From: an uncultured virus (IMG/VR IMGVR_UViG_3300006056_003323)
Taxonomy: Duplodnaviria > Heunggongvirae > Uroviricota > Caudoviricetes
DNA length: 64,000 bases
Direction: 5' to 3' (one strand)
Virus record (IMG/VR): IMGVR_UViG_3300006056_003323
The notes below the pieces were generated by a model. That model saw only the letters and a program-made list of their open reading frames with translations. It was not told where the DNA came from and did no database searches. Within the stretch, counting starts at the first letter, position 1; each line of letters starts with the position of its first letter. The translations under genes were made by a program, and so were the position numbers. This document shows, piece by piece, positions 1 to 64,000 of this stretch.

Positions 1-249
1 TACATCGGCGCAGAGAGCAAGGACATCGCGGAGAAGGTCTTCTCCGATGTGATGCCGAACCGGGACACGAGCGACAAGAACCTCACGGACGAGGAGCGCC
101 AGTTGTTCTACGAGTGGCTCAAGAAGGGCGACGCGAAGCCGATCGAGCTTGCGGTCCGGCTCGCGCTGGTCTCCTTGCTGGCCCGCCTCCGAGGGATCAC
201 TGTTCGGCAGGCTGCCGGATACGTTTCCGAGGACAACGAGGTAGGCTGA
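1..249 (+). CDS. hypothetical protein, 5'-truncated by window edge
   Basis: Frame open from base 1; TGA overlaps next ATG. Confidence 0.7.
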   Translation, partial: YIGAESKDIAEKVFSDVMPNRDTSDKNLTDEERQLFYEWLKKGDAKPIELAVRLALVSLLARLRGITVRQAAGYVSEDNEVG

Positions 250-497
250 TGGACCGAAGGCGCGTCGTGGAGGTAGCGGTGGCCATCGACAAGCATCTCG
301 ACCGGATGTGCGACATCAAGTCGCTGGACGCTCCCTATGCCTACGGCGTGAGCGGGGTCGTCCACGTTGCGTTTCCCGGCGCGCCGGTGCAGAAGCTCTC
401 GGACGAAGACGCGATCGCGTACCTTGCCTGGCTCGAGGCTGGCGCGAGCGGCGATCTTGACGCGTGGCGATCCGCAGCTGCGAAGGGCACGCCCTGA
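249..497 (+). CDS. hypothetical protein ('L-S-x-E-D-A-x-x-Y-L-x-x-L-x-x-G' family)
   Basis: TGATG coupling at both ends; motif shared with 8775 and 15512. Confidence 0.7.
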   Translation: MDRRRVVEVAVAIDKHLDRMCDIKSLDAPYAYGVSGVVHVAFPGAPVQKLSDEDAIAYLAWLEAGASGDLDAWRSAAAKGTP

Positions 498-1234
498 TGG
501 CGAGCGCGCTCACAACGCTTCGCATGCTCCCTCCGGTGGAGCGAAGACGCATCCAAAGGATGGCGGTCCGCCTCGCGCATCCCAGGGAGCGAAGGCCGCG
601 CGCGTGGACCGACAGCGACTGCGCCATCAGCGATGATCACCCCGCGCTCGTGAAGGCGCTGCGGGAAGGCTGGTGGCAAAAGGCCACAATGCGTCAGGTG
701 GTGAAGCGCCTGAGCGTCATCAGGGACGTTGGCTACTCGCATCTCCTGTCGATCCTCTTTTTCGCAGAGGTGGTCGCGCCGCTCGTCGACGATCCTCCCG
801 TTGCTGCTTGCCGAGCACACCGGATCTCGCACCTCCGCGAGAGCCTGTCGCTAAGGCACGATCCCACTCCAGGGCGATTTGGCGATCCGATTGGATACGA
901 GCGATCGTTTTTCGACGGGGTCCATGCCCTCTTGGACACCGGGCTCTCGACAGCCCCGGCTTTGTTCGCCGCTGGCTGCGCAGTAGGATCTCGACTCGGA
1001 GACGTCGCAGAACGCGCTGCACGCGCGTGCTCCTCTGCCACAAGGAACGCTGTCAGCTCGCCAGCGTTCAGCGTTTCTTGGACGCCGTACTTGCTCGAGC
1101 TCTTCCCAGACCCTTGTCGCATCGACGTGCGCGACGCTCTGACGAGGTTCGATGGCGTCGCGCGGATCGCCAGGGTCATGACCGAAGAGATGGTTCAAAA
1201 GTCATCGGTCACATCCAACACAGAAGAAGGCTGA
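497..1234 (+). CDS. hypothetical helical protein, possible distant WTPExR-family member
   Basis: Coupled ATG; ALVKALREGWWQKATMRQVV resembles AIVRHLRDWFIKKSSIQSVV in 57849. Confidence 0.65.
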   Translation: MASALTTLRMLPPVERRRIQRMAVRLAHPRERRPRAWTDSDCAISDDHPALVKALREGWWQKATMRQVVKRLSVIRDVGYSHLLSILFFAEVVAPLVDDPPVAACRAHRISHLRESLSLRHDPTPGRFGDPIGYERSFFDGVHALLDTGLSTAPALFAAGCAVGSRLGDVAERAARACSSATRNAVSSPAFSVSWTPYLLELFPDPCRIDVRDALTRFDGVARIARVMTEEMVQKSSVTSNTEEG

Positions 1235-1238
1235 GTCC

Positions 1239-1987
1239 ATGGACATCGAGAAAGAGATCCAGAAGCTGATCGAGAACGCCGGCGCTCGCAAGAACGAGCC
1301 GAACAAGGACGGGCTCGCGTACACGCGACACCGAAACCCGCTGCTCGTCTCTCTCGATCCAGACGACGGGAACAAGAACCTCTGCGAGCTCGTCGAGGCG
1401 TGGCAGGGTGAGACGACCAAGCCAACGGTCCTGCCGCTGCAGCAGATCAGCATGGCCCCGATCCCGTCGGGAGACTCCGTTCTTCAGTCGATCCTCGTCA
1501 CGCCGTTCGCGAAGATGCTGGGCTCTCAAGAGCCTCCGATGAGCGCATCCGCGGAGAAGGCGTTGAAGCTTTACGAGAAGATGTTCCGCGCGCTCTTGCT
1601 GAAGCACAGCTTCTACAAGAAGAACCTTGCCTTGAACATGATCGGTCTTCCGACCGATCAGGCGGCGGTCATCGAAGAGGTCGTCAAGCGCGATCTCGTG
1701 TCCGCGGCTGACGCGGCGTCGATCATCGACGAGTTCGTCTCCGCGATGCAGGCTCTCGTTCTCGAGATGTACGGCGTGGAAAACGCCGTCTTCTTGATCA
1801 CGGTCAACGACATCTTGTTCTCTGCGGATATCACAGTGATCAAGAACGCGGCCTTCGCGATCGGACACCCTTCGCTGTACGTGCTGTGCGTGACGACGAG
1901 CGAGACCTGGATGGAATTTGCCAGGTACAAGAAGCCAGACGAGCTGTTGGGCATCCACGTGTTCCAGAGCGAATCCGAGGTCGGATC

Positions 1988-1991
<4 letters not shown>
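1239..1991 (+). CDS. hypothetical protein
   Basis: 250-aa ORF, consistent codon usage, ATGA overlap. Confidence 0.75.
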
Positions 1992-2499
<508 letters not shown>

Positions 2500-2503
<4 letters not shown>

Positions 2504-3381
2504 CGCAGGACAAGCAGCCGCATCTCGACGACGACTCGTCTGAGGTCAGTATCGCCGATGATGGTGTCGACTCGATCGTCAAGGACCATCTTCTTGCATT
2601 GGCAGACGATGCTGCCACAGCTGAGCCACTGACAATCGAGGAGAGCCTCGCTCGCGTCCTCGCGACCTACAAGATTGGGGCGATGACCAAAGGAGAGCTG
2701 ATGTCACGGCTCGCGCGTATCCCGTCGACTCTCGATGATGCGCGGCTCATCTTGGGGTCTTTGGACTCTTTGTTCTCCAAGGATCTTCTCTGCTACGCGC
2801 TCAAGATGCTCGAGCTCATCGCCGTCATCAAGACTAGCGGAGAATCGGGTTCCACCCCCCGCGAGGACAGCCAGATCGCTGCTCTTCGCGCGAGTTCGCG
2901 CCTCATCGCTGTTGCTGGCAACACGCCTTCCTCCGAACACTCTCGACGCTCTTCCGTTGTCTCCGAAGACGATCTTCGCGTGGATGATGGAGAGATCTTC
3001 TGGCGAGGCTCCTACATGGAACAGATCGTGGGACACCGGTTCTACATCGAAGAAGCGATTGGCCTGTCTTCGCCTCTTCTGCTCGAGGACAAGGTCCGCT
3101 GCGCCGTCGAGTTTTCTGCAGTGCGACTCGCGGAGGATCTCGGGGGTCACGTGTCGATCCTGTCTGGTCTGTTCTTCGTGTGGAGCGAAGATGCCCTCGT
3201 AGCGAAGCGCGCGATCATCGATTCCGCCAACGCCATCTTGCGCAGCGATGATGTGAACGCAGCTCTTCTCGAGGCACGGCGTGAAGCGAAGGCGATCCTT
3301 GGCGACCGCCTGTCGTCGATGGATGCAGGGCATCTGACCGAGCTGCTTGCGGTGGACTCTCTCGAAGGGCAAGCGCGATGA
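2500..3381 (+). CDS. hypothetical protein
   Basis: ATGA overlaps at both ends (MTQDKQPH...). Confidence 0.7.
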
Positions 3382-4118
3382 CCATCGAATTTCCAGTGAA
3401 GAACGGTCGGATCGAAGGTGTGCGCATCGTCGATGCGTTCGGCGCCTTTGGCGAGGACAGCACGCCGACGATGACCTCTCCGATCTACGTAGACGAGCAC
3501 TGCTACGAGATGTGGCTGCTGAAGGACCACGGAGCAACGGTGACGTTTCAGCATCCGATGGATGCGGAGATTCGTCCCTCAACACGACCGCTGTTCGTCC
3601 TCTCTCCAGACTCGGAAGACGGCTTCGAGATGGTCTCGGAGATCTATCCTGCTCTCTACAAGCACTGCTTTGTCGCGCTCGGGAAGCGCGACAGAGACCT
3701 TGTTCCGCACTTGCATTGTCTTCAAAGGCAGCCGCTGCTGCTGCGGCCGTGGATCTCGATGTCGACGCATCGACCTCAAGAGGTTCACCTCGTGTACGCG
3801 CACGAGGATGCTCTCTTGGATCTGTGCTCGGCGATCGCTCACGTCCTTCGCGCTCAGCTATTGAAGGAATGCTCGACCCCTGGATGGGCGCACGCTCAGC
3901 GCCGATCCGTCTCGAGAAAAATGGCGTATCACCTTCATCGTTCGAGCCGAAGTGAAGAAGACACAGCGCTCGCCGCCGCGGTCATTCGCAAGTCGGGCTT
4001 CCACAGCACTTCTTGGAAGACCGCTCTCACTGGAGGCGGCGTCGAGCCTACGGAGGAGCAGGAGAAGCTGCTCGAGCAGGCAGAGAAAAAACTGGCATCG
4101 CCAATGTATCTGGGGTGA
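3378..4118 (+). CDS. hypothetical protein
   Basis: 246-aa coupled ORF. Confidence 0.7.
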   Translation: MTIEFPVKNGRIEGVRIVDAFGAFGEDSTPTMTSPIYVDEHCYEMWLLKDHGATVTFQHPMDAEIRPSTRPLFVLSPDSEDGFEMVSEIYPALYKHCFVALGKRDRDLVPHLHCLQRQPLLLRPWISMSTHRPQEVHLVYAHEDALLDLCSAIAHVLRAQLLKECSTPGWAHAQRRSVSRKMAYHLHRSSRSEEDTALAAAVIRKSGFHSTSWKTALTGGGVEPTEEQEKLLEQAEKKLASPMYLG

Positions 4119-4130
4119 ACGGAGATCGTC

Positions 4131-4598
4131 ATGACACAGGATCAGCTGAAGCTCGCAGAGAAGTATCTCAAGCTCACGATCAAGACGGCGTCGATCATGA
4201 TGGTTGGCGCGTTTGCGGGGCTCCTCGCGCTGACCTCGGACAAGATCGCGAGGGGTCTGGCCGCTTTTGGTCTCGCGATCGAGATCGTCTCGGTCATCAT
4301 CGTCATGCTTCGAGGCATGAGGGCGATGGACAGCGTGGCTCCTCCGAGGCCGAAGCGCAGGGAAGCCCATCTCGAGCGCGCGAAGGCTGCTCGCTTCTTC
4401 TCCATGGTGATCTCCGCGGTGTTTTTGTCGCTGTTCTCCCTCCTTTCTCTCCGACTTTTCCTCGAGGGCGACTCGATCTTTTCCTACCGAGGGGCGCTGG
4501 CCGCGTGCGGGTTCTTTGCGGCGCTCGGGATCATCTCGTTTCTCCACTGGCTGTTCGCTCTCGAGGTCGAAGAAGACGCTGGTGAGCCTCGTGGCTAG
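4131..4598 (+). CDS. membrane protein, about 4 TM segments
   Basis: GGAG RBS; four hydrophobic stretches. Confidence 0.75.
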   Translation: MTQDQLKLAEKYLKLTIKTASIMMVGAFAGLLALTSDKIARGLAAFGLAIEIVSVIIVMLRGMRAMDSVAPPRPKRREAHLERAKAARFFSMVISAVFLSLFSLLSLRLFLEGDSIFSYRGALAACGFFAALGIISFLHWLFALEVEEDAGEPRG

Positions 4599-4950
4599 CG
4601 AGAAGGTCCGTAAGCGTCGGAGGACCTGGCGCAAGCGATTGGCGAGCAGAGATGCTGCAGCTCGGGCCGATGCCCATCGAGAGCGTGAACAGCGCAAGCT
4701 CGGCTTCGAGTTTGACGTCAGCTATATTCGTCCCGGGTTCTTCGATGTCGCCTGGGCGGAAGAGATGGCTCGCAACCGAGACCCGGTTTTTGCCCAAGTA
4801 GATCCACTGCTCATCAGGGCTGAGGTGAGCGTGGTGGAGCGAAGGATTCACGGACGGCTGGAGGGGTCGATGGTCGCCATCCGTCGAACGACGGAGATTG
4901 TACGCATGTCGCTCAGGAAGGATGGGCCATGGCCACAGATCAAGACCTGA
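4582..4950 (+). CDS. hypothetical protein
   Basis: GTG start overlapping previous gene. Confidence 0.55.
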   Translation: MSLVASEKVRKRRRTWRKRLASRDAAARADAHREREQRKLGFEFDVSYIRPGFFDVAWAEEMARNRDPVFAQVDPLLIRAEVSVVERRIHGRLEGSMVAIRRTTEIVRMSLRKDGPWPQIKT

Positions 4951-5687
4951 GGAGGCCCTTTGGTTGGGTACTCGACCAAGCGATCGCCGGCTCTCTTCCT
5001 TCGGAGCAGATCGAGAGCTGGAACGAGATCCTCGAGGAGGACGCTTCTGGGAGCGGGCATGCGATATCTCAGTCGCGTCGATGGACGCCAGAGCATCGCC
5101 GCGTCGTCGAGCTGTCGCTGGCCAATCTCTTCCTCTCCGATGGCACGATCGAAGACAAGATGTTCGACGCGTGCACGTGGGACAAAGAGCTCGGGGCAGC
5201 CATCGCCTGCTTCGCTGCTCGTCGGTCTGTCCTCTGCCTGGACCCAGTCACGGCGGAAAGAACCATGTCTCACATGGTGCTGAACATGTGCGGTCGGCAT
5301 CTTCGCGCAGACTTTGAAGGAGCCTTCCTCAAAGAGGACCGGGCTGCTCTGGATGATCTCGTGACGCTCCATCTGCAGAGCCTCGACCAGGTCTTCTATC
5401 AGGGAGAGGGCTCGCCGAGAGAAGACTTTGCTGCGGTCCGTTTCTCCGCGGACGCCACAGGCGCAACATGGAGGACATGGCGCGAAGAGATGATCCTCCC
5501 GAGCGTTGTGACGGCGGCCTTCATGGCAGTCCATGGCGCATCGACGGTCCTCCGGAGAGAGGAAGGACGCAGCGTCGAGCCGCTGATCGCCGAGGCGCTC
5601 CCGTCGTGCATCGACGCCGTCTCGGAGGGGCACGCGAGGCTCAGGCTCGCGCGAGCCGAGGTCCGTCGCGGTCGGATCGACCTCTGA
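4929..5687 (+). CDS. WTPExR-family protein
   Basis: LPSEQIESWNE...RWTPEHRRVVELSL. Confidence 0.75.
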   Translation: MATDQDLRRPFGWVLDQAIAGSLPSEQIESWNEILEEDASGSGHAISQSRRWTPEHRRVVELSLANLFLSDGTIEDKMFDACTWDKELGAAIACFAARRSVLCLDPVTAERTMSHMVLNMCGRHLRADFEGAFLKEDRAALDDLVTLHLQSLDQVFYQGEGSPREDFAAVRFSADATGATWRTWREEMILPSVVTAAFMAVHGASTVLRREEGRSVEPLIAEALPSCIDAVSEGHARLRLARAEVRRGRIDL

Positions 5688-5720
5688 CCCGAAAACGTCT
5701 CGCCGGCGACGTTTTTCGGA
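5688..5720. terminator. inverted repeat / putative terminator
   Basis: CCGAAAACGTC...GACGTTTTTCGG hairpin directly after stop. Confidence 0.45.
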
Positions 5721-5793
5721 TGACGCACTTTTGCTGAATTGCTATGGTTCACTCCGAGGCGACGCTTCGCCTCCGGTGAAAAGGAGCAAGATC

Positions 5794-6801
5794 ATGGCGT
5801 ACGTCAAGGGGTTTCTTCAGCTGATCGCGTACGGAGACGCGTACGGCGCTCCGTACGAGGAGTCGGACCACGGGCTCGAAGAGCGCCTTCGAGAGGAGGC
5901 GAAGAGCGGACAGAGGCGCGCGTTTGTCACGCGAGACTCCGATCTGCCGCTGAAGTGGACCGACGACACGGCGATGAACCTCGCCGTCGGCCGAGCGATG
6001 CTCGGACCTCGCGGATACACCACGGATGGCGTTCTGCTCGAGTATGCGGCGGCGCTGAAGGATCCCCTCGTGAGCGGCTGGGGGCGGATCGTGCCGGCGG
6101 CGCTCGCGGCGGGCAAGGGCATCCAGAACACCCGCCGCAACGGCGCGCTCATGCGGACGCCGATGGTGATGGCCTCGTACGTTTATTCTGAAGGATACTC
6201 GGATCGAATTCTCAAGGGTTACAGCCCCGGCGTTCACGTCGCGAATGACGCCGCTCTTACCCATGACAGCGAGGTTTGTGTCGCTGCTTCCGTCGCGTAT
6301 GGCGTCGTTCTCGACGCTTTCCTTGGCGGAAGGTGCGACGACTTCTTGTCTATGGTGTTTTTGACCGAGGATGTCGGCCCGCGTCTCCGCCAAGAGTTGA
6401 TGCTGCGCGTGGCAGACCGATCTGCCATGGTCGAGGTGTTCGACGCGTTTCGTGACGCTTGCCGATGGCTTCACTCTTCTCCGTCTGCTGTTTTGACGGA
6501 GGTTCGTGCGAATCCAGAGATCGCGACGGGCGATGTCGTCGCCACCTTGGCGACATCGCTTTGGCTCGGCATGCGAGCCGCTTCCTCATGCTGGATGGGT
6601 CTGGAGCTGAACAAGACGCTCGACCTTGGCATCGCCATCGGCGGCGACGTCGACACGCGACTCGCGCTGGCGGCTCCGTTCGCGTTGCCCTTCTTTGACG
6701 AAGGAGACGTCATGCCCAACTTCTCGAAGATCGAGCGATACGAAGAGATCCTCGCGCTCGAGGAGCAGATCAGCAAGCGGAAAACCACGCGAGCGGCCTG
6801 A
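5794..6801 (+). CDS. ADP-ribosylglycohydrolase (DraG/ARH family)
   Basis: GDAYGAPYE, WTDDT, NGALMRTP, THDS and GGDVDT motifs; AAGGAG RBS. Confidence 0.9.
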   Translation: MAYVKGFLQLIAYGDAYGAPYEESDHGLEERLREEAKSGQRRAFVTRDSDLPLKWTDDTAMNLAVGRAMLGPRGYTTDGVLLEYAAALKDPLVSGWGRIVPAALAAGKGIQNTRRNGALMRTPMVMASYVYSEGYSDRILKGYSPGVHVANDAALTHDSEVCVAASVAYGVVLDAFLGGRCDDFLSMVFLTEDVGPRLRQELMLRVADRSAMVEVFDAFRDACRWLHSSPSAVLTEVRANPEIATGDVVATLATSLWLGMRAASSCWMGLELNKTLDLGIAIGGDVDTRLALAAPFALPFFDEGDVMPNFSKIERYEEILALEEQISKRKTTRAA

Positions 6802-6838
6802 TCTTCGAAGACCTTTCCCGCAGAAAGAGCAGTGCATT

Positions 6839-7309
6839 ATGGAAAAAGATCTGATCGTTGGAGTGTGCGCGTACAAGGGACTCTTGGTCTTTTTGGCGCC
6901 GGAGGATGACTCGCCGTTCGAGCATCCGAACTGGACCTGCGTCGTGGGCGAAAGACCCATGTGCAGCATCCGAGACACGAAGCGTCACCTCGGCATCTCC
7001 GAGGAAGCTGCGAAGATTCTTCGCCAGCTCGGAGACCAGAAGGACGACGCCTCCGTGAGCTCGAGCAGCGAGATCGGGTGGTCCGAGACCGATGGCGTCA
7101 CGTCGTTCTCTTGGACAGGCTTCCCCATGGCGATCATGGGGATGCCGGTGAAGGTCGCCGCCGGGTATCGGTTCCGGGAGGGCGAGTACGTGACGATCAA
7201 GAACGTCGTCGACCCGCAGGCCGCGTCGGTCATCGACGCGATGATGCATCGAAACCAAGCCGCCGAAGACAGCTGCGGGGCCGACCGTTTCGAGAGCGAC
7301 GATGAGTGA
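6839..7309 (+). CDS. hypothetical protein
   Basis: ORF MEKDLIVGV... Confidence 0.7.
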   Translation: MEKDLIVGVCAYKGLLVFLAPEDDSPFEHPNWTCVVGERPMCSIRDTKRHLGISEEAAKILRQLGDQKDDASVSSSSEIGWSETDGVTSFSWTGFPMAIMGMPVKVAAGYRFREGEYVTIKNVVDPQAASVIDAMMHRNQAAEDSCGADRFESDDE

Positions 7310-8351
7310 AGGATGGGTGATCCCGAGGCACTATCGCTGCAGGATGTGCGGAGCCGCGCGCGTGAGGCTGTGGGCCAGCAGACCACTAGGAAAGGAGCTC
7401 TGCGCGTCGTGCAAAGACAAGTGCGTCAGCGACGGATCTGTCTCAGAGGACAGGCTCAGCCCTCACAGCCCTGGCCCGTTCGGCAACAATCCCAGCTGTG
7501 CGCCAGACGGCTATGTCCCGCCAGAGGAAACTGAAGCTTGGTGGAACTCTCTTCCCGTCGAAGAAGGAAGAAGGTTCCTCGAGATCGAGCACGATCCGAT
7601 CTGCCTTCCCAAGGTCAGGCGGGTCATCGCAAGCGGATCGAAACTGAAGTGGCCTGACGATCGAGAGCGTATGGAAGATGCGCTCGAGTCCATGGTTGCC
7701 GCTGGGCTGGCTCCTCAGAATTGGATCGACAGAATGGCCTCTTGGACCGAAGAGACATCATGGAGATGGGATGAGATCAGACTTCGAGGCTCAGCATCTT
7801 CGTGGGCCATGAACGCCATCGATCCTCGCACGCTCGACACGATCCTGCTGAACCCGAAGAGCGTTGTGACCGCCGAGAGAATCCTCTTGGATCACATCGA
7901 TGAGAACGACTACCTCGGCGTGCGAAGCTGGGACGCCATCCTCTTCGGAGAGCCCGCAGAAATCGCAAGCAACCGTCCGTGTTCTCGGAGAAACGTGATT
8001 CGCTTCGCAAATCGATTTCTGTCAGAAAACCGAGGTGCGCTTGGCGAAAGTTGGGCGGATCTGCTATCGGCGTGCCAGCCTAATAGCACTGCGCGGTCCG
8101 TCCTTGGAAATGTTGGAGCAATCATCTTCGCAGCAGGCCGCGAAGACGAATACGCTTGGTGCCAAGAGATCGCCGCCTTGGGCCTGGCTTTCTGCCCGTG
8201 GAAAGTCATGGAGAACGACAGACGCAAGATCAAGTGGGCGATCGTGGCAGGCAGCGATCGCGGCGCTCCGTGGCCCATGTTCAAAGCCAGAGTTCACAAC
8301 GGGGTGGTCTCTTGGGACGATCCGCTCCTCACCTGGACGAACCCGCCATGA
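7302..8351 (+). CDS. N-terminal Zn finger fused to a divergent GPPW-family domain
   Basis: CxxC...CxxC; LAPQNW, NPKSVVTAERIL, YLGVRSWD, WAIVA...APWP match the 22355/25341/26263 family. Confidence 0.75.
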   Translation: MSEGWVIPRHYRCRMCGAARVRLWASRPLGKELCASCKDKCVSDGSVSEDRLSPHSPGPFGNNPSCAPDGYVPPEETEAWWNSLPVEEGRRFLEIEHDPICLPKVRRVIASGSKLKWPDDRERMEDALESMVAAGLAPQNWIDRMASWTEETSWRWDEIRLRGSASSWAMNAIDPRTLDTILLNPKSVVTAERILLDHIDENDYLGVRSWDAILFGEPAEIASNRPCSRRNVIRFANRFLSENRGALGESWADLLSACQPNSTARSVLGNVGAIIFAAGREDEYAWCQEIAALGLAFCPWKVMENDRRKIKWAIVAGSDRGAPWPMFKARVHNGVVSWDDPLLTWTNPP

Positions 8352-8722
8352 GCGCGAGCAGAAGCACCGATGCCCCGAGCTTCGGCGAAGCGTTCCGCGA
8401 AGCCAGGCAGGCTGCCGGCATGACGCTCAGCGAGGCGTCGGCCGTCTTCGGCTTCTCGATCCCGTACATCGCCGACATCGAGCGGGACCGACGCGCTCCG
8501 CCGAACGAGTCGGTGATCTCGAAGGCCGCGGAGACCTACGGATGTGACGAAGAGCGCCTGCTCAAGCTCGCTTGGATGGCGCGAGGCGTATTTGCGCTCG
8601 ACGCAACGAGCCGGGTCTCGAGCTTGCACCACCGCGTGGGGGCGAGGCTCGGCATGCGTTGGAAAAGCCTCGGACAAGAGCAGCTCGCGAAGATTCTGGC
8701 GATCATCGACGATTTGCCTTGA
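8348..8722 (+). CDS. XRE-family HTH transcriptional regulator
   Basis: FGEAFREARQAAGMTLSE...SIPYIADIERDRRAP. Confidence 0.85.
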   Translation: MSASRSTDAPSFGEAFREARQAAGMTLSEASAVFGFSIPYIADIERDRRAPPNESVISKAAETYGCDEERLLKLAWMARGVFALDATSRVSSLHHRVGARLGMRWKSLGQEQLAKILAIIDDLP

Positions 8723-8748
8723 TGCAGGTTAACCTGTACTGCTAGGGT
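8719..8748 (+). promoter_or_regulatory. sigma70-like promoter with GGTTAACC palindrome
   Basis: TTGATG-18-TAGGGT with extended TG; CAGGTTAACCTG palindrome in spacer. Confidence 0.55.
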
Positions 8749-8774
8749 TCAGTCCTCACCAAGAGGAGACGAAG

Positions 8775-9455
8775 ATGATGAGCAAGCAAGGCAAGACCAC
8801 GACCTCGTCGGCGAAGAGAGGCTCGAAGAAAGAGACCAAAGCCGAGATCGTCGCGCGCAACAAAGCCAACGTCGAAGCCGGCATGCCTCGAGCTGAAGAG
8901 CTCGCAGGGAAGATCGGACCGCTGCTCAGCAGCATCGAGGGCAACGAGCTTCTCGTTCGATGCGCGAACGAAAAAGGACTCGACATCGAGTTTAGCAAGA
9001 ACTCCTCACCCGAATACTGCGCGGGCGCCGACCAGGCGAAGGACGGCACCTGTGCTGTCGTGCGCGTTGTCTTGCGGAGCAGGCAGTGGCACCAACACCA
9101 CGCCATGCTCTCCCTCGAGGAGGCTTCGCAGTACCTCTCGCTCCTCGAGCGAGGGTGTCTTCGCGGGCCGGGGTTCTTCATGGACAAGATCGATTACAAC
9201 GATGCGCATCGGGCGAGGATCACGTACAGCCAGATGGCGAGCTTCGTCCCAGAGGACGACAAGGATGCCGCTGACGTATGGAACGAGTACGCTTCGAGGT
9301 CCGCGAAGCTCTTGGAGGACGCCACGAAGAACGCCATGTACGCAGCGTGGGCGTGCTCGAAGTTCGCCAGCCATTCCTCCGCGGTCTCTCTCCTTCGCTC
9401 GATCGGAAACGTCTACACTCGGCTCACGAAGAGTTGGACTGATGGAGAGCGGTAG
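8775..9455 (+). CDS. hypothetical protein (YLxxLxxG family)
   Basis: GAGGAG RBS; LSLEEASQYLSLLERG. Confidence 0.75.
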   Translation: MMSKQGKTTTSSAKRGSKKETKAEIVARNKANVEAGMPRAEELAGKIGPLLSSIEGNELLVRCANEKGLDIEFSKNSSPEYCAGADQAKDGTCAVVRVVLRSRQWHQHHAMLSLEEASQYLSLLERGCLRGPGFFMDKIDYNDAHRARITYSQMASFVPEDDKDAADVWNEYASRSAKLLEDATKNAMYAAWACSKFASHSSAVSLLRSIGNVYTRLTKSWTDGER

Positions 9456-9494
9456 CGTTGACGGCAACGTCGCCGACAAGGAGCAAAAGTAGTC

Positions 9495-10031
9495 ATGTGG
9501 TATCACCAGTTCAAAGAGAGCAGCCCTATGGCCATCTGGCTGAACCAAGATCCGCAGAAGCGCCATGATCTCCTCATGGCCGCCCTCGCTTCTCGGGGAA
9601 TCGAGGTCAAGTCCATCGAAGATCACAGCGACAGCAGACCCGGCCGCTCCGTCGGAATCATTGTTCGAGCCAAGTCTTTCGGCAGGGTGTCGATCACAAG
9701 GGAGATCCTCGAGATCGGCGAAGAGCGCCTGGTGATCAACGTCATGTACGAGCCAGACGGCTGGGCGTCGGAGTCGACGTCTTGGCTGCTTCAGTCATCG
9801 GCGAAGGCTCGCGTCATGGGGCTCTTCGCGACGAACCCGGTGGACGTGCTTCGATCCATCAAGGTCGACGGACAGCAGCTCGATGGCGTCGGAGCCTCGC
9901 CGTCCAATGGCGAGAACGGAACCATCGATGTCTTCGGGCGAGCGGAAGATCTCGCCCGTCTTGGAGATACGATCTTCGTGGATGTTGACGAGGCTCTCTT
10001 GGAGTTCCGGATCGTGAAGTTTCCGCTCTAG
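9495..10031 (+). CDS. hypothetical protein
   Basis: 178-aa ORF with AAGGAG upstream. Confidence 0.7.
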   Translation: MWYHQFKESSPMAIWLNQDPQKRHDLLMAALASRGIEVKSIEDHSDSRPGRSVGIIVRAKSFGRVSITREILEIGEERLVINVMYEPDGWASESTSWLLQSSAKARVMGLFATNPVDVLRSIKVDGQQLDGVGASPSNGENGTIDVFGRAEDLARLGDTIFVDVDEALLEFRIVKFPL

Positions 10032-10074
10032 GACAAGGACCCTGCGCCAGGCGCGAGGCAGAAAGAAGGATGAC

Positions 10075-10704
10075 GTGGAATTCAACTGGAAGAAGAAGGA
10101 CGAGAGCTCTTTCGAGTGCGAGATCGGGTCGTTCGTTCTCGAGGTGTACAAGATGGGGGGAGATTGGATCTCGTCGGTCTACAGAAACCGCAACAGCATG
10201 GGCTTGACCCAAGGCATGGCAGCGGCGAGGTCGACCAGCGAAGAAAAGGCGAAGAAGGACGCCGAGGATCTCTACCTCGAGATGATCGCGCCGTTCCTCC
10301 GCGAAGGCGCGCGGCGCGAGGCCGGGGTCATCTCCAGGATGCTCTCTGACGCCATTCGAGCCCACAAGGCCATGGCCGACGAGGATCGGATCGATCGGGA
10401 CAACTACATCGCTCACGACGCCGCTGCGGACGCGCTGGAGAGCGCACGCAGCATGATCGTACACCTCGGCTCCTCCGAGGAGGTGACGGACCAGCGACTC
10501 ATCAGCTACGCGGCTCTTCGCCTCGAGATGGATGAATCGCTTATGACCGAAAACCATCTTCAACGACTGCGCGCGATGGCCGGCGTCGCGCGTGTCGAGG
10601 ATCTGTCTGGCTCTGGGCTGATGATCGTCAGCGGGAAGGAACTCGCGGACCTTCACGAGAAGATCGTCGTCCGCGCCAAGAAGATCGCCGAGGAGCCGAA
10701 GTGA
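10075..10704 (+). CDS. hypothetical protein
   Basis: 209-aa ORF; N-terminal domain resembles 14551. Confidence 0.7.
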   Translation: MEFNWKKKDESSFECEIGSFVLEVYKMGGDWISSVYRNRNSMGLTQGMAAARSTSEEKAKKDAEDLYLEMIAPFLREGARREAGVISRMLSDAIRAHKAMADEDRIDRDNYIAHDAAADALESARSMIVHLGSSEEVTDQRLISYAALRLEMDESLMTENHLQRLRAMAGVARVEDLSGSGLMIVSGKELADLHEKIVVRAKKIAEEPK

Positions 10705-11408
10705 GGAGTAAGCGAAGCGCAACAAAAAAGCCGCTCGCGGTGGCCTCCGTCCGGAACGGCTCGCCCCGACGCAAGCCGAGCAGGCAAGACGAAGACTCGC
10801 GTTCGACCGTGCAGTGCAACACGCGGATCGCCAGAGAAGCGAAAGTCGAATACGAGCGGGAGCTGCTCCGACGACAAAAGGCTTGCAAGAGTCCGAAGGA
10901 CCGTGCCAAGATCACTCTCGGCGCGATCGTCAGAGAGCAGCTGGAGCGTGCGCCTTGGTGTTTTGGCGCCGATGGAAGAAACGTTCGGCAGCAAGCCGTA
11001 CACGCCTCGTGCGACTGCGGGAAGGACGCTTCGCTTGTTGCGAAGCAGGAGTCTGGGTCCTGGAGATTCTTCTGCGACGAGTGCGCCAGCGCAGCCATGG
11101 ACGTCATCAAGACGCAGCCTCTTCCAAGCGCTCGGGACATGCTCGTCCTCTTCGATAGCCTCGACGCGCTGAGCTCGATGCTGGACAGTCTCGAGTCCGA
11201 GACCCGACACGAAGAGGACCCAGAGCCCGCCGAACCCGAGCTATCCTCGGGGATCGCAGAGCGGCATCGAGAGCGCGCGGAGAACATGAGAAAGCTGCGT
11301 GCGACGATCGGAAAGATCTCGAGCTCGGCGAAGGTCGATCCTGTCGGAGACCTCCTCGGATCCGTGGGGCCGGCAATCGCGGCACCTCGGAAGGACAAGA
11401 AGTCGTGA
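10701..11408 (+). CDS. putative RHH-like DNA-binding protein with Zn finger
   Basis: STVQCNTRI segment shared with 20633; CxC...CxxC. Confidence 0.65.
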   Translation: MRSKRSATKKPLAVASVRNGSPRRKPSRQDEDSRSTVQCNTRIAREAKVEYERELLRRQKACKSPKDRAKITLGAIVREQLERAPWCFGADGRNVRQQAVHASCDCGKDASLVAKQESGSWRFFCDECASAAMDVIKTQPLPSARDMLVLFDSLDALSSMLDSLESETRHEEDPEPAEPELSSGIAERHRERAENMRKLRATIGKISSSAKVDPVGDLLGSVGPAIAAPRKDKKS

Positions 11409-11584
11409 GCGAGCTCGTGTGGCTCGGGTTGATCTCCTTGCTGTTCACCGCTGCGATCTCAGCGCTGTCTGCGCTGGCTCGGCGGGCTCTGAGGAAAGAG
11501 CAACATGCGGACGGCGTCGTGAAGGTTGTCCGTACCGACGTGGGCAGCGACGATGAGGCGCAAGACGAAGAAGGGCAACGGTGA
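11405..11584 (+). CDS. small single-TM protein (59 aa)
   Basis: GTGA overlaps at both ends; hydrophobic N-terminus. Confidence 0.6.
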   Translation: MSELVWLGLISLLFTAAISALSALARRALRKEQHADGVVKVVRTDVGSDDEAQDEEGQR

Positions 11585-11988
11585 AGAACATGAGCGTCAG
11601 TAGTCTGACGATCTCTCGCAGAGCAGCGCTTGAGATCGTCGATAGATGGAACGACATCATCGTGATGGACATCGAACATCTCGAGGCTTGGAGGGTGAAA
11701 TCCGACATTTCTTGGATGGCATGGATTGCGAGTGGCAATCCGTTTCGAATGGTCGATGAGAGCAGCGATGCTGCAGCGTTCCGAGATGTCAGAAAGCGAC
11801 AGCGAGACGTTCTCGAAAACGTGTTAGCGGAAATGCGCCGGATGAGGACTGACGGCGACAGTGACGGCGACGGCGACGTCGCCATCTCCGATCTGTCTGC
11901 CCTTCGCTTCCTCGTCTTCGGCAACCAAGATCCAGAGAATATGCTCTTCCCGTTCGATCTCTCGGGAACAGTGGAGCAGGAGCGATGA
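11581..11988 (+). CDS. hypothetical protein
   Basis: Coupled ORF. Confidence 0.65.
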   Translation: MKNMSVSSLTISRRAALEIVDRWNDIIVMDIEHLEAWRVKSDISWMAWIASGNPFRMVDESSDAAAFRDVRKRQRDVLENVLAEMRRMRTDGDSDGDGDVAISDLSALRFLVFGNQDPENMLFPFDLSGTVEQER

Positions 11989-12386
11989 GCCAAGATCACG
12001 TCAAGACGCCGATGTCGGCGATGCGAAGGGAGATCCTACTCGCTGCTCACTGCGAGAGGGAGCGCCAGGACAAGAAGTGGGGCGCTGACGTCGATCGCAT
12101 CCCCGGCGTCGGAAGGCGCCACGATGGGTCTCCGATGACATCCGAGGACTACGGGCTCCCATCGGAGGAGGCCGCGAAGGTCCGCGAGAAGATGTGGCGA
12201 GAGGACGGCAACGAGTCGCTCGCGGCCTCGGCGGTCGAAGAGCTCGCCGAGGCCATCTCTTGCGGAGACGACGAGGTCAAGATGCGCGGAGAGGTGCTGC
12301 AGCTCCTCGCGCTCTGCGTGAAGTGGGTCGAAGGCATCGATCTTCGGGCAGCAAAGCGGGCAGAGAGCGCCACGAGCGAGTCGTGA
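11985..12386 (+). CDS. MazG-like NTP pyrophosphohydrolase
   Basis: ERERQDKKWG...VEELAEA...GEVLQLLALCVKWVE. Confidence 0.75.
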   Translation: MSQDHVKTPMSAMRREILLAAHCERERQDKKWGADVDRIPGVGRRHDGSPMTSEDYGLPSEEAAKVREKMWREDGNESLAASAVEELAEAISCGDDEVKMRGEVLQLLALCVKWVEGIDLRAAKRAESATSES

Positions 12387-12420
12387 TCGGCATCGACCCC
12401 GATGGCCAAGGAGATGAGAC

Positions 12421-13263
12421 GTGGTGATCCACTCGACGAGCACGCCGGCTGACCAAGAGACGATCTGCGACACGCTGTCGCAAGTGCCATTCCTCTCCGC
12501 CATCTCCGTTGCGATCTACAGCATGCCTTCGGAGCAGGCGTCTTCCTTCGAGGAGGTCTACGCCGAGCAGCCGCTTCGAATCTCGAAGATGCTCGAACTC
12601 GCTCACGTCTGGACGCCAGAGGCTCGAGAGGTCGTCGAGAACGCGGTGAAAGACGTCATCCGACGTCAGTCATCGCTCGAGAAAGCGCTCAAGTTTGTCG
12701 AAAGCGTCGACGACCGACTCTTCTTCTTTCTCATGTCTTCCCTCGCAAAACGCGCGATGGGAAAGCTCGTGTCTCCGGAGGCGTCTTCGCCATGGTCCTC
12801 TGTAGAAAGTACGATCGAACTGCTGCTCGGAGGCTTCTCTTGCCCTTCTTCTCGTTCGCTGATCATGACGCTCGGAAGAGCAAGTCACGAGTGCTGGAAC
12901 TTGGCGCGGTCCTACTCCAAAGGAAACAGCGCCGTCTTCGGCAGCTCCGATCGGGCCGCAGAGGCCGTTTCGACCCTCGGCAGAGCCGGACGAGGTCGGT
13001 CTGTGAAGGAGAAGAAAACGAAGAAGGTCGCGTTCTCTGCAGCCGCTGCCTACCTGGCGTACGACGTCGCCACGTACGCAGAAGCCTTGGTTCGAGAGAA
13101 CCCTGGATCTTCGATCATCTCCGGTACGGCCACCCTCTTGCTGGCGTGCGATCACGAAGAAGATCGAGAGCAGCGCCTCATCTTGTCTTGCGCAGAAGAG
13201 GTCCATGCCGCAGCGGATCTTGCGCTGGTCAGCTACAAAAATTGGACGAACAACGTTGACTGA
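12421..13263 (+). CDS. WTPExR-family protein
   Basis: MPSEQASSFEE...VWTPEAREVVENAV. Confidence 0.7.
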   Translation: MVIHSTSTPADQETICDTLSQVPFLSAISVAIYSMPSEQASSFEEVYAEQPLRISKMLELAHVWTPEAREVVENAVKDVIRRQSSLEKALKFVESVDDRLFFFLMSSLAKRAMGKLVSPEASSPWSSVESTIELLLGGFSCPSSRSLIMTLGRASHECWNLARSYSKGNSAVFGSSDRAAEAVSTLGRAGRGRSVKEKKTKKVAFSAAAAYLAYDVATYAEALVRENPGSSIISGTATLLLACDHEEDREQRLILSCAEEVHAAADLALVSYKNWTNNVD

Positions 13264-13325
13264 CGACGAAAATCGTCGGATGAACAGCAACCAGAACTCT
13301 GCTGATTCAACGAAGAGGAGCGATC

Positions 13326-13805
13326 GTGACAAACGTGATTTACGTGTTGACATCCGGCGAAGAAACTCCGGCCTGGAGGTGTGGGCGTCTCTGCTCGAGC
13401 AGCCTCCAAAGGATCGCAGAGGTGGCCCTCAGGAACGGGGATCGCGAGCCGACGGTCTTCGTGGGGAAGAGATCTGGCCCGCCGGCGAACGTGCTCTCAT
13501 GGCTGGTCGGGTTGCTCGGGGAGACGACGAGGAACGGCAACAACGTCAACGACGCGCTTCTCAAAGAGAAGGCCGCGATGATCGCCGAAGCTCAGTCGAT
13601 CATCGACAAGATCCTCGACGACGATCGCGTCGAGGTCTGGATCACCGACGGAACGGTCGTCGACCAGAAGATGGTGCAGGAGGCGATGATCCTCGCCGCG
13701 TACAGCGAAGAGCTGCATGCGCAGCACCAGATCGCGCTCGACGCGATTCACGATCGCAGCTACGACGTCGATCCGTACGACTACGCGCAAGAGCCGGAGT
13801 GGTGA
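13326..13805 (+). CDS. hypothetical protein
   Basis: GAGGAG RBS, 159 aa. Confidence 0.7.
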   Translation: MTNVIYVLTSGEETPAWRCGRLCSSSLQRIAEVALRNGDREPTVFVGKRSGPPANVLSWLVGLLGETTRNGNNVNDALLKEKAAMIAEAQSIIDKILDDDRVEVWITDGTVVDQKMVQEAMILAAYSEELHAQHQIALDAIHDRSYDVDPYDYAQEPEW

Positions 13806-13810
13806 TCGCG

Positions 13811-14554
13811 ATGGCGAAGAGGAAGTTCGAGGTTTGGGATCGATCTCACGGGCGGGGGGACAGCATCGTCATCGACGCCGACAGCGCTTCCGACGCAGCG
13901 CGCGAGCTATGCAGTAGGCGCGACGAGTGCGAGGTGAACGAGCGCGAGGTCTGCGTTCGAGAGATGGATCGGAACGAGCTCGAGCTGATCGAGAGGTCCG
14001 AGGTCGAAGGCGCCAAGTCCTTGGGAGAAGAGCAGAACGACGGGGTGTCCAAGTCGCTGGCCGACTTGGTGATCGCCTCTGCGCGGTTTGCGAGTCGATG
14101 GACCGGCAGGGGCATCGATCTCGGGACCGCTGTGGTGAGCCGAGTCGCGGAGAGGTTTCCGGTCAAGAAGACGATCGGCGCCTGGCGCGATCCCGTTCCG
14201 ATGATCCTCGAAGAGATCGAGAAAGAGCGAGCTCGACAGCGGCTCAAGTGGGGGCGAAGCGACACCGATCACCCGCTGGTTCGCCCTCGCAATGGCGGCG
14301 TTCACCTCGGGTTTTACGGCATCCCAGAGGCCCACGATGCCGTGGAGAGGAAGGAGGTCGAGTGCGACAACGAGCGCGACGACTGGATGCTGATCCTTGT
14401 CGCAGAGGTCTCGAGGTTCGGGCAAGACGCGATCCACGGTCGCTGGGAAGGCGCTCGGAAAGGCGCGGTCCGAATCGCCGCTGTCGCCGCAGCGATCGTC
14501 GAGTCGATCGACACGAAGCTCGCCGTGGAGAAGGGGCGAAGGACGGACAAATGA
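13811..14554 (+). CDS. protein with C-terminal degenerate MazG-like domain
   Basis: ERARQRLKWG...YGIP...WMLILVAEV...IAAVAAAIVESID; paralog of 11985. Confidence 0.65.
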   Translation: MAKRKFEVWDRSHGRGDSIVIDADSASDAARELCSRRDECEVNEREVCVREMDRNELELIERSEVEGAKSLGEEQNDGVSKSLADLVIASARFASRWTGRGIDLGTAVVSRVAERFPVKKTIGAWRDPVPMILEEIEKERARQRLKWGRSDTDHPLVRPRNGGVHLGFYGIPEAHDAVERKEVECDNERDDWMLILVAEVSRFGQDAIHGRWEGARKGAVRIAAVAAAIVESIDTKLAVEKGRRTDK

Positions 14555-14928
14555 TGCGGATGAAGATCAAGGTCGAGTGGACGAGGGTCGATCCGAGGCC
14601 AGGCGATATCTGGGGAGATCAGTGGTACGCCAGCGTTGGCGGCTGGATCCTCGAGGTCAAGCGCTGCGCGCTGCCTCCGCCGGGACCAGGCGGAGAAGAC
14701 AGGTCTCGATGGTCGGCCTCTCTGTACGCTCCGGGATCCGGAGTGTTCGGCGGAAACCTGATCCATATCAACCGAGAGACCGACCTCCCGTCGGCAGACC
14801 ACGGGAAAGAACGCGCGGAGCAGCTGCTCAACGACTGCGTCGGACCTCTCTTCGAGCAGGTGCTCGAGAAGCGGCTCGCGACGCCGGAGTGGACTTCGTC
14901 CAATCCAAGGAAGGAAGAAGCGAGATGA
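14551..14928 (+). CDS. hypothetical protein
   Basis: ATGA coupling. Confidence 0.65.
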   Translation: MMRMKIKVEWTRVDPRPGDIWGDQWYASVGGWILEVKRCALPPPGPGGEDRSRWSASLYAPGSGVFGGNLIHINRETDLPSADHGKERAEQLLNDCVGPLFEQVLEKRLATPEWTSSNPRKEEAR

Positions 14929-15263
14929 GCGCGAGACGATCTCGAAAAACGACGAAGATGAAGCTCGGCGTGATGAGCTACGGCTGCGACATCGACGGCC
15001 TCCGCCGCGTCTACCGGACAGCGGGGAAGGTGCATCGGCTCCAGCAGCGTGCATCCATCAAGACTGGAGAGCTCGAGATGCGGACCCGCCCGCAGCGACG
15101 CGCGGCGACAGATCTGCTCGACGGGTTCACGAAGTTCATCGTCAACGCAGCCCGCTGGAAGACCTTCAGCCCGTCGGCGCTGTCCAGCTGGGCCGACTTG
15201 GGCACAGGCTACGCAGGACACGCTCACCTGATCATGCTCGCCTACGCAACGAAGAGGACGTGA
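14925..15263 (+). CDS. hypothetical basic protein
   Basis: ATGA coupling. Confidence 0.6.
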   Translation: MSARRSRKTTKMKLGVMSYGCDIDGLRRVYRTAGKVHRLQQRASIKTGELEMRTRPQRRAATDLLDGFTKFIVNAARWKTFSPSALSSWADLGTGYAGHAHLIMLAYATKRT

Positions 15264-15264
15264 C

Positions 15265-15465
15265 GTGGTCGTGGCGAGGGTGAAGGTCTTCCGGTGCCCA
15301 GACTGCAAACGAGAGCTCGCTCTTCGAGGGGAGATCGGCGACGAAGAAGCCATCGCGGCGGCAGAAAAGCACGGGTGGAAAAAGTCCAGGAAGACAGGAT
15401 TCCACTACTGCTGGATCTGTGTGATGCGCCGGCGCAGGAAGAACGAGAAGGCTGAATCTAGCTGA
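15265..15465 (+). CDS. small Zn-finger protein
   Basis: CPDC...HGW...HYCWIC. Confidence 0.65.
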   Translation: MVVARVKVFRCPDCKRELALRGEIGDEEAIAAAEKHGWKKSRKTGFHYCWICVMRRRRKNEKAESS

Positions 15466-15511
15466 TTCAGCTTGCCGAGCCTGACCGGCGCGTGTACATG
15501 ATCCCGTCACC

Positions 15512-16096
15512 ATGACCAAGAGGAAGATCTCGCCGAGGCGAGCAGCGAACTCCGAAACCTCGAGGGTCTCGAAGGCGCTCACGCTCGAGAAGGAACTCAA
15601 CGCTCACGTGGATCTGATCGCAACGAACGCGAGGCTCGTCGAGGCGATGACGTCTGTCGTGAGCGCCTCGGAACGGTCCCTCTGGGTGTTCGAGGGCATG
15701 TTCATGGTCGCGCCGGGAAAGCGGTCTGCCGCAAAGTTGTACTGGGGGGACATCCCTGTTCAATTTGGTGGCGATCCGAAAGACTGCAGCGTCTCGATGA
15801 CCATCGAGGACGGAGAGCGGTATCTCGAGATGCTTCGCTCCGGGTGCCTGATCGGGCCGGGAGAAGTGAAGATCCAGCGGGGAAAGGCCGCGTATGTTCT
15901 CGACCCTGAGTCGAGAAAGATCTGGTCGATTTACATGATCTATCTCGGGCGTGTCGTGAACGCCATTGGCCGAGAGATGGTGTTCGTCACGAAGCTCTTG
16001 CATGGATCCGTCGGTGACGAGGATCAGGATCAGGACTCTGGCCCGTTGGTGGAGACGATGGAGCAGCACATCCGAGCGCCGTCGGGCCATGTCTGA
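15512..16096 (+). CDS. hypothetical protein (YLxxLxxG family)
   Basis: MTIEDGERYLEMLRSG. Confidence 0.7.
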   Translation: MTKRKISPRRAANSETSRVSKALTLEKELNAHVDLIATNARLVEAMTSVVSASERSLWVFEGMFMVAPGKRSAAKLYWGDIPVQFGGDPKDCSVSMTIEDGERYLEMLRSGCLIGPGEVKIQRGKAAYVLDPESRKIWSIYMIYLGRVVNAIGREMVFVTKLLHGSVGDEDQDQDSGPLVETMEQHIRAPSGHV

Positions 16097-16385
16097 AGAC
16101 CTTCGCGACGTTCTCCGGAAGCTGTCTTCGCTGCCCATGGAGGAGCTGCGAACGGTGTGCGCTCATGCTGCGGCCAGGCTGCTCGCGAAGGCGCGCGAGG
16201 AGCACCGAAGCAGAGGAGTTCCGAAGAGCTTGCTCGAGCCGAAGGAGAAGACCTTCAAGGCGATCGGCTCGAGGTTCCGATCGTCGCTCTGGTGCGATGG
16301 TCATCAGGTCGGATGCGACGTCGGCGCCGAGCTGTTCCTTTACGTGAGGACGACGACGAAAGAGGACGAGGATCAAGGTGGATAG
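16089..16385 (+). CDS. hypothetical protein
   Basis: Overlapping ATG (MSEDLRD...). Confidence 0.6.
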   Translation: MSEDLRDVLRKLSSLPMEELRTVCAHAAARLLAKAREEHRSRGVPKSLLEPKEKTFKAIGSRFRSSLWCDGHQVGCDVGAELFLYVRTTTKEDEDQGG

Positions 16386-16683
16386 GCACAAGAGAAAAGC
16401 AGACGCAGCGTTCATCGCGTCCGCGATCGCGCTAGTGCTCATGATCTTCGGTGTCCATCGGCTCTATATGGAATCCGCGCGATGGGAGAAGGAGATCGTG
16501 ACGATCTGCGAGCGACAGCTCGTGGAACAGCTCCGGACTCATCACCACGAGACTTCGCCTACGTCGACGTGCCGTCGAGATCCGGAGAGATGGGCGGTCT
16601 GCGTCACGAGGCTTCGCGGAGAAGCGGCGTACTTTCAGTGCAACGGCTATGGCTTCGCCACGCCGATGCCAACGAGGCCGTGA
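16378..16683 (+). CDS. single-TM Cys-containing protein
   Basis: Hydrophobic N-terminal helix. Confidence 0.6.
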   Translation: MDRHKRKADAAFIASAIALVLMIFGVHRLYMESARWEKEIVTICERQLVEQLRTHHHETSPTSTCRRDPERWAVCVTRLRGEAAYFQCNGYGFATPMPTRP

Positions 16684-16748
16684 GCGGAGAGTCTGTACCT
16701 GCAGGACACAAGAAGACTTTCGAACAAAACAAAGAAGGAGAGACGTCA

Positions 16749-17435
16749 ATGGAGAAGAAGCCAGAGATGCCGGATCAAGAGAAGAATGACAAGGGAGAGA
16801 GCCTCTCCGAGGCGCCGGCTCAACATCCGCCATCCCCCCATCAGCCCAAAGGCATGGAAGACATGCTGCGCTCCCTCGGGGAGTGCACCAGGTACTTCGT
16901 CGACGCGCTGACGGACAAAGAGCGCGCGTTGCTCGACAAGCGCTTCGGGGGGACGCTCGGCTCGAAGAAGAGCGACGCGGGCTCCGATGGCGCGGTGCAG
17001 AGGATCGCGAAAGCCCTCTGGGCAGATGCCTCCAGCAACCCCTCTGAGGAGGAGATCATCAAGAGGATCCGCGAGCTCAAGAAGGAGAACCGTGAGCTTC
17101 ACGTCGACATCAGGGTGATCACGGACCATGTCTTCATTCGCGCCCAGGAGAGCCTCGAGAAGGTCTTCGAGAAGTACAAGCGAGATTGCTCATCTGAGTC
17201 GATGACCCAGATGTTCAAGGGGGCAGAGAGCGAAGACCCGGTGAAGATGTGGCACCTGATCGCGCACGCCTGCGGAAACAGCGAGGTCGTCAACTGGGTG
17301 ATCCGGTGGTGCCACCGAGAGATCGACAGGTTGCCAAGAGGCGAGCATGAAGAAGATTCGAAGCTGGAGGCTACCCTTCGAAGGCTCATCGAGGACATCT
17401 TCGACGCCGTCGATGGAGAAGGATTCAGGTCATGA
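16749..17435 (+). CDS. hypothetical protein
   Basis: GAAGGAG RBS. Confidence 0.7.
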   Translation: MEKKPEMPDQEKNDKGESLSEAPAQHPPSPHQPKGMEDMLRSLGECTRYFVDALTDKERALLDKRFGGTLGSKKSDAGSDGAVQRIAKALWADASSNPSEEEIIKRIRELKKENRELHVDIRVITDHVFIRAQESLEKVFEKYKRDCSSESMTQMFKGAESEDPVKMWHLIAHACGNSEVVNWVIRWCHREIDRLPRGEHEEDSKLEATLRRLIEDIFDAVDGEGFRS

Positions 17436-17938
17436 GCGACAGCGAAGAGCAGCCGCTCTCGAAGCGTGACGATGGGCGATCCATCGAGGTACCCGTCGTC
17501 GTTCACGAGCTGGACTCCTCGGTGACGCACCTTCGCGTCGCGTACACCGAGTTCAATTTCAAGGCCGATGACGGCAACGTGCACGGAAAGAGCTACATCG
17601 CTCCGCACCCGGTCTCGATCGTCGTCGAGATCTTCGGAAAGGTCTTCCAAGTTCGCGCATCGAAGGTCGTTCAAGCGCTCGTCGGCTCGATCGTCTCGGA
17701 TCGAGGAGAGTGGCCAGATATCGATGTCGCCGTCGACAAGAAAGCCCCGCCGACGGCGAACAAGATCGTGCTCGACCTCTACCACAAGATGCTCTCGAGC
17801 CAGGGCCTGAGAGAAGAGCTTCGCCGCGCAGGTCTCGAGCGATCTGTCGTCTGCAGGGCAGCGGAGATCGAAGGAGAACGCACGAACGGCGATGTCTGGG
17901 CCGACTACCTGTCGGCGACCAGCGAAGATCATCGGTGA
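17432..17938 (+). CDS. hypothetical protein
   Basis: ATGA coupling. Confidence 0.7.
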   Translation: MSDSEEQPLSKRDDGRSIEVPVVVHELDSSVTHLRVAYTEFNFKADDGNVHGKSYIAPHPVSIVVEIFGKVFQVRASKVVQALVGSIVSDRGEWPDIDVAVDKKAPPTANKIVLDLYHKMLSSQGLREELRRAGLERSVVCRAAEIEGERTNGDVWADYLSATSEDHR

Positions 17939-17979
17939 TCATTCGCGCGCGACCATGGTGCTGCAACATGAGGTGATTC

Positions 17980-18198
17980 GTGTCGAATCTTCTGGAGTTC
18001 GGAAGGCAGGAGGCTGCCGCCGCGAGGAAGTCCACGCGACGGGCGATGCTCGAGTGGTTCTCGTCGCTTCTTCGAGAGGAGCGGGAGAAGGCGAAGAAGA
18101 CGAAGAGCGCTGCAGCTCGAGAGGTCGTCGAGCGGCTCGAGCAGCGGATCTTCGAGCAAGAGCAGGAGATCTGGAAGGAGGAGCGAGATGGACGCTGA
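17980..18198 (+). CDS. small coiled-coil protein
   Basis: GAGGTG RBS. Confidence 0.6.
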   Translation: MSNLLEFGRQEAAAARKSTRRAMLEWFSSLLREEREKAKKTKSAAAREVVERLEQRIFEQEQEIWKEERDGR

Positions 18199-18991
18199 GA
18201 GAAGAGAGAACCATCGCTGCCGCGCCAAGCACTGCGTCTCGCGCTGCGAGCCGGAGAAGCTCATGTGCATCCGGCACTGGATGATGGTCCCGTGGAAGCT
18301 TCAGCAGGACGTTCTGAAGAACTACCGACCTGGCCAGTGCGAGGACATGAGCCCGTCCGCCCAGTGGTTCGCCGCTGCGAACGCCGCCATCCGCTACGTG
18401 CTCGACGCGGAGACGGCAAAGTTCTCCTCGAGCGGGAAGAAGCAGCCGCTCTTCGCGCTGACGATCAAGCAGCCATGGGCGACGCTGATCGCGGAGGGGC
18501 TGAAGGACGTCGAGAACCGAGAGTGGGCGCCGTTCCCGTCGCTCATCGGCAAGCGGATCGCGATCCACGCCGGCAAGAGCGTCGACATGCAGTCGTGGGG
18601 CGCCGCGCTCGAGCTCGTCGAGCGAGGCGGGATCCTCGACAAGGTGTCCCTGCTGCAGGGCTTCAAGGGCTATGGAGGGGCCGAGGTCGCCGCGGGGAAG
18701 TACAAGGCCGGCAGAGCGCTGAACCAGCACTGCAAGATGCTTCCGCACGGCGGGATCATCGCGATCGCGACCCTCTCTGGGTGCCAAAGCGAAGAGCAGT
18801 GCAAGAGCCCGTGGTTCATGGGTCCGATCGCCTGGACCTTGTCGAGTGCCATCAAGATCCAACCCATCGCCTGCCCGGGATCGCAGGGTCTCTGGAAGGT
18901 CGAAGGCGAGCTGCTCGAGCAGGTTCGCGAAGCGTACGCTGCAGCTTCGACCTCCGCCGAGACATCGCTCGGGCTGAAGGCGCAGCGATGA
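18188..18991 (+). CDS. ASCH-domain protein with N-terminal Cys/His domain
   Basis: LTIKQPWATLIAEGLKDVENREW...IAIHAGK...GSQGLW. Confidence 0.88.
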   Translation: MDAERRENHRCRAKHCVSRCEPEKLMCIRHWMMVPWKLQQDVLKNYRPGQCEDMSPSAQWFAAANAAIRYVLDAETAKFSSSGKKQPLFALTIKQPWATLIAEGLKDVENREWAPFPSLIGKRIAIHAGKSVDMQSWGAALELVERGGILDKVSLLQGFKGYGGAEVAAGKYKAGRALNQHCKMLPHGGIIAIATLSGCQSEEQCKSPWFMGPIAWTLSSAIKIQPIACPGSQGLWKVEGELLEQVREAYAAASTSAETSLGLKAQR

Positions 18992-19877
18992 GCGCGACCC
19001 TGTACGAGATCGCCGAGCAAGCGCTTTCCAAGCACCCGGAAGAGTACGCCGAGTGGATGGAGAGGTGCTCAGACCCGTTATCCGTCCGAAGGATGGACTA
19101 CGAGCGCTGGACCCCAACGCAGCGCGAGATCGTTCGGAAGCATCTCCAAGAGGCGTGCCTCGAGTCAGAGAGCATCGACCTCGTCGTGAGCATGCTGCAC
19201 GGATTCGACCGCAGGATGTGCGTGGTCTCTATCTGCAGCCTCTTCTCTCGGCTGCTTCCCTCACTCAAGGGGCGTGGAGAGAAGGCATCGAGAGAAGCGC
19301 TCGCAATGTACGAAGAAGCGATGATGTCCCTCGAGCGCCGAGACGATCGACTTGGAATTCAGCACACGAAAGAGCTCATACAGCCTGTGTTCGCCATGAA
19401 TTCAATCATGATGCTGACGGGCTCGAACATGTACAAAACCACGCCGATCAGGGCGTGCTCGAGATCCTCAACGCGATCGCTGATCTCCTCCAGTGTCACG
19501 ACATCACAGACAACGTGAAGGTGCTTTCGAGGCTGGCGAAGCGAGCTTCCGAGCTGATGGAGCGCGAGCGGAGTAGAAACTCCATCCCCGTCGGATACTC
19601 CGTCACCGGCGCTCTAGACCCAGGACCTCGCTACAACACGTTCAGCTTCGTGGCATCCGGAAGCGCGACGACGGGGATCCAAGAGGTGAAGTGCTACGTC
19701 GACCCAGCGATGTTCGCCGAGAAGAGGGCGGTCGAAGCCTTGTCCGACGCCATCTCGAGCTTCATCGACAGGATGTCCGACAGGCAAGGGAAACCGACCA
19801 CTCGAGGCGCGGAAGAAGACCCGAAGCCGTGGTCGGTCATGGACGCTTTGAAGCGGATGGACGAAGGTGAATCTTGA
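18988..19877 (+). CDS. WTPExR-family protein, apparent -1 frameshift near 19435
   Basis: RWTPTQREIVRKHLQE; one extra A in TAC-AAAA-CC joins both frames (MYKNHADQGVLEIL). Confidence 0.6.
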
Positions 19878-19920
19878 GCCAAAAGAAGCTTGGCAATACA
19901 GCCAAAAGAAGGCTTGGTAA
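19877..19920. repeat. imperfect direct repeat AGCCAAAAGAAG(G)CTTGG x2, 23-bp spacing
   Basis: Read directly in an AT-rich intergenic gap. Confidence 0.8.
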
Positions 19921-19987
19921 AATCAATAGTTTCCGCAGTTTGTAGGTTTCTTCCCGTGGCGGATCTCACAATTCGACACGATCCATA

Positions 19988-20016
19988 TTGACGGGGTTAA
20001 CCCACAGTCGTAAGGT
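19988..20016 (+). promoter_or_regulatory. sigma70-like promoter with GGTTAACC palindrome
   Basis: TTGACG-17-TAAGGT; GGGTTAACCC in spacer. Confidence 0.6.
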
Positions 20017-20026
20017 CCTTCTGTCG

Positions 20027-20290
20027 ATGCCAGCGATGGTGAATCGACAGAGGGCAACCATGGACCGCTCCGCGACGAGGCTCTTTCTGCAGGCCAAGAA
20101 GACTGTCGAAGACAGCCTCGGGAAGTTCAAGCAACATCTGTCATCGCAGATGTCCGCTCACCTCGTGAGGGGTGAGTGCTTGGTGTTGATCAACATGCAG
20201 GACGAGGCCATCTCCGGAGAGCGGCTCAAGCTGCTCGTCGGCGACATCTCCTCGCTCTGCGACGAGCTCGAGAGCGGCGCAGAGCGCTGA
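20027..20290 (+). CDS. hypothetical protein
   Basis: ORF downstream of promoter; start uncertain. Confidence 0.55.
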   Translation: MPAMVNRQRATMDRSATRLFLQAKKTVEDSLGKFKQHLSSQMSAHLVRGECLVLINMQDEAISGERLKLLVGDISSLCDELESGAER

Positions 20291-20324
20291 TCCTAACTGC
20301 TCGATCCTCTACGAGGAGATCCCC

Positions 20325-20636
20325 ATGACCACGACTGAGTCGGCTCCGATCGAGCCCAAGAAGAATCGAAAAGCGCTCCTCAGTAACGCGGGGTGCTTCT
20401 CCGCGAGACGAGGCGCTTACCTGCCCGGTGGTAAGCGAGGATGGTGCGCAGCGTACGTCGCGGAGGAGCAGGGAATCGACGCCGAAGACGGCAAGTACCT
20501 GGTGATCTGCGAAGGGCACGCCTCGTGCGTGCAGACGACACGAAGGTCGGACGCTGTTCGTCTTGCAGGTCACGGAGATAGCTTCTGCGACGACTGCCGG
20601 GCAAACGAGACGAAGAGCAGCGAGGTCGCAGGATGA
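20325..20636 (+). CDS. Cys-rich hypothetical protein
   Basis: GAGGAG RBS; CEGH...FCDDC. Confidence 0.7.
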   Translation: MTTTESAPIEPKKNRKALLSNAGCFSARRGAYLPGGKRGWCAAYVAEEQGIDAEDGKYLVICEGHASCVQTTRRSDAVRLAGHGDSFCDDCRANETKSSEVAG

Positions 20637-20872
20637 GCAGACGACCCGCACAGGCGAAAAAGCGCTTGGAGTCATTGAGGAGCACGGTGCAGTGCAACAC
20701 CCGCATCTCGAGGGGCGCCAAAGAGCTCTTCGAGCAAGAGGTCTTCCGGCGCCGGATCGAAGCGAAGACGAACGAGGAAGCGAAGAAGATCACGATGGGA
20801 TCTGTGCTTCGGGAAGTGCTCGAGCAGGCCGCGGCGAAGATCGCGGCTTCCGAAGAAGAGTCGAACGGATAG
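20633..20872 (+). CDS. putative RHH-like DNA-binding protein
   Basis: STVQCNTRI...KITMGSVLREVLEQA; paralog of 10701 N-terminal domain. Confidence 0.65.
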   Translation: MSRRPAQAKKRLESLRSTVQCNTRISRGAKELFEQEVFRRRIEAKTNEEAKKITMGSVLREVLEQAAAKIAASEEESNG

Positions 20873-20884
20873 AGAGAAGGCACC

Positions 20885-21172
20885 ATGAGCCGCACTTTGG
20901 ATCCAGTGTATCGGGGCCCCGTGAAGGTAACGTACCACGACATCGCCGTGAGAGAGTCTCCGGACATCTCCTGTGGAGAGTGCGGGGAGAAGCCTGCCGT
21001 AGAGGTCTTGCTCAAGACGGGAAAGCGCGTCGGGATTTGCGACCGATGCGCGAACTCTGCGTGGGGAGACTATGTTTTCTTGAACGTCGACCCAAGCCAG
21101 GTCACTGACATCCCCGAGAAGGAGGGTCGCAAGCAGTTCTTGGCGGCGAGGAGCGGGCGGAAGGACCGATGA
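20885..21172 (+). CDS. Zn-finger protein
   Basis: CGEC...CDRC. Confidence 0.7.
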   Translation: MSRTLDPVYRGPVKVTYHDIAVRESPDISCGECGEKPAVEVLLKTGKRVGICDRCANSAWGDYVFLNVDPSQVTDIPEKEGRKQFLAARSGRKDR

Positions 21173-21469
21173 ACCACAAAAAGCGATCGCTGCTCAGACC
21201 GGCGATGAGCCGGTACGAGCAGTTCATCTTCCTCTTCAACACCCTTGGATCGGCGCGCTCGAAGACTTGACGAGGAGGCAGCATCGTATGCTGAAGTCGC
21301 TGAAAAGCCTGCTCATGACGGCGCAGAGCATGCGAGGTCACGCGAAGGGTCGCGAGCTTCGGAGACGGGCGTTCGAGCGGATCAAAAGCTCGATCCGGAG
21401 ACGCGCATCCGCTTCGAGATCGCGCTGGGCATCAAGGACCCATCGGCGTATAGGAGCCGCGACAGATGA
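21169..21469 (+). pseudogene. hypothetical gene with two apparent -1 shifts at A-runs
   Basis: Adding one A near 21180 and one near 21385 gives a continuous ORF coupled by ATGA at both ends. Confidence 0.5.
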
Positions 21470-22132
21470 GCGACACCGACAAAAGACTCCTCCGCATCGA
21501 GGACGACCCGAGAGCGGTGAAGATCATCGAGCATGTGCGCGCATCCTACGCCAGAGGCGGAGTTCGAGTATCGCTGGATGATCGCTCCAACCCTCGAGGC
21601 TCTCGCTGCGAACGGGTTGGTTCCGATCGAATGGACAGAGACGGGATGGGCAGATCCGCACGACGCCGGCGCGTTGCTCACTGCGCTTCGAAACCCGCGA
21701 TCGCTGATCAACGCCGAGTAGCTGCTTCGGCAAGGACTCCAAGGAACCGAAGGTCGCTATGTCGGGCTTCGCCCTTGGGGTCAGCTATGCTCCCTCCCGT
21801 ACGCGGCGGAGAAGGGTCAATACGTTCCTTCTGAAAACGAGTTCGGATACAAGTCTGTATTCGAGTACGGTGTTGATCAAGACTGGATCGAGAAGACCAC
21901 TGGCACAGGTTCGAGCTACGGATCCAAAGGAGTGGAGAACGTGTGGTGCTGCGCGGATCAGATCTTTCGCGGACCCCCGTGGGTCACCATGCTCTACGAG
22001 ACGGGCTTCGGGATGTGGTGTTGGAAAGAGACGTTCGATCAGCAAGACTGGGCGCTGATCGTGAGAGAAGGCGACATTGGTTTCCCTTGGCCAAGGCTCG
22101 CGGATTCATCGGAGAGAGAACAGGAGAAGTGA
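21466..22132 (+). pseudogene. GPPW-family gene with frameshift (about 21530-21570) and in-frame TAG (21719-21721)
   Basis: NPRSLINAE*LLRQG...YVGLRPWGQLCSLP...GPPWV aligns with intact paralogs. Confidence 0.8.
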
Positions 22133-22136
22133 AGCG

Positions 22137-22358
22137 ATGAAGCCCTACGGGATGGACCGACGCGCGCATGCAGACGATGACGCTGCAGGTTGCTCGAGCA
22201 ACGGCCGGGCGACAGGCGTGTACTCGATCGCGGGTCGCGGAGGAGACGCCAGAGCGTACCGATCGCTGAGGGGAGGAAAGAAGGCCGCTCGCCGCCGACT
22301 GCTGAAGCGCAGAGCCCGGCGCGAGTGTCGTGTCGACATCGAGGCTGAGTCGAAGTGA
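22137..22358 (+). CDS. small basic protein (MKPYG...KRRARR)
   Basis: GTGA overlap at 3' end; Arg/Lys-rich. Confidence 0.65.
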   Translation: MKPYGMDRRAHADDDAAGCSSNGRATGVYSIAGRGGDARAYRSLRGGKKAARRRLLKRRARRECRVDIEAESK

Positions 22359-23053
22359 AGACAGCTGAAGAAGCGCAAGAGAGCAGGAGCCTGATGATCT
22401 CCGAGAAGCCACCGGCCAGAATGTTCTTCGTCGAGCGTGATCCGAAGGTCCGCGCTGCGGTACTCTCCCGTCGCGCTCCGGGGTCTCATTTCGACTTCAT
22501 CCTCGCCAATCTCGAAGACTTGATCTCGTTTTTGGCAACGAGAGACCTGGCGCCACTCGAGTGGGCCGACAATGACTGGATCCAAAAACACGGCAGGGAT
22601 GCCCTGCATATCGCGATGAGAAACCCGAAGGCGTTCATCGACGCAGAAACCCTTTTGCGAGAAGGCATGGATGGTTCTCCAGGGGAATACATTGGACTGC
22701 GATCGTGGGACCAGCTCTGTAGCTTGCCTCACGCAGGCGAGAGGGGATACTTTGTTCCGTGTCGAGATAACGTCACTGGCCTCTGCGACACGCTCGTGCG
22801 CGGCGAGCGCCTAGATGAAAAGTGGAGGACGATCACCCGCAAGACGGGTGCGAGCTACGGGAGCAGCAACCCTCACGCGTGGAAGTGCGCGAGGCAGATC
22901 TTGTTTGGTCCTCCCTGGGTCGCCGAGCTCTATCGCACCGGGTTTGGCCTCTGGTGCTGGAACGCGGACGGCGATCCGAAGTGGGTGCTGATCGCTCGAG
23001 ACGGCGAAGGGCTGCCGTGGCCCGAGCTCGATCAAGAATCGTCGGACGCCTAG
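22355..23053 (+). CDS. GPPW-family protein
   Basis: LAPLEW, NPKAFIDAETLLREG, YIGLRSW, GPPWVAELYRTGFGLWCW, ARDGEGLPWP. Confidence 0.8.
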   Translation: MKTAEEAQESRSLMISEKPPARMFFVERDPKVRAAVLSRRAPGSHFDFILANLEDLISFLATRDLAPLEWADNDWIQKHGRDALHIAMRNPKAFIDAETLLREGMDGSPGEYIGLRSWDQLCSLPHAGERGYFVPCRDNVTGLCDTLVRGERLDEKWRTITRKTGASYGSSNPHAWKCARQILFGPPWVAELYRTGFGLWCWNADGDPKWVLIARDGEGLPWPELDQESSDA

Positions 23054-23063
23054 ACGATCTGAC

Positions 23064-23092
23064 TTGACCGAGTATTACTCCAGAGCAATACT
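23064..23092 (+). promoter_or_regulatory. sigma70-like promoter overlapped by a 22-bp palindrome
   Basis: TTGACC-17-AATACT; AGTATTACTC-CA-GAGCAATACT. Confidence 0.6.
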
Positions 23093-23142
23093 TGCCTCAC
23101 AGACAGAGAAAGCAAGCTTTTCTCTGGAACGGAGAGAGTCGT

Positions 23143-23520
23143 ATGGCAACCAGATTGTATGGCATCAGCAGCGACCAGATCGAGGCGACGATCTCTGAGC
23201 GCGGATACACGTGCTCGGTCCGTGGCGGAACGATCTCCGTGCGGAACGCAAGCGGGAAGCGCTCGCACGGAGAGATCTTTCGGTGCCGGGATGGCGGATG
23301 GGATCACCGGCTTGACGGTAACGCGGTCCGAATTTGGGAGTCCCTCTCGAGGATCGCCTCGACAGAGGCTCCTGCGACCGACGCTGTCGACCAGCGCGGG
23401 CTGCGTGAGGCGGTCCTCGCAGGGAACGCCAGGTCGCTCGGGTACACCGACGAGCAGATCGCGGACGCCACGCGACACGGCGTCGTCAGCCAGAGCGCTG
23501 CGATGAACCAAGACGACTGA
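23143..23520 (+). CDS. hypothetical protein
   Basis: GGAG RBS. Confidence 0.65.
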   Translation: MATRLYGISSDQIEATISERGYTCSVRGGTISVRNASGKRSHGEIFRCRDGGWDHRLDGNAVRIWESLSRIASTEAPATDAVDQRGLREAVLAGNARSLGYTDEQIADATRHGVVSQSAAMNQDD

Positions 23521-23607
23521 GCGAACGCTCACAGAGTGCCATCGGGCGTTGGGCGCTGTCGTGGAGGCAGCGCCGAGCGACCGAGCTCGGAGAGATAGGA
23601 GACGACG

Positions 23608-24222
23608 ATGCCACAGGTTATCGGAGAGAGCGGATTCAGATTTTTGCGCGCCCTCGCGAGGGCGCATGGCCACGGATGGGCCGCGTTCGCGACCGACGAC
23701 GACGCGTACGACGCGGAGGACCGCACGTTCGGATGGATCGCCGATCGCATCCACAAGCGGATGCTCGCGGCCGAAGCCGAGTTGTTCGCGGGAGCGGATC
23801 TCGGATTGCGACCGACCCTCGAGCACCGGACGGCGTCGGGACGACTCCGCTGGCGCGTAAGTCTCGGCTGCTGGGAAATCTCGGCGTGGCGCGCGGGGCA
23901 AGCGTGCGGCGGTCTCGCTGGCGACGTGTGCGTCGCGAGCGTCGAGAAAAGCGGCGACGCGCTTCAGGTGCGCGTGGGATCGGCGCTTTCCGCTGGCGCG
24001 GCGATGGCTCTCGCGCGTGCGCTGAGCGAGGCGACGGCGCTGGTCGAGATTGAGAACTACGGCGACGAACGCGCGGAAAAGCTCGCGCAGGATATCACCG
24101 AAGTTCTCTCCTCGACGCCAGCCACAGACGAGGAATACGCAGCGCAGAGTCGCGTCCTGCTGGCCCTGTTCGCTGCGTACGCCGTCAGCGAGACAGCGTC
24201 GACCGACTGTCAGAGCGCGTGA
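23608..24222 (+). CDS. hypothetical protein
   Basis: AGGAG RBS. Confidence 0.65.
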   Translation: MPQVIGESGFRFLRALARAHGHGWAAFATDDDAYDAEDRTFGWIADRIHKRMLAAEAELFAGADLGLRPTLEHRTASGRLRWRVSLGCWEISAWRAGQACGGLAGDVCVASVEKSGDALQVRVGSALSAGAAMALARALSEATALVEIENYGDERAEKLAQDITEVLSSTPATDEEYAAQSRVLLALFAAYAVSETASTDCQSA

Positions 24223-24260
24223 CAAGACGAGCGCCAAGAACGCAGAGAGGACGAGCCCAC

Positions 24261-24491
24261 GTGTCCAAGGAACACCACGAAGGACCGACGCTGCACGACC
24301 CGCTCAACGTCGTTGGACGACGAGTGACGAGCTTACGTCTGATCGAGCAGTCGCCGCTCAGCGATGATCCCTCAGTGCCGCGCGGGACGGCGGGAGATGT
24401 CCAAGACTGGGACTTGTGCAACAAGCTCTACGCGGTCGATTTCGGAGATCCGTACGGCGTGGTTCTGTGCTGCGCCGAAGAAATTTCGTGA
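24261..24491 (+). CDS. small beta-barrel-like protein (DUF4926-like)
   Basis: VPRGTAGDV...YAVDF pattern. Confidence 0.5.
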   Translation: MSKEHHEGPTLHDPLNVVGRRVTSLRLIEQSPLSDDPSVPRGTAGDVQDWDLCNKLYAVDFGDPYGVVLCCAEEIS

Positions 24492-24529
24492 CGACAGAAA
24501 AGCTCGGTCCAAGTCTCAAGGAAGATCCA

Positions 24530-24916
24530 ATGAAGAAGCGGAAGCCTGTCAAAACACAAGATGAAAAGCGAGATGACGGTCTCCCCGTCGTCGTCAGCGC
24601 CCGCTACCCGCCAGCGCTACTGAAGTCGATCGACGATACGCGCGGAGAGACGCCTCGGCAAACGTGGCTCGTCGAGGCTGCGCGACAGAGGCTCGAGCGC
24701 GACGAGCGGGAGCGACTCGCTGCAGCGCTCGCTGACGAGTATTTGGAGTTGCTGCGCGCTGGCGTGCCACCGAGCGATCCGCGTCAAGTCGCTCTGCAAG
24801 AGCGGCTGAGCGAGTGGGCACGCGGCGGTCGCCCCGTGACAAAGCTCAGCGACGAGGCCGCAGCCAGGGCCCGCAAGTGGTTTGGCAGCGACGATGGAGG
24901 CTCTAGCGACCAATGA
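24530..24916 (+). CDS. ribbon-helix-helix DNA-binding protein
   Basis: VVVSARYPPALLKSIDD...RQTWLVEAARQRLE. Confidence 0.65.
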   Translation: MKKRKPVKTQDEKRDDGLPVVVSARYPPALLKSIDDTRGETPRQTWLVEAARQRLERDERERLAAALADEYLELLRAGVPPSDPRQVALQERLSEWARGGRPVTKLSDEAAARARKWFGSDDGGSSDQ

Positions 24917-25344
24917 ACTACTTCGAGTTCCAAAGAGCGGTTCTGGCGCTGATTCAAGAAACGCCGTCGCGAGGATCTGTGTCTCAGCAAGATGTAGAGA
25001 TCTTTGTGAGCGCATCCACGCTGGACTTCGCGGAGTACGCGCGCGGTCTCGGCGGTGGTGCGGAGATCGCGATCGAGATCGCTCGGTTTTCGATCATCAA
25101 GCCGGCGCTGCATGGATCGCAGCAGTTCACGAGCTGTTTCGTTGGTGGCCGACTAGCCATCGGGCCGGACTTCACCGTAGACGATTGTCTCTCTGCCGAT
25201 GAGAAGTCTCGCCAGAGGCCGCAAGATCGACAGCTGGTGGCCATCAAGATGTATGGGCTTCCTCGTATGGTGATGCCAGCGGACCTCGCCGCGATGGCGG
25301 TTTACGAGCAGTGGCCGCTACGGCAGAAAGGCGACAACACGTGA
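24913..25344 (+). CDS. hypothetical protein
   Basis: Coupled ORF. Confidence 0.65.
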   Translation: MNYFEFQRAVLALIQETPSRGSVSQQDVEIFVSASTLDFAEYARGLGGGAEIAIEIARFSIIKPALHGSQQFTSCFVGGRLAIGPDFTVDDCLSADEKSRQRPQDRQLVAIKMYGLPRMVMPADLAAMAVYEQWPLRQKGDNT

Positions 25345-25985
25345 CCATGATCCTGCATGTCGTTCGCGATCCTCGCGCCGCCGAGGTACTCGAGCAATTC
25401 CCAGCAGAGCGGCAGTGGGATGGCGAGAGGTTTGTCTACGACGAAGCCGTCGAGGCACTCGTCTCGCATGACCTCGCCCCGATCGAGTGGACCGACCGTG
25501 AGTGGAGCAAGCGTCACTGGGCAGACGCGCTTCGGATTTCGCTTCACAATCCCCAGGCGTTGGTCACTGCTGAGACGCTGCTGCGCGAGGGGATCAACGG
25601 GACAGGCGGGGAGTATGTCGGCCTTCGATCGTGGGAGCAGCTCCTCTCTGCCCCTTACTCTCACGACCGCGGAAGGTATCTTCCTGCCGCGCGCGCATCA
25701 GGCTTTTTCTCTGTGAAACCATCGGAACTCGCGCAGTGGTGGGTGTCGAGGTCGCTCAATAGCGGCAGCTGCTACGGCGGGTATCCCGGATCGCTCGCGT
25801 GGCGATGCGCTGACCAGATCCTCGGCGGCCCTCCTTGGGTCGCCTCGCTGTACCAGACCGGCTTCGGGCTGTGGTGCTGGGAAGATGATTGGGGCTCTCC
25901 CAAGTGGGCGCTGATCGCTCGAGACGGCGAAGGGCTGCCTTGGCCCGAGCTGAAGAGCGACTGCGAGTCTGCGTTGTCCGAGTAG
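25341..25985 (+). CDS. GPPW-family protein
   Basis: LAPIEW...YVGLRSW...GPPWVASLYQTGFGLWCW...ARDGEGLPWP. Confidence 0.8.
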   Translation: MTMILHVVRDPRAAEVLEQFPAERQWDGERFVYDEAVEALVSHDLAPIEWTDREWSKRHWADALRISLHNPQALVTAETLLREGINGTGGEYVGLRSWEQLLSAPYSHDRGRYLPAARASGFFSVKPSELAQWWVSRSLNSGSCYGGYPGSLAWRCADQILGGPPWVASLYQTGFGLWCWEDDWGSPKWALIARDGEGLPWPELKSDCESALSE

Positions 25986-26026
25986 AATGAATTCAGAAAC
26001 CTAATCAACACGAGAAAAGGAAGCCA

Positions 26027-26266
26027 ATGAAGAAGCACAGCGCAAACGCACACGATACCTGCGCCCCAGCAGGCGCGGGATGCACCTACGATCGCGTTTG
26101 GCGAGGGCACAGATTCTTCTTCATGCGCTGTCTCGACGGGTGCACGGAGGCGCTTTACGACCACGACCGGTGCGAGGTGCGACTCGTCGTCACCGACGCG
26201 GTGCGAGAGTTCGCGCGACGACGAGCGGAGCAGCAGCGCCGAGAGCGCGACGGGTACAAGTCGTGA
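26027..26266 (+). CDS. hypothetical protein
   Basis: AAGGA RBS; GTGA overlap. Confidence 0.6.
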   Translation: MKKHSANAHDTCAPAGAGCTYDRVWRGHRFFFMRCLDGCTEALYDHDRCEVRLVVTDAVREFARRRAEQQRRERDGYKS

Positions 26267-26976
26267 GCCGCATCTTGCGCATCTCCCCAGATCCTCTTGC
26301 TGTCGAAGCCATCAAGCAGTGGTCTTCGGACCGACCGCGCGATGACGATGAGGACATTGTCGGCGAGCTCATCGAGACGCTCGCGGCAAGAAGCCTCGCT
26401 CCGATGGAGTGGACGCTGCCAGAGTGGCGCTCGCAGCACGGGAGCGAGCCCACGTTGATTCTCGCCCTCCGAAACCCCGAAGCCCTCCTGACGGCCGAGA
26501 GGCTACTGGGCGACGAACTCAATGGGACATGCGGTCACTACGTGGGCGTTCGCTCGTGGAAGCATCTTTGCTCGACATCCTACTCCGAGGATCGCGGCGG
26601 ACACGTTCCGTCGCTGCGATCGTCGGGATTCGACCGCGTCCGCTCGACTCTTCCGCTCTCGCGGAAGTGGCTCGATGCGACGCGAGGCAGCGGACGGATC
26701 TACGGCGACCCAGGCCCGCTCGCATGGCGTTGCGCTGACCAGATCCTCGCTGGACCTCCTTGGATCGACGCGCTCTACCGAGCAGGCTTTGGGCTGTGGT
26801 GCTGGGAGGAGTGCTCCGGCGCCCCGGGGTGGGCGCTGATCGCACGCGACGGAAACGGCCTGCCGTGGCCCGAGGTGGAGTTCAGCTTGAATACGGAGTC
26901 GAGATGGGAAGAGTTTTGGTCAGCCGCCTCTGAGCTCGAGAGCCTCGCTGGGCGGATGAGGGGTGAGCGAGGATGA
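26263..26976 (+). CDS. GPPW-family protein
   Basis: LAPMEW...YVGVRSW...GPPWIDALYRAGFGLWCW...ARDGNGLPWP. Confidence 0.8.
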   Translation: MSRILRISPDPLAVEAIKQWSSDRPRDDDEDIVGELIETLAARSLAPMEWTLPEWRSQHGSEPTLILALRNPEALLTAERLLGDELNGTCGHYVGVRSWKHLCSTSYSEDRGGHVPSLRSSGFDRVRSTLPLSRKWLDATRGSGRIYGDPGPLAWRCADQILAGPPWIDALYRAGFGLWCWEECSGAPGWALIARDGNGLPWPEVEFSLNTESRWEEFWSAASELESLAGRMRGERG

Positions 26977-27158
26977 TCACGAACTTGCGATGCCATAAGT
27001 GCAACCCGAAGGTCTGTCCGAGCAAAGCCGTCGAGTGCGCGAGGCACCTCCACGAAGCGGCGATCGACCAGGGCTGCGTGCTGTCCACGGAGCGGTTCCG
27101 TGAGGAAGAGATCATCTTGACGACGAACATCTTTGTTTCGAGGAGACGCGAGCGATGA
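26973..27158 (+). CDS. small Cys-rich protein
   Basis: ATGA overlaps. Confidence 0.55.
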   Translation: MITNLRCHKCNPKVCPSKAVECARHLHEAAIDQGCVLSTERFREEEIILTTNIFVSRRRER

Positions 27159-27448
27159 GCGTCCCGTACAGAACGCCGGCGCCTCCGCTAGAAGATCCCT
27201 TCTGCTACATCGTCCTCACGACGCAAGATCTGTACGACATGGGCCGCATCGGATGGAGCACGTACCGATCGCCCCTCAGCGCGTTCGCCGACTACGCGAC
27301 AGAGGTCCTTCGCCGGCTCGCTGGAGACAGGTCCTACAAGCTCTACCTCGCCAGGGTTCAGCGATCGATGGTGGCGACGCCTGAGGATCTCTGGCATCTC
27401 CTCGACGCTCTCGAGTCTGGCGAAGTGAAGTGCATATTGTCGACCTGA
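27155..27448 (+). CDS. hypothetical protein
   Basis: GAGGAG RBS, ATGA overlap. Confidence 0.65.
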   Translation: MSVPYRTPAPPLEDPFCYIVLTTQDLYDMGRIGWSTYRSPLSAFADYATEVLRRLAGDRSYKLYLARVQRSMVATPEDLWHLLDALESGEVKCILST

Positions 27449-27490
27449 GACTTGCCAAGACGACCACTCGACGTGCTACAGATCGCTCCC

Positions 27491-27979
27491 ATGAGCAAGG
27501 TGATGCTGAGCGACGAGACGAAGAAGAAGGCCGCGCAAGCGATGGTCGCGGACCTGTTCGCGATCCACCCGAACGTGATCCGAGCGTTCCTCGTCAACGA
27601 TCAAAAGACGATGGCTGCCATCGCCTGGGAAGGCGTGACCCTGGATTATCAGGCGGAGCAGAGCGCCTATGCAGATTGGCGCGTCCTGTGCTCGTGGGAC
27701 ACGCGAGAGGAAGATCTCCGCCAAGAGATCGACGAGTGGATCGGAAGCTCTGACAACCAAGAAGTCAAGGAGAACGTCGAGGTCATCCTCCTCTCGCTCG
27801 CGCTCGATGAGGTGGCGGCGGACCTCTTCATCGTTTGGCAAGACCAGTCGATGCTGTTCCGATCGGACGCCGCTGCGGTGCGCGCGGTCCGCGAGGGCAT
27901 CGTGGTCGCGAAGGAAAAGGCCCTGTCGATGCTGCTCGAGTCCTCGGCGTGGGACCTCGTGCCAGCGGGCAGCAACTAG
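27491..27979 (+). CDS. hypothetical protein
   Basis: ORF MSKVMLSDE... Confidence 0.7.
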   Translation: MSKVMLSDETKKKAAQAMVADLFAIHPNVIRAFLVNDQKTMAAIAWEGVTLDYQAEQSAYADWRVLCSWDTREEDLRQEIDEWIGSSDNQEVKENVEVILLSLALDEVAADLFIVWQDQSMLFRSDAAAVRAVREGIVVAKEKALSMLLESSAWDLVPAGSN

Positions 27980-28008
27980 GCATCAGCTCGAAGCGAAGGA
28001 GTCGCCCG

Positions 28009-28788
28009 ATGATCGAGAAGCTCAAGAAGCTGCTGAGGATGAGGTTGTACGACAAGGAGGCAGTCAAGAAGCTCTGTGAACGAAACGCAGACCTGCGGGA
28101 ACGAGCTCGTCCCAACGACGATCTGCAGAGCAAGGTCAGCCTTTACGACATGATGCAAGAGCAGCTCGAGTCGTGCCTAAGCGACCGCAGGGAAGCGATG
28201 TACGATCGCTTTCGATCAAACGCCGCGATGGTGAGCGCGGCGCGCGCGTTCGCGGAGAGGGAGTCCGCGCTGCTCGCCCGCATCGAGCGGCTGCAGTCGA
28301 TCGTCGATCGACTCCCGAAGGAGTCGCGGTGGAAGCTCTCGGAGAAGGTGACGCCGTCGAGCAAGACGCTGTTCGAGTGCGGAAGCTGCTGCAGGCTCTC
28401 TGTCGGTCCGGACAAGGTCTGCCCGAGCGGTTGTCGCTCGTGGGATGGAATGCCGACGATCGCGCCTGAGCCGTTCTCCGGCGATGGGTTTCGAGGAGAT
28501 GCTCTGCCGGAGACGCTTCGAACGCTCGAGCAGCATTCGGTCTGCGCGATCTGCGGCAAGACGGTTCGCCCACATGGGTACGTGCACGTCGTCCGTGATC
28601 CGAAGCCTCGGTTCGCGTCCGTCCACGAGCCGCACGGCATGGAGGACTCTGAGGTCGAGGGCGGGTGGTGGCCTGTCGACGAAGACTGCGCGAAGCTTTT
28701 CCCGGACTCGCACATCTGCATGACGCTGCCTCAGGCCCATAGCGCGCCTCGACCGCCGACGAGTCTCCTCCCTCCAGAAGCGCGCTGA
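28009..28788 (+). CDS. coiled-coil plus Zn-finger protein
   Basis: AAGGAG RBS; CxxC motifs. Confidence 0.7.
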   Translation: MIEKLKKLLRMRLYDKEAVKKLCERNADLRERARPNDDLQSKVSLYDMMQEQLESCLSDRREAMYDRFRSNAAMVSAARAFAERESALLARIERLQSIVDRLPKESRWKLSEKVTPSSKTLFECGSCCRLSVGPDKVCPSGCRSWDGMPTIAPEPFSGDGFRGDALPETLRTLEQHSVCAICGKTVRPHGYVHVVRDPKPRFASVHEPHGMEDSEVEGGWWPVDEDCAKLFPDSHICMTLPQAHSAPRPPTSLLPPEAR

Positions 28789-28803
28789 TCAAAGAGGTCT
28801 GCG

Positions 28804-29292
28804 ATGGCAAAGCCGAAGATCCGACCTGATGTTGGCAGCCCCGAGTGGAGGCTCCTCAACGCCTTGGAGAGCTACGAGAGCAGCATGCTTGCTGCCAAGC
28901 AGGAGCTCGACGAAGGCGATCCTGAAGGGGCTGAGCAACATCTGTTCTCGGCTTTCAATACGCTCTCCAGAGTCGTATCCAAGTCAAACGACGGCTATCC
29001 GTACCCAGACATGAGCAAGCAGGAGCGCGTCGACATCGTGATCCGACTCGCTTGGATCATCTGCGGATACGGGTACCCGGATCGCGCCGCCGAGCTGGCG
29101 ATGAAGCACTACGAAGACGTGCCAGGGTCCTCGACTCAAGGCGCTCGCCTGCGGGAGGTGATCCGTGCAGCATGGGCGCAGAGCGGGTACACGGCGAAGA
29201 GCGATCGAGAAGCGATCAATGGCATCGCGGGCACGAAGAAGCTCGCGAAGGCGATCATCGAAGCGAAGCGCAAGAAGCGAGAAGAGAAGTAA
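28804..29292 (+). CDS. helical (TPR-like) hypothetical protein
   Basis: Similar to 29749. Confidence 0.7.
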   Translation: MAKPKIRPDVGSPEWRLLNALESYESSMLAAKQELDEGDPEGAEQHLFSAFNTLSRVVSKSNDGYPYPDMSKQERVDIVIRLAWIICGYGYPDRAAELAMKHYEDVPGSSTQGARLREVIRAAWAQSGYTAKSDREAINGIAGTKKLAKAIIEAKRKKREEK

Positions 29293-29294
29293 TC

Positions 29295-29756
29295 ATGGCC
29301 AGAGAAGATTGTTGGGAGCCGACGGGAAGCGTCAACGTGTTCGAGCGAGCGTTCGGAGAGCTGTTGCTGCGAATCGTCAACGAAGAGGAGCGCTGCCGGT
29401 GGTTCGTCCTCTTGGATGGACTCGAAAATGTTTGCCTTCGCGAAGGGTCGTCGGCTCCGTACGGAGCCTACCTGAAGGAAAACGATGCTTGGGACGAAGC
29501 CTGCGAGGCTGCGTACGGGGCTGCCAGGAAGATCTGCTCCGGCGCAACGAAAGAGCTCGAGGAGAAGCTCGAGCACGCGAAGCTCTCTCTTCCTGCGGAG
29601 AAACGCGCGGCAGGCAGGCTCGCTGCCAGAGACGCGCTCGGAGAGTACGCCGAGACGCTCGAAGATCGAGCCGCAGCGATGCGAGCGGAAGCCACGGTGC
29701 TCGAGGCCGTGGCAAAGGAGATGCGGAAGAGGGCCGAGGAACGCTATCGTGACTGA
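29295..29756 (+). CDS. hypothetical protein
   Basis: ORF MAREDCWEP... Confidence 0.7.
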   Translation: MAREDCWEPTGSVNVFERAFGELLLRIVNEEERCRWFVLLDGLENVCLREGSSAPYGAYLKENDAWDEACEAAYGAARKICSGATKELEEKLEHAKLSLPAEKRAAGRLAARDALGEYAETLEDRAAAMRAEATVLEAVAKEMRKRAEERYRD

Positions 29757-30087
29757 CCGCGATGCAAAGTATCCAGACAGCTGTCCTTTCTACGTTTCAG
29801 CCAGCGATGCCGCAGCGGAAGCGAGGAAGAAGGGCCAGCAGGACCCGAGCCGGCCAGCGTTGTTTCTGCGCGCCGCGATCCTCTACGCGATTTCTGCGGA
29901 AGGCGCTCCGGAGCATCTGCCGAAGTGGAGGGTGCGCGTCTGGACTGCCGCGATCACGGTCGCGAGAGATGGTGGCTTTCGATCGTTCGCCGCGACGTTG
30001 GCGAAGAAGCATTTGACGAAGGTCCCCCTCGAGGCCCTGGCGCAGCGCGAGTGGCTCAAGATGGTGCTCGCCGAAGGCGGCTCGTGA
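29749..30087 (+). CDS. helical (TPR-like) hypothetical protein
   Basis: GAGGA RBS; similar to 28804. Confidence 0.65.
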   Translation: MTDRDAKYPDSCPFYVSASDAAAEARKKGQQDPSRPALFLRAAILYAISAEGAPEHLPKWRVRVWTAAITVARDGGFRSFAATLAKKHLTKVPLEALAQREWLKMVLAEGGS

Positions 30088-30103
30088 TACGCTGCTCGTC
30101 GAG

Positions 30104-31060
30104 ATGACGGACTGGGCGAAGTTTTACGGTGTCGACTTCCATGTGTGGAACCGCGTCGTTGGAGTGCAGAGGCACACCCTGGACAGGGTCCTGCTTGCAG
30201 CGGCGCTATGCCCCGAGACGGTCGACAGCCGCAGGGTTTGGCGGCGGCCCAAGAGCGTCTCCGATGCGGTCTCAATGGCCAGCGAGTGCTGGGGAGAGGA
30301 TGCCGAGAGAAGGATCAAAGGCGCGATGCTGTCGTTCTTCTCTTTGTATCGAGAACGAGCAAGCCACCATCTTCTGCTGGCAGCTCGGTTCGACATCCGA
30401 CTCGCTGCATGGCTCGCCGCATGTTACTCCAAGGTGGCCGTCGACACAGCGAAAGAGTCGCCAGAAGCGGTTGCGGGTTCATATCGATTCGCTCTCGAGG
30501 AAGCCGAGGGTCGAATCAACGAGGCTGACCTGATCAGGGCGTCCGATAAGGCCACGCTCGAGATCATGCGCTGGATCAAAGACGGCGAAGTCGACGCCGA
30601 CTACTACCGCAGAATCAAGCCTTTTAGTGGTGGCGTTGACCCTCGGTACGTCTACGTGTTCCGGTCGACGAGCGAGGCTGCCAGCTTCGTCCGATCGTGC
30701 GTAGAGATCATGAGAAGAAAGAGTCTCATGAACGTGTTCTACGACGAGATCAAAACTCGAGGCGTCTTCTTTGAGCCGAGTACATCTCCCGCGGACGAGG
30801 TCCTTGTCGATCCAGAGAGCGCCGGAAGAGAGCTCGAGGACGAGCTGAGGGGTCGGCAGCGTTACCTCGCAAACGCTGAGCTTGATGTGCTTCGGATGCG
30901 AGCGGTAGAGCTGGCGGCGCGCACGTTCCCGATCGAAGAGGCGAGGTCGTCTGGGGCGACGAGGATCGCCTCTCCTCGCATCGCGATGGGCGTGGGTGCG
31001 ATCGCAGGCGCGGTCATCGCTGGATACGCAACCGATCGCAGCGCCTCTCGGCAACGCTGA
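30104..31060 (+). CDS. hypothetical protein with C-terminal hydrophobic anchor
   Basis: 318-aa ORF; IAMGVGAIAGAVIAGYA tail. Confidence 0.7.
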   Translation: MTDWAKFYGVDFHVWNRVVGVQRHTLDRVLLAAALCPETVDSRRVWRRPKSVSDAVSMASECWGEDAERRIKGAMLSFFSLYRERASHHLLLAARFDIRLAAWLAACYSKVAVDTAKESPEAVAGSYRFALEEAEGRINEADLIRASDKATLEIMRWIKDGEVDADYYRRIKPFSGGVDPRYVYVFRSTSEAASFVRSCVEIMRRKSLMNVFYDEIKTRGVFFEPSTSPADEVLVDPESAGRELEDELRGRQRYLANAELDVLRMRAVELAARTFPIEEARSSGATRIASPRIAMGVGAIAGAVIAGYATDRSASRQR

Positions 31061-31116
31061 ATTCAACGAGATCAGCTTGACCGTCACGTCTCGTCGGTGC
31101 TACGGAACGACTGGTC

Positions 31117-31731
31117 ATGAGCGTTTTCATCAGGCTGTTCAACGGGAGAAACTTCGCGCCACAGACCGCGACGGAGTCCGACATCGACCTCTCTGCGATG
31201 GTGCATTCGATCGCGCAGCTTCCGCGGTGGCACGGGCATCAGCGGAGGTTCGTCTCGGTCGCAGAGCACTCCGTGCTGGTCGCGCTCGCGGCGGCGTTCG
31301 ACCTTGGTCGCCCGGATCTCGGCAAGCAGGCTCTCTTGCATGACCTGCACGAGAGCGTCTCGGGGGGAGACGTGCCGGCGCCGTACAAGCGACTGACGGA
31401 GTTTCAGGGGCTCGTGGAGTTCGAAAAAAAGGTCGCTGCGCTCACGCGGCGAACGTTCGGACTGCCGGAAGAGCTCGACGAGCAGGTCCATGTTGCGGAC
31501 CGGATCGTGAGGGCCACGGAGGCGATGACGAACATGGTCGGCAGCCTGGAAGGCTTTGGGCTCACGGAGCTGTCTTCTAGGTTTCTGACGCTGCAGTTTT
31601 GGAGCAGCGAAGAGGCCGAGAAGGGCTTCATGGATCTGTTCCATAAGATCTCGGTCGACGAGGCTCGAGGAGGAGCGCCGACATGGCACAAAACGATGGT
31701 GTGGGACTACCCGAGTCTCGCGATCTGGTGA
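31117..31731 (+). CDS. HD-domain 5'-deoxynucleotidase (YfbR-like)
   Basis: PRWHGH...SVAEHSV...LLHDLHE...GDVPAPYK...AD. Confidence 0.88.
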   Translation: MSVFIRLFNGRNFAPQTATESDIDLSAMVHSIAQLPRWHGHQRRFVSVAEHSVLVALAAAFDLGRPDLGKQALLHDLHESVSGGDVPAPYKRLTEFQGLVEFEKKVAALTRRTFGLPEELDEQVHVADRIVRATEAMTNMVGSLEGFGLTELSSRFLTLQFWSSEEAEKGFMDLFHKISVDEARGGAPTWHKTMVWDYPSLAIW

Positions 31732-31865
31732 CGGACGAGTCTCTTCGCGAAGAAGTGGCGAAGAGGCTCGAGAGGAAGCGATCGGCACGCTTCGAGAAGC
31801 AAGTCGAGCCGCGATACGACCATCTCTTTTGGAAGAGCCTCGCGTGGCTGAACGAAAACGGCTGA
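31728..31865 (+). CDS. small hypothetical protein
   Basis: GTGA overlap (MTDESLREE...). Confidence 0.5.
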   Translation: MTDESLREEVAKRLERKRSARFEKQVEPRYDHLFWKSLAWLNENG

Positions 31866-31884
31866 GCAACACACAGGAGATAGC

Positions 31885-32892
31885 GTGAGCAGGAAGAGCG
31901 CAGAAGAGCTGTTTCGAGGGATGCAGTCCCTGTCGGACAGCATGGTCGGGATGGTTTACAGGCACGTGGAGTCTGGCGTCGAGTACGTCGTCGAGAGCGT
32001 CGGGCTCGACGAAGAGGATCCCTCGAGGCGCGTCGTGACGTACCGCGAGCTCAACACGATGCACGCATGGACGCGACACTTCGAGAAGTTCGTCGACGGC
32101 CGATACGAGCCAGTGAAGAGAGACGCTCGTACCCGAGATGAGCTGATCTTGAGGGAAGAACAACAAGGCCGTGTTCTGTCTCACCGCCGGAGGGTCACCG
32201 AGATCCCCTTCTGTTTCGCCGCTCAGGGGGCCGATGGTGGGCCGGAGCCGGATCAGATCGTCACAACCGCGGGCTGCAGCGGGTACGATCTTCGCCGCCT
32301 GGCGCCGGTGCAATGGCACCGTGACCCCTCTTGGTTCATCTCGTCGGACCAGAGGTATGCTGATCCGGACGGCAGAAGCATCCGTCGAGAAACGGGTGGC
32401 TTTGGTCAAAAACCAGAGATGTACCACGTCACCATCACCTTCGACGTGAAGGTGTATCAAGAGTCGTTCGCCTCGCACATGATGGAAGCGCTCCGATCAG
32501 AAGACACGCAGCGCTACTTCGATCGCAAGAGCGGAGCCGCCGATATCCTCAAAGAGCTCGTCGATCTGGGCGTCGAGACGGACATGGACGCGGCACGCAG
32601 GCTGGCCAAGCACCCCGCGGTCGTGAAGCAGATCCATGCGATCTTGCAGGCCGTCGATGGTGGTCGCGAGAACCAAAACGCGCGCGTCTGGCTCGAGATG
32701 GACGAACGAGGCAACAAGTGGACGGGTCACGACGAGACGTTCCTCTTGTGGGCCAAGCTCGAGGAGAGCGAAGAGGGCTTGTTCGAACAGAAAAAGCATC
32801 GCATCAAAGAAAAGGTCTCCTCGCTGTTTGCTGCAGAAGACCTCGTCGATGACGGGCATCTGTTCTTCGGCGTCTCGAGGAAGTCATGCTGA
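31885..32892 (+). CDS. multidomain protein with N-terminal DUF1653-like domain
   Basis: YRHVESGVEYVV...VVTYREL...WTRHFEKF...RYE. Confidence 0.7.
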   Translation: MSRKSAEELFRGMQSLSDSMVGMVYRHVESGVEYVVESVGLDEEDPSRRVVTYRELNTMHAWTRHFEKFVDGRYEPVKRDARTRDELILREEQQGRVLSHRRRVTEIPFCFAAQGADGGPEPDQIVTTAGCSGYDLRRLAPVQWHRDPSWFISSDQRYADPDGRSIRRETGGFGQKPEMYHVTITFDVKVYQESFASHMMEALRSEDTQRYFDRKSGAADILKELVDLGVETDMDAARRLAKHPAVVKQIHAILQAVDGGRENQNARVWLEMDERGNKWTGHDETFLLWAKLEESEEGLFEQKKHRIKEKVSSLFAAEDLVDDGHLFFGVSRKSC

Positions 32893-33098
32893 AGGTCAGC
32901 CTCCGTGAATATGTCTCCGCGTGGGGGGAGGTGCGGATCGTCGCCGAAGGCGTCGACGCAAACGGCGTCAAACGCATCGTCGACCTGGTCGATCGATCTC
33001 GGAGGGGCAAGCTTGTCGTCGACCCAGTCGATCCTTCTCAGAGGGGGAAGCCCGGCGATCGTGAAGGCAAGAAGCGCTGGATCAAGGTGAAGGCGTGA
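32886..33098 (+). CDS. small hypothetical protein
   Basis: GAGG RBS; GTGA overlap. Confidence 0.6.
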   Translation: MLKVSLREYVSAWGEVRIVAEGVDANGVKRIVDLVDRSRRGKLVVDPVDPSQRGKPGDREGKKRWIKVKA

Positions 33099-34079
33099 GC
33101 GAGAAATACCTGCCCGAGGACGTGCGGCGCTGGGGCCAAGAAGAGCACCGACGCAAGCTCGAGAAGCGGGCGGCAGATCTCAGGCAAACGCTGAGCAAGC
33201 CGCATCCGCCCTATCGGCGTCGAGAGATCGACTGCGACGAAACCCAGCGGCACTACGACGAGTATCCGTGGATGGCCAGCAGGCCGATCTCGGGCTACTC
33301 GAAGTACGAGACCCATCCAGGGTCCCACTGCTTCTCGATTGAGCTGCCCGCATCGTACCTGGGGCTCGACGAGAAGGAGTTCGTCTGGAAGTGCCAGTTC
33401 TGCGGGGCGCTCATGGTCTCGGACATCGACGACGTGCAGAAGAGGCCGTGCCCCGACGAGCCTACTGCCATCATTTCGTGGGTTCACAAGCTCCTCGAGA
33501 TCATTATGGCTCTGCCTCATGCCCGATGCCGAGCAGCCTCCTCCGGCTTCAAAGCCGTTCCCTCGCCCGAAGCATGGATCCCCAACAACCTATGCCGAGC
33601 TCGAGGAGAAGCTCCATCGCTTGAAATCGGTTGCTCGATCCGACCGAGAATGCCCATGTTGCGGTGTAGACCCGGAGCCGGTCCACTACGCGATCGCCTG
33701 TCTCGATGAAGCCAAGCTCGAAGCTCGTGCCGTCGAGTACGTCGAGCTGATCAACGGCTTTCTCGAGTGCGGGGACATCTCGCTCGACCATCACCTGTTC
33801 TGGTCGCCAGGTACGTGCTCGTTTCGCTTCAGCTTCTCTGGAAAGCTCGAGAGCTGGTTCGTCCCCCGATCGGACGGAAGAGGCGCCGTTCGCGTCGAAC
33901 CTCGAGGAGACGAGTTCTACGTGCAGGAGCTCGACTCCGGGGAAGACGTCGTCACCAACGACTGGGAAGCGGGGGTGGCTCTGGTCAGCGCGCTCGCGCT
34001 GCCGATCATCGAGGCGCGGGACGCCCGGATCGCGCGAGAGCAGGCCAGACGAGAAAAAGACGGCTCGGCAGCAAAGTAG
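33095..34079 (+). CDS. hypothetical Zn-binding protein with probable frameshift near 33520 (or two genes, second starting at 33519)
   Basis: Protein-like coding switches frame at CATGCCCGATGCC. Confidence 0.5.
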
Positions 34080-34281
34080 TTGCCGTACGCGAAAGGCTGC
34101 CGTATCTTCATGAACGCCGGTTGGCGTTGGTGTGCCGAGAACGAAGGGTGTTGCTGAACACAGCATCCCGTCAAACTCCGCGAGGACGCGACGATCTTTC
34201 CGCACACTGACTGGGCCGAGACCTGATCCGAAGTATTGTTGCTCTTCGGGTCAAGTCTTGGTCCGCTATTGCTGAGAGCGG

Positions 34282-34962
34282 ATGCGCGACTCTGTCGTCG
34301 GCGGGCGAGCAGAGATAGGATCAGCGATCATGCGCGATCGCGACAACTTGTCGGCCTCTGCAACGGAGATGCTGCGAAGGCAGCTGCTCGACTGCGGCAG
34401 GGCCAGGGATGCGGACGACTACTACGGATACTCGATGGAGCAGCTCTCGCTCCTCGGGGACGACATCCGTCAGGGGAGACGATCCTCGTGGGTGGTCAAC
34501 GTCGGAGAGTCGGTCAAGATCGACCCCGACCTCGTGCGTCCCGTGGAGGGAAACCTGTTCGACGCAAGGAAGCTGACGGCCGTCGCGTGCGCCGTGATGA
34601 GCGGCGGGTCTCCGACCTTCGGCGCCGGCTACGGAGACGTTTCTCTCGTCGAGGCCAGGGACATCGAAGAGGACCAAGCCTACTTCGATGAGCACTACGA
34701 CAGGTTTTCGATGCGACCTCTCGACAAGCGCGACCTCGGCAAGCTCCGCTTCCAGGTGCGCGACGGGAATCACCGCGTGTTTGGTTCCTTGCTCGGAGGC
34801 GAGACGGATGTCTGGATGAACTTGACCAGTGCACAGGCTCAAGACATGAGGCAGTATCGTCGCGAAGCTCAGAAGCACAACAAGCGAGAGCTAGCCAAGA
34901 TCTTCGGGAAGGGCCACGTCAAGCTGATGGAGGCGCTCCTCGAGGAGACATCGAAGGGTTGA
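34282..34962 (+). CDS. ParB/Srx-like N-terminal domain protein
   Basis: FQVRDGNHRVFGSLLGGE motif. Confidence 0.6.
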   Translation: MRDSVVGGRAEIGSAIMRDRDNLSASATEMLRRQLLDCGRARDADDYYGYSMEQLSLLGDDIRQGRRSSWVVNVGESVKIDPDLVRPVEGNLFDARKLTAVACAVMSGGSPTFGAGYGDVSLVEARDIEEDQAYFDEHYDRFSMRPLDKRDLGKLRFQVRDGNHRVFGSLLGGETDVWMNLTSAQAQDMRQYRREAQKHNKRELAKIFGKGHVKLMEALLEETSKG

Positions 34963-34966
34963 TAGC

Positions 34967-35419
34967 GTGGGCGAAGAGCAAGAGACAGGGATGGAGTGCT
35001 TCGAGTGCGGAGAGATGAAGGGCGTGCACAACTACTTCTCTCACGCGCCGCCGACGTGCCGAGCATGCCAGAAGCACTTCTTTGCGTTCGAGGTCACGGA
35101 CGAAGCCAAGCTCGACGAGCTCGCCGAAGAGGCTCGAGGACGTGGGGTCCGGGTCGATGTGGCCTCGGTCGCCATGGCGAAGAAGCTGATCGCGAAGCTG
35201 TACGCGTTTCACCCGGACGACGTTCGAGTCAACGATGCTGGCTGCGTGGTCTTCCAGTGGTCTGAGCCTCGAGTGCTCGAGCTCGAGGTCGAGGCGGTGG
35301 AGCGCGGTTTTTGGGTGCGGCCATGGGGCCTGAGCCGAGAGGGGTTCGAAGCGCCGGCTGCTGCAAAGGAACGCATCCGAGAGATCATCATGGCCGCCGG
35401 CGACAGGGGAATTCCGTGA
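34967..35419 (+). CDS. Zn finger plus 'GxxxxxW' domain protein
   Basis: CFEC...CRAC; C-terminal domain like 35416. Confidence 0.65.
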   Translation: MGEEQETGMECFECGEMKGVHNYFSHAPPTCRACQKHFFAFEVTDEAKLDELAEEARGRGVRVDVASVAMAKKLIAKLYAFHPDDVRVNDAGCVVFQWSEPRVLELEVEAVERGFWVRPWGLSREGFEAPAAAKERIREIIMAAGDRGIP

Positions 35420-35811
35420 GCAATCAACAGAAGAAACGATGGACCGCCGCCGACGTGGACGCCGCCGCGGCTGAGCCGAAGGAAGGGTGGGAGGCCAGCG
35501 ATCGGAGCGAGGTTCCTCCGGAGGCCGTGTCTGAAGCCAAGGCCCTGCTGCGGCTCCTCGACGACACGATGCCAGACGTCGTCGACTGGGACGCCCATGG
35601 CGGCATCTGGCTCGAGTGGACTTCGCCGGGGCTGAACCTGTCCGTGTCGGTTTTCAAGACGATCACGATCCTGATCGCAGACTACGGATCCAAACACGAG
35701 TCGTACCGGTCGACGATCACACAAGAGACCGCAGATGGCGTTCGGTCTGTTCTCTGGCTGCACGAGCTCGAGCAGAAGCGAAAGCGAGAGCAGGAGAAGG
35801 AGACGTCATGA
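35416..35811 (+). CDS. hypothetical protein
   Basis: GTGA overlap; PDVVDWDAHGGIWLEW. Confidence 0.7.
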   Translation: MSNQQKKRWTAADVDAAAAEPKEGWEASDRSEVPPEAVSEAKALLRLLDDTMPDVVDWDAHGGIWLEWTSPGLNLSVSVFKTITILIADYGSKHESYRSTITQETADGVRSVLWLHELEQKRKREQEKETS

Positions 35812-36041
35812 TCACGAGGTCCATGCTCGCGGTGTACTTGTCGATCCTCCGGGACGAGAAGCAGGTCTCCGCCGGAGAGCCAGGTCAAGAACCGAAGCCC
35901 CGACCTTCGGCGCCAGCGCATGCTCCGCACCCTTTGCCGGAGATCGACCTCCAGGCGGAGTGGCTTCCATATGACGGCGCCACATCTCGCAAAGAACGGC
36001 GCGCGCAGGCGCGGAAGAAGAAGCGAGGTCGCTTCTCGTAG
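35808..36041 (+). CDS. small basic protein
   Basis: AAGGAG RBS; ATGA overlap. Confidence 0.6.
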   Translation: MITRSMLAVYLSILRDEKQVSAGEPGQEPKPRPSAPAHAPHPLPEIDLQAEWLPYDGATSRKERRAQARKKKRGRFS

Positions 36042-36104
36042 GAGAGTGTTGATGGTAAACGTTCTCGCTTGATTCGCGCTGCGCGAGGGGGTATGGAGAA
36101 GCGC

Positions 36105-36574
36105 ATGAGCGATGCATCGAAGCAGTTCAGCGAGCAAGCGTACCTCATCGTCCTCAAGGGAGGAGACGAGGAGAACCATGAAGACGTGCTGCTCTCTCTC
36201 GGGCCGTCTCTTCTTTCGTCGCATACAAAGCGCAGATGACAGGCATAGTTGTGATGGTTGTCGATCCAAGGAACACCTCCCGTACGTGTCCTGCGTGCGG
36301 GCATTGCGAGCGCGCGAACCGATGGAGCCAAGCAGGATTCAAGTGTAAGTCGTGTGGGTTCGAGCAGCATGCCGACGTGGTAGCCGCAAAGAACATCGCG
36401 CGCAGGGCCGCAGTCAATCGGCCTATCGTGTCGGGTGCTGACGCAGGGAATACCGAGACTCTTCATCGGGAACCTCTGCCGAGCCTAGACGCAAGCCTCG
36501 GGCTTTAGCCCGAGGTGGTTGACACCGCGGCGGATCTCTTCCGGCTCGCGAAGCTGCGCGCGGCGGAAGCCTGA
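36105..36574 (+). pseudogene. small gene apparently interrupted by the tnpB remnant
   Basis: MSDASKQF...LLSLGPSL left of the insert; TAADLFRLAKLRAAEA* right of it. Confidence 0.4.
36212..36523 (+). mobile_element. tnpB: IS200/IS605-family remnant: tnpB 3' end plus right end
   Basis: FVAYKAQMTGIVV..VDPRNTSRTCPACG...FKCKSCG...HADVVAAKNI; hairpin CCTCGGGCT-TT-AGCCCGAGG followed by TGGTTGAC. Confidence 0.88.
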
Positions 36575-36629
36575 GCAGGCTCCGCGAGTACCGACGAGAC
36601 CCCCAAGATCGAGCCCGGAGACCCGAACC

Positions 36630-37403
36630 GTGTACAAGCCGGAACCAAAAGACGAGAAGCGAGCAGTCGATGCGATCAGGAGACGTATCCTAGATCTGCC
36701 AAGAGAGCAGGTGTCGGCGTGGATGGAAGCACACGACAGCGACGGTCGATCTGGGTTTCCGCTCGAGATCGAGACGTGTCACCTCTGGACGCCAGAGCAT
36801 CTCGACAGCGTTCGCGTTGCCCTGATCGAGCGGGTGATGAGCTTCTCTGATCCTCTGGATGCGCAGGCCATGCTGTGGTGCTTGGGTCCGGTGATGAGGA
36901 TCGTCTCGAGTTCGGCGATCGCCGTTGCCATGGCGAGAAACGGTCGGCGGCGGGCTCAGCATACAGGGAACGTCGCAGCGTCCGCCGATGACATCGACGC
37001 CAATAGAATCGCCAAAAGAACGTTGGAGGAAAACGCAGACCTCGTCGAAATCGCAGCGACAGAGATCCAGAGATGTCTGCTGTCCGGCAGCGTCACGTCG
37101 CCGGAGATGAGGAGACGGATGTGCGAAGCTGACTTGGCTGGGTACTCATCGGCCGATCTTGCTCAGCAGTGTCTCTTTGAAGTAGACGACGTCATTGCGC
37201 CGAGCCCGTTTCGTCGAGTCATTCCATGGCTAACGCTGCATATCGACATGCTTTCCAAGTGGGCCAAATTCTCCTTGGACAAAAGCGAGCGGGTCGGCAA
37301 GTACGGGTGCGCGTCTGGCATCGCGAGAGCGAAGAGCGACCTCGCAGGATCCGTCGCAGACGGGCTCGAGGCATGTTTTGCCGTCTACGGGAATCGTCGA
37401 TGA
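36630..37403 (+). CDS. WTPExR-family protein
   Basis: LPREQVSAWME...LWTPEHLDSVRVAL; GGAG RBS. Confidence 0.75.
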   Translation: MYKPEPKDEKRAVDAIRRRILDLPREQVSAWMEAHDSDGRSGFPLEIETCHLWTPEHLDSVRVALIERVMSFSDPLDAQAMLWCLGPVMRIVSSSAIAVAMARNGRRRAQHTGNVAASADDIDANRIAKRTLEENADLVEIAATEIQRCLLSGSVTSPEMRRRMCEADLAGYSSADLAQQCLFEVDDVIAPSPFRRVIPWLTLHIDMLSKWAKFSLDKSERVGKYGCASGIARAKSDLAGSVADGLEACFAVYGNRR

Positions 37404-38122
37404 AGTTCATGCAGATCGTTGCAGACCGCATAAGCTGCATGCCGCCGGAGCAGCTTCGCGAGTGGAAAGAGATCCACGGGATGAAGGAGGCGGCGCCGGT
37501 GACATCCGTCGACCTGTCGCGCCTCGAGCAGTGGACGCCTGAGCATCGAGAGATCGTGATCGCGGCGCTTCAGGACGCCTGCTTCCGCTGGGAGAGCGAG
37601 CCGGACACGTACCCGGAAGCAGCCGACATCATGGAGGGGCTGTCTGCGGTCGACTTCCGCATCGCGAGAATCTGCTCGATTCAGTCTTGTCGATCGTTTT
37701 TGCCTTGGTTCCACGATGGCAACGGAGGCCGAGAAGCAGCACTCTGGGTGATCGAGAAATCCTCGAGGAAGATCGCAAACAGGACGTTCTCTGGATGCTC
37801 GAACATCGAGAGGCTTCAGACGTGGGTGAGCAACGACGACCCGCGCAAACACGCTCATCTCGCATCGATGCTTCTGTGGAACCTGTCGTCTCCCATCCAG
37901 GTCTCGAAGAGGCCAGCGAAGACGGATCTGGTCAAGACGCTCGTCGAGGACGGAGGGAATTGGTCAGACGTTCACATCGTGGAAAACCTATGCGATCCAG
38001 ACGCGAAGACGATCACCGACATGGCGTCCTTCTTCAGGAAGAAGCACGCGAGGACCATCGGCGAAGCCATCTCTCTGTGCTTCGATTTGATCGACAGCGA
38101 GAGACAAGGGAAGAAGCGATGA
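37400..38122 (+). CDS. WTPExR-family protein
   Basis: MPPEQLREWKE...QWTPEHREIVIAALQD. Confidence 0.78.
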   Translation: MKFMQIVADRISCMPPEQLREWKEIHGMKEAAPVTSVDLSRLEQWTPEHREIVIAALQDACFRWESEPDTYPEAADIMEGLSAVDFRIARICSIQSCRSFLPWFHDGNGGREAALWVIEKSSRKIANRTFSGCSNIERLQTWVSNDDPRKHAHLASMLLWNLSSPIQVSKRPAKTDLVKTLVEDGGNWSDVHIVENLCDPDAKTITDMASFFRKKHARTIGEAISLCFDLIDSERQGKKR

Positions 38123-38268
38123 AGACGCCGCCGACGAGGCCGATGACGCCGAGAGAGATCGAGCTGTTCGTTGAGATTCCTGCCGATCTCGATCGGCTGC
38201 GAGAGCGCGTGAGATCGACGCTGCGCGACTGCGTGAGCGCCAAGGAAGCTTTGGACAAGGCAAAATAG
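38119..38268 (+). CDS. small hypothetical protein
   Basis: ATGA overlap. Confidence 0.55.
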   Translation: MKTPPTRPMTPREIELFVEIPADLDRLRERVRSTLRDCVSAKEALDKAK

Positions 38269-38273
38269 TCGCC

Positions 38274-38612
38274 TTGATGCAGTGCCCAACGGCGATGATC
38301 GTGACAGGGCTGATCGTGATCGCCTGCGTGCTCTACGGGCCGAAGGCGAACTACGTCGCGTGGTTCTCCGTCTGCGCATGCGCCATATTCTTGATCTTCC
38401 GCTACGGCAGGGTCTTGCAGATGGAGAACCGTCTTGTGAGGCTGCTCGTCAAGATCGAAGACGAAGAGCAGCAGCACGTCGCACGGTGGAATCAGTTTCA
38501 CGAAGGGTCTCGAGACTACTTTGCGCAGTTCGGGATCAAGCTCGAGGACCTTCCGAATATCAGCGACGAATACCACAGGCGCGCCTCCGAAGACAATCTC
38601 AGCCAGAACTAG
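38274..38612 (+). CDS. 2-TM membrane protein
   Basis: Two hydrophobic segments. Confidence 0.65.
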   Translation: MMQCPTAMIVTGLIVIACVLYGPKANYVAWFSVCACAIFLIFRYGRVLQMENRLVRLLVKIEDEEQQHVARWNQFHEGSRDYFAQFGIKLEDLPNISDEYHRRASEDNLSQN

Positions 38613-38624
38613 AGGAGCAACAAG

Positions 38625-38987
38625 ATGGAAAGACAACACGGATATCGAGAAGCCTGTCAGCAGTGCGCTGAGAACAGGTCCCGGCGAGAGGAGGCCGAGA
38701 GGCAACTGGCAGAGATTGTGCAGAGCGAAGAGTTTGCATCCTACAAGCGATACGCCTCGTCGTTCGCGCATACGGACGCATGGGGGAGGATGAAGCCCGT
38801 GGCGAGCGCCTGGTTGATCTTTCTCTCGTTGGGGACGATCGCGTGCGCCTTCGGAGCTCACTCGGCATACGCCGAGTCAAAGTGGGGAAAGCTCTTGTTC
38901 TACGTGTTCGCCATACTCTGCAACGTCATCACCTTTGAACGCGCGATCGTGAAGGTGAAAGCCGAGAGAGCTCGGAAGGGCCTCTAG
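38625..38987 (+). CDS. 2-TM membrane protein
   Basis: GAGGAG RBS; two hydrophobic segments. Confidence 0.7.
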   Translation: MERQHGYREACQQCAENRSRREEAERQLAEIVQSEEFASYKRYASSFAHTDAWGRMKPVASAWLIFLSLGTIACAFGAHSAYAESKWGKLLFYVFAILCNVITFERAIVKVKAERARKGL

Positions 38988-39064
38988 GAAAACGACGCGC
39001 CAGCTTGACCGCCGATCATCCTGTCGTGTATCAGTTCATCAGAGAAAGAAGAAGGAGATCCGCG

Positions 39065-39742
39065 TTGGAAAAGAAGCAGGTCTATGTCATGCTGCCTCAG
39101 GGGCATCCGCTCCAGAAGCAGCTTGGCAACGATGGGGTCTCGCGGGGATCGGATCCATTCGCCTACAAGCCGGCTTATCGCGTCCAGGATCAGCACAGAG
39201 ATAACACTCATTTCTGCGCGTCGGTGAAAGAAGCTGTCAGGCATGCGGTCCAAGGATGGGCCAAGGTCAAGAGCGCAAGCCAGGTGAGCATCATGACCAG
39301 CGTGGAGATGGACCAACCGCTGATCGAGCAGCGGCGAGCTATCTTGACCAAGAAGCTCATGGCTGTCATGAACGAGGTTCTGCCGGACGCGATCGAGACA
39401 CAGCCGAGTCTCTGGGAACACGTGAACAAGATGATCAACGGAGACACGCTCGTTATCGGCAGCGTGATCCCCGACGACGTGGTGCAAGCGTTGATCGACC
39501 TCGAGATCGACGACGGGATCAGCAAGAAGGCCGGAGTCACGGGCTCGTCGTTCATGGTCGAAGGCATGCAGAGGATGCTCAAGAGCATCGAGGACGAAGC
39601 CTGCAGCTTCGGCGGCGACCCGGCGCAAGAGAGCGCGGCGAAGAGGCTCCTCGAGCGCGCGAGGCAGGCGATCGCGCAAGAGGAAAACAAGGGTTCGTTG
39701 GCTGCGTCCGTCTCCGACGGCAACGGGAAAGAGGAGAAGTAG
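39065..39742 (+). CDS. hypothetical protein
   Basis: AAGGAG RBS before TTG; TTGACC-18-TATCAG promoter-like sequence at 39005. Confidence 0.7.
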   Translation: MEKKQVYVMLPQGHPLQKQLGNDGVSRGSDPFAYKPAYRVQDQHRDNTHFCASVKEAVRHAVQGWAKVKSASQVSIMTSVEMDQPLIEQRRAILTKKLMAVMNEVLPDAIETQPSLWEHVNKMINGDTLVIGSVIPDDVVQALIDLEIDDGISKKAGVTGSSFMVEGMQRMLKSIEDEACSFGGDPAQESAAKRLLERARQAIAQEENKGSLAASVSDGNGKEEK

Positions 39743-39743
39743 C

Positions 39744-39941
39744 GTGGGCGACAACGAAGAGATGGTCGACGTTCTCGATGACGCGCAGCTCGTGCCGCTG
39801 ATGATCCAGGCGAAGATCATCGAGGAGAAGAGCAGCCGGAAGGATCGACGGGCTGCGCTCGCCAGGACGCGGTCGAAGCTCCGCTCCAGGGTTCTCTGGC
39901 CGATGAGCGAGCTCTTGGAGAAGCTCGGGATCAAGCGATAG
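39744..39941 (+). CDS. small hypothetical protein
   Basis: GAGGAG RBS. Confidence 0.6.
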   Translation: MGDNEEMVDVLDDAQLVPLMIQAKIIEEKSSRKDRRAALARTRSKLRSRVLWPMSELLEKLGIKR

Positions 39942-40035
39942 GACGAGCGTCCGTGCGGCGAGGAGAAAAGTACGCATCCCTGCTTAATTGAATTGACCCG
40001 ATTCACCAAGCAGGGCATCTTCTGGCTGCAAGACG

Positions 40036-40662
40036 ATGTTTTTTCTCGGAACGCACCACCCAGACTGGATCGAGAAGACGGACGTGCCCTTGTTCGTGTC
40101 TCGCCGATCGCTGCAGAAATACAAGCGGCTCCCGCGCCGAGTGGGCGGCGCGTGGGCGCTCGACTCTGGCGGGTTCACGGAGATCAGCATGCACGGCAAA
40201 TGGCTGACGACCGCGGAAGAGTACGCGAAGGATGTCCTTCGGTTCTCCGAGGAGGTCGGCGGCATGCTCTGGGCCGCGCCTCAAGACTGGATGTGCGAGC
40301 CGGAGATGCTGAAGAAGACCGGGCTGTCGGTCGAGGAGCATCAGCGCAGGACCGTACAGAGCGTGCTCGAGCTGAGGGCGCTCGGGGCCCCGGTGATCCC
40401 AGTTCTTCAGGGATGGACCATCGGTCAGTATTACGACTGCTGGGACATGTATGCCGACGCGGGAGTCGACCTCGCCAAAGAGAAGATCGTCGGGCTCGGC
40501 AGCGTGTGCCGTCGTCAGAACATGATGAGGGCAGGTCACCTCGTGATGTCGTTGGCCAACGATGGGCTGCGGCTCCACGGCTTCGGCTTCAAGCAAAGCA
40601 AATTCTACGTGCCCTGCTGCAACGTGGGCCAAGGGATGAGCGCCGGTGATGCTGGACTGTGA
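40036..40662 (+). CDS. dpdA: DpdA/TGT-like 7-deazaguanine DNA transglycosylase, N-terminal part (homology ends at 40596)
   Basis: FFLGTHHP.W, LFVS, WALDSGGF, WAAPQDWMCEP, PVLQGW, VGLGSVCRRQ, LHGFGFK. Confidence 0.85.
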   Translation: MFFLGTHHPDWIEKTDVPLFVSRRSLQKYKRLPRRVGGAWALDSGGFTEISMHGKWLTTAEEYAKDVLRFSEEVGGMLWAAPQDWMCEPEMLKKTGLSVEEHQRRTVQSVLELRALGAPVIPVLQGWTIGQYYDCWDMYADAGVDLAKEKIVGLGSVCRRQNMMRAGHLVMSLANDGLRLHGFGFKQSKFYVPCCNVGQGMSAGDAGL

Positions 40663-41029
40663 GTCTTGCGGGGCCTGCTGCATCTTCGGCGTTCCATACC
40701 GGCCAGCCTCAGACGCTTACCGCTATTACGTGGAGGTGACGGAGAGCGACCATGACCGACTGGAGGCCGCAGGCAAAGTGCGCCTCGTCGTTCTGAATGA
40801 AAATCCGCGTGAGCTCGCTCACGGTCACATGCGCATGACCAAACCAAACAGAGAGACGCCTAGTCGATGCGCGGCGTTGGAAGGAGAGATTGCTAAGAAG
40901 GTCACATGTTCGGCCTACAAGGATCGACCTGACGTGTGTCGGGATTTCGAGGTTGGTGGCCATGAGTGCCTGCGCGCTCGGCGGCTCGCGAGGCAGCTTG
41001 GGTTCAAGTTTTCACGGAGTAAAAAATGA
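40646..41029 (+). CDS. YkgJ-family Cys-cluster (CxxCxxCC) protein
   Basis: CESCGACC...CAALEG...CSAYKDRPDVCRDF. Confidence 0.88.
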   Translation: MMLDCESCGACCIFGVPYRPASDAYRYYVEVTESDHDRLEAAGKVRLVVLNENPRELAHGHMRMTKPNRETPSRCAALEGEIAKKVTCSAYKDRPDVCRDFEVGGHECLRARRLARQLGFKFSRSKK

Positions 41030-41289
41030 GTCTGGACAAGGAATTTGCAGCCATGGCTGCACAGGGGACGCTCGATCTCGGTGCCGACTACAGCCGTTCG
41101 GCGCGCAGAGACGACTCCAAAAAGCGATGGGTGCTTCAGCGTACGGTCCACCAGGTCTGTATGTTCTCCGTGCACTGCGTGGTGGAAGAGACGGAGCTGC
41201 CGTTCAACGACTCCTCGGACGAGATGGTGCTGCGCGAGCGCGTAGTGGCGTGGGTGTGGCGAGGCGTCAAGGGTCGGGAATGGGCCTGA
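41026..41289 (+). CDS. hypothetical protein
   Basis: ATGA overlap. Confidence 0.65.
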   Translation: MSLDKEFAAMAAQGTLDLGADYSRSARRDDSKKRWVLQRTVHQVCMFSVHCVVEETELPFNDSSDEMVLRERVVAWVWRGVKGREWA

Positions 41290-41528
41290 TGAGCGCCTGG
41301 GACTTCGTGCTCGTCATACAGTACCTCAATGGCGACGGGATCGGGGTCGGAGCTGACGTCGGTTGGACGCACTACGGCTACCTGGGTGTCGGGGGCGGCG
41401 GGCATGAAAATGGAGATGGGGACGGGGCGGGCCTCTACGTGGGCGCATTTACCGGGGGAGGGGAAAGTGGCGGCCAGCCGGCGGTCGTGGGCCCGTCGGG
41501 AATCCTCATGCGAAGGTCCGAGCCATGA
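41289..41528 (+). CDS. Gly-rich small protein 1
   Basis: MSAWDFVL...GDGDG...ILMRRS. Confidence 0.7.
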   Translation: MSAWDFVLVIQYLNGDGIGVGADVGWTHYGYLGVGGGGHENGDGDGAGLYVGAFTGGGESGGQPAVVGPSGILMRRSEP

Positions 41529-41584
41529 CAGAACTGCATACCGGCTGGGGTCCTGGCGAGATCATGAAAGTAGACGAGCAATGA
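41525..41584 (+). CDS. 19-aa coupled mini-ORF
   Basis: MTELHTGWGPGEIMKVDEQ, ATGA overlaps at both ends. Confidence 0.45.
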   Translation: MTELHTGWGPGEIMKVDEQ

Positions 41585-41802
41585 CCGAGCGGTGGAGCCT
41601 CGTGCTCAGCGAAGACGAAGCTACCAATTCTGGCTATGACTCCTACGTAGAGATCGACGGCGGCGGTCGCGGTGACGGCCACGGTGACTATGAGGGCGGC
41701 GGCTGGGGTGATGGCGACGGGGACGGCTACGGCAACGGCTACGACTACGGCGACGGCAACGGCTACGGAAGGGGCGAGGTTCTCCTGAGGACGTCCCAAT
41801 GA
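41581..41802 (+). CDS. Gly-rich small protein 2 (GDGYG repeats)
   Basis: MTERWSLVL...GDGDGYGNGYDYGDGNGYG...VLLRTS. Confidence 0.75.
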   Translation: MTERWSLVLSEDEATNSGYDSYVEIDGGGRGDGHGDYEGGGWGDGDGDGYGNGYDYGDGNGYGRGEVLLRTSQ

Positions 41803-42155
41803 CCAAAACCTGGGATCTCATACTCACCGGCACCGAAGGCCGGCTAGGATACGACGATGGAAACGGTCAAGGTGATGGTATCGCCAACGGCAAGGGAGAT
41901 GGGACCGGGGACGGCGGAGGTGATAGTACAGGCGACGGTTCTGGTTACGGTAGCTGCGGCTGGTCAACCGGGCTGAAGTCCTGCGGGCATCTGCTCGCGA
42001 GCTCTGACTCCCTTGCGTGGAGCCTGAACGCTCGGCTGAACGAGCCGCTGCCAGAGTGCGCCGGAAAGCACAAGAAGTGCACGAACTGCATGCGATACGC
42101 GCTGCAGTGGAGAGAGGGCCTTCTTGCGTCAACAGACAGGAGGAATGCAGCGTGA
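41799..42155 (+). CDS. dpdA: fusion: Gly-rich protein 3 N-terminus plus DpdA C-terminal part (from 41967)
   Basis: MTKTWDLIL...GDG repeats, then GL...LASSDSLAWS..AR...PLPEC..KHKKCTNC..YALQWR. Confidence 0.8.
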   Translation: MTKTWDLILTGTEGRLGYDDGNGQGDGIANGKGDGTGDGGGDSTGDGSGYGSCGWSTGLKSCGHLLASSDSLAWSLNARLNEPLPECAGKHKKCTNCMRYALQWREGLLASTDRRNAA

Positions 42156-42733
42156 CGGTCACGTCGAGAATTGGCAGGGAGATGAAGCGGTTCATCGAGC
42201 TGTCTGGATACTCCAAGTTCACGGTCAACAGGATCTGCAAGGAGTACGGCATCAACCACCGAACGGCGACGGACGAGCAGATTCGCGAGGCCACCGCCAA
42301 ATGGATGAGCCGGGAGCGCAAGACCCTCAGGAACGCGCGCCTGGTGACCGTGAACGGCGTCTCTTTGACGTTGAGCAAGTGGGCAAAGATCACGGGAATA
42401 AAGCTGAGCAGCCTCGACTACCGAGCTCGGTCCTGCGGAGATGCGGTCGTCGCGGTCACCGAGTCGCTCGCCGAGTCTGGACGATGGCGACAAGGTCGCG
42501 TCATCAGGAGCGACGACTCGCGAGTGAGGAAGTACGTCTTCATGGGACGAGAGATCTCGCGCGCCGAGCTCGCTGCTCTGTCTGGGTTCAAAAGAGACAC
42601 GATTACTGGCGCCGTCCGAAGGAAAGGCGAAGAGGCTGGGATTCGGCACGTCCTCGAGAGCAGCGGCAAGATGGAGCAGTTCCTGTTGAGAGCGAAGACC
42701 AAGGAGAAGAAGCATGCTGATCTCAGAGGCTGA
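42152..42733 (+). CDS. putative DNA-binding protein with repeated HTH-like modules
   Basis: VNGVSLTLSKWAKITGIK..LDYR and FMGREISRAELAALSGFK, modules like those at the end of phage HNH nucleases. Confidence 0.6.
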   Translation: MTVTSRIGREMKRFIELSGYSKFTVNRICKEYGINHRTATDEQIREATAKWMSRERKTLRNARLVTVNGVSLTLSKWAKITGIKLSSLDYRARSCGDAVVAVTESLAESGRWRQGRVIRSDDSRVRKYVFMGREISRAELAALSGFKRDTITGAVRRKGEEAGIRHVLESSGKMEQFLLRAKTKEKKHADLRG

Positions 42734-43943
42734 AGAGAGACTGCTGCAGCAGACGCGGCTCGTTCGCTCGATCGACGAGCAAGCGACGTCGCTTCGGCTC
42801 GACAAGATGAAGGAGTTGCTCGAGGCCGAGCCCCGGGCGCTCGAGGAGCTCGTCGGACGGCTGCAGCTCGAGTACGGAGTCAGGAAGCTCGGAGAGGAGA
42901 GCGGAGAGGTGGCGAAGGCTCTGAAGCGCCACCTCGACTACGGAGAGCCGATCGACGTGAACGCCCTTCAGGGCGAACTCGGAAACGTGCTGTTCTTCGT
43001 GACCTTCCTCGCTCGGTGCGCCGGAATCTCGCTCGAGAGCATCGTCGAGCGCCAGGTCAAAGAGACCGAAGAGAGGTTTCGCCAAGGATGGACCGTCGAG
43101 GCCGCCGCGGCTCGTGCGCGCGAGTCCGACGCGACCTCGAAGCCGGCGAGTCTTCAGCATCCGCACTGCAACGCGAGGAAGAACTCGTTTTTTTCCGGTT
43201 ACATGGGACTCGACGCATCCGATCGCGAGTGCGGAGAGCAGCAGTACATCATCGCGCATCGCCTGCGGCGCCTGCGGACGCTCAATGCCTGCGAATCATG
43301 CGCGAGGCTATGCGCGTTCGATGGGAAGTGGAGCGTCTCGGATCGTGAGATTTCGATCCCTCATTGGTGGCCAAGGATGTTCAGGAGACTCGACGAGACG
43401 CTTTCCGATCTCGGGAAGCTGAGCAGCAGCGAGAAGCGTAAACGAGAGGACGCTCTGTGGAATGAAGGATCGCTGATCGCGGACATCAAGATCGCGATCG
43501 TAGAAGGCCCAAGCCTCTCCGAGGCGTTGTGGAGAATCTCCAAGTACAGCCCAAGGACCTTCGTCAGGGTGATTCTTCCGACGATCACTCACCTCAAGAA
43601 CCAGCTGTTCAACCGCCCTGCAGACCGCGGCTTCGACACGCTCGAGAAGGACATGGGCGAGTGGGTCGAGAACCCTCACGTCGATCTGGCGGACGAGGTT
43701 AGCCGAGTCGCCAACTTGGCTTGGGACGAAAACTGGGACGGACACGGGAATTATGACATGACGTCGAACCTCGTGGCGTCGTTTCTCAGCGATGTCGCCG
43801 CCGTGATGCGTAGCGAGGCTCGCTGCGTCATCGCTGGGCCTGACTCGCCGCTGGATAGCCGGAAGATGTACCGAAACATCTTCGACGTCATCGAGTGCGA
43901 TGTCCGGTCCATCGCCATGAAGAACCTCGTTCATGATCCTTGA
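42714..43943 (+). CDS. MazG-like domain fused to Zn-finger and helical domains
   Basis: LGEESGEV...GELGNVLFF...GISLESI...EERF. Confidence 0.75.
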   Translation: MLISEAEERLLQQTRLVRSIDEQATSLRLDKMKELLEAEPRALEELVGRLQLEYGVRKLGEESGEVAKALKRHLDYGEPIDVNALQGELGNVLFFVTFLARCAGISLESIVERQVKETEERFRQGWTVEAAAARARESDATSKPASLQHPHCNARKNSFFSGYMGLDASDRECGEQQYIIAHRLRRLRTLNACESCARLCAFDGKWSVSDREISIPHWWPRMFRRLDETLSDLGKLSSSEKRKREDALWNEGSLIADIKIAIVEGPSLSEALWRISKYSPRTFVRVILPTITHLKNQLFNRPADRGFDTLEKDMGEWVENPHVDLADEVSRVANLAWDENWDGHGNYDMTSNLVASFLSDVAAVMRSEARCVIAGPDSPLDSRKMYRNIFDVIECDVRSIAMKNLVHDP

Positions 43944-43991
43944 TGCGGCGGCGATCTGCCGTGGTTACAACGACTGAAGAAGGAGCAACGC

Positions 43992-44162
43992 ATGCACAGC
44001 AAGAAGAACGAAGAGACGAAGAAGACGACCAAGCTCGGACAGGCTGGCACCGACGGAGGTCTTCTCGCGGAGACACGAGTCGATGCAGGCAAGCGAGACC
44101 CGGCCGATACGCGACGAGATGGCCTCTCGGGGTCGCCTCGACAGACGATCGAGTCACGATGA
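43992..44162 (+). CDS. small hypothetical protein
   Basis: AAGGAG RBS; ATGA overlap with dprA. Confidence 0.45.
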   Translation: MHSKKNEETKKTTKLGQAGTDGGLLAETRVDAGKRDPADTRRDGLSGSPRQTIESR

Positions 44163-44908
44163 GCGACGGCGCCTTCGAGACGTGGCTGATCGCAACGAAG
44201 CAGCGCTGTGAGAGCGCCGGCATTCGGATGATCTCGAAGGACGACCCGGAGTTTCCAAGCGGTCTCTTGTCGCTACCGACGTGCCCATCCTTCGTGTACG
44301 TGAAGGGCTCACTTCCGAAGCAGAAGAGCGTCGCGTGCATCGGGACCCGATCTCCGACTCAGTTCGGAGCCATCGCCGCGAAGGGCATCGCCTCGGCCCT
44401 CTCCGAGGGAGGGTGGAGCATCGTCAGCGGTCTTGCGATCGGGATCGACTCGATCTGCCACCGCGCCGCGCTGGCCACTCGAGGACACACGACCGCGGTG
44501 CTCGCGCACGGCTTGGATCTCGCCGTTTACCCGCGAGAGAACGCTGGTCTCGCGAAGGAGATCCTCGACGCCGGCGGAGCGCTGCTCAGCGAGTATCCGC
44601 CTGGGACCCGTGCGGAGAAGTGGTCCTTCGTCGCGAGAGATCGGCTGCAGGCAGGGCTCTCCCTGGCGACGTTCTGCATGCAGACGGGGGTCAAGGGCGG
44701 ATCCATGCATGCCGTGAACGCCTCCGTCGGGCTGAAAAGGCCCGTCTACGTCCCAGAGGTGCCTGAGCGCTACAGGCTCGAGGAGAAGAGCGCCGGCATT
44801 CTCGAGCTCATGAGGAGAGGCGTCGCCAAGACCATCGAAGGGAAGGCGAGCTATCCGACGCTGCTCTCCGAGATCTCCTTGCTTTATGCAGGCGAAGTAT
44901 CGAGTTGA
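44159..44908 (+). CDS. dprA: DprA/Smf-family protein (core domain only)
   Basis: IGTR, IVSGLAIGIDSICHRAAL, TAVLAHGLD, LLSEYPPG, FVARDRLQAGLS, GGSMH. Confidence 0.92.
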   Translation: MSDGAFETWLIATKQRCESAGIRMISKDDPEFPSGLLSLPTCPSFVYVKGSLPKQKSVACIGTRSPTQFGAIAAKGIASALSEGGWSIVSGLAIGIDSICHRAALATRGHTTAVLAHGLDLAVYPRENAGLAKEILDAGGALLSEYPPGTRAEKWSFVARDRLQAGLSLATFCMQTGVKGGSMHAVNASVGLKRPVYVPEVPERYRLEEKSAGILELMRRGVAKTIEGKASYPTLLSEISLLYAGEVSS

Positions 44909-44939
44909 CCATTGCATCGTATCGGTGCATGGTCGGTCG

Positions 44940-45200
44940 ATGAAGAGAAAGCAAGCTACGCAAAAGCCACCGGTGACGGCGTTTCGGATGGTGGGGGACG
45001 AGGCGTCGAGGGATGCGGAGAAGCTCACGCGCTGGGAGCTCGTCGCAGATGGCCAGGTCGTCGCGACCATCCAGCTGCACTGGGCCTCGATGATCTACAC
45101 GATCCAATCCGGCTCAAGAAGAATGGACGTTGATCACGAAGACTTCCTCGGCTTCGCCCGGATCGCCGCAGAGGCGAAGATCCTCGCCTGCGTGGTGTGA
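44940..45200 (+). CDS. hypothetical protein
   Basis: ORF after a TTGACC-17-CATGGT promoter-like sequence. Confidence 0.6.
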   Translation: MKRKQATQKPPVTAFRMVGDEASRDAEKLTRWELVADGQVVATIQLHWASMIYTIQSGSRRMDVDHEDFLGFARIAAEAKILACVV

Positions 45201-45251
45201 GAGAGACGAACGCGAGACCGGAAGCGTGCAGAGGCGCAAGGAGAACCGATC

Positions 45252-45944
45252 GTGAAGCCAGAGGTCATCACGCAAGCCATCGCCAAGCTGCCGGTCGAGC
45301 AGCAGCGCGAGTGGAGGGAGATCCACAGGACGCCTGGCACATCTCCGCTGTCGCTCGAGTGGCGCACCATGCCGATGTGGACGCCCGAGCAGAGAGAAGC
45401 CGTGGAGATCGCGCTGCACGACTGGGCGCTCGAGCAGACGGACGCTTCCGATCTCGTGCTCAAGATCGGACTGCCTCGAGTCCGTCGCGTGGGGGTGTGG
45501 CTGGCATGCGTGGTCGTTCGCACCGTATTGTGCCACGTGCCTGACCAAGAACGCGGGCCTCGCGTCGCTGTCGAAGCCGCAGAACGATGGGTGAGGGGTC
45601 TCGCTACGGTAAAAGAAGCAAGGTCCGCGGCGAGCGGCGCCTATGAGTACGGGGTCTACGGAAAGTCTTCACTGAACGAGCCGCGCTCAGCGGGAAAACC
45701 GGCAGCATTTGCAGCAGCCAGAGTCGCTGACGCTGCTGGATATGCGAACTCAGCCAGCGATGCTGTATTCGAATCTGTCGACAATGCATCCGATCAAGCT
45801 GCTTACCGCGCCTGCGCGTGCGGAGCCTCTCCAAACTCTTTTTATGCGCTGAAAAACAGCGCGCTGCGAGACTTTTGCCAGACGATCTCCGTCGTGATGC
45901 GAGAGGCTCTGAGCGCTGCTGCAGAAGGGTACGCGCGATACTAG
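45252..45944 (+). CDS. WTPExR-family protein with Imm-5-like C-terminal half
   Basis: LPVEQQREWRE...MWTPEQREAVEIAL; GPRVAVEAAERWVRG...EARSAA. Confidence 0.78.
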   Translation: MKPEVITQAIAKLPVEQQREWREIHRTPGTSPLSLEWRTMPMWTPEQREAVEIALHDWALEQTDASDLVLKIGLPRVRRVGVWLACVVVRTVLCHVPDQERGPRVAVEAAERWVRGLATVKEARSAASGAYEYGVYGKSSLNEPRSAGKPAAFAAARVADAAGYANSASDAVFESVDNASDQAAYRACACGASPNSFYALKNSALRDFCQTISVVMREALSAAAEGYARY

Positions 45945-46005
45945 ACCGAAGAGGCAGGGCCGATCTCGAGTCGTCGGCCCTCACGACACACGTCATCAAG
46001 GAGAA

Positions 46006-46230
46006 GTGATCTTGTCGAAGAAGGTGCTGTGCGTAAAGAGCTGGGTCAGGAACGCCGACGGGACGAAGACCATCGTCTGGTGCTTCTGCACGTGGCGCGA
46101 TGGAAACGCCGTGAAGTCGAAGACTCTCTGCGGCCTCGAGGTGACGTTGCCGATCGGGCACGAGGAGCGGATGCCGACGTGCGCCGATTGTCTCTCGAAG
46201 ATGGGCGAGAGGATCGAGGTGGCGACGTGA
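46006..46230 (+). CDS. small Zn-binding protein
   Basis: AAGGAG RBS; TLCG...PTCADC. Confidence 0.65.
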   Translation: MILSKKVLCVKSWVRNADGTKTIVWCFCTWRDGNAVKSKTLCGLEVTLPIGHEERMPTCADCLSKMGERIEVAT

Positions 46231-46898
46231 ACATGATCGAGGAAATCTTCGGGTGGATCACGCACGAGGATCCGGTCACGAAGGAACTTCTCGGCCATCA
46301 TCGTCAAGAGCCGTGCGCGGTCTGTGCAGCGAAGGAGCACAAGAAATCGCTCGAGCTGCTCGCGGCGATCATTGATACGTTCAACCTCGCGCTGTCTGCG
46401 TGGTCGATGGCCGAGCAAGCCTCGGAGGCGACTCGAGACCGGTGCGCCAACATGGCGTTCGAAGCAATGGAGGGATGGTACGAAGACTCCAAGGACAAGA
46501 TGCGCAGAGAAGCTGGACTCGCGAACAGCGACATCCACTGCATGCTCGCTACCGAGTTCGTGGGAAACAAGATCCTCAACGACGTCCTCTCGCCGGACTT
46601 CGAGCCGAAGCGTTTCCCCGTGCTCCGCTGGGCGCAGGTCGAGTCAACGGAAGACGGTCCGTATCTGCAGGGAAGGATCGAAGTGCCAGAACAAGACTCG
46701 CGACGACGATGGGTGCTTCACGCGTCCCCACGCGGATCTCGCGTCGAGGTGCTCGGGCAGAAGAGCAAGATGATCTTTCGCGACGCGACGCTGTTCTTCC
46801 AAGAGAACTCGGCGAGCACGGAAGAGAATCAGCGGATCGCAGAGCTCGCGCTCTTCGACCTCGGCGTTCGATTCCAGCTCGAGGAGAAGTCGCGATGA
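46227..46898 (+). CDS. hypothetical protein
   Basis: GTGA overlap. Confidence 0.7.
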   Translation: MNMIEEIFGWITHEDPVTKELLGHHRQEPCAVCAAKEHKKSLELLAAIIDTFNLALSAWSMAEQASEATRDRCANMAFEAMEGWYEDSKDKMRREAGLANSDIHCMLATEFVGNKILNDVLSPDFEPKRFPVLRWAQVESTEDGPYLQGRIEVPEQDSRRRWVLHASPRGSRVEVLGQKSKMIFRDATLFFQENSASTEENQRIAELALFDLGVRFQLEEKSR

Positions 46899-47101
46899 GC
46901 ACTCACATGGCATGGAAAGAGCCAGTCTTCTTGGTCAGCCTTCCCGCCGGACACAACAAGGAACTCGCGAAGAGGCTCATCGACGGCATGGAGAAGGATC
47001 GGCACGAAAAGAGCCTCGAGATCCTCGCGGCGCTGATCGAGGGCATCAACATCGTGTGGATCCACACTGCGCTTGTCGAGCGCGCGAGGGAGGGTGCGTG
47101 A
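46895..47101 (+). CDS. small protein, partial paralog of 46227
   Basis: HEKSLEILAALIEGIN versus HKKSLELLAAIIDTFN. Confidence 0.65.
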   Translation: MSTHMAWKEPVFLVSLPAGHNKELAKRLIDGMEKDRHEKSLEILAALIEGINIVWIHTALVERAREGA

Positions 47102-47391
47102 TGATCTACCGAGACAATCGCGAGTCGCTCGAGGCCCAGCTGCGCAGATCCGAAGAGGAGCTGAGACTGACGAAGAGCGATCTCGAGCTCGTGAAGAGGG
47201 TTCGAGAAAGGCATGTGCATATCGATGACGATGCCGGAGGCAAGAAGTACATGCCTCTTTTTGTCTCCTCTCTGGTGACGTTTCAAATGCTCGCTCTCAG
47301 GCACTGGAAGATGTTTTTCGGATGCTTCGCAGTCTCCTTTCTGCTGTACCTCGTCATGATCGTCAGAATGGAATCACAGAGAAGACCATGA
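47098..47391 (+). CDS. coiled-coil plus 2-TM protein
   Basis: YRDNRESLEAQL...; hydrophobic C-terminus. Confidence 0.65.
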   Translation: MMIYRDNRESLEAQLRRSEEELRLTKSDLELVKRVRERHVHIDDDAGGKKYMPLFVSSLVTFQMLALRHWKMFFGCFAVSFLLYLVMIVRMESQRRP

Positions 47392-47642
47392 GAAGCCAAG
47401 GCAAAGTCAGCGCAGAGGAAGCCGCAGATGAGCTGGAGGAAACCTGCCGAGGCATCGCCGGGCTCATCGTGTACGGCGTCGGCGTAGGCAACGATGAACT
47501 GTTCGTCTACTGCCGCGGAAGTCTGAAGAAGTACGCGATGGTGCCTCATGAGTTTCATGGGTTCAAAGTGACGGTCATCGGCGGAGGGGTTGCTTTTGGA
47601 GACGGGAAGAAGCGACGCCAGCGCGAGCGCAAGCCTCTGTAA
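47388..47642 (+). CDS. hypothetical protein
   Basis: ATGA overlap. Confidence 0.6.
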   Translation: MRSQGKVSAEEAADELEETCRGIAGLIVYGVGVGNDELFVYCRGSLKKYAMVPHEFHGFKVTVIGGGVAFGDGKKRRQRERKPL

Positions 47643-47762
47643 ACACAGAAAATCTTCGTGCCGAGCAAAAGATAACTAGACGGTCGCAGCCGCCGGTGAT
47701 ACAAGCCTCTTCGAAGCGCATCTCAACGGTGAGATGTGCCTGTTCTCTCGGAGAAATCGAAG

Positions 47763-49583
47763 ATGAAAATCGGACTGAAGTTGCTGATCGCGTCGATCTT
47801 GGCGATCGCGGCCTGCGGGCACCCGCAGAGCAGCGTCGAAGACGGCGAGCTGACCCACGCGGAGACCCTCGAGCTGCGGAGCGCCGTGGAGCACGGCCAC
47901 ATCCGACGCGAAGGACGAGCAGCGACCCTCGACGAGGCCGTCGCGATGTACAAGGAGACGCTTCGGATCGAACGCGCTGCGGCGACGACTGGAGCGGCGG
48001 CTCGACGCGAGTATGGAGCGATGCAGGTCGTGCCGAGCGGATCGGCGACGCAGGCTCGGCTGGTCTTGTCGAACGGGATCGACGACGAGGCGCGCGATCG
48101 CGCTGCCCGCTCCCTGGCGGCGAGGCTGCGCAACCAGGCGCCGGCCGCGCTCACGCCCAACCCGAGCGTCCCGGACATCGCTCGAGCGACCTCGACGCGC
48201 TCGGCGCCGCTGCAGGTCGGCGTCCTCTACCACGACGGCACGGTGACCTCTCCCGCGCGCGCCATCCACGGCACGAGCGGAGACGCGGTGTTGCGGTTCT
48301 CGTTCACGCCGTCGGCCCTCCCGGCATCGCAGGGAGGGTACCAGCAAGTGACCGCGAACCTGCGGCTCGGCGGAGCGGAGGTCGGTGTCCTCGCGGTTCC
48401 TCCGGGCGGCTGGCGAACGCCGCTGACCGGCAAGGTGTACAACGTCACGCGGAGCGGGCTCATCTCGAGCTCGGGACGCATGGTCGTGCTCGACACCCAG
48501 ACGCAGCCGGTCGAATTCGGGACCACGGGCGTGTGGCGCGACGCGAAGCTCTACGTCTACGCGTACTCGTTCTCGCCAAGCGCTGGGTTTCAGTCGTCGA
48601 TCCTGCACACGGTGACGCTTCCTGCGGCGCCCGCGGTCGTGCCGTCGCCGGCGAACCCCGTGCCGTGGCAGATCGGTGGAGGCATCGTCTTCGCTGGCTC
48701 GATCGCGCTGCTCGACGTCGCCGCAACGGAGGGCGCGCACATCGCCGGGTGGCCAAACGTTGTCGTGACCGACAACTTCAACGGCATCTACTGCGCGACG
48801 AACGGGCTGACGTCGTTCTCGCTGTGCGCGCTCGACTCGCGCATGGCCGGCGGCGTTCGCGCGGGCGTGATTCAGGGGATCGGTCCGGACGGCGCGTACG
48901 ACGTGATCACGCCTCCTCCGCCGGGATCGCCGCCGTCGTTCGCGGGCGTCGTCGGGATCTACCCCGGAGCGCACTCGGTGACGTCTGTCGTCGCTCGCGA
49001 CGCGAGCGGGCTGCGCCACGACAAGATCTGCTGGTCGGTCTCGTGGTCGAATCACCCCGATGGCTCGCCGGACACGGCCGCGATGGGGCTTCACTGCATC
49101 GGGCGATCGGACCTCTTGAACGCAGCGATCCCGCCGTTCGCGAAGACCGGCGACCCGGCCTTCGGTGGCGTCTCGGCGCCGAGCTACCAGCTCGTGGTGC
49201 CTGGCACCGCAGGGCTCGGCGATCTGACGGACGCGCTCGACAACGACCGGTTCAACGCGCCTTCGATGTTGTACTGGATGCGCGCGCCCTCGGACGCGAG
49301 CAACGTCGGCTGCGCCTTCTACAGCGCTCTGCGCCGCATCAACCTCGACAACGGCGTGATCGAGCTGGTCAAGTGCGATCGTGAATACTTCGCCTGGACC
49401 AACGAGATCTCGAGCGCGCCCAGCATCACTGGATTTCGCGTCACGAACATCCTGCCCTCCGTGGGGCAGGAATACAACAACGCCAACCTCAACATGCTCG
49501 TGGCGCTCGGTCTTCGGCCCGAGATCTACTTCGCGAGCCGCATGCCGACGGTGATCGCGCCGACGGCGACGATCTTCCCTTGA
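47763..49583 (+). CDS. large beta-rich lipoprotein
   Basis: MKIGLKLLIASILAIAA-C signal peptide II; GGAG RBS; 606 aa. Confidence 0.8.
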   Translation: MKIGLKLLIASILAIAACGHPQSSVEDGELTHAETLELRSAVEHGHIRREGRAATLDEAVAMYKETLRIERAAATTGAAARREYGAMQVVPSGSATQARLVLSNGIDDEARDRAARSLAARLRNQAPAALTPNPSVPDIARATSTRSAPLQVGVLYHDGTVTSPARAIHGTSGDAVLRFSFTPSALPASQGGYQQVTANLRLGGAEVGVLAVPPGGWRTPLTGKVYNVTRSGLISSSGRMVVLDTQTQPVEFGTTGVWRDAKLYVYAYSFSPSAGFQSSILHTVTLPAAPAVVPSPANPVPWQIGGGIVFAGSIALLDVAATEGAHIAGWPNVVVTDNFNGIYCATNGLTSFSLCALDSRMAGGVRAGVIQGIGPDGAYDVITPPPPGSPPSFAGVVGIYPGAHSVTSVVARDASGLRHDKICWSVSWSNHPDGSPDTAAMGLHCIGRSDLLNAAIPPFAKTGDPAFGGVSAPSYQLVVPGTAGLGDLTDALDNDRFNAPSMLYWMRAPSDASNVGCAFYSALRRINLDNGVIELVKCDREYFAWTNEISSAPSITGFRVTNILPSVGQEYNNANLNMLVALGLRPEIYFASRMPTVIAPTATIFP

Positions 49584-49613
49584 CTCTCTCCGCCACGGGG
49601 TAGGATCAGCCGA

Positions 49614-50135
49614 ATGATCCTCTCCGTGGCCACCTTCTCTCTCAAGCAAGCCCACAACGCGCTTCGGCGCGGAGGCTTGCGAAAGAAGCACCCGTACGCG
49701 GGTCTTCGCCGAGCCTGGGTGGGCTTCGAGTCCCCGGGCGGACCGGGAGATGTGTCGCCGCTGCGCTCAGCGTTCGACGGCGCGTCCATCGTGGTCCAGT
49801 GCATCGACTGGGACGTTGACGGACGCCACTCTCCTGCGATCTACGGAGAGACGAACCTCAAGCAGGCCCCGTCCATGGAGATCGCGAAGCGACTCGTCCA
49901 CTTCGTGATGGACTTGCATCGAGCCCCTGAGGAGTACGTGCTGATCGCTCACTGCCACAGGGGGCACTATCGAAGCGGCTCTATCGCGGAGTTCTGCAGG
50001 GCCGATCTCGACGTCGAGGAAGCTCCTTTCTCCAAGCGGCTCGAGAACACGATCGGGGAGACGCCAGAGCAGCGAACGCATAACATCGCTCTTCTGCGGC
50101 TGATGCGAGATGCTCGGCGAGAGCAACATGCGTGA
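49614..50135 (+). CDS. Cys-dependent (PTP/DSP-like) phosphatase
   Basis: LIAHCHRGHYRSG = HCxxGxxRS P-loop. Confidence 0.78.
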   Translation: MILSVATFSLKQAHNALRRGGLRKKHPYAGLRRAWVGFESPGGPGDVSPLRSAFDGASIVVQCIDWDVDGRHSPAIYGETNLKQAPSMEIAKRLVHFVMDLHRAPEEYVLIAHCHRGHYRSGSIAEFCRADLDVEEAPFSKRLENTIGETPEQRTHNIALLRLMRDARREQHA

Positions 50136-50170
50136 TCGTATACACGTAATCGTATACACGTAATCGCATA
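50135..50170. repeat. tandem 14-bp repeat ATCGTATACACGTA x2.5
   Basis: Read directly, intergenic. Confidence 0.9.
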
Positions 50171-50261
50171 TCGAGCAGATCAAGATGATATAGTGGCAAG
50201 TAACTAGACCGCGAACAAGGATGCTGATACCGACCTTGACGAAGGAAGGTAGAAGTCAACC

Positions 50262-50717
50262 ATGTCCACGGAAAACCCAGGCGCCTCGCAGAACCAGATC
50301 ATCGCAGACATCGTCGCGAAGAAGCTCGAAGAGCGCCTCGAAGGCGTTCGAGAGGTCGCGGGGAAGATCGCCGCAGCCTCTGCGAAGGTCGCTCACTCGC
50401 TCGCGCCAGAGGTCCTCGCGGAGTCCGTAACGAGAAGGATCCTTGGAGATCAAGAGACGGACACGCTGCCCTTCTCGACGAAGGCGAAGTACCGTCTCGA
50501 AGACTCTGTCAGAGATCTCGAGTTCTTAGCCCGCTCTATGCGAAGAGAGCTCGAGGTGATTGGCTTGCTCGAAAACAGGGATGCCGAGTTCGCAGAGGTG
50601 ACTCCCAAAGACCCTAGAAGAGAGCTCGAGGCGATTGGACTGTTCAAGAAGAAAGATGCCGAGAGCGCCGGTGAAGACCCAGGCAGAAGCACGCAAGACG
50701 ACAAGCCGGCAGGCTGA
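50262..50717 (+). CDS. helical protein with internal duplication
   Basis: RRELEVIGLLENRDAE / RRELEAIGLFKKKDAE. Confidence 0.7.
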   Translation: MSTENPGASQNQIIADIVAKKLEERLEGVREVAGKIAAASAKVAHSLAPEVLAESVTRRILGDQETDTLPFSTKAKYRLEDSVRDLEFLARSMRRELEVIGLLENRDAEFAEVTPKDPRRELEAIGLFKKKDAESAGEDPGRSTQDDKPAG

Positions 50718-50752
50718 CACCAAACTCGGCGAAGGAAGGAAAGAAGACAGCC

Positions 50753-51097
50753 ATGTCTACAGAGAAGCGCGAACGCTCAGTGACCGAGATCGCCCACGAG
50801 ATCGTCGAGAAGAACGCCGAAGAGAGGCTCAAAGACGCTCGTCGGATCATCAACGGAATCTCAATGATTACCGAAGATCTTGCCAAAAACCTGATCCCAT
50901 TCGCGATCGCAGACGTGATCGCCGAGAACCAGCTCGGCAAGGTCAAGGCCCCGGCCGAGGAGATGTTCTCGAAGACCTCCCCGAGAGGTGACGTCGTCCG
51001 AGCCATCGAAGAGATCGAGTCCAAGCTCGGATCCCTGCGAAGCCAGCTCAAAATAGTCGGGGTGATCTCTTCCCCATCGAAGAGCTTCGACGAGTAA
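50753..51097 (+). CDS. helical protein, paralog of 50262
   Basis: MSTE...EIVEKNAEERL...L.SLRSQLKIVG. Confidence 0.7.
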   Translation: MSTEKRERSVTEIAHEIVEKNAEERLKDARRIINGISMITEDLAKNLIPFAIADVIAENQLGKVKAPAEEMFSKTSPRGDVVRAIEEIESKLGSLRSQLKIVGVISSPSKSFDE

Positions 51098-51171
51098 CTG
51101 CTTGCTTGTTGACCGGTGAACTGTCTTCGCCTAGCGTTGCTCGTCCAAGATCAAGTGGACGACACAAGGAG

Positions 51172-51591
51172 ATGACAGTGGCAGCAAGCAAGACGCGAAG
51201 CGGCTCGGCCGCGAAGAAGAGCAGCCGTTCGAAGAAGTCGGGCAGCAGGACGAGGGTCGCGAAGGCCGCTGCGGTCTCGGCGTCGACCTCGAGCCTTCTC
51301 GACTCGGTCGAGAAGAAGAAGACGGCCGCGATCCAAGCGATGATCTCGAGCCTCGTCGAGGTACTCGGCGAGGTCTCTGAGGCGGCGAGAAGCGTGGTGC
51401 AGAAGCAGATCCTCAGCTCGATGCTCGGAGACGATGCCCTTCGCGCGAAGTCCTCTCGGTTGATGAAGAAGCGGCTCGCGAGGGCCCGCGATCTCTTCGA
51501 GAAGATCGAGAGGGGCTTCGGGATCGAGAACCAGCAGCCGAGCGAGGCTGCTTCTCCCGTCGAGAAGTCCGTTCCCGACGATGAAGAGTAG
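51172..51591 (+). CDS. basic helical hypothetical protein
   Basis: AAGGAG RBS; TTGACC-17-TAGCGT promoter-like sequence at 51109. Confidence 0.7.
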   Translation: MTVAASKTRSGSAAKKSSRSKKSGSRTRVAKAAAVSASTSSLLDSVEKKKTAAIQAMISSLVEVLGEVSEAARSVVQKQILSSMLGDDALRAKSSRLMKKRLARARDLFEKIERGFGIENQQPSEAASPVEKSVPDDEE

Positions 51592-51878
51592 CCTTCCTCG
51601 CCTTCGCCCGAAGGCGGCCAACAGAAGCGCGCGCCGCGGGGCCGTTTGGCCCACGCAATCCTGAGCAAGGTAACCCCCAGCGGAGCATCCCTCCGCCCGT
51701 GAACCCGCACAACGTGCAAAACGAGCCGCACAGAGAAGCGCAAGAGAGAGCGGAGCCGCGCGCAGATCGTCAGATCGAGCACGGCGAGCATCGACCTTGC
51801 GCGAAGCGAGCAGCTCGTTACCGCCATGCGGTCTTCACGGGCAGAGGTATGCGTCCGGATGCGTCGTTGGAGTGCTAG

Positions 51879-52841
51879 ATGGCCAGGACCAAGACTGCGG
51901 AGAAAAAGAAAGATCGCCTCCAGACCCCGGTCCCAGCGGAGCTGGCGCCTCTGCAGGCTCTGCTTCCGGATCAGCCGGTGACGACCCCGCTCTCTCCAGG
52001 GAAGGCCATCGTCACGGTCGTCGAGTCGCAGGACGAGGCGAAAGGTCCGACCATCGTCTCGTGGATGGAGAAGTGGCTCGCAGACAAGATCGCGCCGATC
52101 AGCAACGCGCTCAACGATGCCTCGGAGCAGATCGACGTCATCCAAGAGAACCTCAAGCTGCACTTCCTGCAAAAGCACCTCGAGGTCAGCGGAGAAGAGA
52201 GCGTTTCTCTGCCGTTCGACGCGCTGACGGAGCTCGTCGAGCGAGCTCGGGACCTTCTCGGCCTGCAGATCAGCGACAGCGAGAGGAAGAAGAAGCTGCA
52301 GCAGAGCGCAGAGATCGAGCGGCAGAAGAAAACGCCAGCGAAGCCTGTATCGCTCTACGACATCCTGCAGCACGACGGTCCGGAGCAATCAGACTGTGCA
52401 GACCTCGAGATGGTCGTCGACAAATCGGGTAGCGTGCACGCGCCGAGGCTTCACGCTTGGGACAACAAAGGTCGATGTAAAAAGTGCGGCTTCGATCTGT
52501 CGGAGCTCATGTATCCGAACAAGTACATCCAGAACATCGTCGACGCACAACGGGCTCCTGACGGGAGCCATCCAGACGTAGTGCTGACGATCAGGACGCC
52601 GCTCAGATCGTGTCGAATCGTCGCGAAGTTCGCTACAAAGGATTCCAAGGGTAACATGGTGGGGACCGAATACTACGCAGCATGGGATTACCAAAATGGA
52701 AAACACTTCTTGCCCGCTGACCATCGATCACCGCGTCGGATCGTCTCTCTTGTAGTGTGTTCAGAGCAAAAAGGCGTCATGGTGATGAACGAAGGGGATG
52801 CGGAATACCTCTCCGAAAACAGAGCGGTCCGTGGGTGGTGA
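51879..52841 (+). CDS. hypothetical protein
   Basis: GGAG RBS, 320 aa; HxW...CxxC. Confidence 0.75.
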   Translation: MARTKTAEKKKDRLQTPVPAELAPLQALLPDQPVTTPLSPGKAIVTVVESQDEAKGPTIVSWMEKWLADKIAPISNALNDASEQIDVIQENLKLHFLQKHLEVSGEESVSLPFDALTELVERARDLLGLQISDSERKKKLQQSAEIERQKKTPAKPVSLYDILQHDGPEQSDCADLEMVVDKSGSVHAPRLHAWDNKGRCKKCGFDLSELMYPNKYIQNIVDAQRAPDGSHPDVVLTIRTPLRSCRIVAKFATKDSKGNMVGTEYYAAWDYQNGKHFLPADHRSPRRIVSLVVCSEQKGVMVMNEGDAEYLSENRAVRGW

Positions 52842-52906
52842 CCAGAAAGATTAACCTGCATCTTTGAGGTTGACTGAGACCCGCGTCGCACGCTACGCAT
52901 TGAGCT

Positions 52907-55900
52907 ATGTCAATGCAGGTCAGCGAAGACAAGCGTCCGCGGAGTCGATCGAAGAGCAGGGCGCATCTGCAGATCGTCGAGAAGAGCGGGGAGATCGTGA
53001 TCGACGCCTTCGCCGGCGGAGGAGGGGCGAGCACGGGGTTCAGGATGGCGATCGGTCGCGAGGTCGACGTCGCGATCAACCACAACCCAGTCGCGATCGC
53101 GATGCACGAGAAGAATCACCCGTCCTCGAAGCACTACATCGAGGACGTGTTTCACGTCGACCCGTTCGAAGCCTGCCAGGGAAGACGCCCGAAGGCGATG
53201 TGGATGTCGCCTGATTGTTTCCCCGCAGGCACCTTGATCTTCACGAAGAAAGGACACGTGCCGATCGAAGAGATCAAGAAGGGTGACGAAGTCCTCACTC
53301 ATCTCGGGCGATGGCGAGCGGTGACAGACGTCATGCTGTCAAAGAAAGAGCTCCTTCAGGTCCGCGGTCAGGGGCACCCTGGCCTGCTTGTAAGTGGAGA
53401 GCATCCGTTCTACGTGAGGGAGAGACGCCCCGCGGGAAAGCCTGTTTCTCTTGATGACCCGAAGTGGATCAGCGCCAAGAACATGGGGAAGAACATGAGT
53501 TGGGCAACGCCTATCTCCATCCCTCGAACAGAAGTTCCAAAAGTACCGTTCGTTCAAGGACGACGCCTCGACGTGACAAAAGACCTGCTATGGCTGGCTG
53601 GAAGATACGTCGCAGACGGCTGGACTCGCATTGGATGTGGGCGAGCCGAGCTCGTCATCACATGCGGTCATCACAAGACCAATCTTCTTCGAGATCGTCT
53701 CTCGTCTTGGCTTCCGAAAAGCATTGAGTACAAGTCAGGAAGCAACGAACTCTCGTGGATGGAGAGGGACACTGCAACGGCTCACCAGTTTTCTACAAAC
53801 AGCAGAGGATTGGTCGAGTGGCTTCGTTCAAACTTTGGTCATAGATCAGAATGCAAGGTTGTCCCGACTTGGTTGTTTGGACTTGGTAAAGAAGAGCGAG
53901 AAGCCTTTCTTGATGGGTATCTGTCTGGAGACGGGTACATCAACGAGTCAGCCGTCTCGAAGACCGTCGAAAGCTCTACGGTGTCAAAGGGCTTGGCCAT
54001 CGGCATCAAAATGATCGCTGCATCTCTCGGGTTCTTCCCAAGATTGTACCGATCTAAAAACAGCAGTGTTATCCAAGGCAGGAAGGTGAACTCCAAGGTG
54101 ATCTGGAAAGTCAGGTGGCGCACCGAAGGCGTATCAAGGGCTGGGACAGAGATAGACACGCTTCACTCGTGGTCTCCGGTCAAAGAGGTGACTTCGACTG
54201 GCATTGTCTCCGACGTTTTCAACATTAGCGTCGAAGAAGACGAGAGCTACGTTGCAGACGGCATCGTTGTGCACAATTGCAAGCACTTCTCCAGGGCAAA
54301 AGGAGGGAAGCCTCGAGACAAGAAGATCCGCGCGCTCGCGTGGCTCGCGATTCGATGGGCGAGGACGGTGAAGCCGGAGATCATCTTCCTCGAGAACGTT
54401 CCAGAGTTCAAAACGTGGGGGCCCGTCGACAATGACGGGAACCCGATCAAGGAGAAGGCCGGCAAGACCTTCCGCCTCTGGATGAACACGTTGAAGTCGC
54501 TCGGTTACGTGATCGAGCACCGAGAGCTCGTCGCGGCCGACTACGGAGCGCCGACCTCGAGGAAGCGCTTCTACTTGATCGCCAGGTGCGACGGAAAGCC
54601 GATCGTCTGGCCGGATCCCACGCACGGAAAGGGTCGAGGGAGGCCGTGGAGATCGGCAGCGGAGTGCATCGATTGGAGCGTGCCGTGCAAGAGCATCTTC
54701 GATCGGAAGAAGCCGCTCGCACCGGCGACGATGGCTCGCATCGCAGCGGGGCTGCATCGGTTCGTGATCGAGACGAACACGCCGTTCGTCGTTCCTCTCA
54801 CGCACCACGGGAACGACTCGAGGGTCTACTCCCTCGAGAACCCGTTTCCGACCGTGACTGGAGCGAACCGCGGCGAGATGGCGTTTGTCTCCCCCGTCCT
54901 CGTCAACAACATGAACAACAACGTCCCTCGGCCGCTCGATGAGCCTCTCGCGACGATCCTCACTGGAGGGCACAAGATCCTCGCGACGGCGGAGCTTCAG
55001 CCCAAGGACACGAAGGCCGCGTTCGTTGCGTCTCACTACGGCGAGAGCGTTGGGCGTCCGGCGTCCGACCCGGCCCCCACGGTGACCGCCGGCGGGCAGG
55101 GACACTCTGCGATCATCGAAGCCACGCTCACGCCTTCAGAGTCGAGCGTGACGAGCGCTCCGTTCCTCGCGACGGTCACCCACACCAAGAGCGGTGATCG
55201 CATCCACTCTGCGAGCGAGCCGCTCAACACCGTGACCACCGCGAAGGGCGGAGAGTTTGTGCTGGTCACGCCAACGCTCATCCAGTCGGGTTACGGAGAG
55301 CGAAAGGAAGCCGACGGGAAGAAGAGCCAAGAGCCTCGTTGCCTCGACATCGAGGAGCCGCTGGGGACGGTTGTGGCAGGAGGCGCCAAGCACGCCGTCG
55401 TCCTCTCGTACATCTCCAAGGCTTTTGGAGGTGGAGAAGAGAAGATGTCGCCGGGATCATCCGTGGAAGATCCAGTCGGCTCCGTCACGACGAAAGACCA
55501 CAACCACCTCGTCCAAGTCAGCGCCATCACGAAGTTTTATGGAACTTGCACCGGCGAGAGCGTCGAAGAGCCTCTGCCGACGGTGACGGCTGGCGGATGG
55601 CACCTCGGCGTCGTCTCCTGCTCGGTCGAAGCGAAAGATGGCGCCGAGCTCGCCCACATCACGAAGTTCCGAAAGGACAGCGTCGGATCTTCCATGGACG
55701 ATCCCATGCCAACGGTCACCGCCAACAGCTTCATCAAGCGCCCTGGAGGCGCCGTGCCCATCGGCGTCGTCACCACAAAGGTCGAGCCGACCGCTGAGCC
55801 GAAGAGGAAGGGGAAGAAGCGCACGACGACTCCCGATCGACGAGAGCAGGTCCAGAAGTTCCTTCAATCGCACGATCGGAGCGCGAAGAAGCCGACCGCG

Positions 55901-56185
55901 AAGGGAAAGTCGGCGGCGAAGGAGAGCAGGCCGCTCGGCACGGTGATGATCAACGGCGTCGAGCATCACATCGTGGACATCGGCATGCGGATGCTGCAGC
56001 CGCACGAGCTGTTCCTCGCTCAGGGGTTCCCGCGGGACTACGCGCTCGACGTCGAGATCGAGAAGGTCAGCAAGGGCAAAAGCAAACGCAAGAAGTTGAC
56101 AAAGACGCAGCTGATCGCCCTTTGCGGGAACGCGGTCTGCCCTCCTGTCGCCGAGGCCATCGTAAAAGCGAACTACTTTCTCTGA
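52907..56185 (+). CDS. dcm: DNA (cytosine-5) methyltransferase containing an intein
   Basis: DAFAGGGG (motif I), SPD/CKHFS (IV), LENV (VI), YGAPTSRKR (VIII), RMLQPHEL..AQGFP (IX), GNAVCPP (X). Confidence 0.95.
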   Translation: MSMQVSEDKRPRSRSKSRAHLQIVEKSGEIVIDAFAGGGGASTGFRMAIGREVDVAINHNPVAIAMHEKNHPSSKHYIEDVFHVDPFEACQGRRPKAMWMSPDCFPAGTLIFTKKGHVPIEEIKKGDEVLTHLGRWRAVTDVMLSKKELLQVRGQGHPGLLVSGEHPFYVRERRPAGKPVSLDDPKWISAKNMGKNMSWATPISIPRTEVPKVPFVQGRRLDVTKDLLWLAGRYVADGWTRIGCGRAELVITCGHHKTNLLRDRLSSWLPKSIEYKSGSNELSWMERDTATAHQFSTNSRGLVEWLRSNFGHRSECKVVPTWLFGLGKEEREAFLDGYLSGDGYINESAVSKTVESSTVSKGLAIGIKMIAASLGFFPRLYRSKNSSVIQGRKVNSKVIWKVRWRTEGVSRAGTEIDTLHSWSPVKEVTSTGIVSDVFNISVEEDESYVADGIVVHNCKHFSRAKGGKPRDKKIRALAWLAIRWARTVKPEIIFLENVPEFKTWGPVDNDGNPIKEKAGKTFRLWMNTLKSLGYVIEHRELVAADYGAPTSRKRFYLIARCDGKPIVWPDPTHGKGRGRPWRSAAECIDWSVPCKSIFDRKKPLAPATMARIAAGLHRFVIETNTPFVVPLTHHGNDSRVYSLENPFPTVTGANRGEMAFVSPVLVNNMNNNVPRPLDEPLATILTGGHKILATAELQPKDTKAAFVASHYGESVGRPASDPAPTVTAGGQGHSAIIEATLTPSESSVTSAPFLATVTHTKSGDRIHSASEPLNTVTTAKGGEFVLVTPTLIQSGYGERKEADGKKSQEPRCLDIEEPLGTVVAGGAKHAVVLSYISKAFGGGEEKMSPGSSVEDPVGSVTTKDHNHLVQVSAITKFYGTCTGESVEEPLPTVTAGGWHLGVVSCSVEAKDGAELAHITKFRKDSVGSSMDDPMPTVTANSFIKRPGGAVPIGVVTTKVEPTAEPKRKGKKRTTTPDRREQVQKFLQSHDRSAKKPTAKGKSAAKESRPLGTVMINGVEHHIVDIGMRMLQPHELFLAQGFPRDYALDVEIEKVSKGKSKRKKLTKTQLIALCGNAVCPPVAEAIVKANYFL
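53216..54277 (+). mobile_element. intein with LAGLIDADG homing endonuclease (354 aa)
   Basis: Starts CFPAGTLI; SGEHPF block B; WLAGRYVADG and FLDGYLSGDG; ends YVADGIVVHN|C; visibly more AT-rich. Confidence 0.95.
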
Positions 56186-56242
56186 TTCGCATCAACAATC
56201 TTGTTGACTGCTGAATCATGCAGTGACATACACGGCTTGCTC

Positions 56243-56620
56243 ATGGTCAACGAAGACGCCGACGAGAAGCCGACGGAAGAGCAGAGGCTCCTCTGGAGGA
56301 TCGAGAGGAACAGCGCTTTCTTGGCAGATTCTCTGCTCATGTCCGCTTTTATGCTGGTGCTTGGCATCTCGTCGATCGCGGCGTCTGTGCTCTTGATGGC
56401 CTACGGCAAGGATCTGACAAGCGCCGACTGGGCGAGGAGTGTGTTGGCCATGTTCGCGGCGTTCGCTGGTGTTTTTGGGACGATCGCGATCATGGCTGTC
56501 GGCTACGTGCTCCGTTCGCTATGGACGGAAGAGCCGTCTGTCCCAGCTCTGTTCAAGGACCGCAAAAAACTCGCTGCGCTGCGAAAGGGCCGCGCAGCAT
56601 CATCTCCGCGCGGAGAGTAG
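56243..56620 (+). CDS. 2-TM membrane protein
   Basis: Two long hydrophobic segments. Confidence 0.65.
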   Translation: MVNEDADEKPTEEQRLLWRIERNSAFLADSLLMSAFMLVLGISSIAASVLLMAYGKDLTSADWARSVLAMFAAFAGVFGTIAIMAVGYVLRSLWTEEPSVPALFKDRKKLAALRKGRAASSPRGE

Positions 56621-56654
56621 CTCCGCGTTCACGTAGGGAAGGAACGAAGAAGCC

Positions 56655-57245
56655 ATGTCGAAGAAGATGAACGACGCGATCAACGAGATGACCCGGCAGA
56701 TGGTCAGCGAGATCATCAAGCTGCTCGGGCAGATGAGCGTCGGCGAGCTCGCCGCGCTCGGACGAGACGGCAAGAAGACGCGTGCTCCTCGCGTCTCGAG
56801 CGAGACGGCGTCGCCCTCGCGCTCGAAGGTCGCAGCGAAGAAGGACGCAGGCAAGAAAGGCAGCTCGAAGCCGTCCCGCTCCGAGGCGAGCAAGTCGACG
56901 GGCAAGGGACCGGGTCGCCCCTCGACGAAGAGGCAGCCCGTGACCGCCGACCTCCGCAAGAAGCTCAAGGAGCAGTTCTACCTCGAGCTCGAGTCGCGCG
57001 GCGACGCATGGAGCAAGATGGAGGACGTCATCAAGAAGATGTCCTTCAAGCTCGCCCCCGAGATCGCGCGCAAGGTGATGGGAGAGCTCATCGCCGAGGG
57101 TCGCGTCCGCCGCAGCGGGAGCACCCGCGCCTCGCGCTACCGCGTCACGAAGGCTGGCGGGGACAGCAAGGTCGCCGACGCTGCCGACGCTGCGGAGACC
57201 GACGCCGCGGACGTGCCGTCGGACTCGCCCGCGGTCTTGACCTGA
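56655..57245 (+). CDS. histone-like/nucleoid-associated DNA-binding protein with C-terminal winged helix
   Basis: K/S-rich linker, GPGRP AT-hook-like motif, ELIAEGRVRRSGSTRASRY. Confidence 0.65.
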   Translation: MSKKMNDAINEMTRQMVSEIIKLLGQMSVGELAALGRDGKKTRAPRVSSETASPSRSKVAAKKDAGKKGSSKPSRSEASKSTGKGPGRPSTKRQPVTADLRKKLKEQFYLELESRGDAWSKMEDVIKKMSFKLAPEIARKVMGELIAEGRVRRSGSTRASRYRVTKAGGDSKVADAADAAETDAADVPSDSPAVLT

Positions 57246-57396
57246 AACGATCGGCTCGGCAGGCCGCGTTCCACTGATGGGGGTGGTACCTGGCTCTCGA
57301 TCGAGAGACAAAGAGATGCTGATGCCCTCCGGCGAGGAGGGAGAAAGACCGTGCGTTATGGTTCGTCCTTTTTCGGCGCAGTGCGACAGGGCAAAG

Positions 57397-57804
57397 ATGG
57401 AGAACAAGATCTTCGACACGGGGCGAGAAGGACTCGCCGGCGGCGGATGCACCGTGATCGTGCTCGACCATGCAAGGTTCGACAACCTGCGCGTCGGGCC
57501 GATGATCGATCTCGAGTTTTTCTCGGGTGGCGAAGATGAAGAACGACCGGAGAGGTCGTTCGACGGAGAGGTCTCGCTCCTCTTGACCAAAGAGGAAGCG
57601 ATCGCGTTTGCCAACATGATCCTCGGTGCGGTCAAGGAAGCCGAGGGTCTGCCCGTCATTCGAGAGCGGGATCTCCGCGAGCTTTCCAAAGCCTCCGAAG
57701 AAGAGGATGGGCTCGACGCTGACGAAGCCGACGACGAAGATGACGAGGAGAGCGAGGAGGAAGAGGACGAGGAGAGCGAGGAGGGCGCAGAGCGCTTCGA
57801 GTAG
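57397..57804 (+). CDS. hypothetical protein with acidic tail
   Basis: ORF; start uncertain. Confidence 0.65.
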   Translation: MENKIFDTGREGLAGGGCTVIVLDHARFDNLRVGPMIDLEFFSGGEDEERPERSFDGEVSLLLTKEEAIAFANMILGAVKEAEGLPVIRERDLRELSKASEEEDGLDADEADDEDDEESEEEEDEESEEGAERFE

Positions 57805-57848
57805 GACCCTAGAACGTCAGCGCCCATGGCGCCGAAGGCTGGTTGTCG

Positions 57849-58745
57849 ATGAAGGACAAGGGGATCGAGAAAGAGCTTCACGAATCGACGGTTCAGTCGA
57901 GCCTTCAGATGACGATTCGCCATGCCGTCCTCACTCTTCCTGATGAAGAGGTCTTCGAGTGGACTGATCGAGCCAGGGTACGCCTCGGCGTGATCAGGCG
58001 TTGGTCATTGGCTGAAGTAGCATATTGGACGCCTGCGCATCGCGAGGCCATCGTGCGACACCTCCGCGATTGGTTCATCAAGAAAAGCAGCATTCAAAGC
58101 GTCGTGAACAGCATTCTGTTTGACCTCTTCTGTCGTGGAGAGGAAGCCTTCATGATGGCGCTCATGATCAAGAGCGCACGAAGCTTTGCGTCTTCGTCGA
58201 AGACGAATTTCGTCGGCATCACCGACGAGAAGCTGCTGGACCAAGTCGCCAAGGTCTTGGAGGACTCTGAAGATGACCTATTCGGCGACAACAAGGACGC
58301 CGAAGATGGGGTGGCTCGCATTCAGTGGAGGGGGAACCACATGATGGCATGGATGGGCAGGCTCCAGCAGAGCCTCTCGAGCTGGAATGCGCTCTTGAGA
58401 TATCAGATCAGGTCCATGGAAAGGAAGGAGCTCATGCTCACCTCCATGGAGGCGCTGCTCGAGATCAGCCATGGCATGGCGTGCTGGGAAGCCCTCGGCG
58501 AAAGCCCGGTTCGGTCTCGTGTGTACACGCAAGAACAGGCGATCTGGTTGCATGATCGGACGCGAGATATGGCTGTCGCTTTGGATGCAAGCCTCCTCCC
58601 GGCGAAGATGATCGAGCGAGCGAAAAGGGGCAGCAGCACGAAGACGATCCTCAGTCGATACGCGCGCTCGATCGTGATCGAGAAGATGGCATACTACGTT
58701 GACGAAGCGATGGATTGTGTCGCGAGGATGGAGCGGGTCCAGTGA
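57849..58745 (+). CDS. WTPExR-family protein
   Basis: LPDEEVFEWTD...YWTPAHREAIVRHLRD. Confidence 0.75.
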   Translation: MKDKGIEKELHESTVQSSLQMTIRHAVLTLPDEEVFEWTDRARVRLGVIRRWSLAEVAYWTPAHREAIVRHLRDWFIKKSSIQSVVNSILFDLFCRGEEAFMMALMIKSARSFASSSKTNFVGITDEKLLDQVAKVLEDSEDDLFGDNKDAEDGVARIQWRGNHMMAWMGRLQQSLSSWNALLRYQIRSMERKELMLTSMEALLEISHGMACWEALGESPVRSRVYTQEQAIWLHDRTRDMAVALDASLLPAKMIERAKRGSSTKTILSRYARSIVIEKMAYYVDEAMDCVARMERVQ

Positions 58746-59083
58746 GAGCTGTGTTGGTCATCGTGATCGTTCTGTTCCTGCTCGAAGAGCTTGCAGCGGC
58801 GATCGTCGTGGACTTGTTCTGGAGCATCTACAACAAAGAGGCTCTCCGATTGGGTCGCGCAGACCCGGAGAAGCTTCGCGTCGCCCTCTCGTCGATTCGG
58901 GCATCGGTCTGGATCAGCGCGGCCTGTGAGGTCACAGCGATCCCCGTGATCGCCTACTTGGACCGAGCGCAGAGCAATCCGCTGGCGATCCTGCTGGGCA
59001 TCCCAGCGCTCCTCGCTCTCAACGGGATGGTGCTCTTCCGCGTGTGGGAGAAGAGGAAGTTGGTCGATGACCAGCATCGATGA
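58742..59083 (+). CDS. 3-TM membrane protein
   Basis: GTGA overlap; hydrophobic segments. Confidence 0.7.
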   Translation: MRAVLVIVIVLFLLEELAAAIVVDLFWSIYNKEALRLGRADPEKLRVALSSIRASVWISAACEVTAIPVIAYLDRAQSNPLAILLGIPALLALNGMVLFRVWEKRKLVDDQHR

Positions 59084-59585
59084 CGCAGAAGCGTTGGCCA
59101 TCTTCGCTGAGATGGATGCAATGTCGAGGCAGAACGTGGCAGATACGGAGGCGGATCGGCGTGGTCGAACACCACCTCCGTGGATCAGCGCAATGCTGAG
59201 GATCCTGCACTGCCAACAGTGGGGATATGCTCAAAACGAGGTCGATCCAAGGTTCGTCCTTCCTGTCTACGACGGAGACAGACCCAAAGATCTGTCGGAC
59301 GGAGACATCGAAATCATGGATGGGATAAGTAATGAGTATCGAAATCGCTGGTCTACAGAAGAAGGCTCGGCTCTTCAAAGGAGAGATCGGCACCTCGACA
59401 GAGGCCGCGGAGACGGGTATGCAGCAGGCGTTCGCGATACACATCGACGCGTTCACGAGGCGCTGCTGGGGGAGACGTACGACCAACGGTACCGTCGGAT
59501 CAAAGAAAGCGGTGGCGTAATCAGCGAAGCTCGTCGAGAGGAAACCTCAGAGATGTGCCACTGGTGCATGAGGAAGAATACGTGA
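59067..59585 (+). CDS. hypothetical protein (frame in the middle uncertain)
   Basis: Coupled ORF; competing ORF at 59332..59520. Confidence 0.5.
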   Translation: MTSIDDAEALAIFAEMDAMSRQNVADTEADRRGRTPPPWISAMLRILHCQQWGYAQNEVDPRFVLPVYDGDRPKDLSDGDIEIMDGISNEYRNRWSTEEGSALQRRDRHLDRGRGDGYAAGVRDTHRRVHEALLGETYDQRYRRIKESGGVISEARREETSEMCHWCMRKNT

Positions 59586-60403
59586 GCGAACTTCCTGATC
59601 TCGGCTCTTGCGTCCTCACGATGCCAGGCTCCGATCGCCTGTCCGACGCGGTGAGCGGGTTCCCTGAGATGGTCGAGAGGATGACGGCCCGAAGCGTCTC
59701 CGCCCTCGATCCAGGCATCGTGACGATCACGGAGGCGTTCGACGGGCCGATCTTCTCGGTCTGGCGAGAAGGACGGATGGTCTGCTCGTCAAACGACTGG
59801 CTGGCTGCAGCTCCCGTTGTGAGGCGGAGACTGGCAGCTCTTCTGCCCACGGAAGACGTGGAGCTGATCGTAGGTCACCCACGTGAGTACGCTGGCTACT
59901 CGACGGACGATGACCTCTTCTTGCTCGAGCTGCGCGTGGGTGGACAAAGGGTCTCTTGGGAAGAGATGTCCATCGCGTCGAAGCTCGTGCCTCACCTTCA
60001 TCTCGAGCACGTTCTGTGGAGAGAAAGGGAGGGCATCTCTGTGTCCGAGGCCATTCGCGCGGTCGGGATAGCTGGCTCGATGCGATACAAGAAAGACCCG
60101 AGGAGACTCGTGTACTGGCTGGACATCGGCCGCGGTGCTTCTGCGAAAAACGCGGCGCTCGGGATGTACCTCTATCCGCTGCCGAAGATGAGCTACGAGG
60201 AGCAGAGGTTCTTTCGTTCGTTCGGGATCCTGCCGCGCTTCAATGATCGGCCGGCGATCGAGAAGGCCGCACAAGCCGCGACGCGACACGGATCGGCTCC
60301 GGACCAGATGGGTCGCATGGACGAAGACCTGTCGAAGCTCTCGCCGAAGCAGCTTCGCCAGGCCCGGATGCGGGCCGCACAGGTGATCCTTCGCGGCGTC
60401 TAG
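59582..60403 (+). CDS. degenerate RNA-ligase-like nucleotidyltransferase fold protein
   Basis: VTITEAFDG corresponds to motif I TEKxDG without the Lys; FLLEL...SWEE...VP. Confidence 0.5.
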   Translation: MSELPDLGSCVLTMPGSDRLSDAVSGFPEMVERMTARSVSALDPGIVTITEAFDGPIFSVWREGRMVCSSNDWLAAAPVVRRRLAALLPTEDVELIVGHPREYAGYSTDDDLFLLELRVGGQRVSWEEMSIASKLVPHLHLEHVLWREREGISVSEAIRAVGIAGSMRYKKDPRRLVYWLDIGRGASAKNAALGMYLYPLPKMSYEEQRFFRSFGILPRFNDRPAIEKAAQAATRHGSAPDQMGRMDEDLSKLSPKQLRQARMRAAQVILRGV

Positions 60404-60425
60404 CCACGTGGTGTACCATCAGCCC

Positions 60426-60839
60426 ATGCGGCTTGATCAGGTGCTGAAAGGGTGGAAGCGAGCGCTCGTATCGCTTCCTTCAGGGCTTGTCGTCGAATGC
60501 GAAATCGCAGCGACGGAAGAGGACAGGGAGCGGGGGTTCAACGGCCGACGTCGACCTCCCTACGGCTCTGGCATGCTCTTCGTCTTCCCTCAGCCGGTGC
60601 TGAGTCCGTTCACGATGCAGCGCACGGAGTTTCCCCTCGACATGGTCTTCATGCAAGGAGAGCTGAACGGAGAAGGCGCGGTGCCTGAGGACATCACGCA
60701 GGTCGTCAACGCGATCGCTCTCGACCCCGAACTCGTCTGGCCATCGATGCTCTACAACCTCTGCCTCGAGACCACGAGCCGCTCGCCCATCCTCTCGAGC
60801 TCGAGAAGCACGTACGCGCTCATCTCGGAGAAGCGTTGA
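60426..60839 (+). CDS. DUF192-family protein
   Basis: EIAATEEDRERG..GR...GMLFVFP...FTMQRTEFPLDMVF. Confidence 0.85.
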   Translation: MRLDQVLKGWKRALVSLPSGLVVECEIAATEEDRERGFNGRRRPPYGSGMLFVFPQPVLSPFTMQRTEFPLDMVFMQGELNGEGAVPEDITQVVNAIALDPELVWPSMLYNLCLETTSRSPILSSSRSTYALISEKR

Positions 60840-61110
60840 TCACCGACGCCTCGGCGATCGCCTTCTGCTGCTGCACGCGCACGGCTGCGTAGGTCAGAAC
60901 GAACGCCTCGATCGACAGTGCGCCGGCGACGCCGTAGCGAAGCGCCTCTTTCTTTGATCCGCCGGCGATCGCGACGCCGACGCCGATCAGCGCGGCGCGG
61001 CCGAGCAGGTCGCGCAAGAGGTTCGGAACGGCAGAGCCGTCGCCGCGGATCAGCCTGTAGGCCGTGTCCGCCGAGGGGAGGGTGGGGCACATGTCTTGGT
61101 CGATCGCCAT
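60820..61110 (-). CDS. small membrane protein
   Basis: MAIDQDMCPTLPSA...; two hydrophobic segments; fills the gap between + genes. Confidence 0.6.
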   Translation of the reverse strand: MAIDQDMCPTLPSADTAYRLIRGDGSAVPNLLRDLLGRAALIGVGVAIAGGSKKEALRYGVAGALSIEAFVLTYAAVRVQQQKAIAEASVINASPR

Positions 61111-61200
61111 CCTCGAACGATACCACGACCCAACACCCATGGGTGCCTTGCCAGAGCAGCGGCTTCCAGGCAACGATGCTCCAAGGAACAGGAGACTGCC

Positions 61201-61875
61201 TTGGTTTACGACGAAGATCTTCCACCATTCCCGCCCACGTACCGAGCTCCGGTGCTGCACCCTGAGTCTCGGTACGTGGTGAAGTACGTCGAAGACCGTT
61301 CTCCGGAAGGCGCGATCATCAAGGCCGAGCTCGCTGCCAATGAGGATCCTTCGACGATGACCGCGGTCTTTTCTGTGCAGCTGATCGACAAGCGGTGCCC
61401 GAACTGCGGGGTTTGGCGCGGATGGTCAGACCAACGATCGGACAAGCAAAACTCGGCTGCCATGACAAAACACACGAGCGGGACAGAGTGTGCGTTCGAC
61501 GCGGAGATCAGGAGGAGCCTGTGGAAAGGATACGTTCCTCTTTCTGTAGAACAGAGGAGGAAAGCCGAGCTGTTCGACCCGATCGATTCATATGGGTACT
61601 ACACTCGAGGGGGCCCGGGTCGAAAAGCCAAGGCCACGCTGGACAGATGGGGAAGAATCGAGCGAGTCGCGCGATGGGAGTCCATGACGAAGAAAGAGCA
61701 AAGGACACGAGATGAGCTCGTGCAAGACACAAGCGACATCGAGGACGCATCGATCTCCGTGGCTCGCGAGCTCGCGATGCGATCGTGGGCTTCGACGAAA
61801 GACGTCAGAGTGGCCGCCATCGATCTGCTGAGGAAGCGCGGGCTGATCAAGACGATCGATCACTTCGATCCGTAG
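61201..61875 (+). CDS. hypothetical protein with CxxC...H motif
   Basis: AGGAG RBS before TTG. Confidence 0.65.
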   Translation: MVYDEDLPPFPPTYRAPVLHPESRYVVKYVEDRSPEGAIIKAELAANEDPSTMTAVFSVQLIDKRCPNCGVWRGWSDQRSDKQNSAAMTKHTSGTECAFDAEIRRSLWKGYVPLSVEQRRKAELFDPIDSYGYYTRGGPGRKAKATLDRWGRIERVARWESMTKKEQRTRDELVQDTSDIEDASISVARELAMRSWASTKDVRVAAIDLLRKRGLIKTIDHFDP

Positions 61876-62251
61876 ACTTGGTCTTCGAGCGCCTGGAAGG
61901 CGTCAAGAGCAAGACGAGCAGCTCAGAGCCGAGCTGCTCGCTGAGCGTCCCGTCCGCGGCTCTTTGAGCAAGCGCTACTGCAGCAGCCCGAGCATCGCCC
62001 TTGAGAGACGAAAGATCGATGCCGAGGCGTCGAGCGTTGAGGCTGACCGCTTCGATCTCACCAAGGGTCATGCCTGGAATTGCGTCGACGATCTTCGGCC
62101 AGAAATCGCGACTCAGCGGACCGCACTCGCCGCGCTCGACCTCGCCCAGATAGGTGTGTGACAAGCCAAGGATCTTCGCGAGCTCACGAAGGCTGAGCTT
62201 TGCCTCGACCCTCTTGCGTCGCAGATATTCGCCGAACAGCTCCAAGTGCAT
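61847..62251 (-). CDS. XRE-family HTH transcriptional regulator
   Basis: FGEYLRRKRVEAKLSLRELAKILGLSHTYLGEVERG. Confidence 0.88.
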   Translation of the reverse strand: MHLELFGEYLRRKRVEAKLSLRELAKILGLSHTYLGEVERGECGPLSRDFWPKIVDAIPGMTLGEIEAVSLNARRLGIDLSSLKGDARAAAVALAQRAADGTLSEQLGSELLVLLLTPSRRSKTKSTDRSDRSS

Positions 62252-62304
62252 CGACGATGTGTACGGCAAAGCCTACGCACAGTCGAGCGGATGCGCGGTC
62301 TCTC

Positions 62305-63540
62305 TCAGTTCGCCGCCGGTCCAGAGGAGGCGACAGCGCCGGTGCCGAGCGCCTCAGGAGCCTCGAAGACGACCGGGACGAGCTCGTTGTCCTGCTCCAC
62401 GTAGCGCCCCGCGGAAACCATCGCGCGCGTGACCTCGATCGGGTTCTGCCCCGAGCTCAGGCCGCCGGCGATCCGGATGATGTCGGCCGATGCCTTCGAG
62501 GTCTTCAGCCTCGCAACGCCCCCGGACAGGCGGCTCCACCCGGCTGCTGATCCGTCCTTCGTTCCGAAGGAAAGCAGCGTGTTGACGACCAGCCGACGAG
62601 CCGACGCAAAAGCCACGTCGTTCGTCGCCCGCTCTTCAGAGGTTCCCTCGAGCGCGTCATGAGCAGCCTCTCCAGGCTGCATCTTCGCCCCGATCGAAGG
62701 GACTTGCGCCTGCTCGGCGGCAAGCGAGCCGCACACCCACGGCGATTCGATCCACTCGCAGGCTCCGTACCCCGTGTGAAGCCCCATCACGATCGTCTCT
62801 TCCGTGAAGTCATTGTACTGATCGAGCGCGCCGATCGCAGCCTCCACGTAGGTGCGAAGCTCGGAGACAAACGAGACGAAGTCGTTCGCGCCCGTCATGT
62901 ACTCCGTCCTGATCCCGAACACGGGGACGCCGGGGAGCAATCTCCTGCTGCGATGCACCGTGATGTACTTCACCCGCTGCTCGCCCTTCTTCGTCTCGAG
63001 GATGATCGGGCACGCCGGGTTCGGCAGGCTCAAGCGCATCCCGTCGAACGGAAGAGACCAGTCCGCGACCCGAACAGAGCCCGGATCGGTCAGCATCATC
63101 TCCGAGGCGAAGCCGGCGGACAGGTCGATGGAAACCTGCCCATCCTTCTTCCACTGCGTGAAGAACGCCGCGTGCTCGTGAGAGTCCCCGAGCACCGGCA
63201 CGCCAAGCCGATAAAACAAGACGTGGATCGCCGACTGCTCGAACACCGTGCCTTCGAGATGCACCATGTCCGGCGCCGCGCAGAGCAGAAAGTCTCGCGC
63301 GTAGCCCACGCACGAGGACAGGTGACGAAGGAAGGACGCGTCGATCGGAGCGCTCTTGGTGACGAGGCTGTTCACCCACTGCTTCGTCTGCCTCTCCGCG
63401 TTCACGAGTCGCTCTAGGCGAATCTGGATCTCCGGGATCGGCTCGGACGATGCGGATCGCCCATCCGATTCGTTGGTCTTGCCGATAGGGGTCGCATCCG
63501 TTTCGTTGTTGCTCATGGGTTCTTCGTGCTCCTTGGACAT
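62305..63540 (-). CDS. hypothetical protein
   Basis: 411-aa ORF with consistent codon usage. Confidence 0.75.
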   Translation of the reverse strand: MSKEHEEPMSNNETDATPIGKTNESDGRSASSEPIPEIQIRLERLVNAERQTKQWVNSLVTKSAPIDASFLRHLSSCVGYARDFLLCAAPDMVHLEGTVFEQSAIHVLFYRLGVPVLGDSHEHAAFFTQWKKDGQVSIDLSAGFASEMMLTDPGSVRVADWSLPFDGMRLSLPNPACPIILETKKGEQRVKYITVHRSRRLLPGVPVFGIRTEYMTGANDFVSFVSELRTYVEAAIGALDQYNDFTEETIVMGLHTGYGACEWIESPWVCGSLAAEQAQVPSIGAKMQPGEAAHDALEGTSEERATNDVAFASARRLVVNTLLSFGTKDGSAAGWSRLSGGVARLKTSKASADIIRIAGGLSSGQNPIEVTRAMVSAGRYVEQDNELVPVVFEAPEALGTGAVASSGPAAN

Positions 63541-63549
63541 GTGTAAACG

Positions 63550-63960
63550 CTATTCTTGCCCGGCATCTGGCTCGCCGGAGGGATCGTCGTACCCATCCGT
63601 CGGGACGGGATATCGCACAGAGAGATCTTGCCCCTGGGCCATGTACTCGAGCTGAGCCTTCGCGGCTCCGAAAAGGCTCTCCACCGCCGGCATCATCAGC
63701 TGCGCTCTCTTTTGGAGCAACTGGTAAAAACGGACGTGGTTCTTGAGGTTCTTCTCCTCGAGCTTGGAGACCTTCAGGCTCTGCTCCGCGAGGCGCTCTT
63801 CGAGGAGCAGCGACCTCTCCCGGGCAGCCGCGATCCTCGCTTGAGACTCGGCCATCGAACGCAGCGAGCTAGCGATCGACGAGAGGTCCGATGCGTCCGC
63901 ATGCTCTGCACGATGGGCAACGTGAACAGTCTTCCCATCCCTCAGCTCGAAGCTCGGCAC
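63550..63960 (-). CDS. coiled-coil hypothetical protein (may extend beyond the window)
   Basis: 136-aa ORF. Confidence 0.6.
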   Translation of the reverse strand: MPSFELRDGKTVHVAHRAEHADASDLSSIASSLRSMAESQARIAAARERSLLLEERLAEQSLKVSKLEEKNLKNHVRFYQLLQKRAQLMMPAVESLFGAAKAQLEYMAQGQDLSVRYPVPTDGYDDPSGEPDAGQE

Positions 63961-64000
63961 GGAGGACGGCTCTTGAGGCTTCGCACCAGAGGTCTTCGAC

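What the first reader, a model, noticed from the sequence alone, without database searches (positions are those of the whole stretch)
40036..42155. DpdA/TGT-like DNA-modification gene split by a 1.37-kb cassette, with both halves still in open frames
Seen: TGT-fold homology stops at LHGFGFKQ (40596) and resumes at TGLKSCGHLLASSDSLAWS...CTNC..YALQWR (41967). Deleting 40597-41966 gives a continuous 249-aa protein (AAG CAA|ACC GGG). The insert has no transposase, integrase, RT, terminal repeats or intein motifs, and only CAA/AA microhomology at the junctions. It begins with the 3' tail of another gene (QILRALLQRGPRDERR*, coupled to ykgJ) and ends inside a Gly-rich gene that supplies a start codon in frame with the DpdA C-terminal part. 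Established: TGT-family enzymes use two Asp residues, and DpdA inserts 7-deazaguanines into DNA. Inference: one Asp (DSGGF) is in the N part while the second (SSDS) and the Cys cluster are in the C part, so activity would need a two-chain enzyme or precise excision/splicing. Otherwise modification is switched off.
Basis: partly seen in the sequence, partly recalled or inferred. Interest (0 to 1): 0.85.

Follow-up and report, generated by a model that had tools for sequence, protein, structure and literature searches.

The report
Phage dpdA gene broken by insertion
A wastewater phage's gene for a DNA-modifying enzyme (DpdA) has very recently been cut in two by 1.37 kb of DNA copied from another phage-like source, while near-identical phages in other samples still carry the whole gene, so this is most likely an ordinary fresh gene disruption and not a designed two-part enzyme.

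Summary
DpdA (PF23859) homology stops at K186 (window 40593) and resumes at S187 (41964), with no residue lost or duplicated. The insert is 1370 nt (40593-41962, or shifted by one G). It has no target duplication, terminal repeats, mobility gene, intron or intein signal.

The uninterrupted allele exists. P0003 (249 aa) equals the two window halves exactly and occurs on 7 contigs. Contigs of three other studies join 40592 to 41963, with 1-2 mismatches in about 5 kb of flank. Only 1 of 20 runs holding part of the region, the probable source, holds the insert.

The right end cuts a Gly/Asp-rich gene whose 84-aa relatives stand alone elsewhere. The insert is therefore a random fragment placed by illegitimate recombination, not a discrete element.

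The intact frames reflect recency, and the in-frame fusion is a one-in-three chance. The break lies in a near-invariant loop (HGFGFK|S) that I infer is in the active site, so loss of function is most likely. A two-chain enzyme is not excluded.

One twist: the inserted YkgJ-like gene shares a domain superfamily with DpdM, but is not its orthologue.

The parts
40036..40662 (+). dpdA 5' fragment ORF (208 aa). DpdA residues 1-186 are 40036-40593. A 22-aa tail read from the insert follows (40594-40659), with the stop at 40660-40662.
   Evidence: Pfam PF23859 E 2.8e-62, profile 5-199/291. PHROG 1279 E 4.4e-67. Residues 1-186 are identical to P0003. It is listed as P0124 on 1 contig of 116,238 nt.
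40593..41962 (+). The 1370-nt insert (equally 40594-41963, because one G fits both sides). Its length is 2 mod 3. No target-site loss or duplication.
   Evidence: One contig in each of runs X2, X4 and X5 joins 40592 to 41963, skipping 1370 nt with 'both' = 1. The X1 contig runs through both junctions with 0 mismatches. No terminal direct or inverted repeats. No Rfam family. No second copy in the window.
40649..41029 (+). YkgJ-like CxxCxxCC (putative Zn/Fe-binding) gene, 126 aa from ATG 40649 (GTG 40646 is also possible).
   Evidence: Pfam PF03692 E 8e-9. Relatives are P0127 at 98% and P0128 at 87%, both 132 aa. No PHROG hit. Not similar to VH7D DpdM beyond the SCGxCC motif.
41026..41289 (+). 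orf87, unknown function. Its start overlaps the ykgJ stop (ATGA).
   Evidence: ORF list and sequence. No Pfam or PHROG hit. No usable Atlas hit.
41289..41528 (+). gly1, 79-aa Gly-rich acidic small protein (TGATG overlap with orf87).
   Evidence: Sequence. Aligns with gly2, gly3 and P0125. pI 4.2, 29% Gly.
41525..41584 (+). 19-codon mini-ORF (MTELHTGW...) between gly1 and gly2, with ATGA overlaps on both sides. Possibly a remnant of another family member.
   Evidence: Read directly from the sequence. Not tested further.
41581..41802 (+). gly2, 73-aa Gly/Asp/Tyr-rich acidic small protein with the family's C-terminal GEV..R tail.
   Evidence: pI 4.05, 29% Gly, 22% D+E. The only family hit is a sub-threshold Pfam TrAA12 match.
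41799..42155 (+). Fusion ORF (118 aa). The first 55 codons of gly3 (41799-41963) are joined in frame to DpdA residues 187-249 (41964-42152), with the stop at 42153-42155.
   Evidence: Pfam PF23859 E 7.4e-17 on residues 55-113. The C part is identical to P0003 residues 187-249. gly3 relatives P0002, P0125 and P0126 are stand-alone 84-aa proteins that diverge after ...CGW and carry a C-terminal tail the window copy lacks. The fusion protein is unique: 1 member on 1 contig.
42182..42733 (+). Gene downstream of dpdA (flank, not part of the insert). Possible DNA-binding protein.
   Evidence: Weak PHROG 3377 'HNH endonuclease' match, E 3.5e-5, over residues 95-143 only. No Pfam family. It is present in the flank of the uninterrupted allele too.

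Best explanation
This is a very recent insertion allele of a phage dpdA gene. The ancestral state is an uninterrupted 249-aa DpdA, which is still the common form of this phage in wastewater and activated-sludge samples. In one lineage, seen in one sample, a 1370-nt fragment of foreign and probably phage DNA was placed between codons 186 and 187. The fragment carries a YkgJ-like gene, orf87 and a tandem family of Gly/Asp-rich small genes.

Both ends of the fragment are arbitrary. The right end cuts a Gly-rich gene short, and the junctions share at most one base with the target. I therefore infer illegitimate, microhomology-independent recombination, either end-joining capture at a break or two template switches, and not a mobile element.

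The result is two ORFs: DpdA 1-186 with a 22-aa foreign tail, and a 55-aa Gly-rich head fused by chance in frame to DpdA 187-249. The chain is broken inside the near-invariant HGFGFK|S loop next to the base-binding pocket, and floppy extensions are added to both new ends. I infer that 7-deazaguanine insertion into DNA is lost or badly impaired in this variant. The variant survives because dpdA is dispensable for growth.

Shown: the insertion, its exact limits, the existence and spread of the intact allele, and the truncation of gly3. Inferred: the recombination mechanism, the phage origin of the fragment, and the loss of activity.
For: 1. The intact allele exists. P0003 (249 aa) is on 7 contigs, the longest 226,016 nt, from JGI, Logan and ENA. 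Window residues 1-186 and 187-249 are identical to it.

2. Contigs of X2, X4 and X5 (three studies) join 40592 to 41963, skipping 1370 nt. X2 and X5 differ from the window at 2 positions and X4 at 1 within the roughly 5 kb of flank where all three are laid; X4 has a second difference further on, at 44407.

3. Of 20 runs from 19 studies that hold part of window 39000-43500, only X1, the possible source, holds all words. The next best hold 0.69, which is the flank-only share of 3131/4501.

4. The split proteins are unique. P0001 has 1 member on 1 contig, and P0124 is on 1 contig.

5. The best 120 of 6450 DpdA relatives are all 240-330 aa, so none of those listed is split.

6. gly3 is truncated. 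Its relatives are 84 aa, diverge after ...CGW, and carry the family's C-terminal GEV..RR.S tail.

7. There is no transposase, integrase, RT or Hint domain, no Rfam intron, no terminal repeats, and only 1 nt shared at the junction.

8. The break follows invariant H181, F183, G184 and K186, between strand 180-182 and helix 187-196 of a confident model (pLDDT 94.2) whose fold matches TGT and DpdA 7ui4. In Salmonella DpdA the base-stacking Leu236 lies 20 residues before the nucleophile Asp256 (passages of PMC10164549). Here F183 lies 18 residues before invariant D201.

9. A dpdA deletion mutant of phage CAjan was obtained and its DNA analysed: it lacked the modification and was fully cut by the restriction enzymes tested (passages of PMC6884629).
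Against: Both halves keep usable translation signals. The fusion ORF starts at an ATGA overlap with a GAGGA motif upstream. No + strand terminator-like site lies between the halves. Both pieces are therefore probably made, and TIM barrels can sometimes reassemble from fragments (recalled, no call).

The variant assembled at depth ~21 with no intact-allele contig in X1, so it was not a rare dead end in that sample.

Loss of activity is inferred, not measured.

The donor's gene order and breakpoints were never seen. Its contigs are not in the collections I could fetch from. The phage origin rests only on weak Atlas neighbours (recognition 1272) and on similar composition (insert GC 0.615 against window 0.609).
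Confidence: 0.75

Rival explanations
1. Genes-in-pieces enzyme. The N fragment and the Gly-head::C fragment reassemble into an active two-chain DpdA, as the mobE-split NrdA of phage Aeh1 does, so modification continues in this variant.
For: Both ORFs are intact, co-oriented and translationally coupled, with no + strand terminator between them. The break lies between secondary-structure elements (strand 180-182 and helix 187-196), not inside one. Split phage enzymes that keep function are documented: nrdA/mobE in Aeh1 and gene 43 in phage 25 (passages of PMC2988022). Earlier unchecked notes of this scan describe conserved split DpdA forms in other phages. The variant was the assembled form in its sample at depth ~21.
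Against: There is no conservation. The split form is on 1 contig and in 1 of 20 runs, and has zero amino-acid change from the intact allele, so nothing shows selection for it. The in-frame fusion is a 1-in-3 chance. The break is next to invariant residues that I infer are in the active site, and it adds 22-aa and 55-aa unrelated extensions there. dpdA is dispensable in CAjan, so survival needs no activity.
Confidence: 0.12
2. The insert is a discrete mobile or switchable element, either non-autonomous or of a new kind, that can excise precisely. On this reading the intact and interrupted forms are two states of an on/off switch for DNA modification.
For: The insertion removed no target base, and a precise deletion restores the exact wild-type sequence. 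The genome hosts other selfish-element traces: an intein with a LAGLIDADG domain in a C5 methylase and a TnpB C-terminal fragment.
Against: The right end lies inside a gene whose relatives continue for 29 more codons, so it is not a natural element end. There is no recombinase, terminal repeats or hairpins, and no second copy in the window. No joint contig was seen in the insert-bearing run X1 (contigs miss rare forms). With only 1 nt of junction homology there is no obvious substrate for precise excision.
Confidence: 0.05
3. Assembly artefact. The insert was joined to dpdA by a chimeric assembly of two co-occurring genomes.
For: Only one sample shows it, and I saw contigs, not raw reads.
Against: Two separate records show the identical structure: Logan's 75,288-nt contig of X1, and the 116,238-nt contig given as the longest contig for the window's own proteins P0001 and P0124. 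I did not establish that different assemblers made them. A chimera would need two false joins, and no repeat longer than 1 nt at the junctions could mislead a k-mer assembler. The frames and gene overlaps across the insert are coherent. No separate donor contig covering the insert was laid from X1.
Confidence: 0.03

Closest known systems
Phage DpdA 7-deazaguanine DNA transglycosylases (Pfam PF23859, PHROG 1279). The nearest named relatives are the 'queuine tRNA-ribosyltransferase' genes of Mycobacterium phages such as Chris and Nibb. The solved reference is Salmonella DpdA, PDB 7ui4.
   Same: Strong profile matches. About 52-53% identity to the mycobacteriophage proteins over the N part. The intact allele has a TGT/DpdA fold. 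The Asp residues are invariant, consistent with D95, D130 and D256 of Salmonella DpdA.
   Different: In the window the gene is cut after residue 186 by 1370 nt of unrelated DNA. No preQ0 synthesis genes were found in the 64 kb. No activity is known for this subfamily member.
'Genes-in-pieces' splits of phage genes by free-standing homing endonucleases: Aeh1 nrdA/mobE, T4 gene 60/mobA, phage 25 gene 43 (passages of PMC2988022).
   Same: A conserved enzyme gene is cut at a functionally critical region into two ORFs by inserted DNA.
   Different: Here the insert has no endonuclease, its ends are arbitrary (one gene is truncated), and the arrangement is confined to one sample alongside a common intact allele. 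Function of the halves is unshown.
Illegitimate-recombination mosaic joints in phage genomes. The classical model of phage mosaicism is recalled here; I saw PMC2327257 only in a search listing and its abstract.
   Same: A foreign fragment is joined with essentially no sequence homology, and the junctions ignore gene boundaries.
   Different: Joints that survive are usually at gene borders. This one is caught inside a gene, presumably because the gene is dispensable and the event is young.
DpdM, the preQ1 methyltransferase of Cellulophaga phage phiSM and Vibrio phage VH7D (PMC10516641: section 13 and one supplement row read).
   Same: The inserted YkgJ-like protein carries the CxxCxxCC domain (PF03692 E 8e-9). 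VH7D DpdM matches the same domain weakly (E 0.016). The paper calls E. coli YkgJ a DpdM homologue.
   Different: 126 aa against 304 aa. BLASTP finds only the 6-residue SCGxCC motif (E 0.068). tblastn against 50,697 phage records finds no DpdM-bearing phage. No queF was found in the window.

Membership tests
DpdA (PF23859) | Sequence match to the family profile above the curated cut-off | tested here: met
   The N ORF scores 210.8 bits and the C fusion 61.7 bits against a cut-off of 27. Together they cover profile positions 5-254 of 291 with no gap or overlap.
DpdA (PF23859) | One continuous TIM-barrel polypeptide | tested here: not met
   The window encodes two ORFs separated by 1370 nt. The allele P0003 is continuous, and its model has pLDDT 94.2.
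DpdA (PF23859) | TGT-like fold | tested here: met
   Tested on the intact allele only. Foldseek finds TGTs and DpdA 7ui4 at E about 1e-5 to 2e-5, probability 1.00, TMq 0.55-0.60.
DpdA (PF23859) | Three invariant active-site Asp residues (Salmonella D95, D130, D256) | tested here: met
   D43, D84 and D201 are invariant in 37 sequences. Their equivalence to D95, D130 and D256 is inferred from order and spacing, not from a residue-level superposition. D43 and D84 lie on the N piece and D201 on the C piece.
DpdA (PF23859) | Inserts a 7-deazaguanine base into DNA | not testable with these tools
   Needs LC-MS/MS of DNA.
Genes-in-pieces (endonuclease-split functional phage genes) | The insert encodes a homing endonuclease | tested here: not met
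   No HNH, GIY-YIG or LAGLIDADG hit in any insert ORF.
Genes-in-pieces (endonuclease-split functional phage genes) | The split arrangement is the fixed form of the lineage | tested here: not met
   The split form is on 1 contig and in 1 of 20 runs. The intact form is on 7 contigs and in 3 of 3 other runs laid.
Genes-in-pieces (endonuclease-split functional phage genes) | The two polypeptides assemble into an active enzyme | not testable with these tools
No bench data.
Intein, or group I/II intron | An in-frame Hint domain, or a self-splicing RNA fold | tested here: not met
   The insert length is 2 mod 3 and holds several stops. No Hint domain in the insert. Rfam found nothing in the insert at E up to 1.
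Transposable element / IS | Transposase, terminal repeats, target-site duplication, multiple copies | tested here: not met
   None of the four was found. In addition, the right end truncates a gene.
DpdM (preQ1 methyltransferase) | Full-length similarity to validated DpdM (VH7D YP_009006155, 304 aa) | tested here: not met
   BLASTP aligns only 6 residues, E 0.068. The shared superfamily domain PF03692 scores E 8e-9 for the window protein and 0.016 for DpdM.
DpdM (preQ1 methyltransferase) | Co-occurrence with a preQ1 pathway (QueF and preQ0 genes) | tested here: inconclusive
   No Que or FolE family among the 93 window ORFs scanned. However, the window is 64 kb of a genome of at least 226 kb.

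The most novel reading that the evidence does not exclude
The insertion is not a knock-out but a module swap. On this reading the two DpdA pieces still assemble into an active two-chain transglycosylase. The newly acquired YkgJ-like protein, which belongs to the same CxxCxxCC superfamily as the preQ1 methyltransferase DpdM, would then change the chemistry of the inserted base. Alternatively, the acidic Gly/Asp-rich small proteins might act as anti-defence factors. Either way, one illegitimate event would have re-tooled the phage's anti-restriction strategy.
Probability: 0.07. Interest if true: 0.75.

Novelty: new member of a known kind. Interest (0 to 1): 0.3.

Why it matters
This is mainly a cautionary result. 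A gene split with both halves open looked like a designed two-chain enzyme, but population data show a fresh insertion allele next to a common intact allele.

Its modest positive value has three parts:
- It captures a raw product of illegitimate recombination inside a phage gene, with base-exact junctions, before selection has tidied it up.
- It offers a natural near-isogenic pair (dpdA intact and dpdA interrupted, with 1-2 differences in about 5 kb of flank) for asking what 7-deazaguanine modification is worth to a phage in wastewater communities.
- If the two pieces did complement, it would give a ready-made split point for DpdA engineering.

Tried and rejected
- **Own genome.** None is held for this window.
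- **Phage records.** Megablast of 10 kb against the phage collection gave no match.
- **Collection scans.** IMG/VR, JGI metagenome and GTDB genome scans found only distant DpdA relatives. The best identities were 58%, 60% and 53%. None found a relative of the ykgJ-like or gly3 genes. I therefore could not fetch the DNA of the intact allele or of the donor. The empty site rests on laid contigs and on protein P0003.
- **PDB sequence searches.** Searches with P0003 and with a 37-sequence profile found nothing meaningful. The fold search was needed instead.
- **Complex prediction.** It was not available, so nothing was folded and the question of whether the halves bind stays open. Alignments A2 and A3, made for that job, were not used. 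A3 mis-aligns the Gly-rich head to the DpdA N part.
- **Intron, intein or IS.** Considered and rejected.
- **DpdM orthology of the ykgJ-like gene.** Considered and rejected, superfamily level only.
The 'QILRALLQRGPRDERR*' reading is too short to search. It is not supported by the MSIDSPM start of the ykgJ relatives.
- **Protein Atlas.** For the Gly-rich protein it gave only unnamed viral clusters at low recognition, which is a lead only. It gave nothing for orf87.
- **Supplements.** I saw only snippets of the supplement of PMC10516641. Its DpdM alignment (Alignment S2) might refine the comparison.
Full report
**What is in the sequence**

The region 40036-42155 lies in a + strand gene train of a large, mostly unannotatable phage-like genome. 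GC is about 0.61. The window's own proteins sit on a 116,238-nt contig, and the sister allele on contigs up to 226,016 nt.

- ORF 40036-40662 (208 aa) matches Pfam DpdA (PF23859) at E 2.8e-62, over residues 2-187 and profile positions 5-199 of 291.
- The last ~60 residues of ORF 41799-42155 (118 aa) match positions 198-254 of the same profile at E 7.4e-17.
- PHROG 1279 ('queuine tRNA-ribosyltransferase') gives the same complementary coverage.

In the 8 of 17 IMG/VR relatives (identity up to 58%) where the short C part could be detected, it follows the N part on the same strand with no intervening genes. The two abut exactly in L001 (6564/6565) and L007 (3268/3269), lie within about 10 nt in five others, and overlap by about 10 nt in L008. 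The other 9 loci gave no C-part hit at E 0.01; one of them (L013) is cut at the gene.

**Content of the insert**

- After K186 the N ORF reads 22 foreign codons and stops at 40660-40662.
- A YkgJ-like CxxCxxCC gene follows (40649-41029; PF03692 E 8e-9).
- Next is orf87 (41026-41289), with no family hit.
- Next come gly1 (41289-41528), a 19-codon mini-ORF (41525-41584) and gly2 (41581-41802).
- Last is gly3 (from 41799), whose first 55 codons run in frame into DpdA residues 187-249.
- All the genes are joined by ATGA or TGATG overlaps.
- gly1-3 are paralogues: acidic, about 29% Gly, with a shared N-terminal M-x-x-W-x-L-x-L motif. Full-length members also share a C-terminal GEV..RR.S tail.
- No insert ORF matches a transposase, integrase, reverse transcriptase, endonuclease or Hint domain.
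- Rfam finds nothing in the insert at E up to 1.
- There are no terminal direct or inverted repeats, and the window holds no second copy.

**The decisive result: an uninterrupted allele**

A search with the N ORF returned 6450 DpdA relatives. The 120 listed are all 240-330 aa. The best is P0003: 249 aa, 99% identical, on 7 contigs from three sources. Window residues 1-186 and 187-249 are letter-for-letter identical to P0003. By contrast, the window's two ORFs are singletons: P0124 is on 1 contig, and P0001 has 1 member on 1 contig.

Among public runs, 20 rows from 19 studies hold part of window 39000-43500. They are mostly wastewater and activated sludge, from 2016 to 2025. Only X1, flagged as the possible source, holds all sampled words. 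The next best hold 0.69, which is exactly the flank-only share of 3131/4501.

I laid X1, X2, X4 and X5 on window 38000-44500.
- In X2, X4 and X5, one contig each joins 40592 directly to 41963. The skip is 1370 nt, the skipped stretch has ends GC..TG, and 1 nt fits both sides.
- Only 4 variable positions appear across the whole stretch. X2 and X5 share one of them (42219 T>C).
- In X1, a 75,288-nt contig at depth 20.8 runs through both junctions with no mismatch and shows no joint.

The insert is therefore 40593-41962 (or 40594-41963). The intact junction is AAG|TCA ACC GGG (K-S-T-G).

**What kind of event it was**

Every relative has a continuous gene, and the flanks of the two alleles are nearly identical. 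The intact form is therefore ancestral and the insertion is very young.

The right end lies inside gly3. Its relatives P0002, P0125 and P0126 are stand-alone 84-aa proteins on contigs up to 27,982 nt. They are about 88-95% identical over the first 55 residues, then continue VWGSEV...GYGEVRRAS where the window switches to DpdA.

The left end lies 43 nt before the ATG AGC (40636) that matches the start of the ykgJ relatives P0127 (98%) and P0128 (87%), both 132 aa and beginning MSIDSPM. In the window this stretch is 5 nt shorter than 6 codons would need. I infer this from the proteins, since I did not see the donor DNA. As a result, the ykgJ frame opens only at the internal Met (40649) or GTG (40646).

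The arbitrary ends, the 1-nt junction overlap, and the absence of target loss or duplication point to illegitimate recombination of a random fragment. It could be end-joining capture at a break or a double template switch. This is an inference.

The donor was not retrievable. Weak Atlas neighbours of the Gly-rich protein are all viral, and the insert's GC (0.615) matches the window (0.609). A co-occurring phage is the likeliest donor.

A chimeric assembly is unlikely. It would need two false joins without any shared k-mer, and the contig that Logan assembled from X1 shows the same structure as the window. The junctions still need checking against raw reads.

**Does the enzyme still work?**

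An alignment of 37 family members gives these invariant residues: D43 (LDSGGF), D84 (PQDWM), Q125-G126, G153/G155, H181-x-F183-G184-x-K186, S199-x-D201, and C225/N227/C228.

The AlphaFold model of the intact allele is confident (pLDDT 94.2). It places the break between strand 180-182 and helix 187-196. Its fold matches TGTs and the DNA preQ0 insertase DpdA, 7ui4.

In Salmonella DpdA, D95 is the general acid/base and D256 the nucleophile. Alanine substitution of either abolishes guanine exchange. D130 and H181 read the base, and F99 and L236 stack on it (passages of PMC10164549). By order and spacing, D43, D84 and D201 correspond to D95, D130 and D256, and the HGFGF loop corresponds to the L236 region. 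This mapping is an inference, with no residue-level superposition available.

The break also sits at the catalytic face, and it adds a 22-aa tail and a 55-aa Gly-rich head there.

Both pieces are probably expressed. The gene overlaps are coupled, a GAGGA motif lies before the fusion start, and no + strand terminator-like site lies in 39700-42900. Split phage enzymes can work; the review PMC2988022 describes Aeh1 NrdA/mobE and phage 25 gp43 (passages). But nothing here shows selection for the split. There is no sequence change, it occurs in one sample, and the in-frame fusion is a 1-in-3 chance.

A dpdA deletion mutant of phage CAjan was obtained, and its DNA was unmodified and fully cut by the restriction enzymes tested (passages of PMC6884629). 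The variant's abundance in X1 therefore does not require activity.

I put loss or severe impairment of function at roughly 0.8 given that the insertion is real, and a working two-chain enzyme at about 0.1.

**A lead worth recording**

The only validated enzyme that further modifies DNA-borne preQ1 by methylation is DpdM. Its authors describe it as a DUF3109 protein with E. coli YkgJ as a homologue (PMC10516641, section 13).

I fetched VH7D DpdM (304 aa; accession from the supplement). It matches PF03692 only weakly (E 0.016, below the cut-off). It shares just the SCGxCC motif with the 126-aa window protein. tblastn of the window protein against 50,697 phage records hits only two records of one Acinetobacter phage, annotated 'ferredoxin'. 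The relation is therefore at superfamily level, not orthology.

No preQ0 or preQ1 synthesis gene was found among the 93 window ORFs scanned, but the window is under a third of the genome. The coincidence of a YkgJ-type gene landing inside dpdA is noted but unexplained.

**Comparison and novelty**

- As a gene family, this is a DpdA. The nearest named relatives are mycobacteriophage 'queuine tRNA-ribosyltransferases' at about 52-53% identity.
- As an event, it is a mosaic joint made by illegitimate recombination and caught inside a dispensable gene.
- It resembles 'genes-in-pieces' only in outline. It fails two tested criteria of that class: there is no endonuclease, and the split is not the fixed form of the lineage.
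- Earlier notes of this scan report conserved split DpdA forms with trans-encoded barrel pieces in other phages. They are unchecked. They concern a different split point and conserved arrangements, and they only slightly raise the prior that DpdA tolerates splitting.

My searches found no paper on a dpdA interrupted in this way: DpdA, 7-deazaguanine, phage; 39 papers, 15 listed; the term 'split' in PMC10516641. This is not an exhaustive claim.

**Verdict**

This is a real feature, correctly observed and over-interpreted. It is a recent, single-sample insertional disruption of a phage dpdA gene, and of modest interest.

Noticed in passing
window 52907-56185 (+): A 1092-aa ORF combines C-5 cytosine DNA methylase domains (PF00145, E 1.1e-23) with Hint, intein-splicing and LAGLIDADG domains. 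It looks like an intein with a homing endonuclease inside a phage DNA methyltransferase.
   Followed up: no
window 36182-36508 (+): A stop-to-stop frame of 108 aa matches only the C-terminal TNB/zinc-ribbon domain of TnpB/Cas12f-like proteins (PF07282, E 1e-21). No RuvC part was found in the frames upstream. It appears to be a second foreign gene fragment in this genome, 4 kb from dpdA.
   Followed up: partly
window 36519-37403, 37226-38122 and 45252-45944 (+): Three ORFs flanking the dpdA block share an N-terminal motif (…P.EQ…W.E.H…WTPE…), seen by eye in the translations. This may be a private paralogue family with no Pfam match.
   Followed up: no
window 42714-44908 (+): dpdA is followed by a 409-aa protein with a MazG pyrophosphohydrolase domain (E 1.1e-6) and a DprA-like protein (PF02481, E 3.9e-52). 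These are possible partners in nucleotide or DNA handling. They are present in the flank of the intact allele too.
   Followed up: no
window 40636-40651: The ATG AGC that matches the start of the 132-aa ykgJ relatives (MSIDSPM...) is in the DpdA frame here. It lies 13 nt, not 18 nt, before the internal Met codon, so the window's ykgJ copy seems to have lost its original start. This is inferred from the proteins; the donor DNA was not seen.
   Followed up: partly
window 5731-6801 (+), 60408-60839 (+), 61850-62269 (-): These ORFs match ADP-ribosylglycohydrolase (E 7e-17), DUF192 (E 1.4e-13) and an XRE-type HTH regulator (E 3e-9). They are among the very few of 93 scanned ORFs with any Pfam family.
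   Followed up: no
run X4 (coded 'organism A'), laid on window 38000-44500: The intact-allele phage is present at contig depth 53.5 in a run labelled with an organism name rather than as a metagenome, with a longest record of 220,751 nt. This may be a culture or enrichment that holds the host. I did not pursue it.
   Followed up: no
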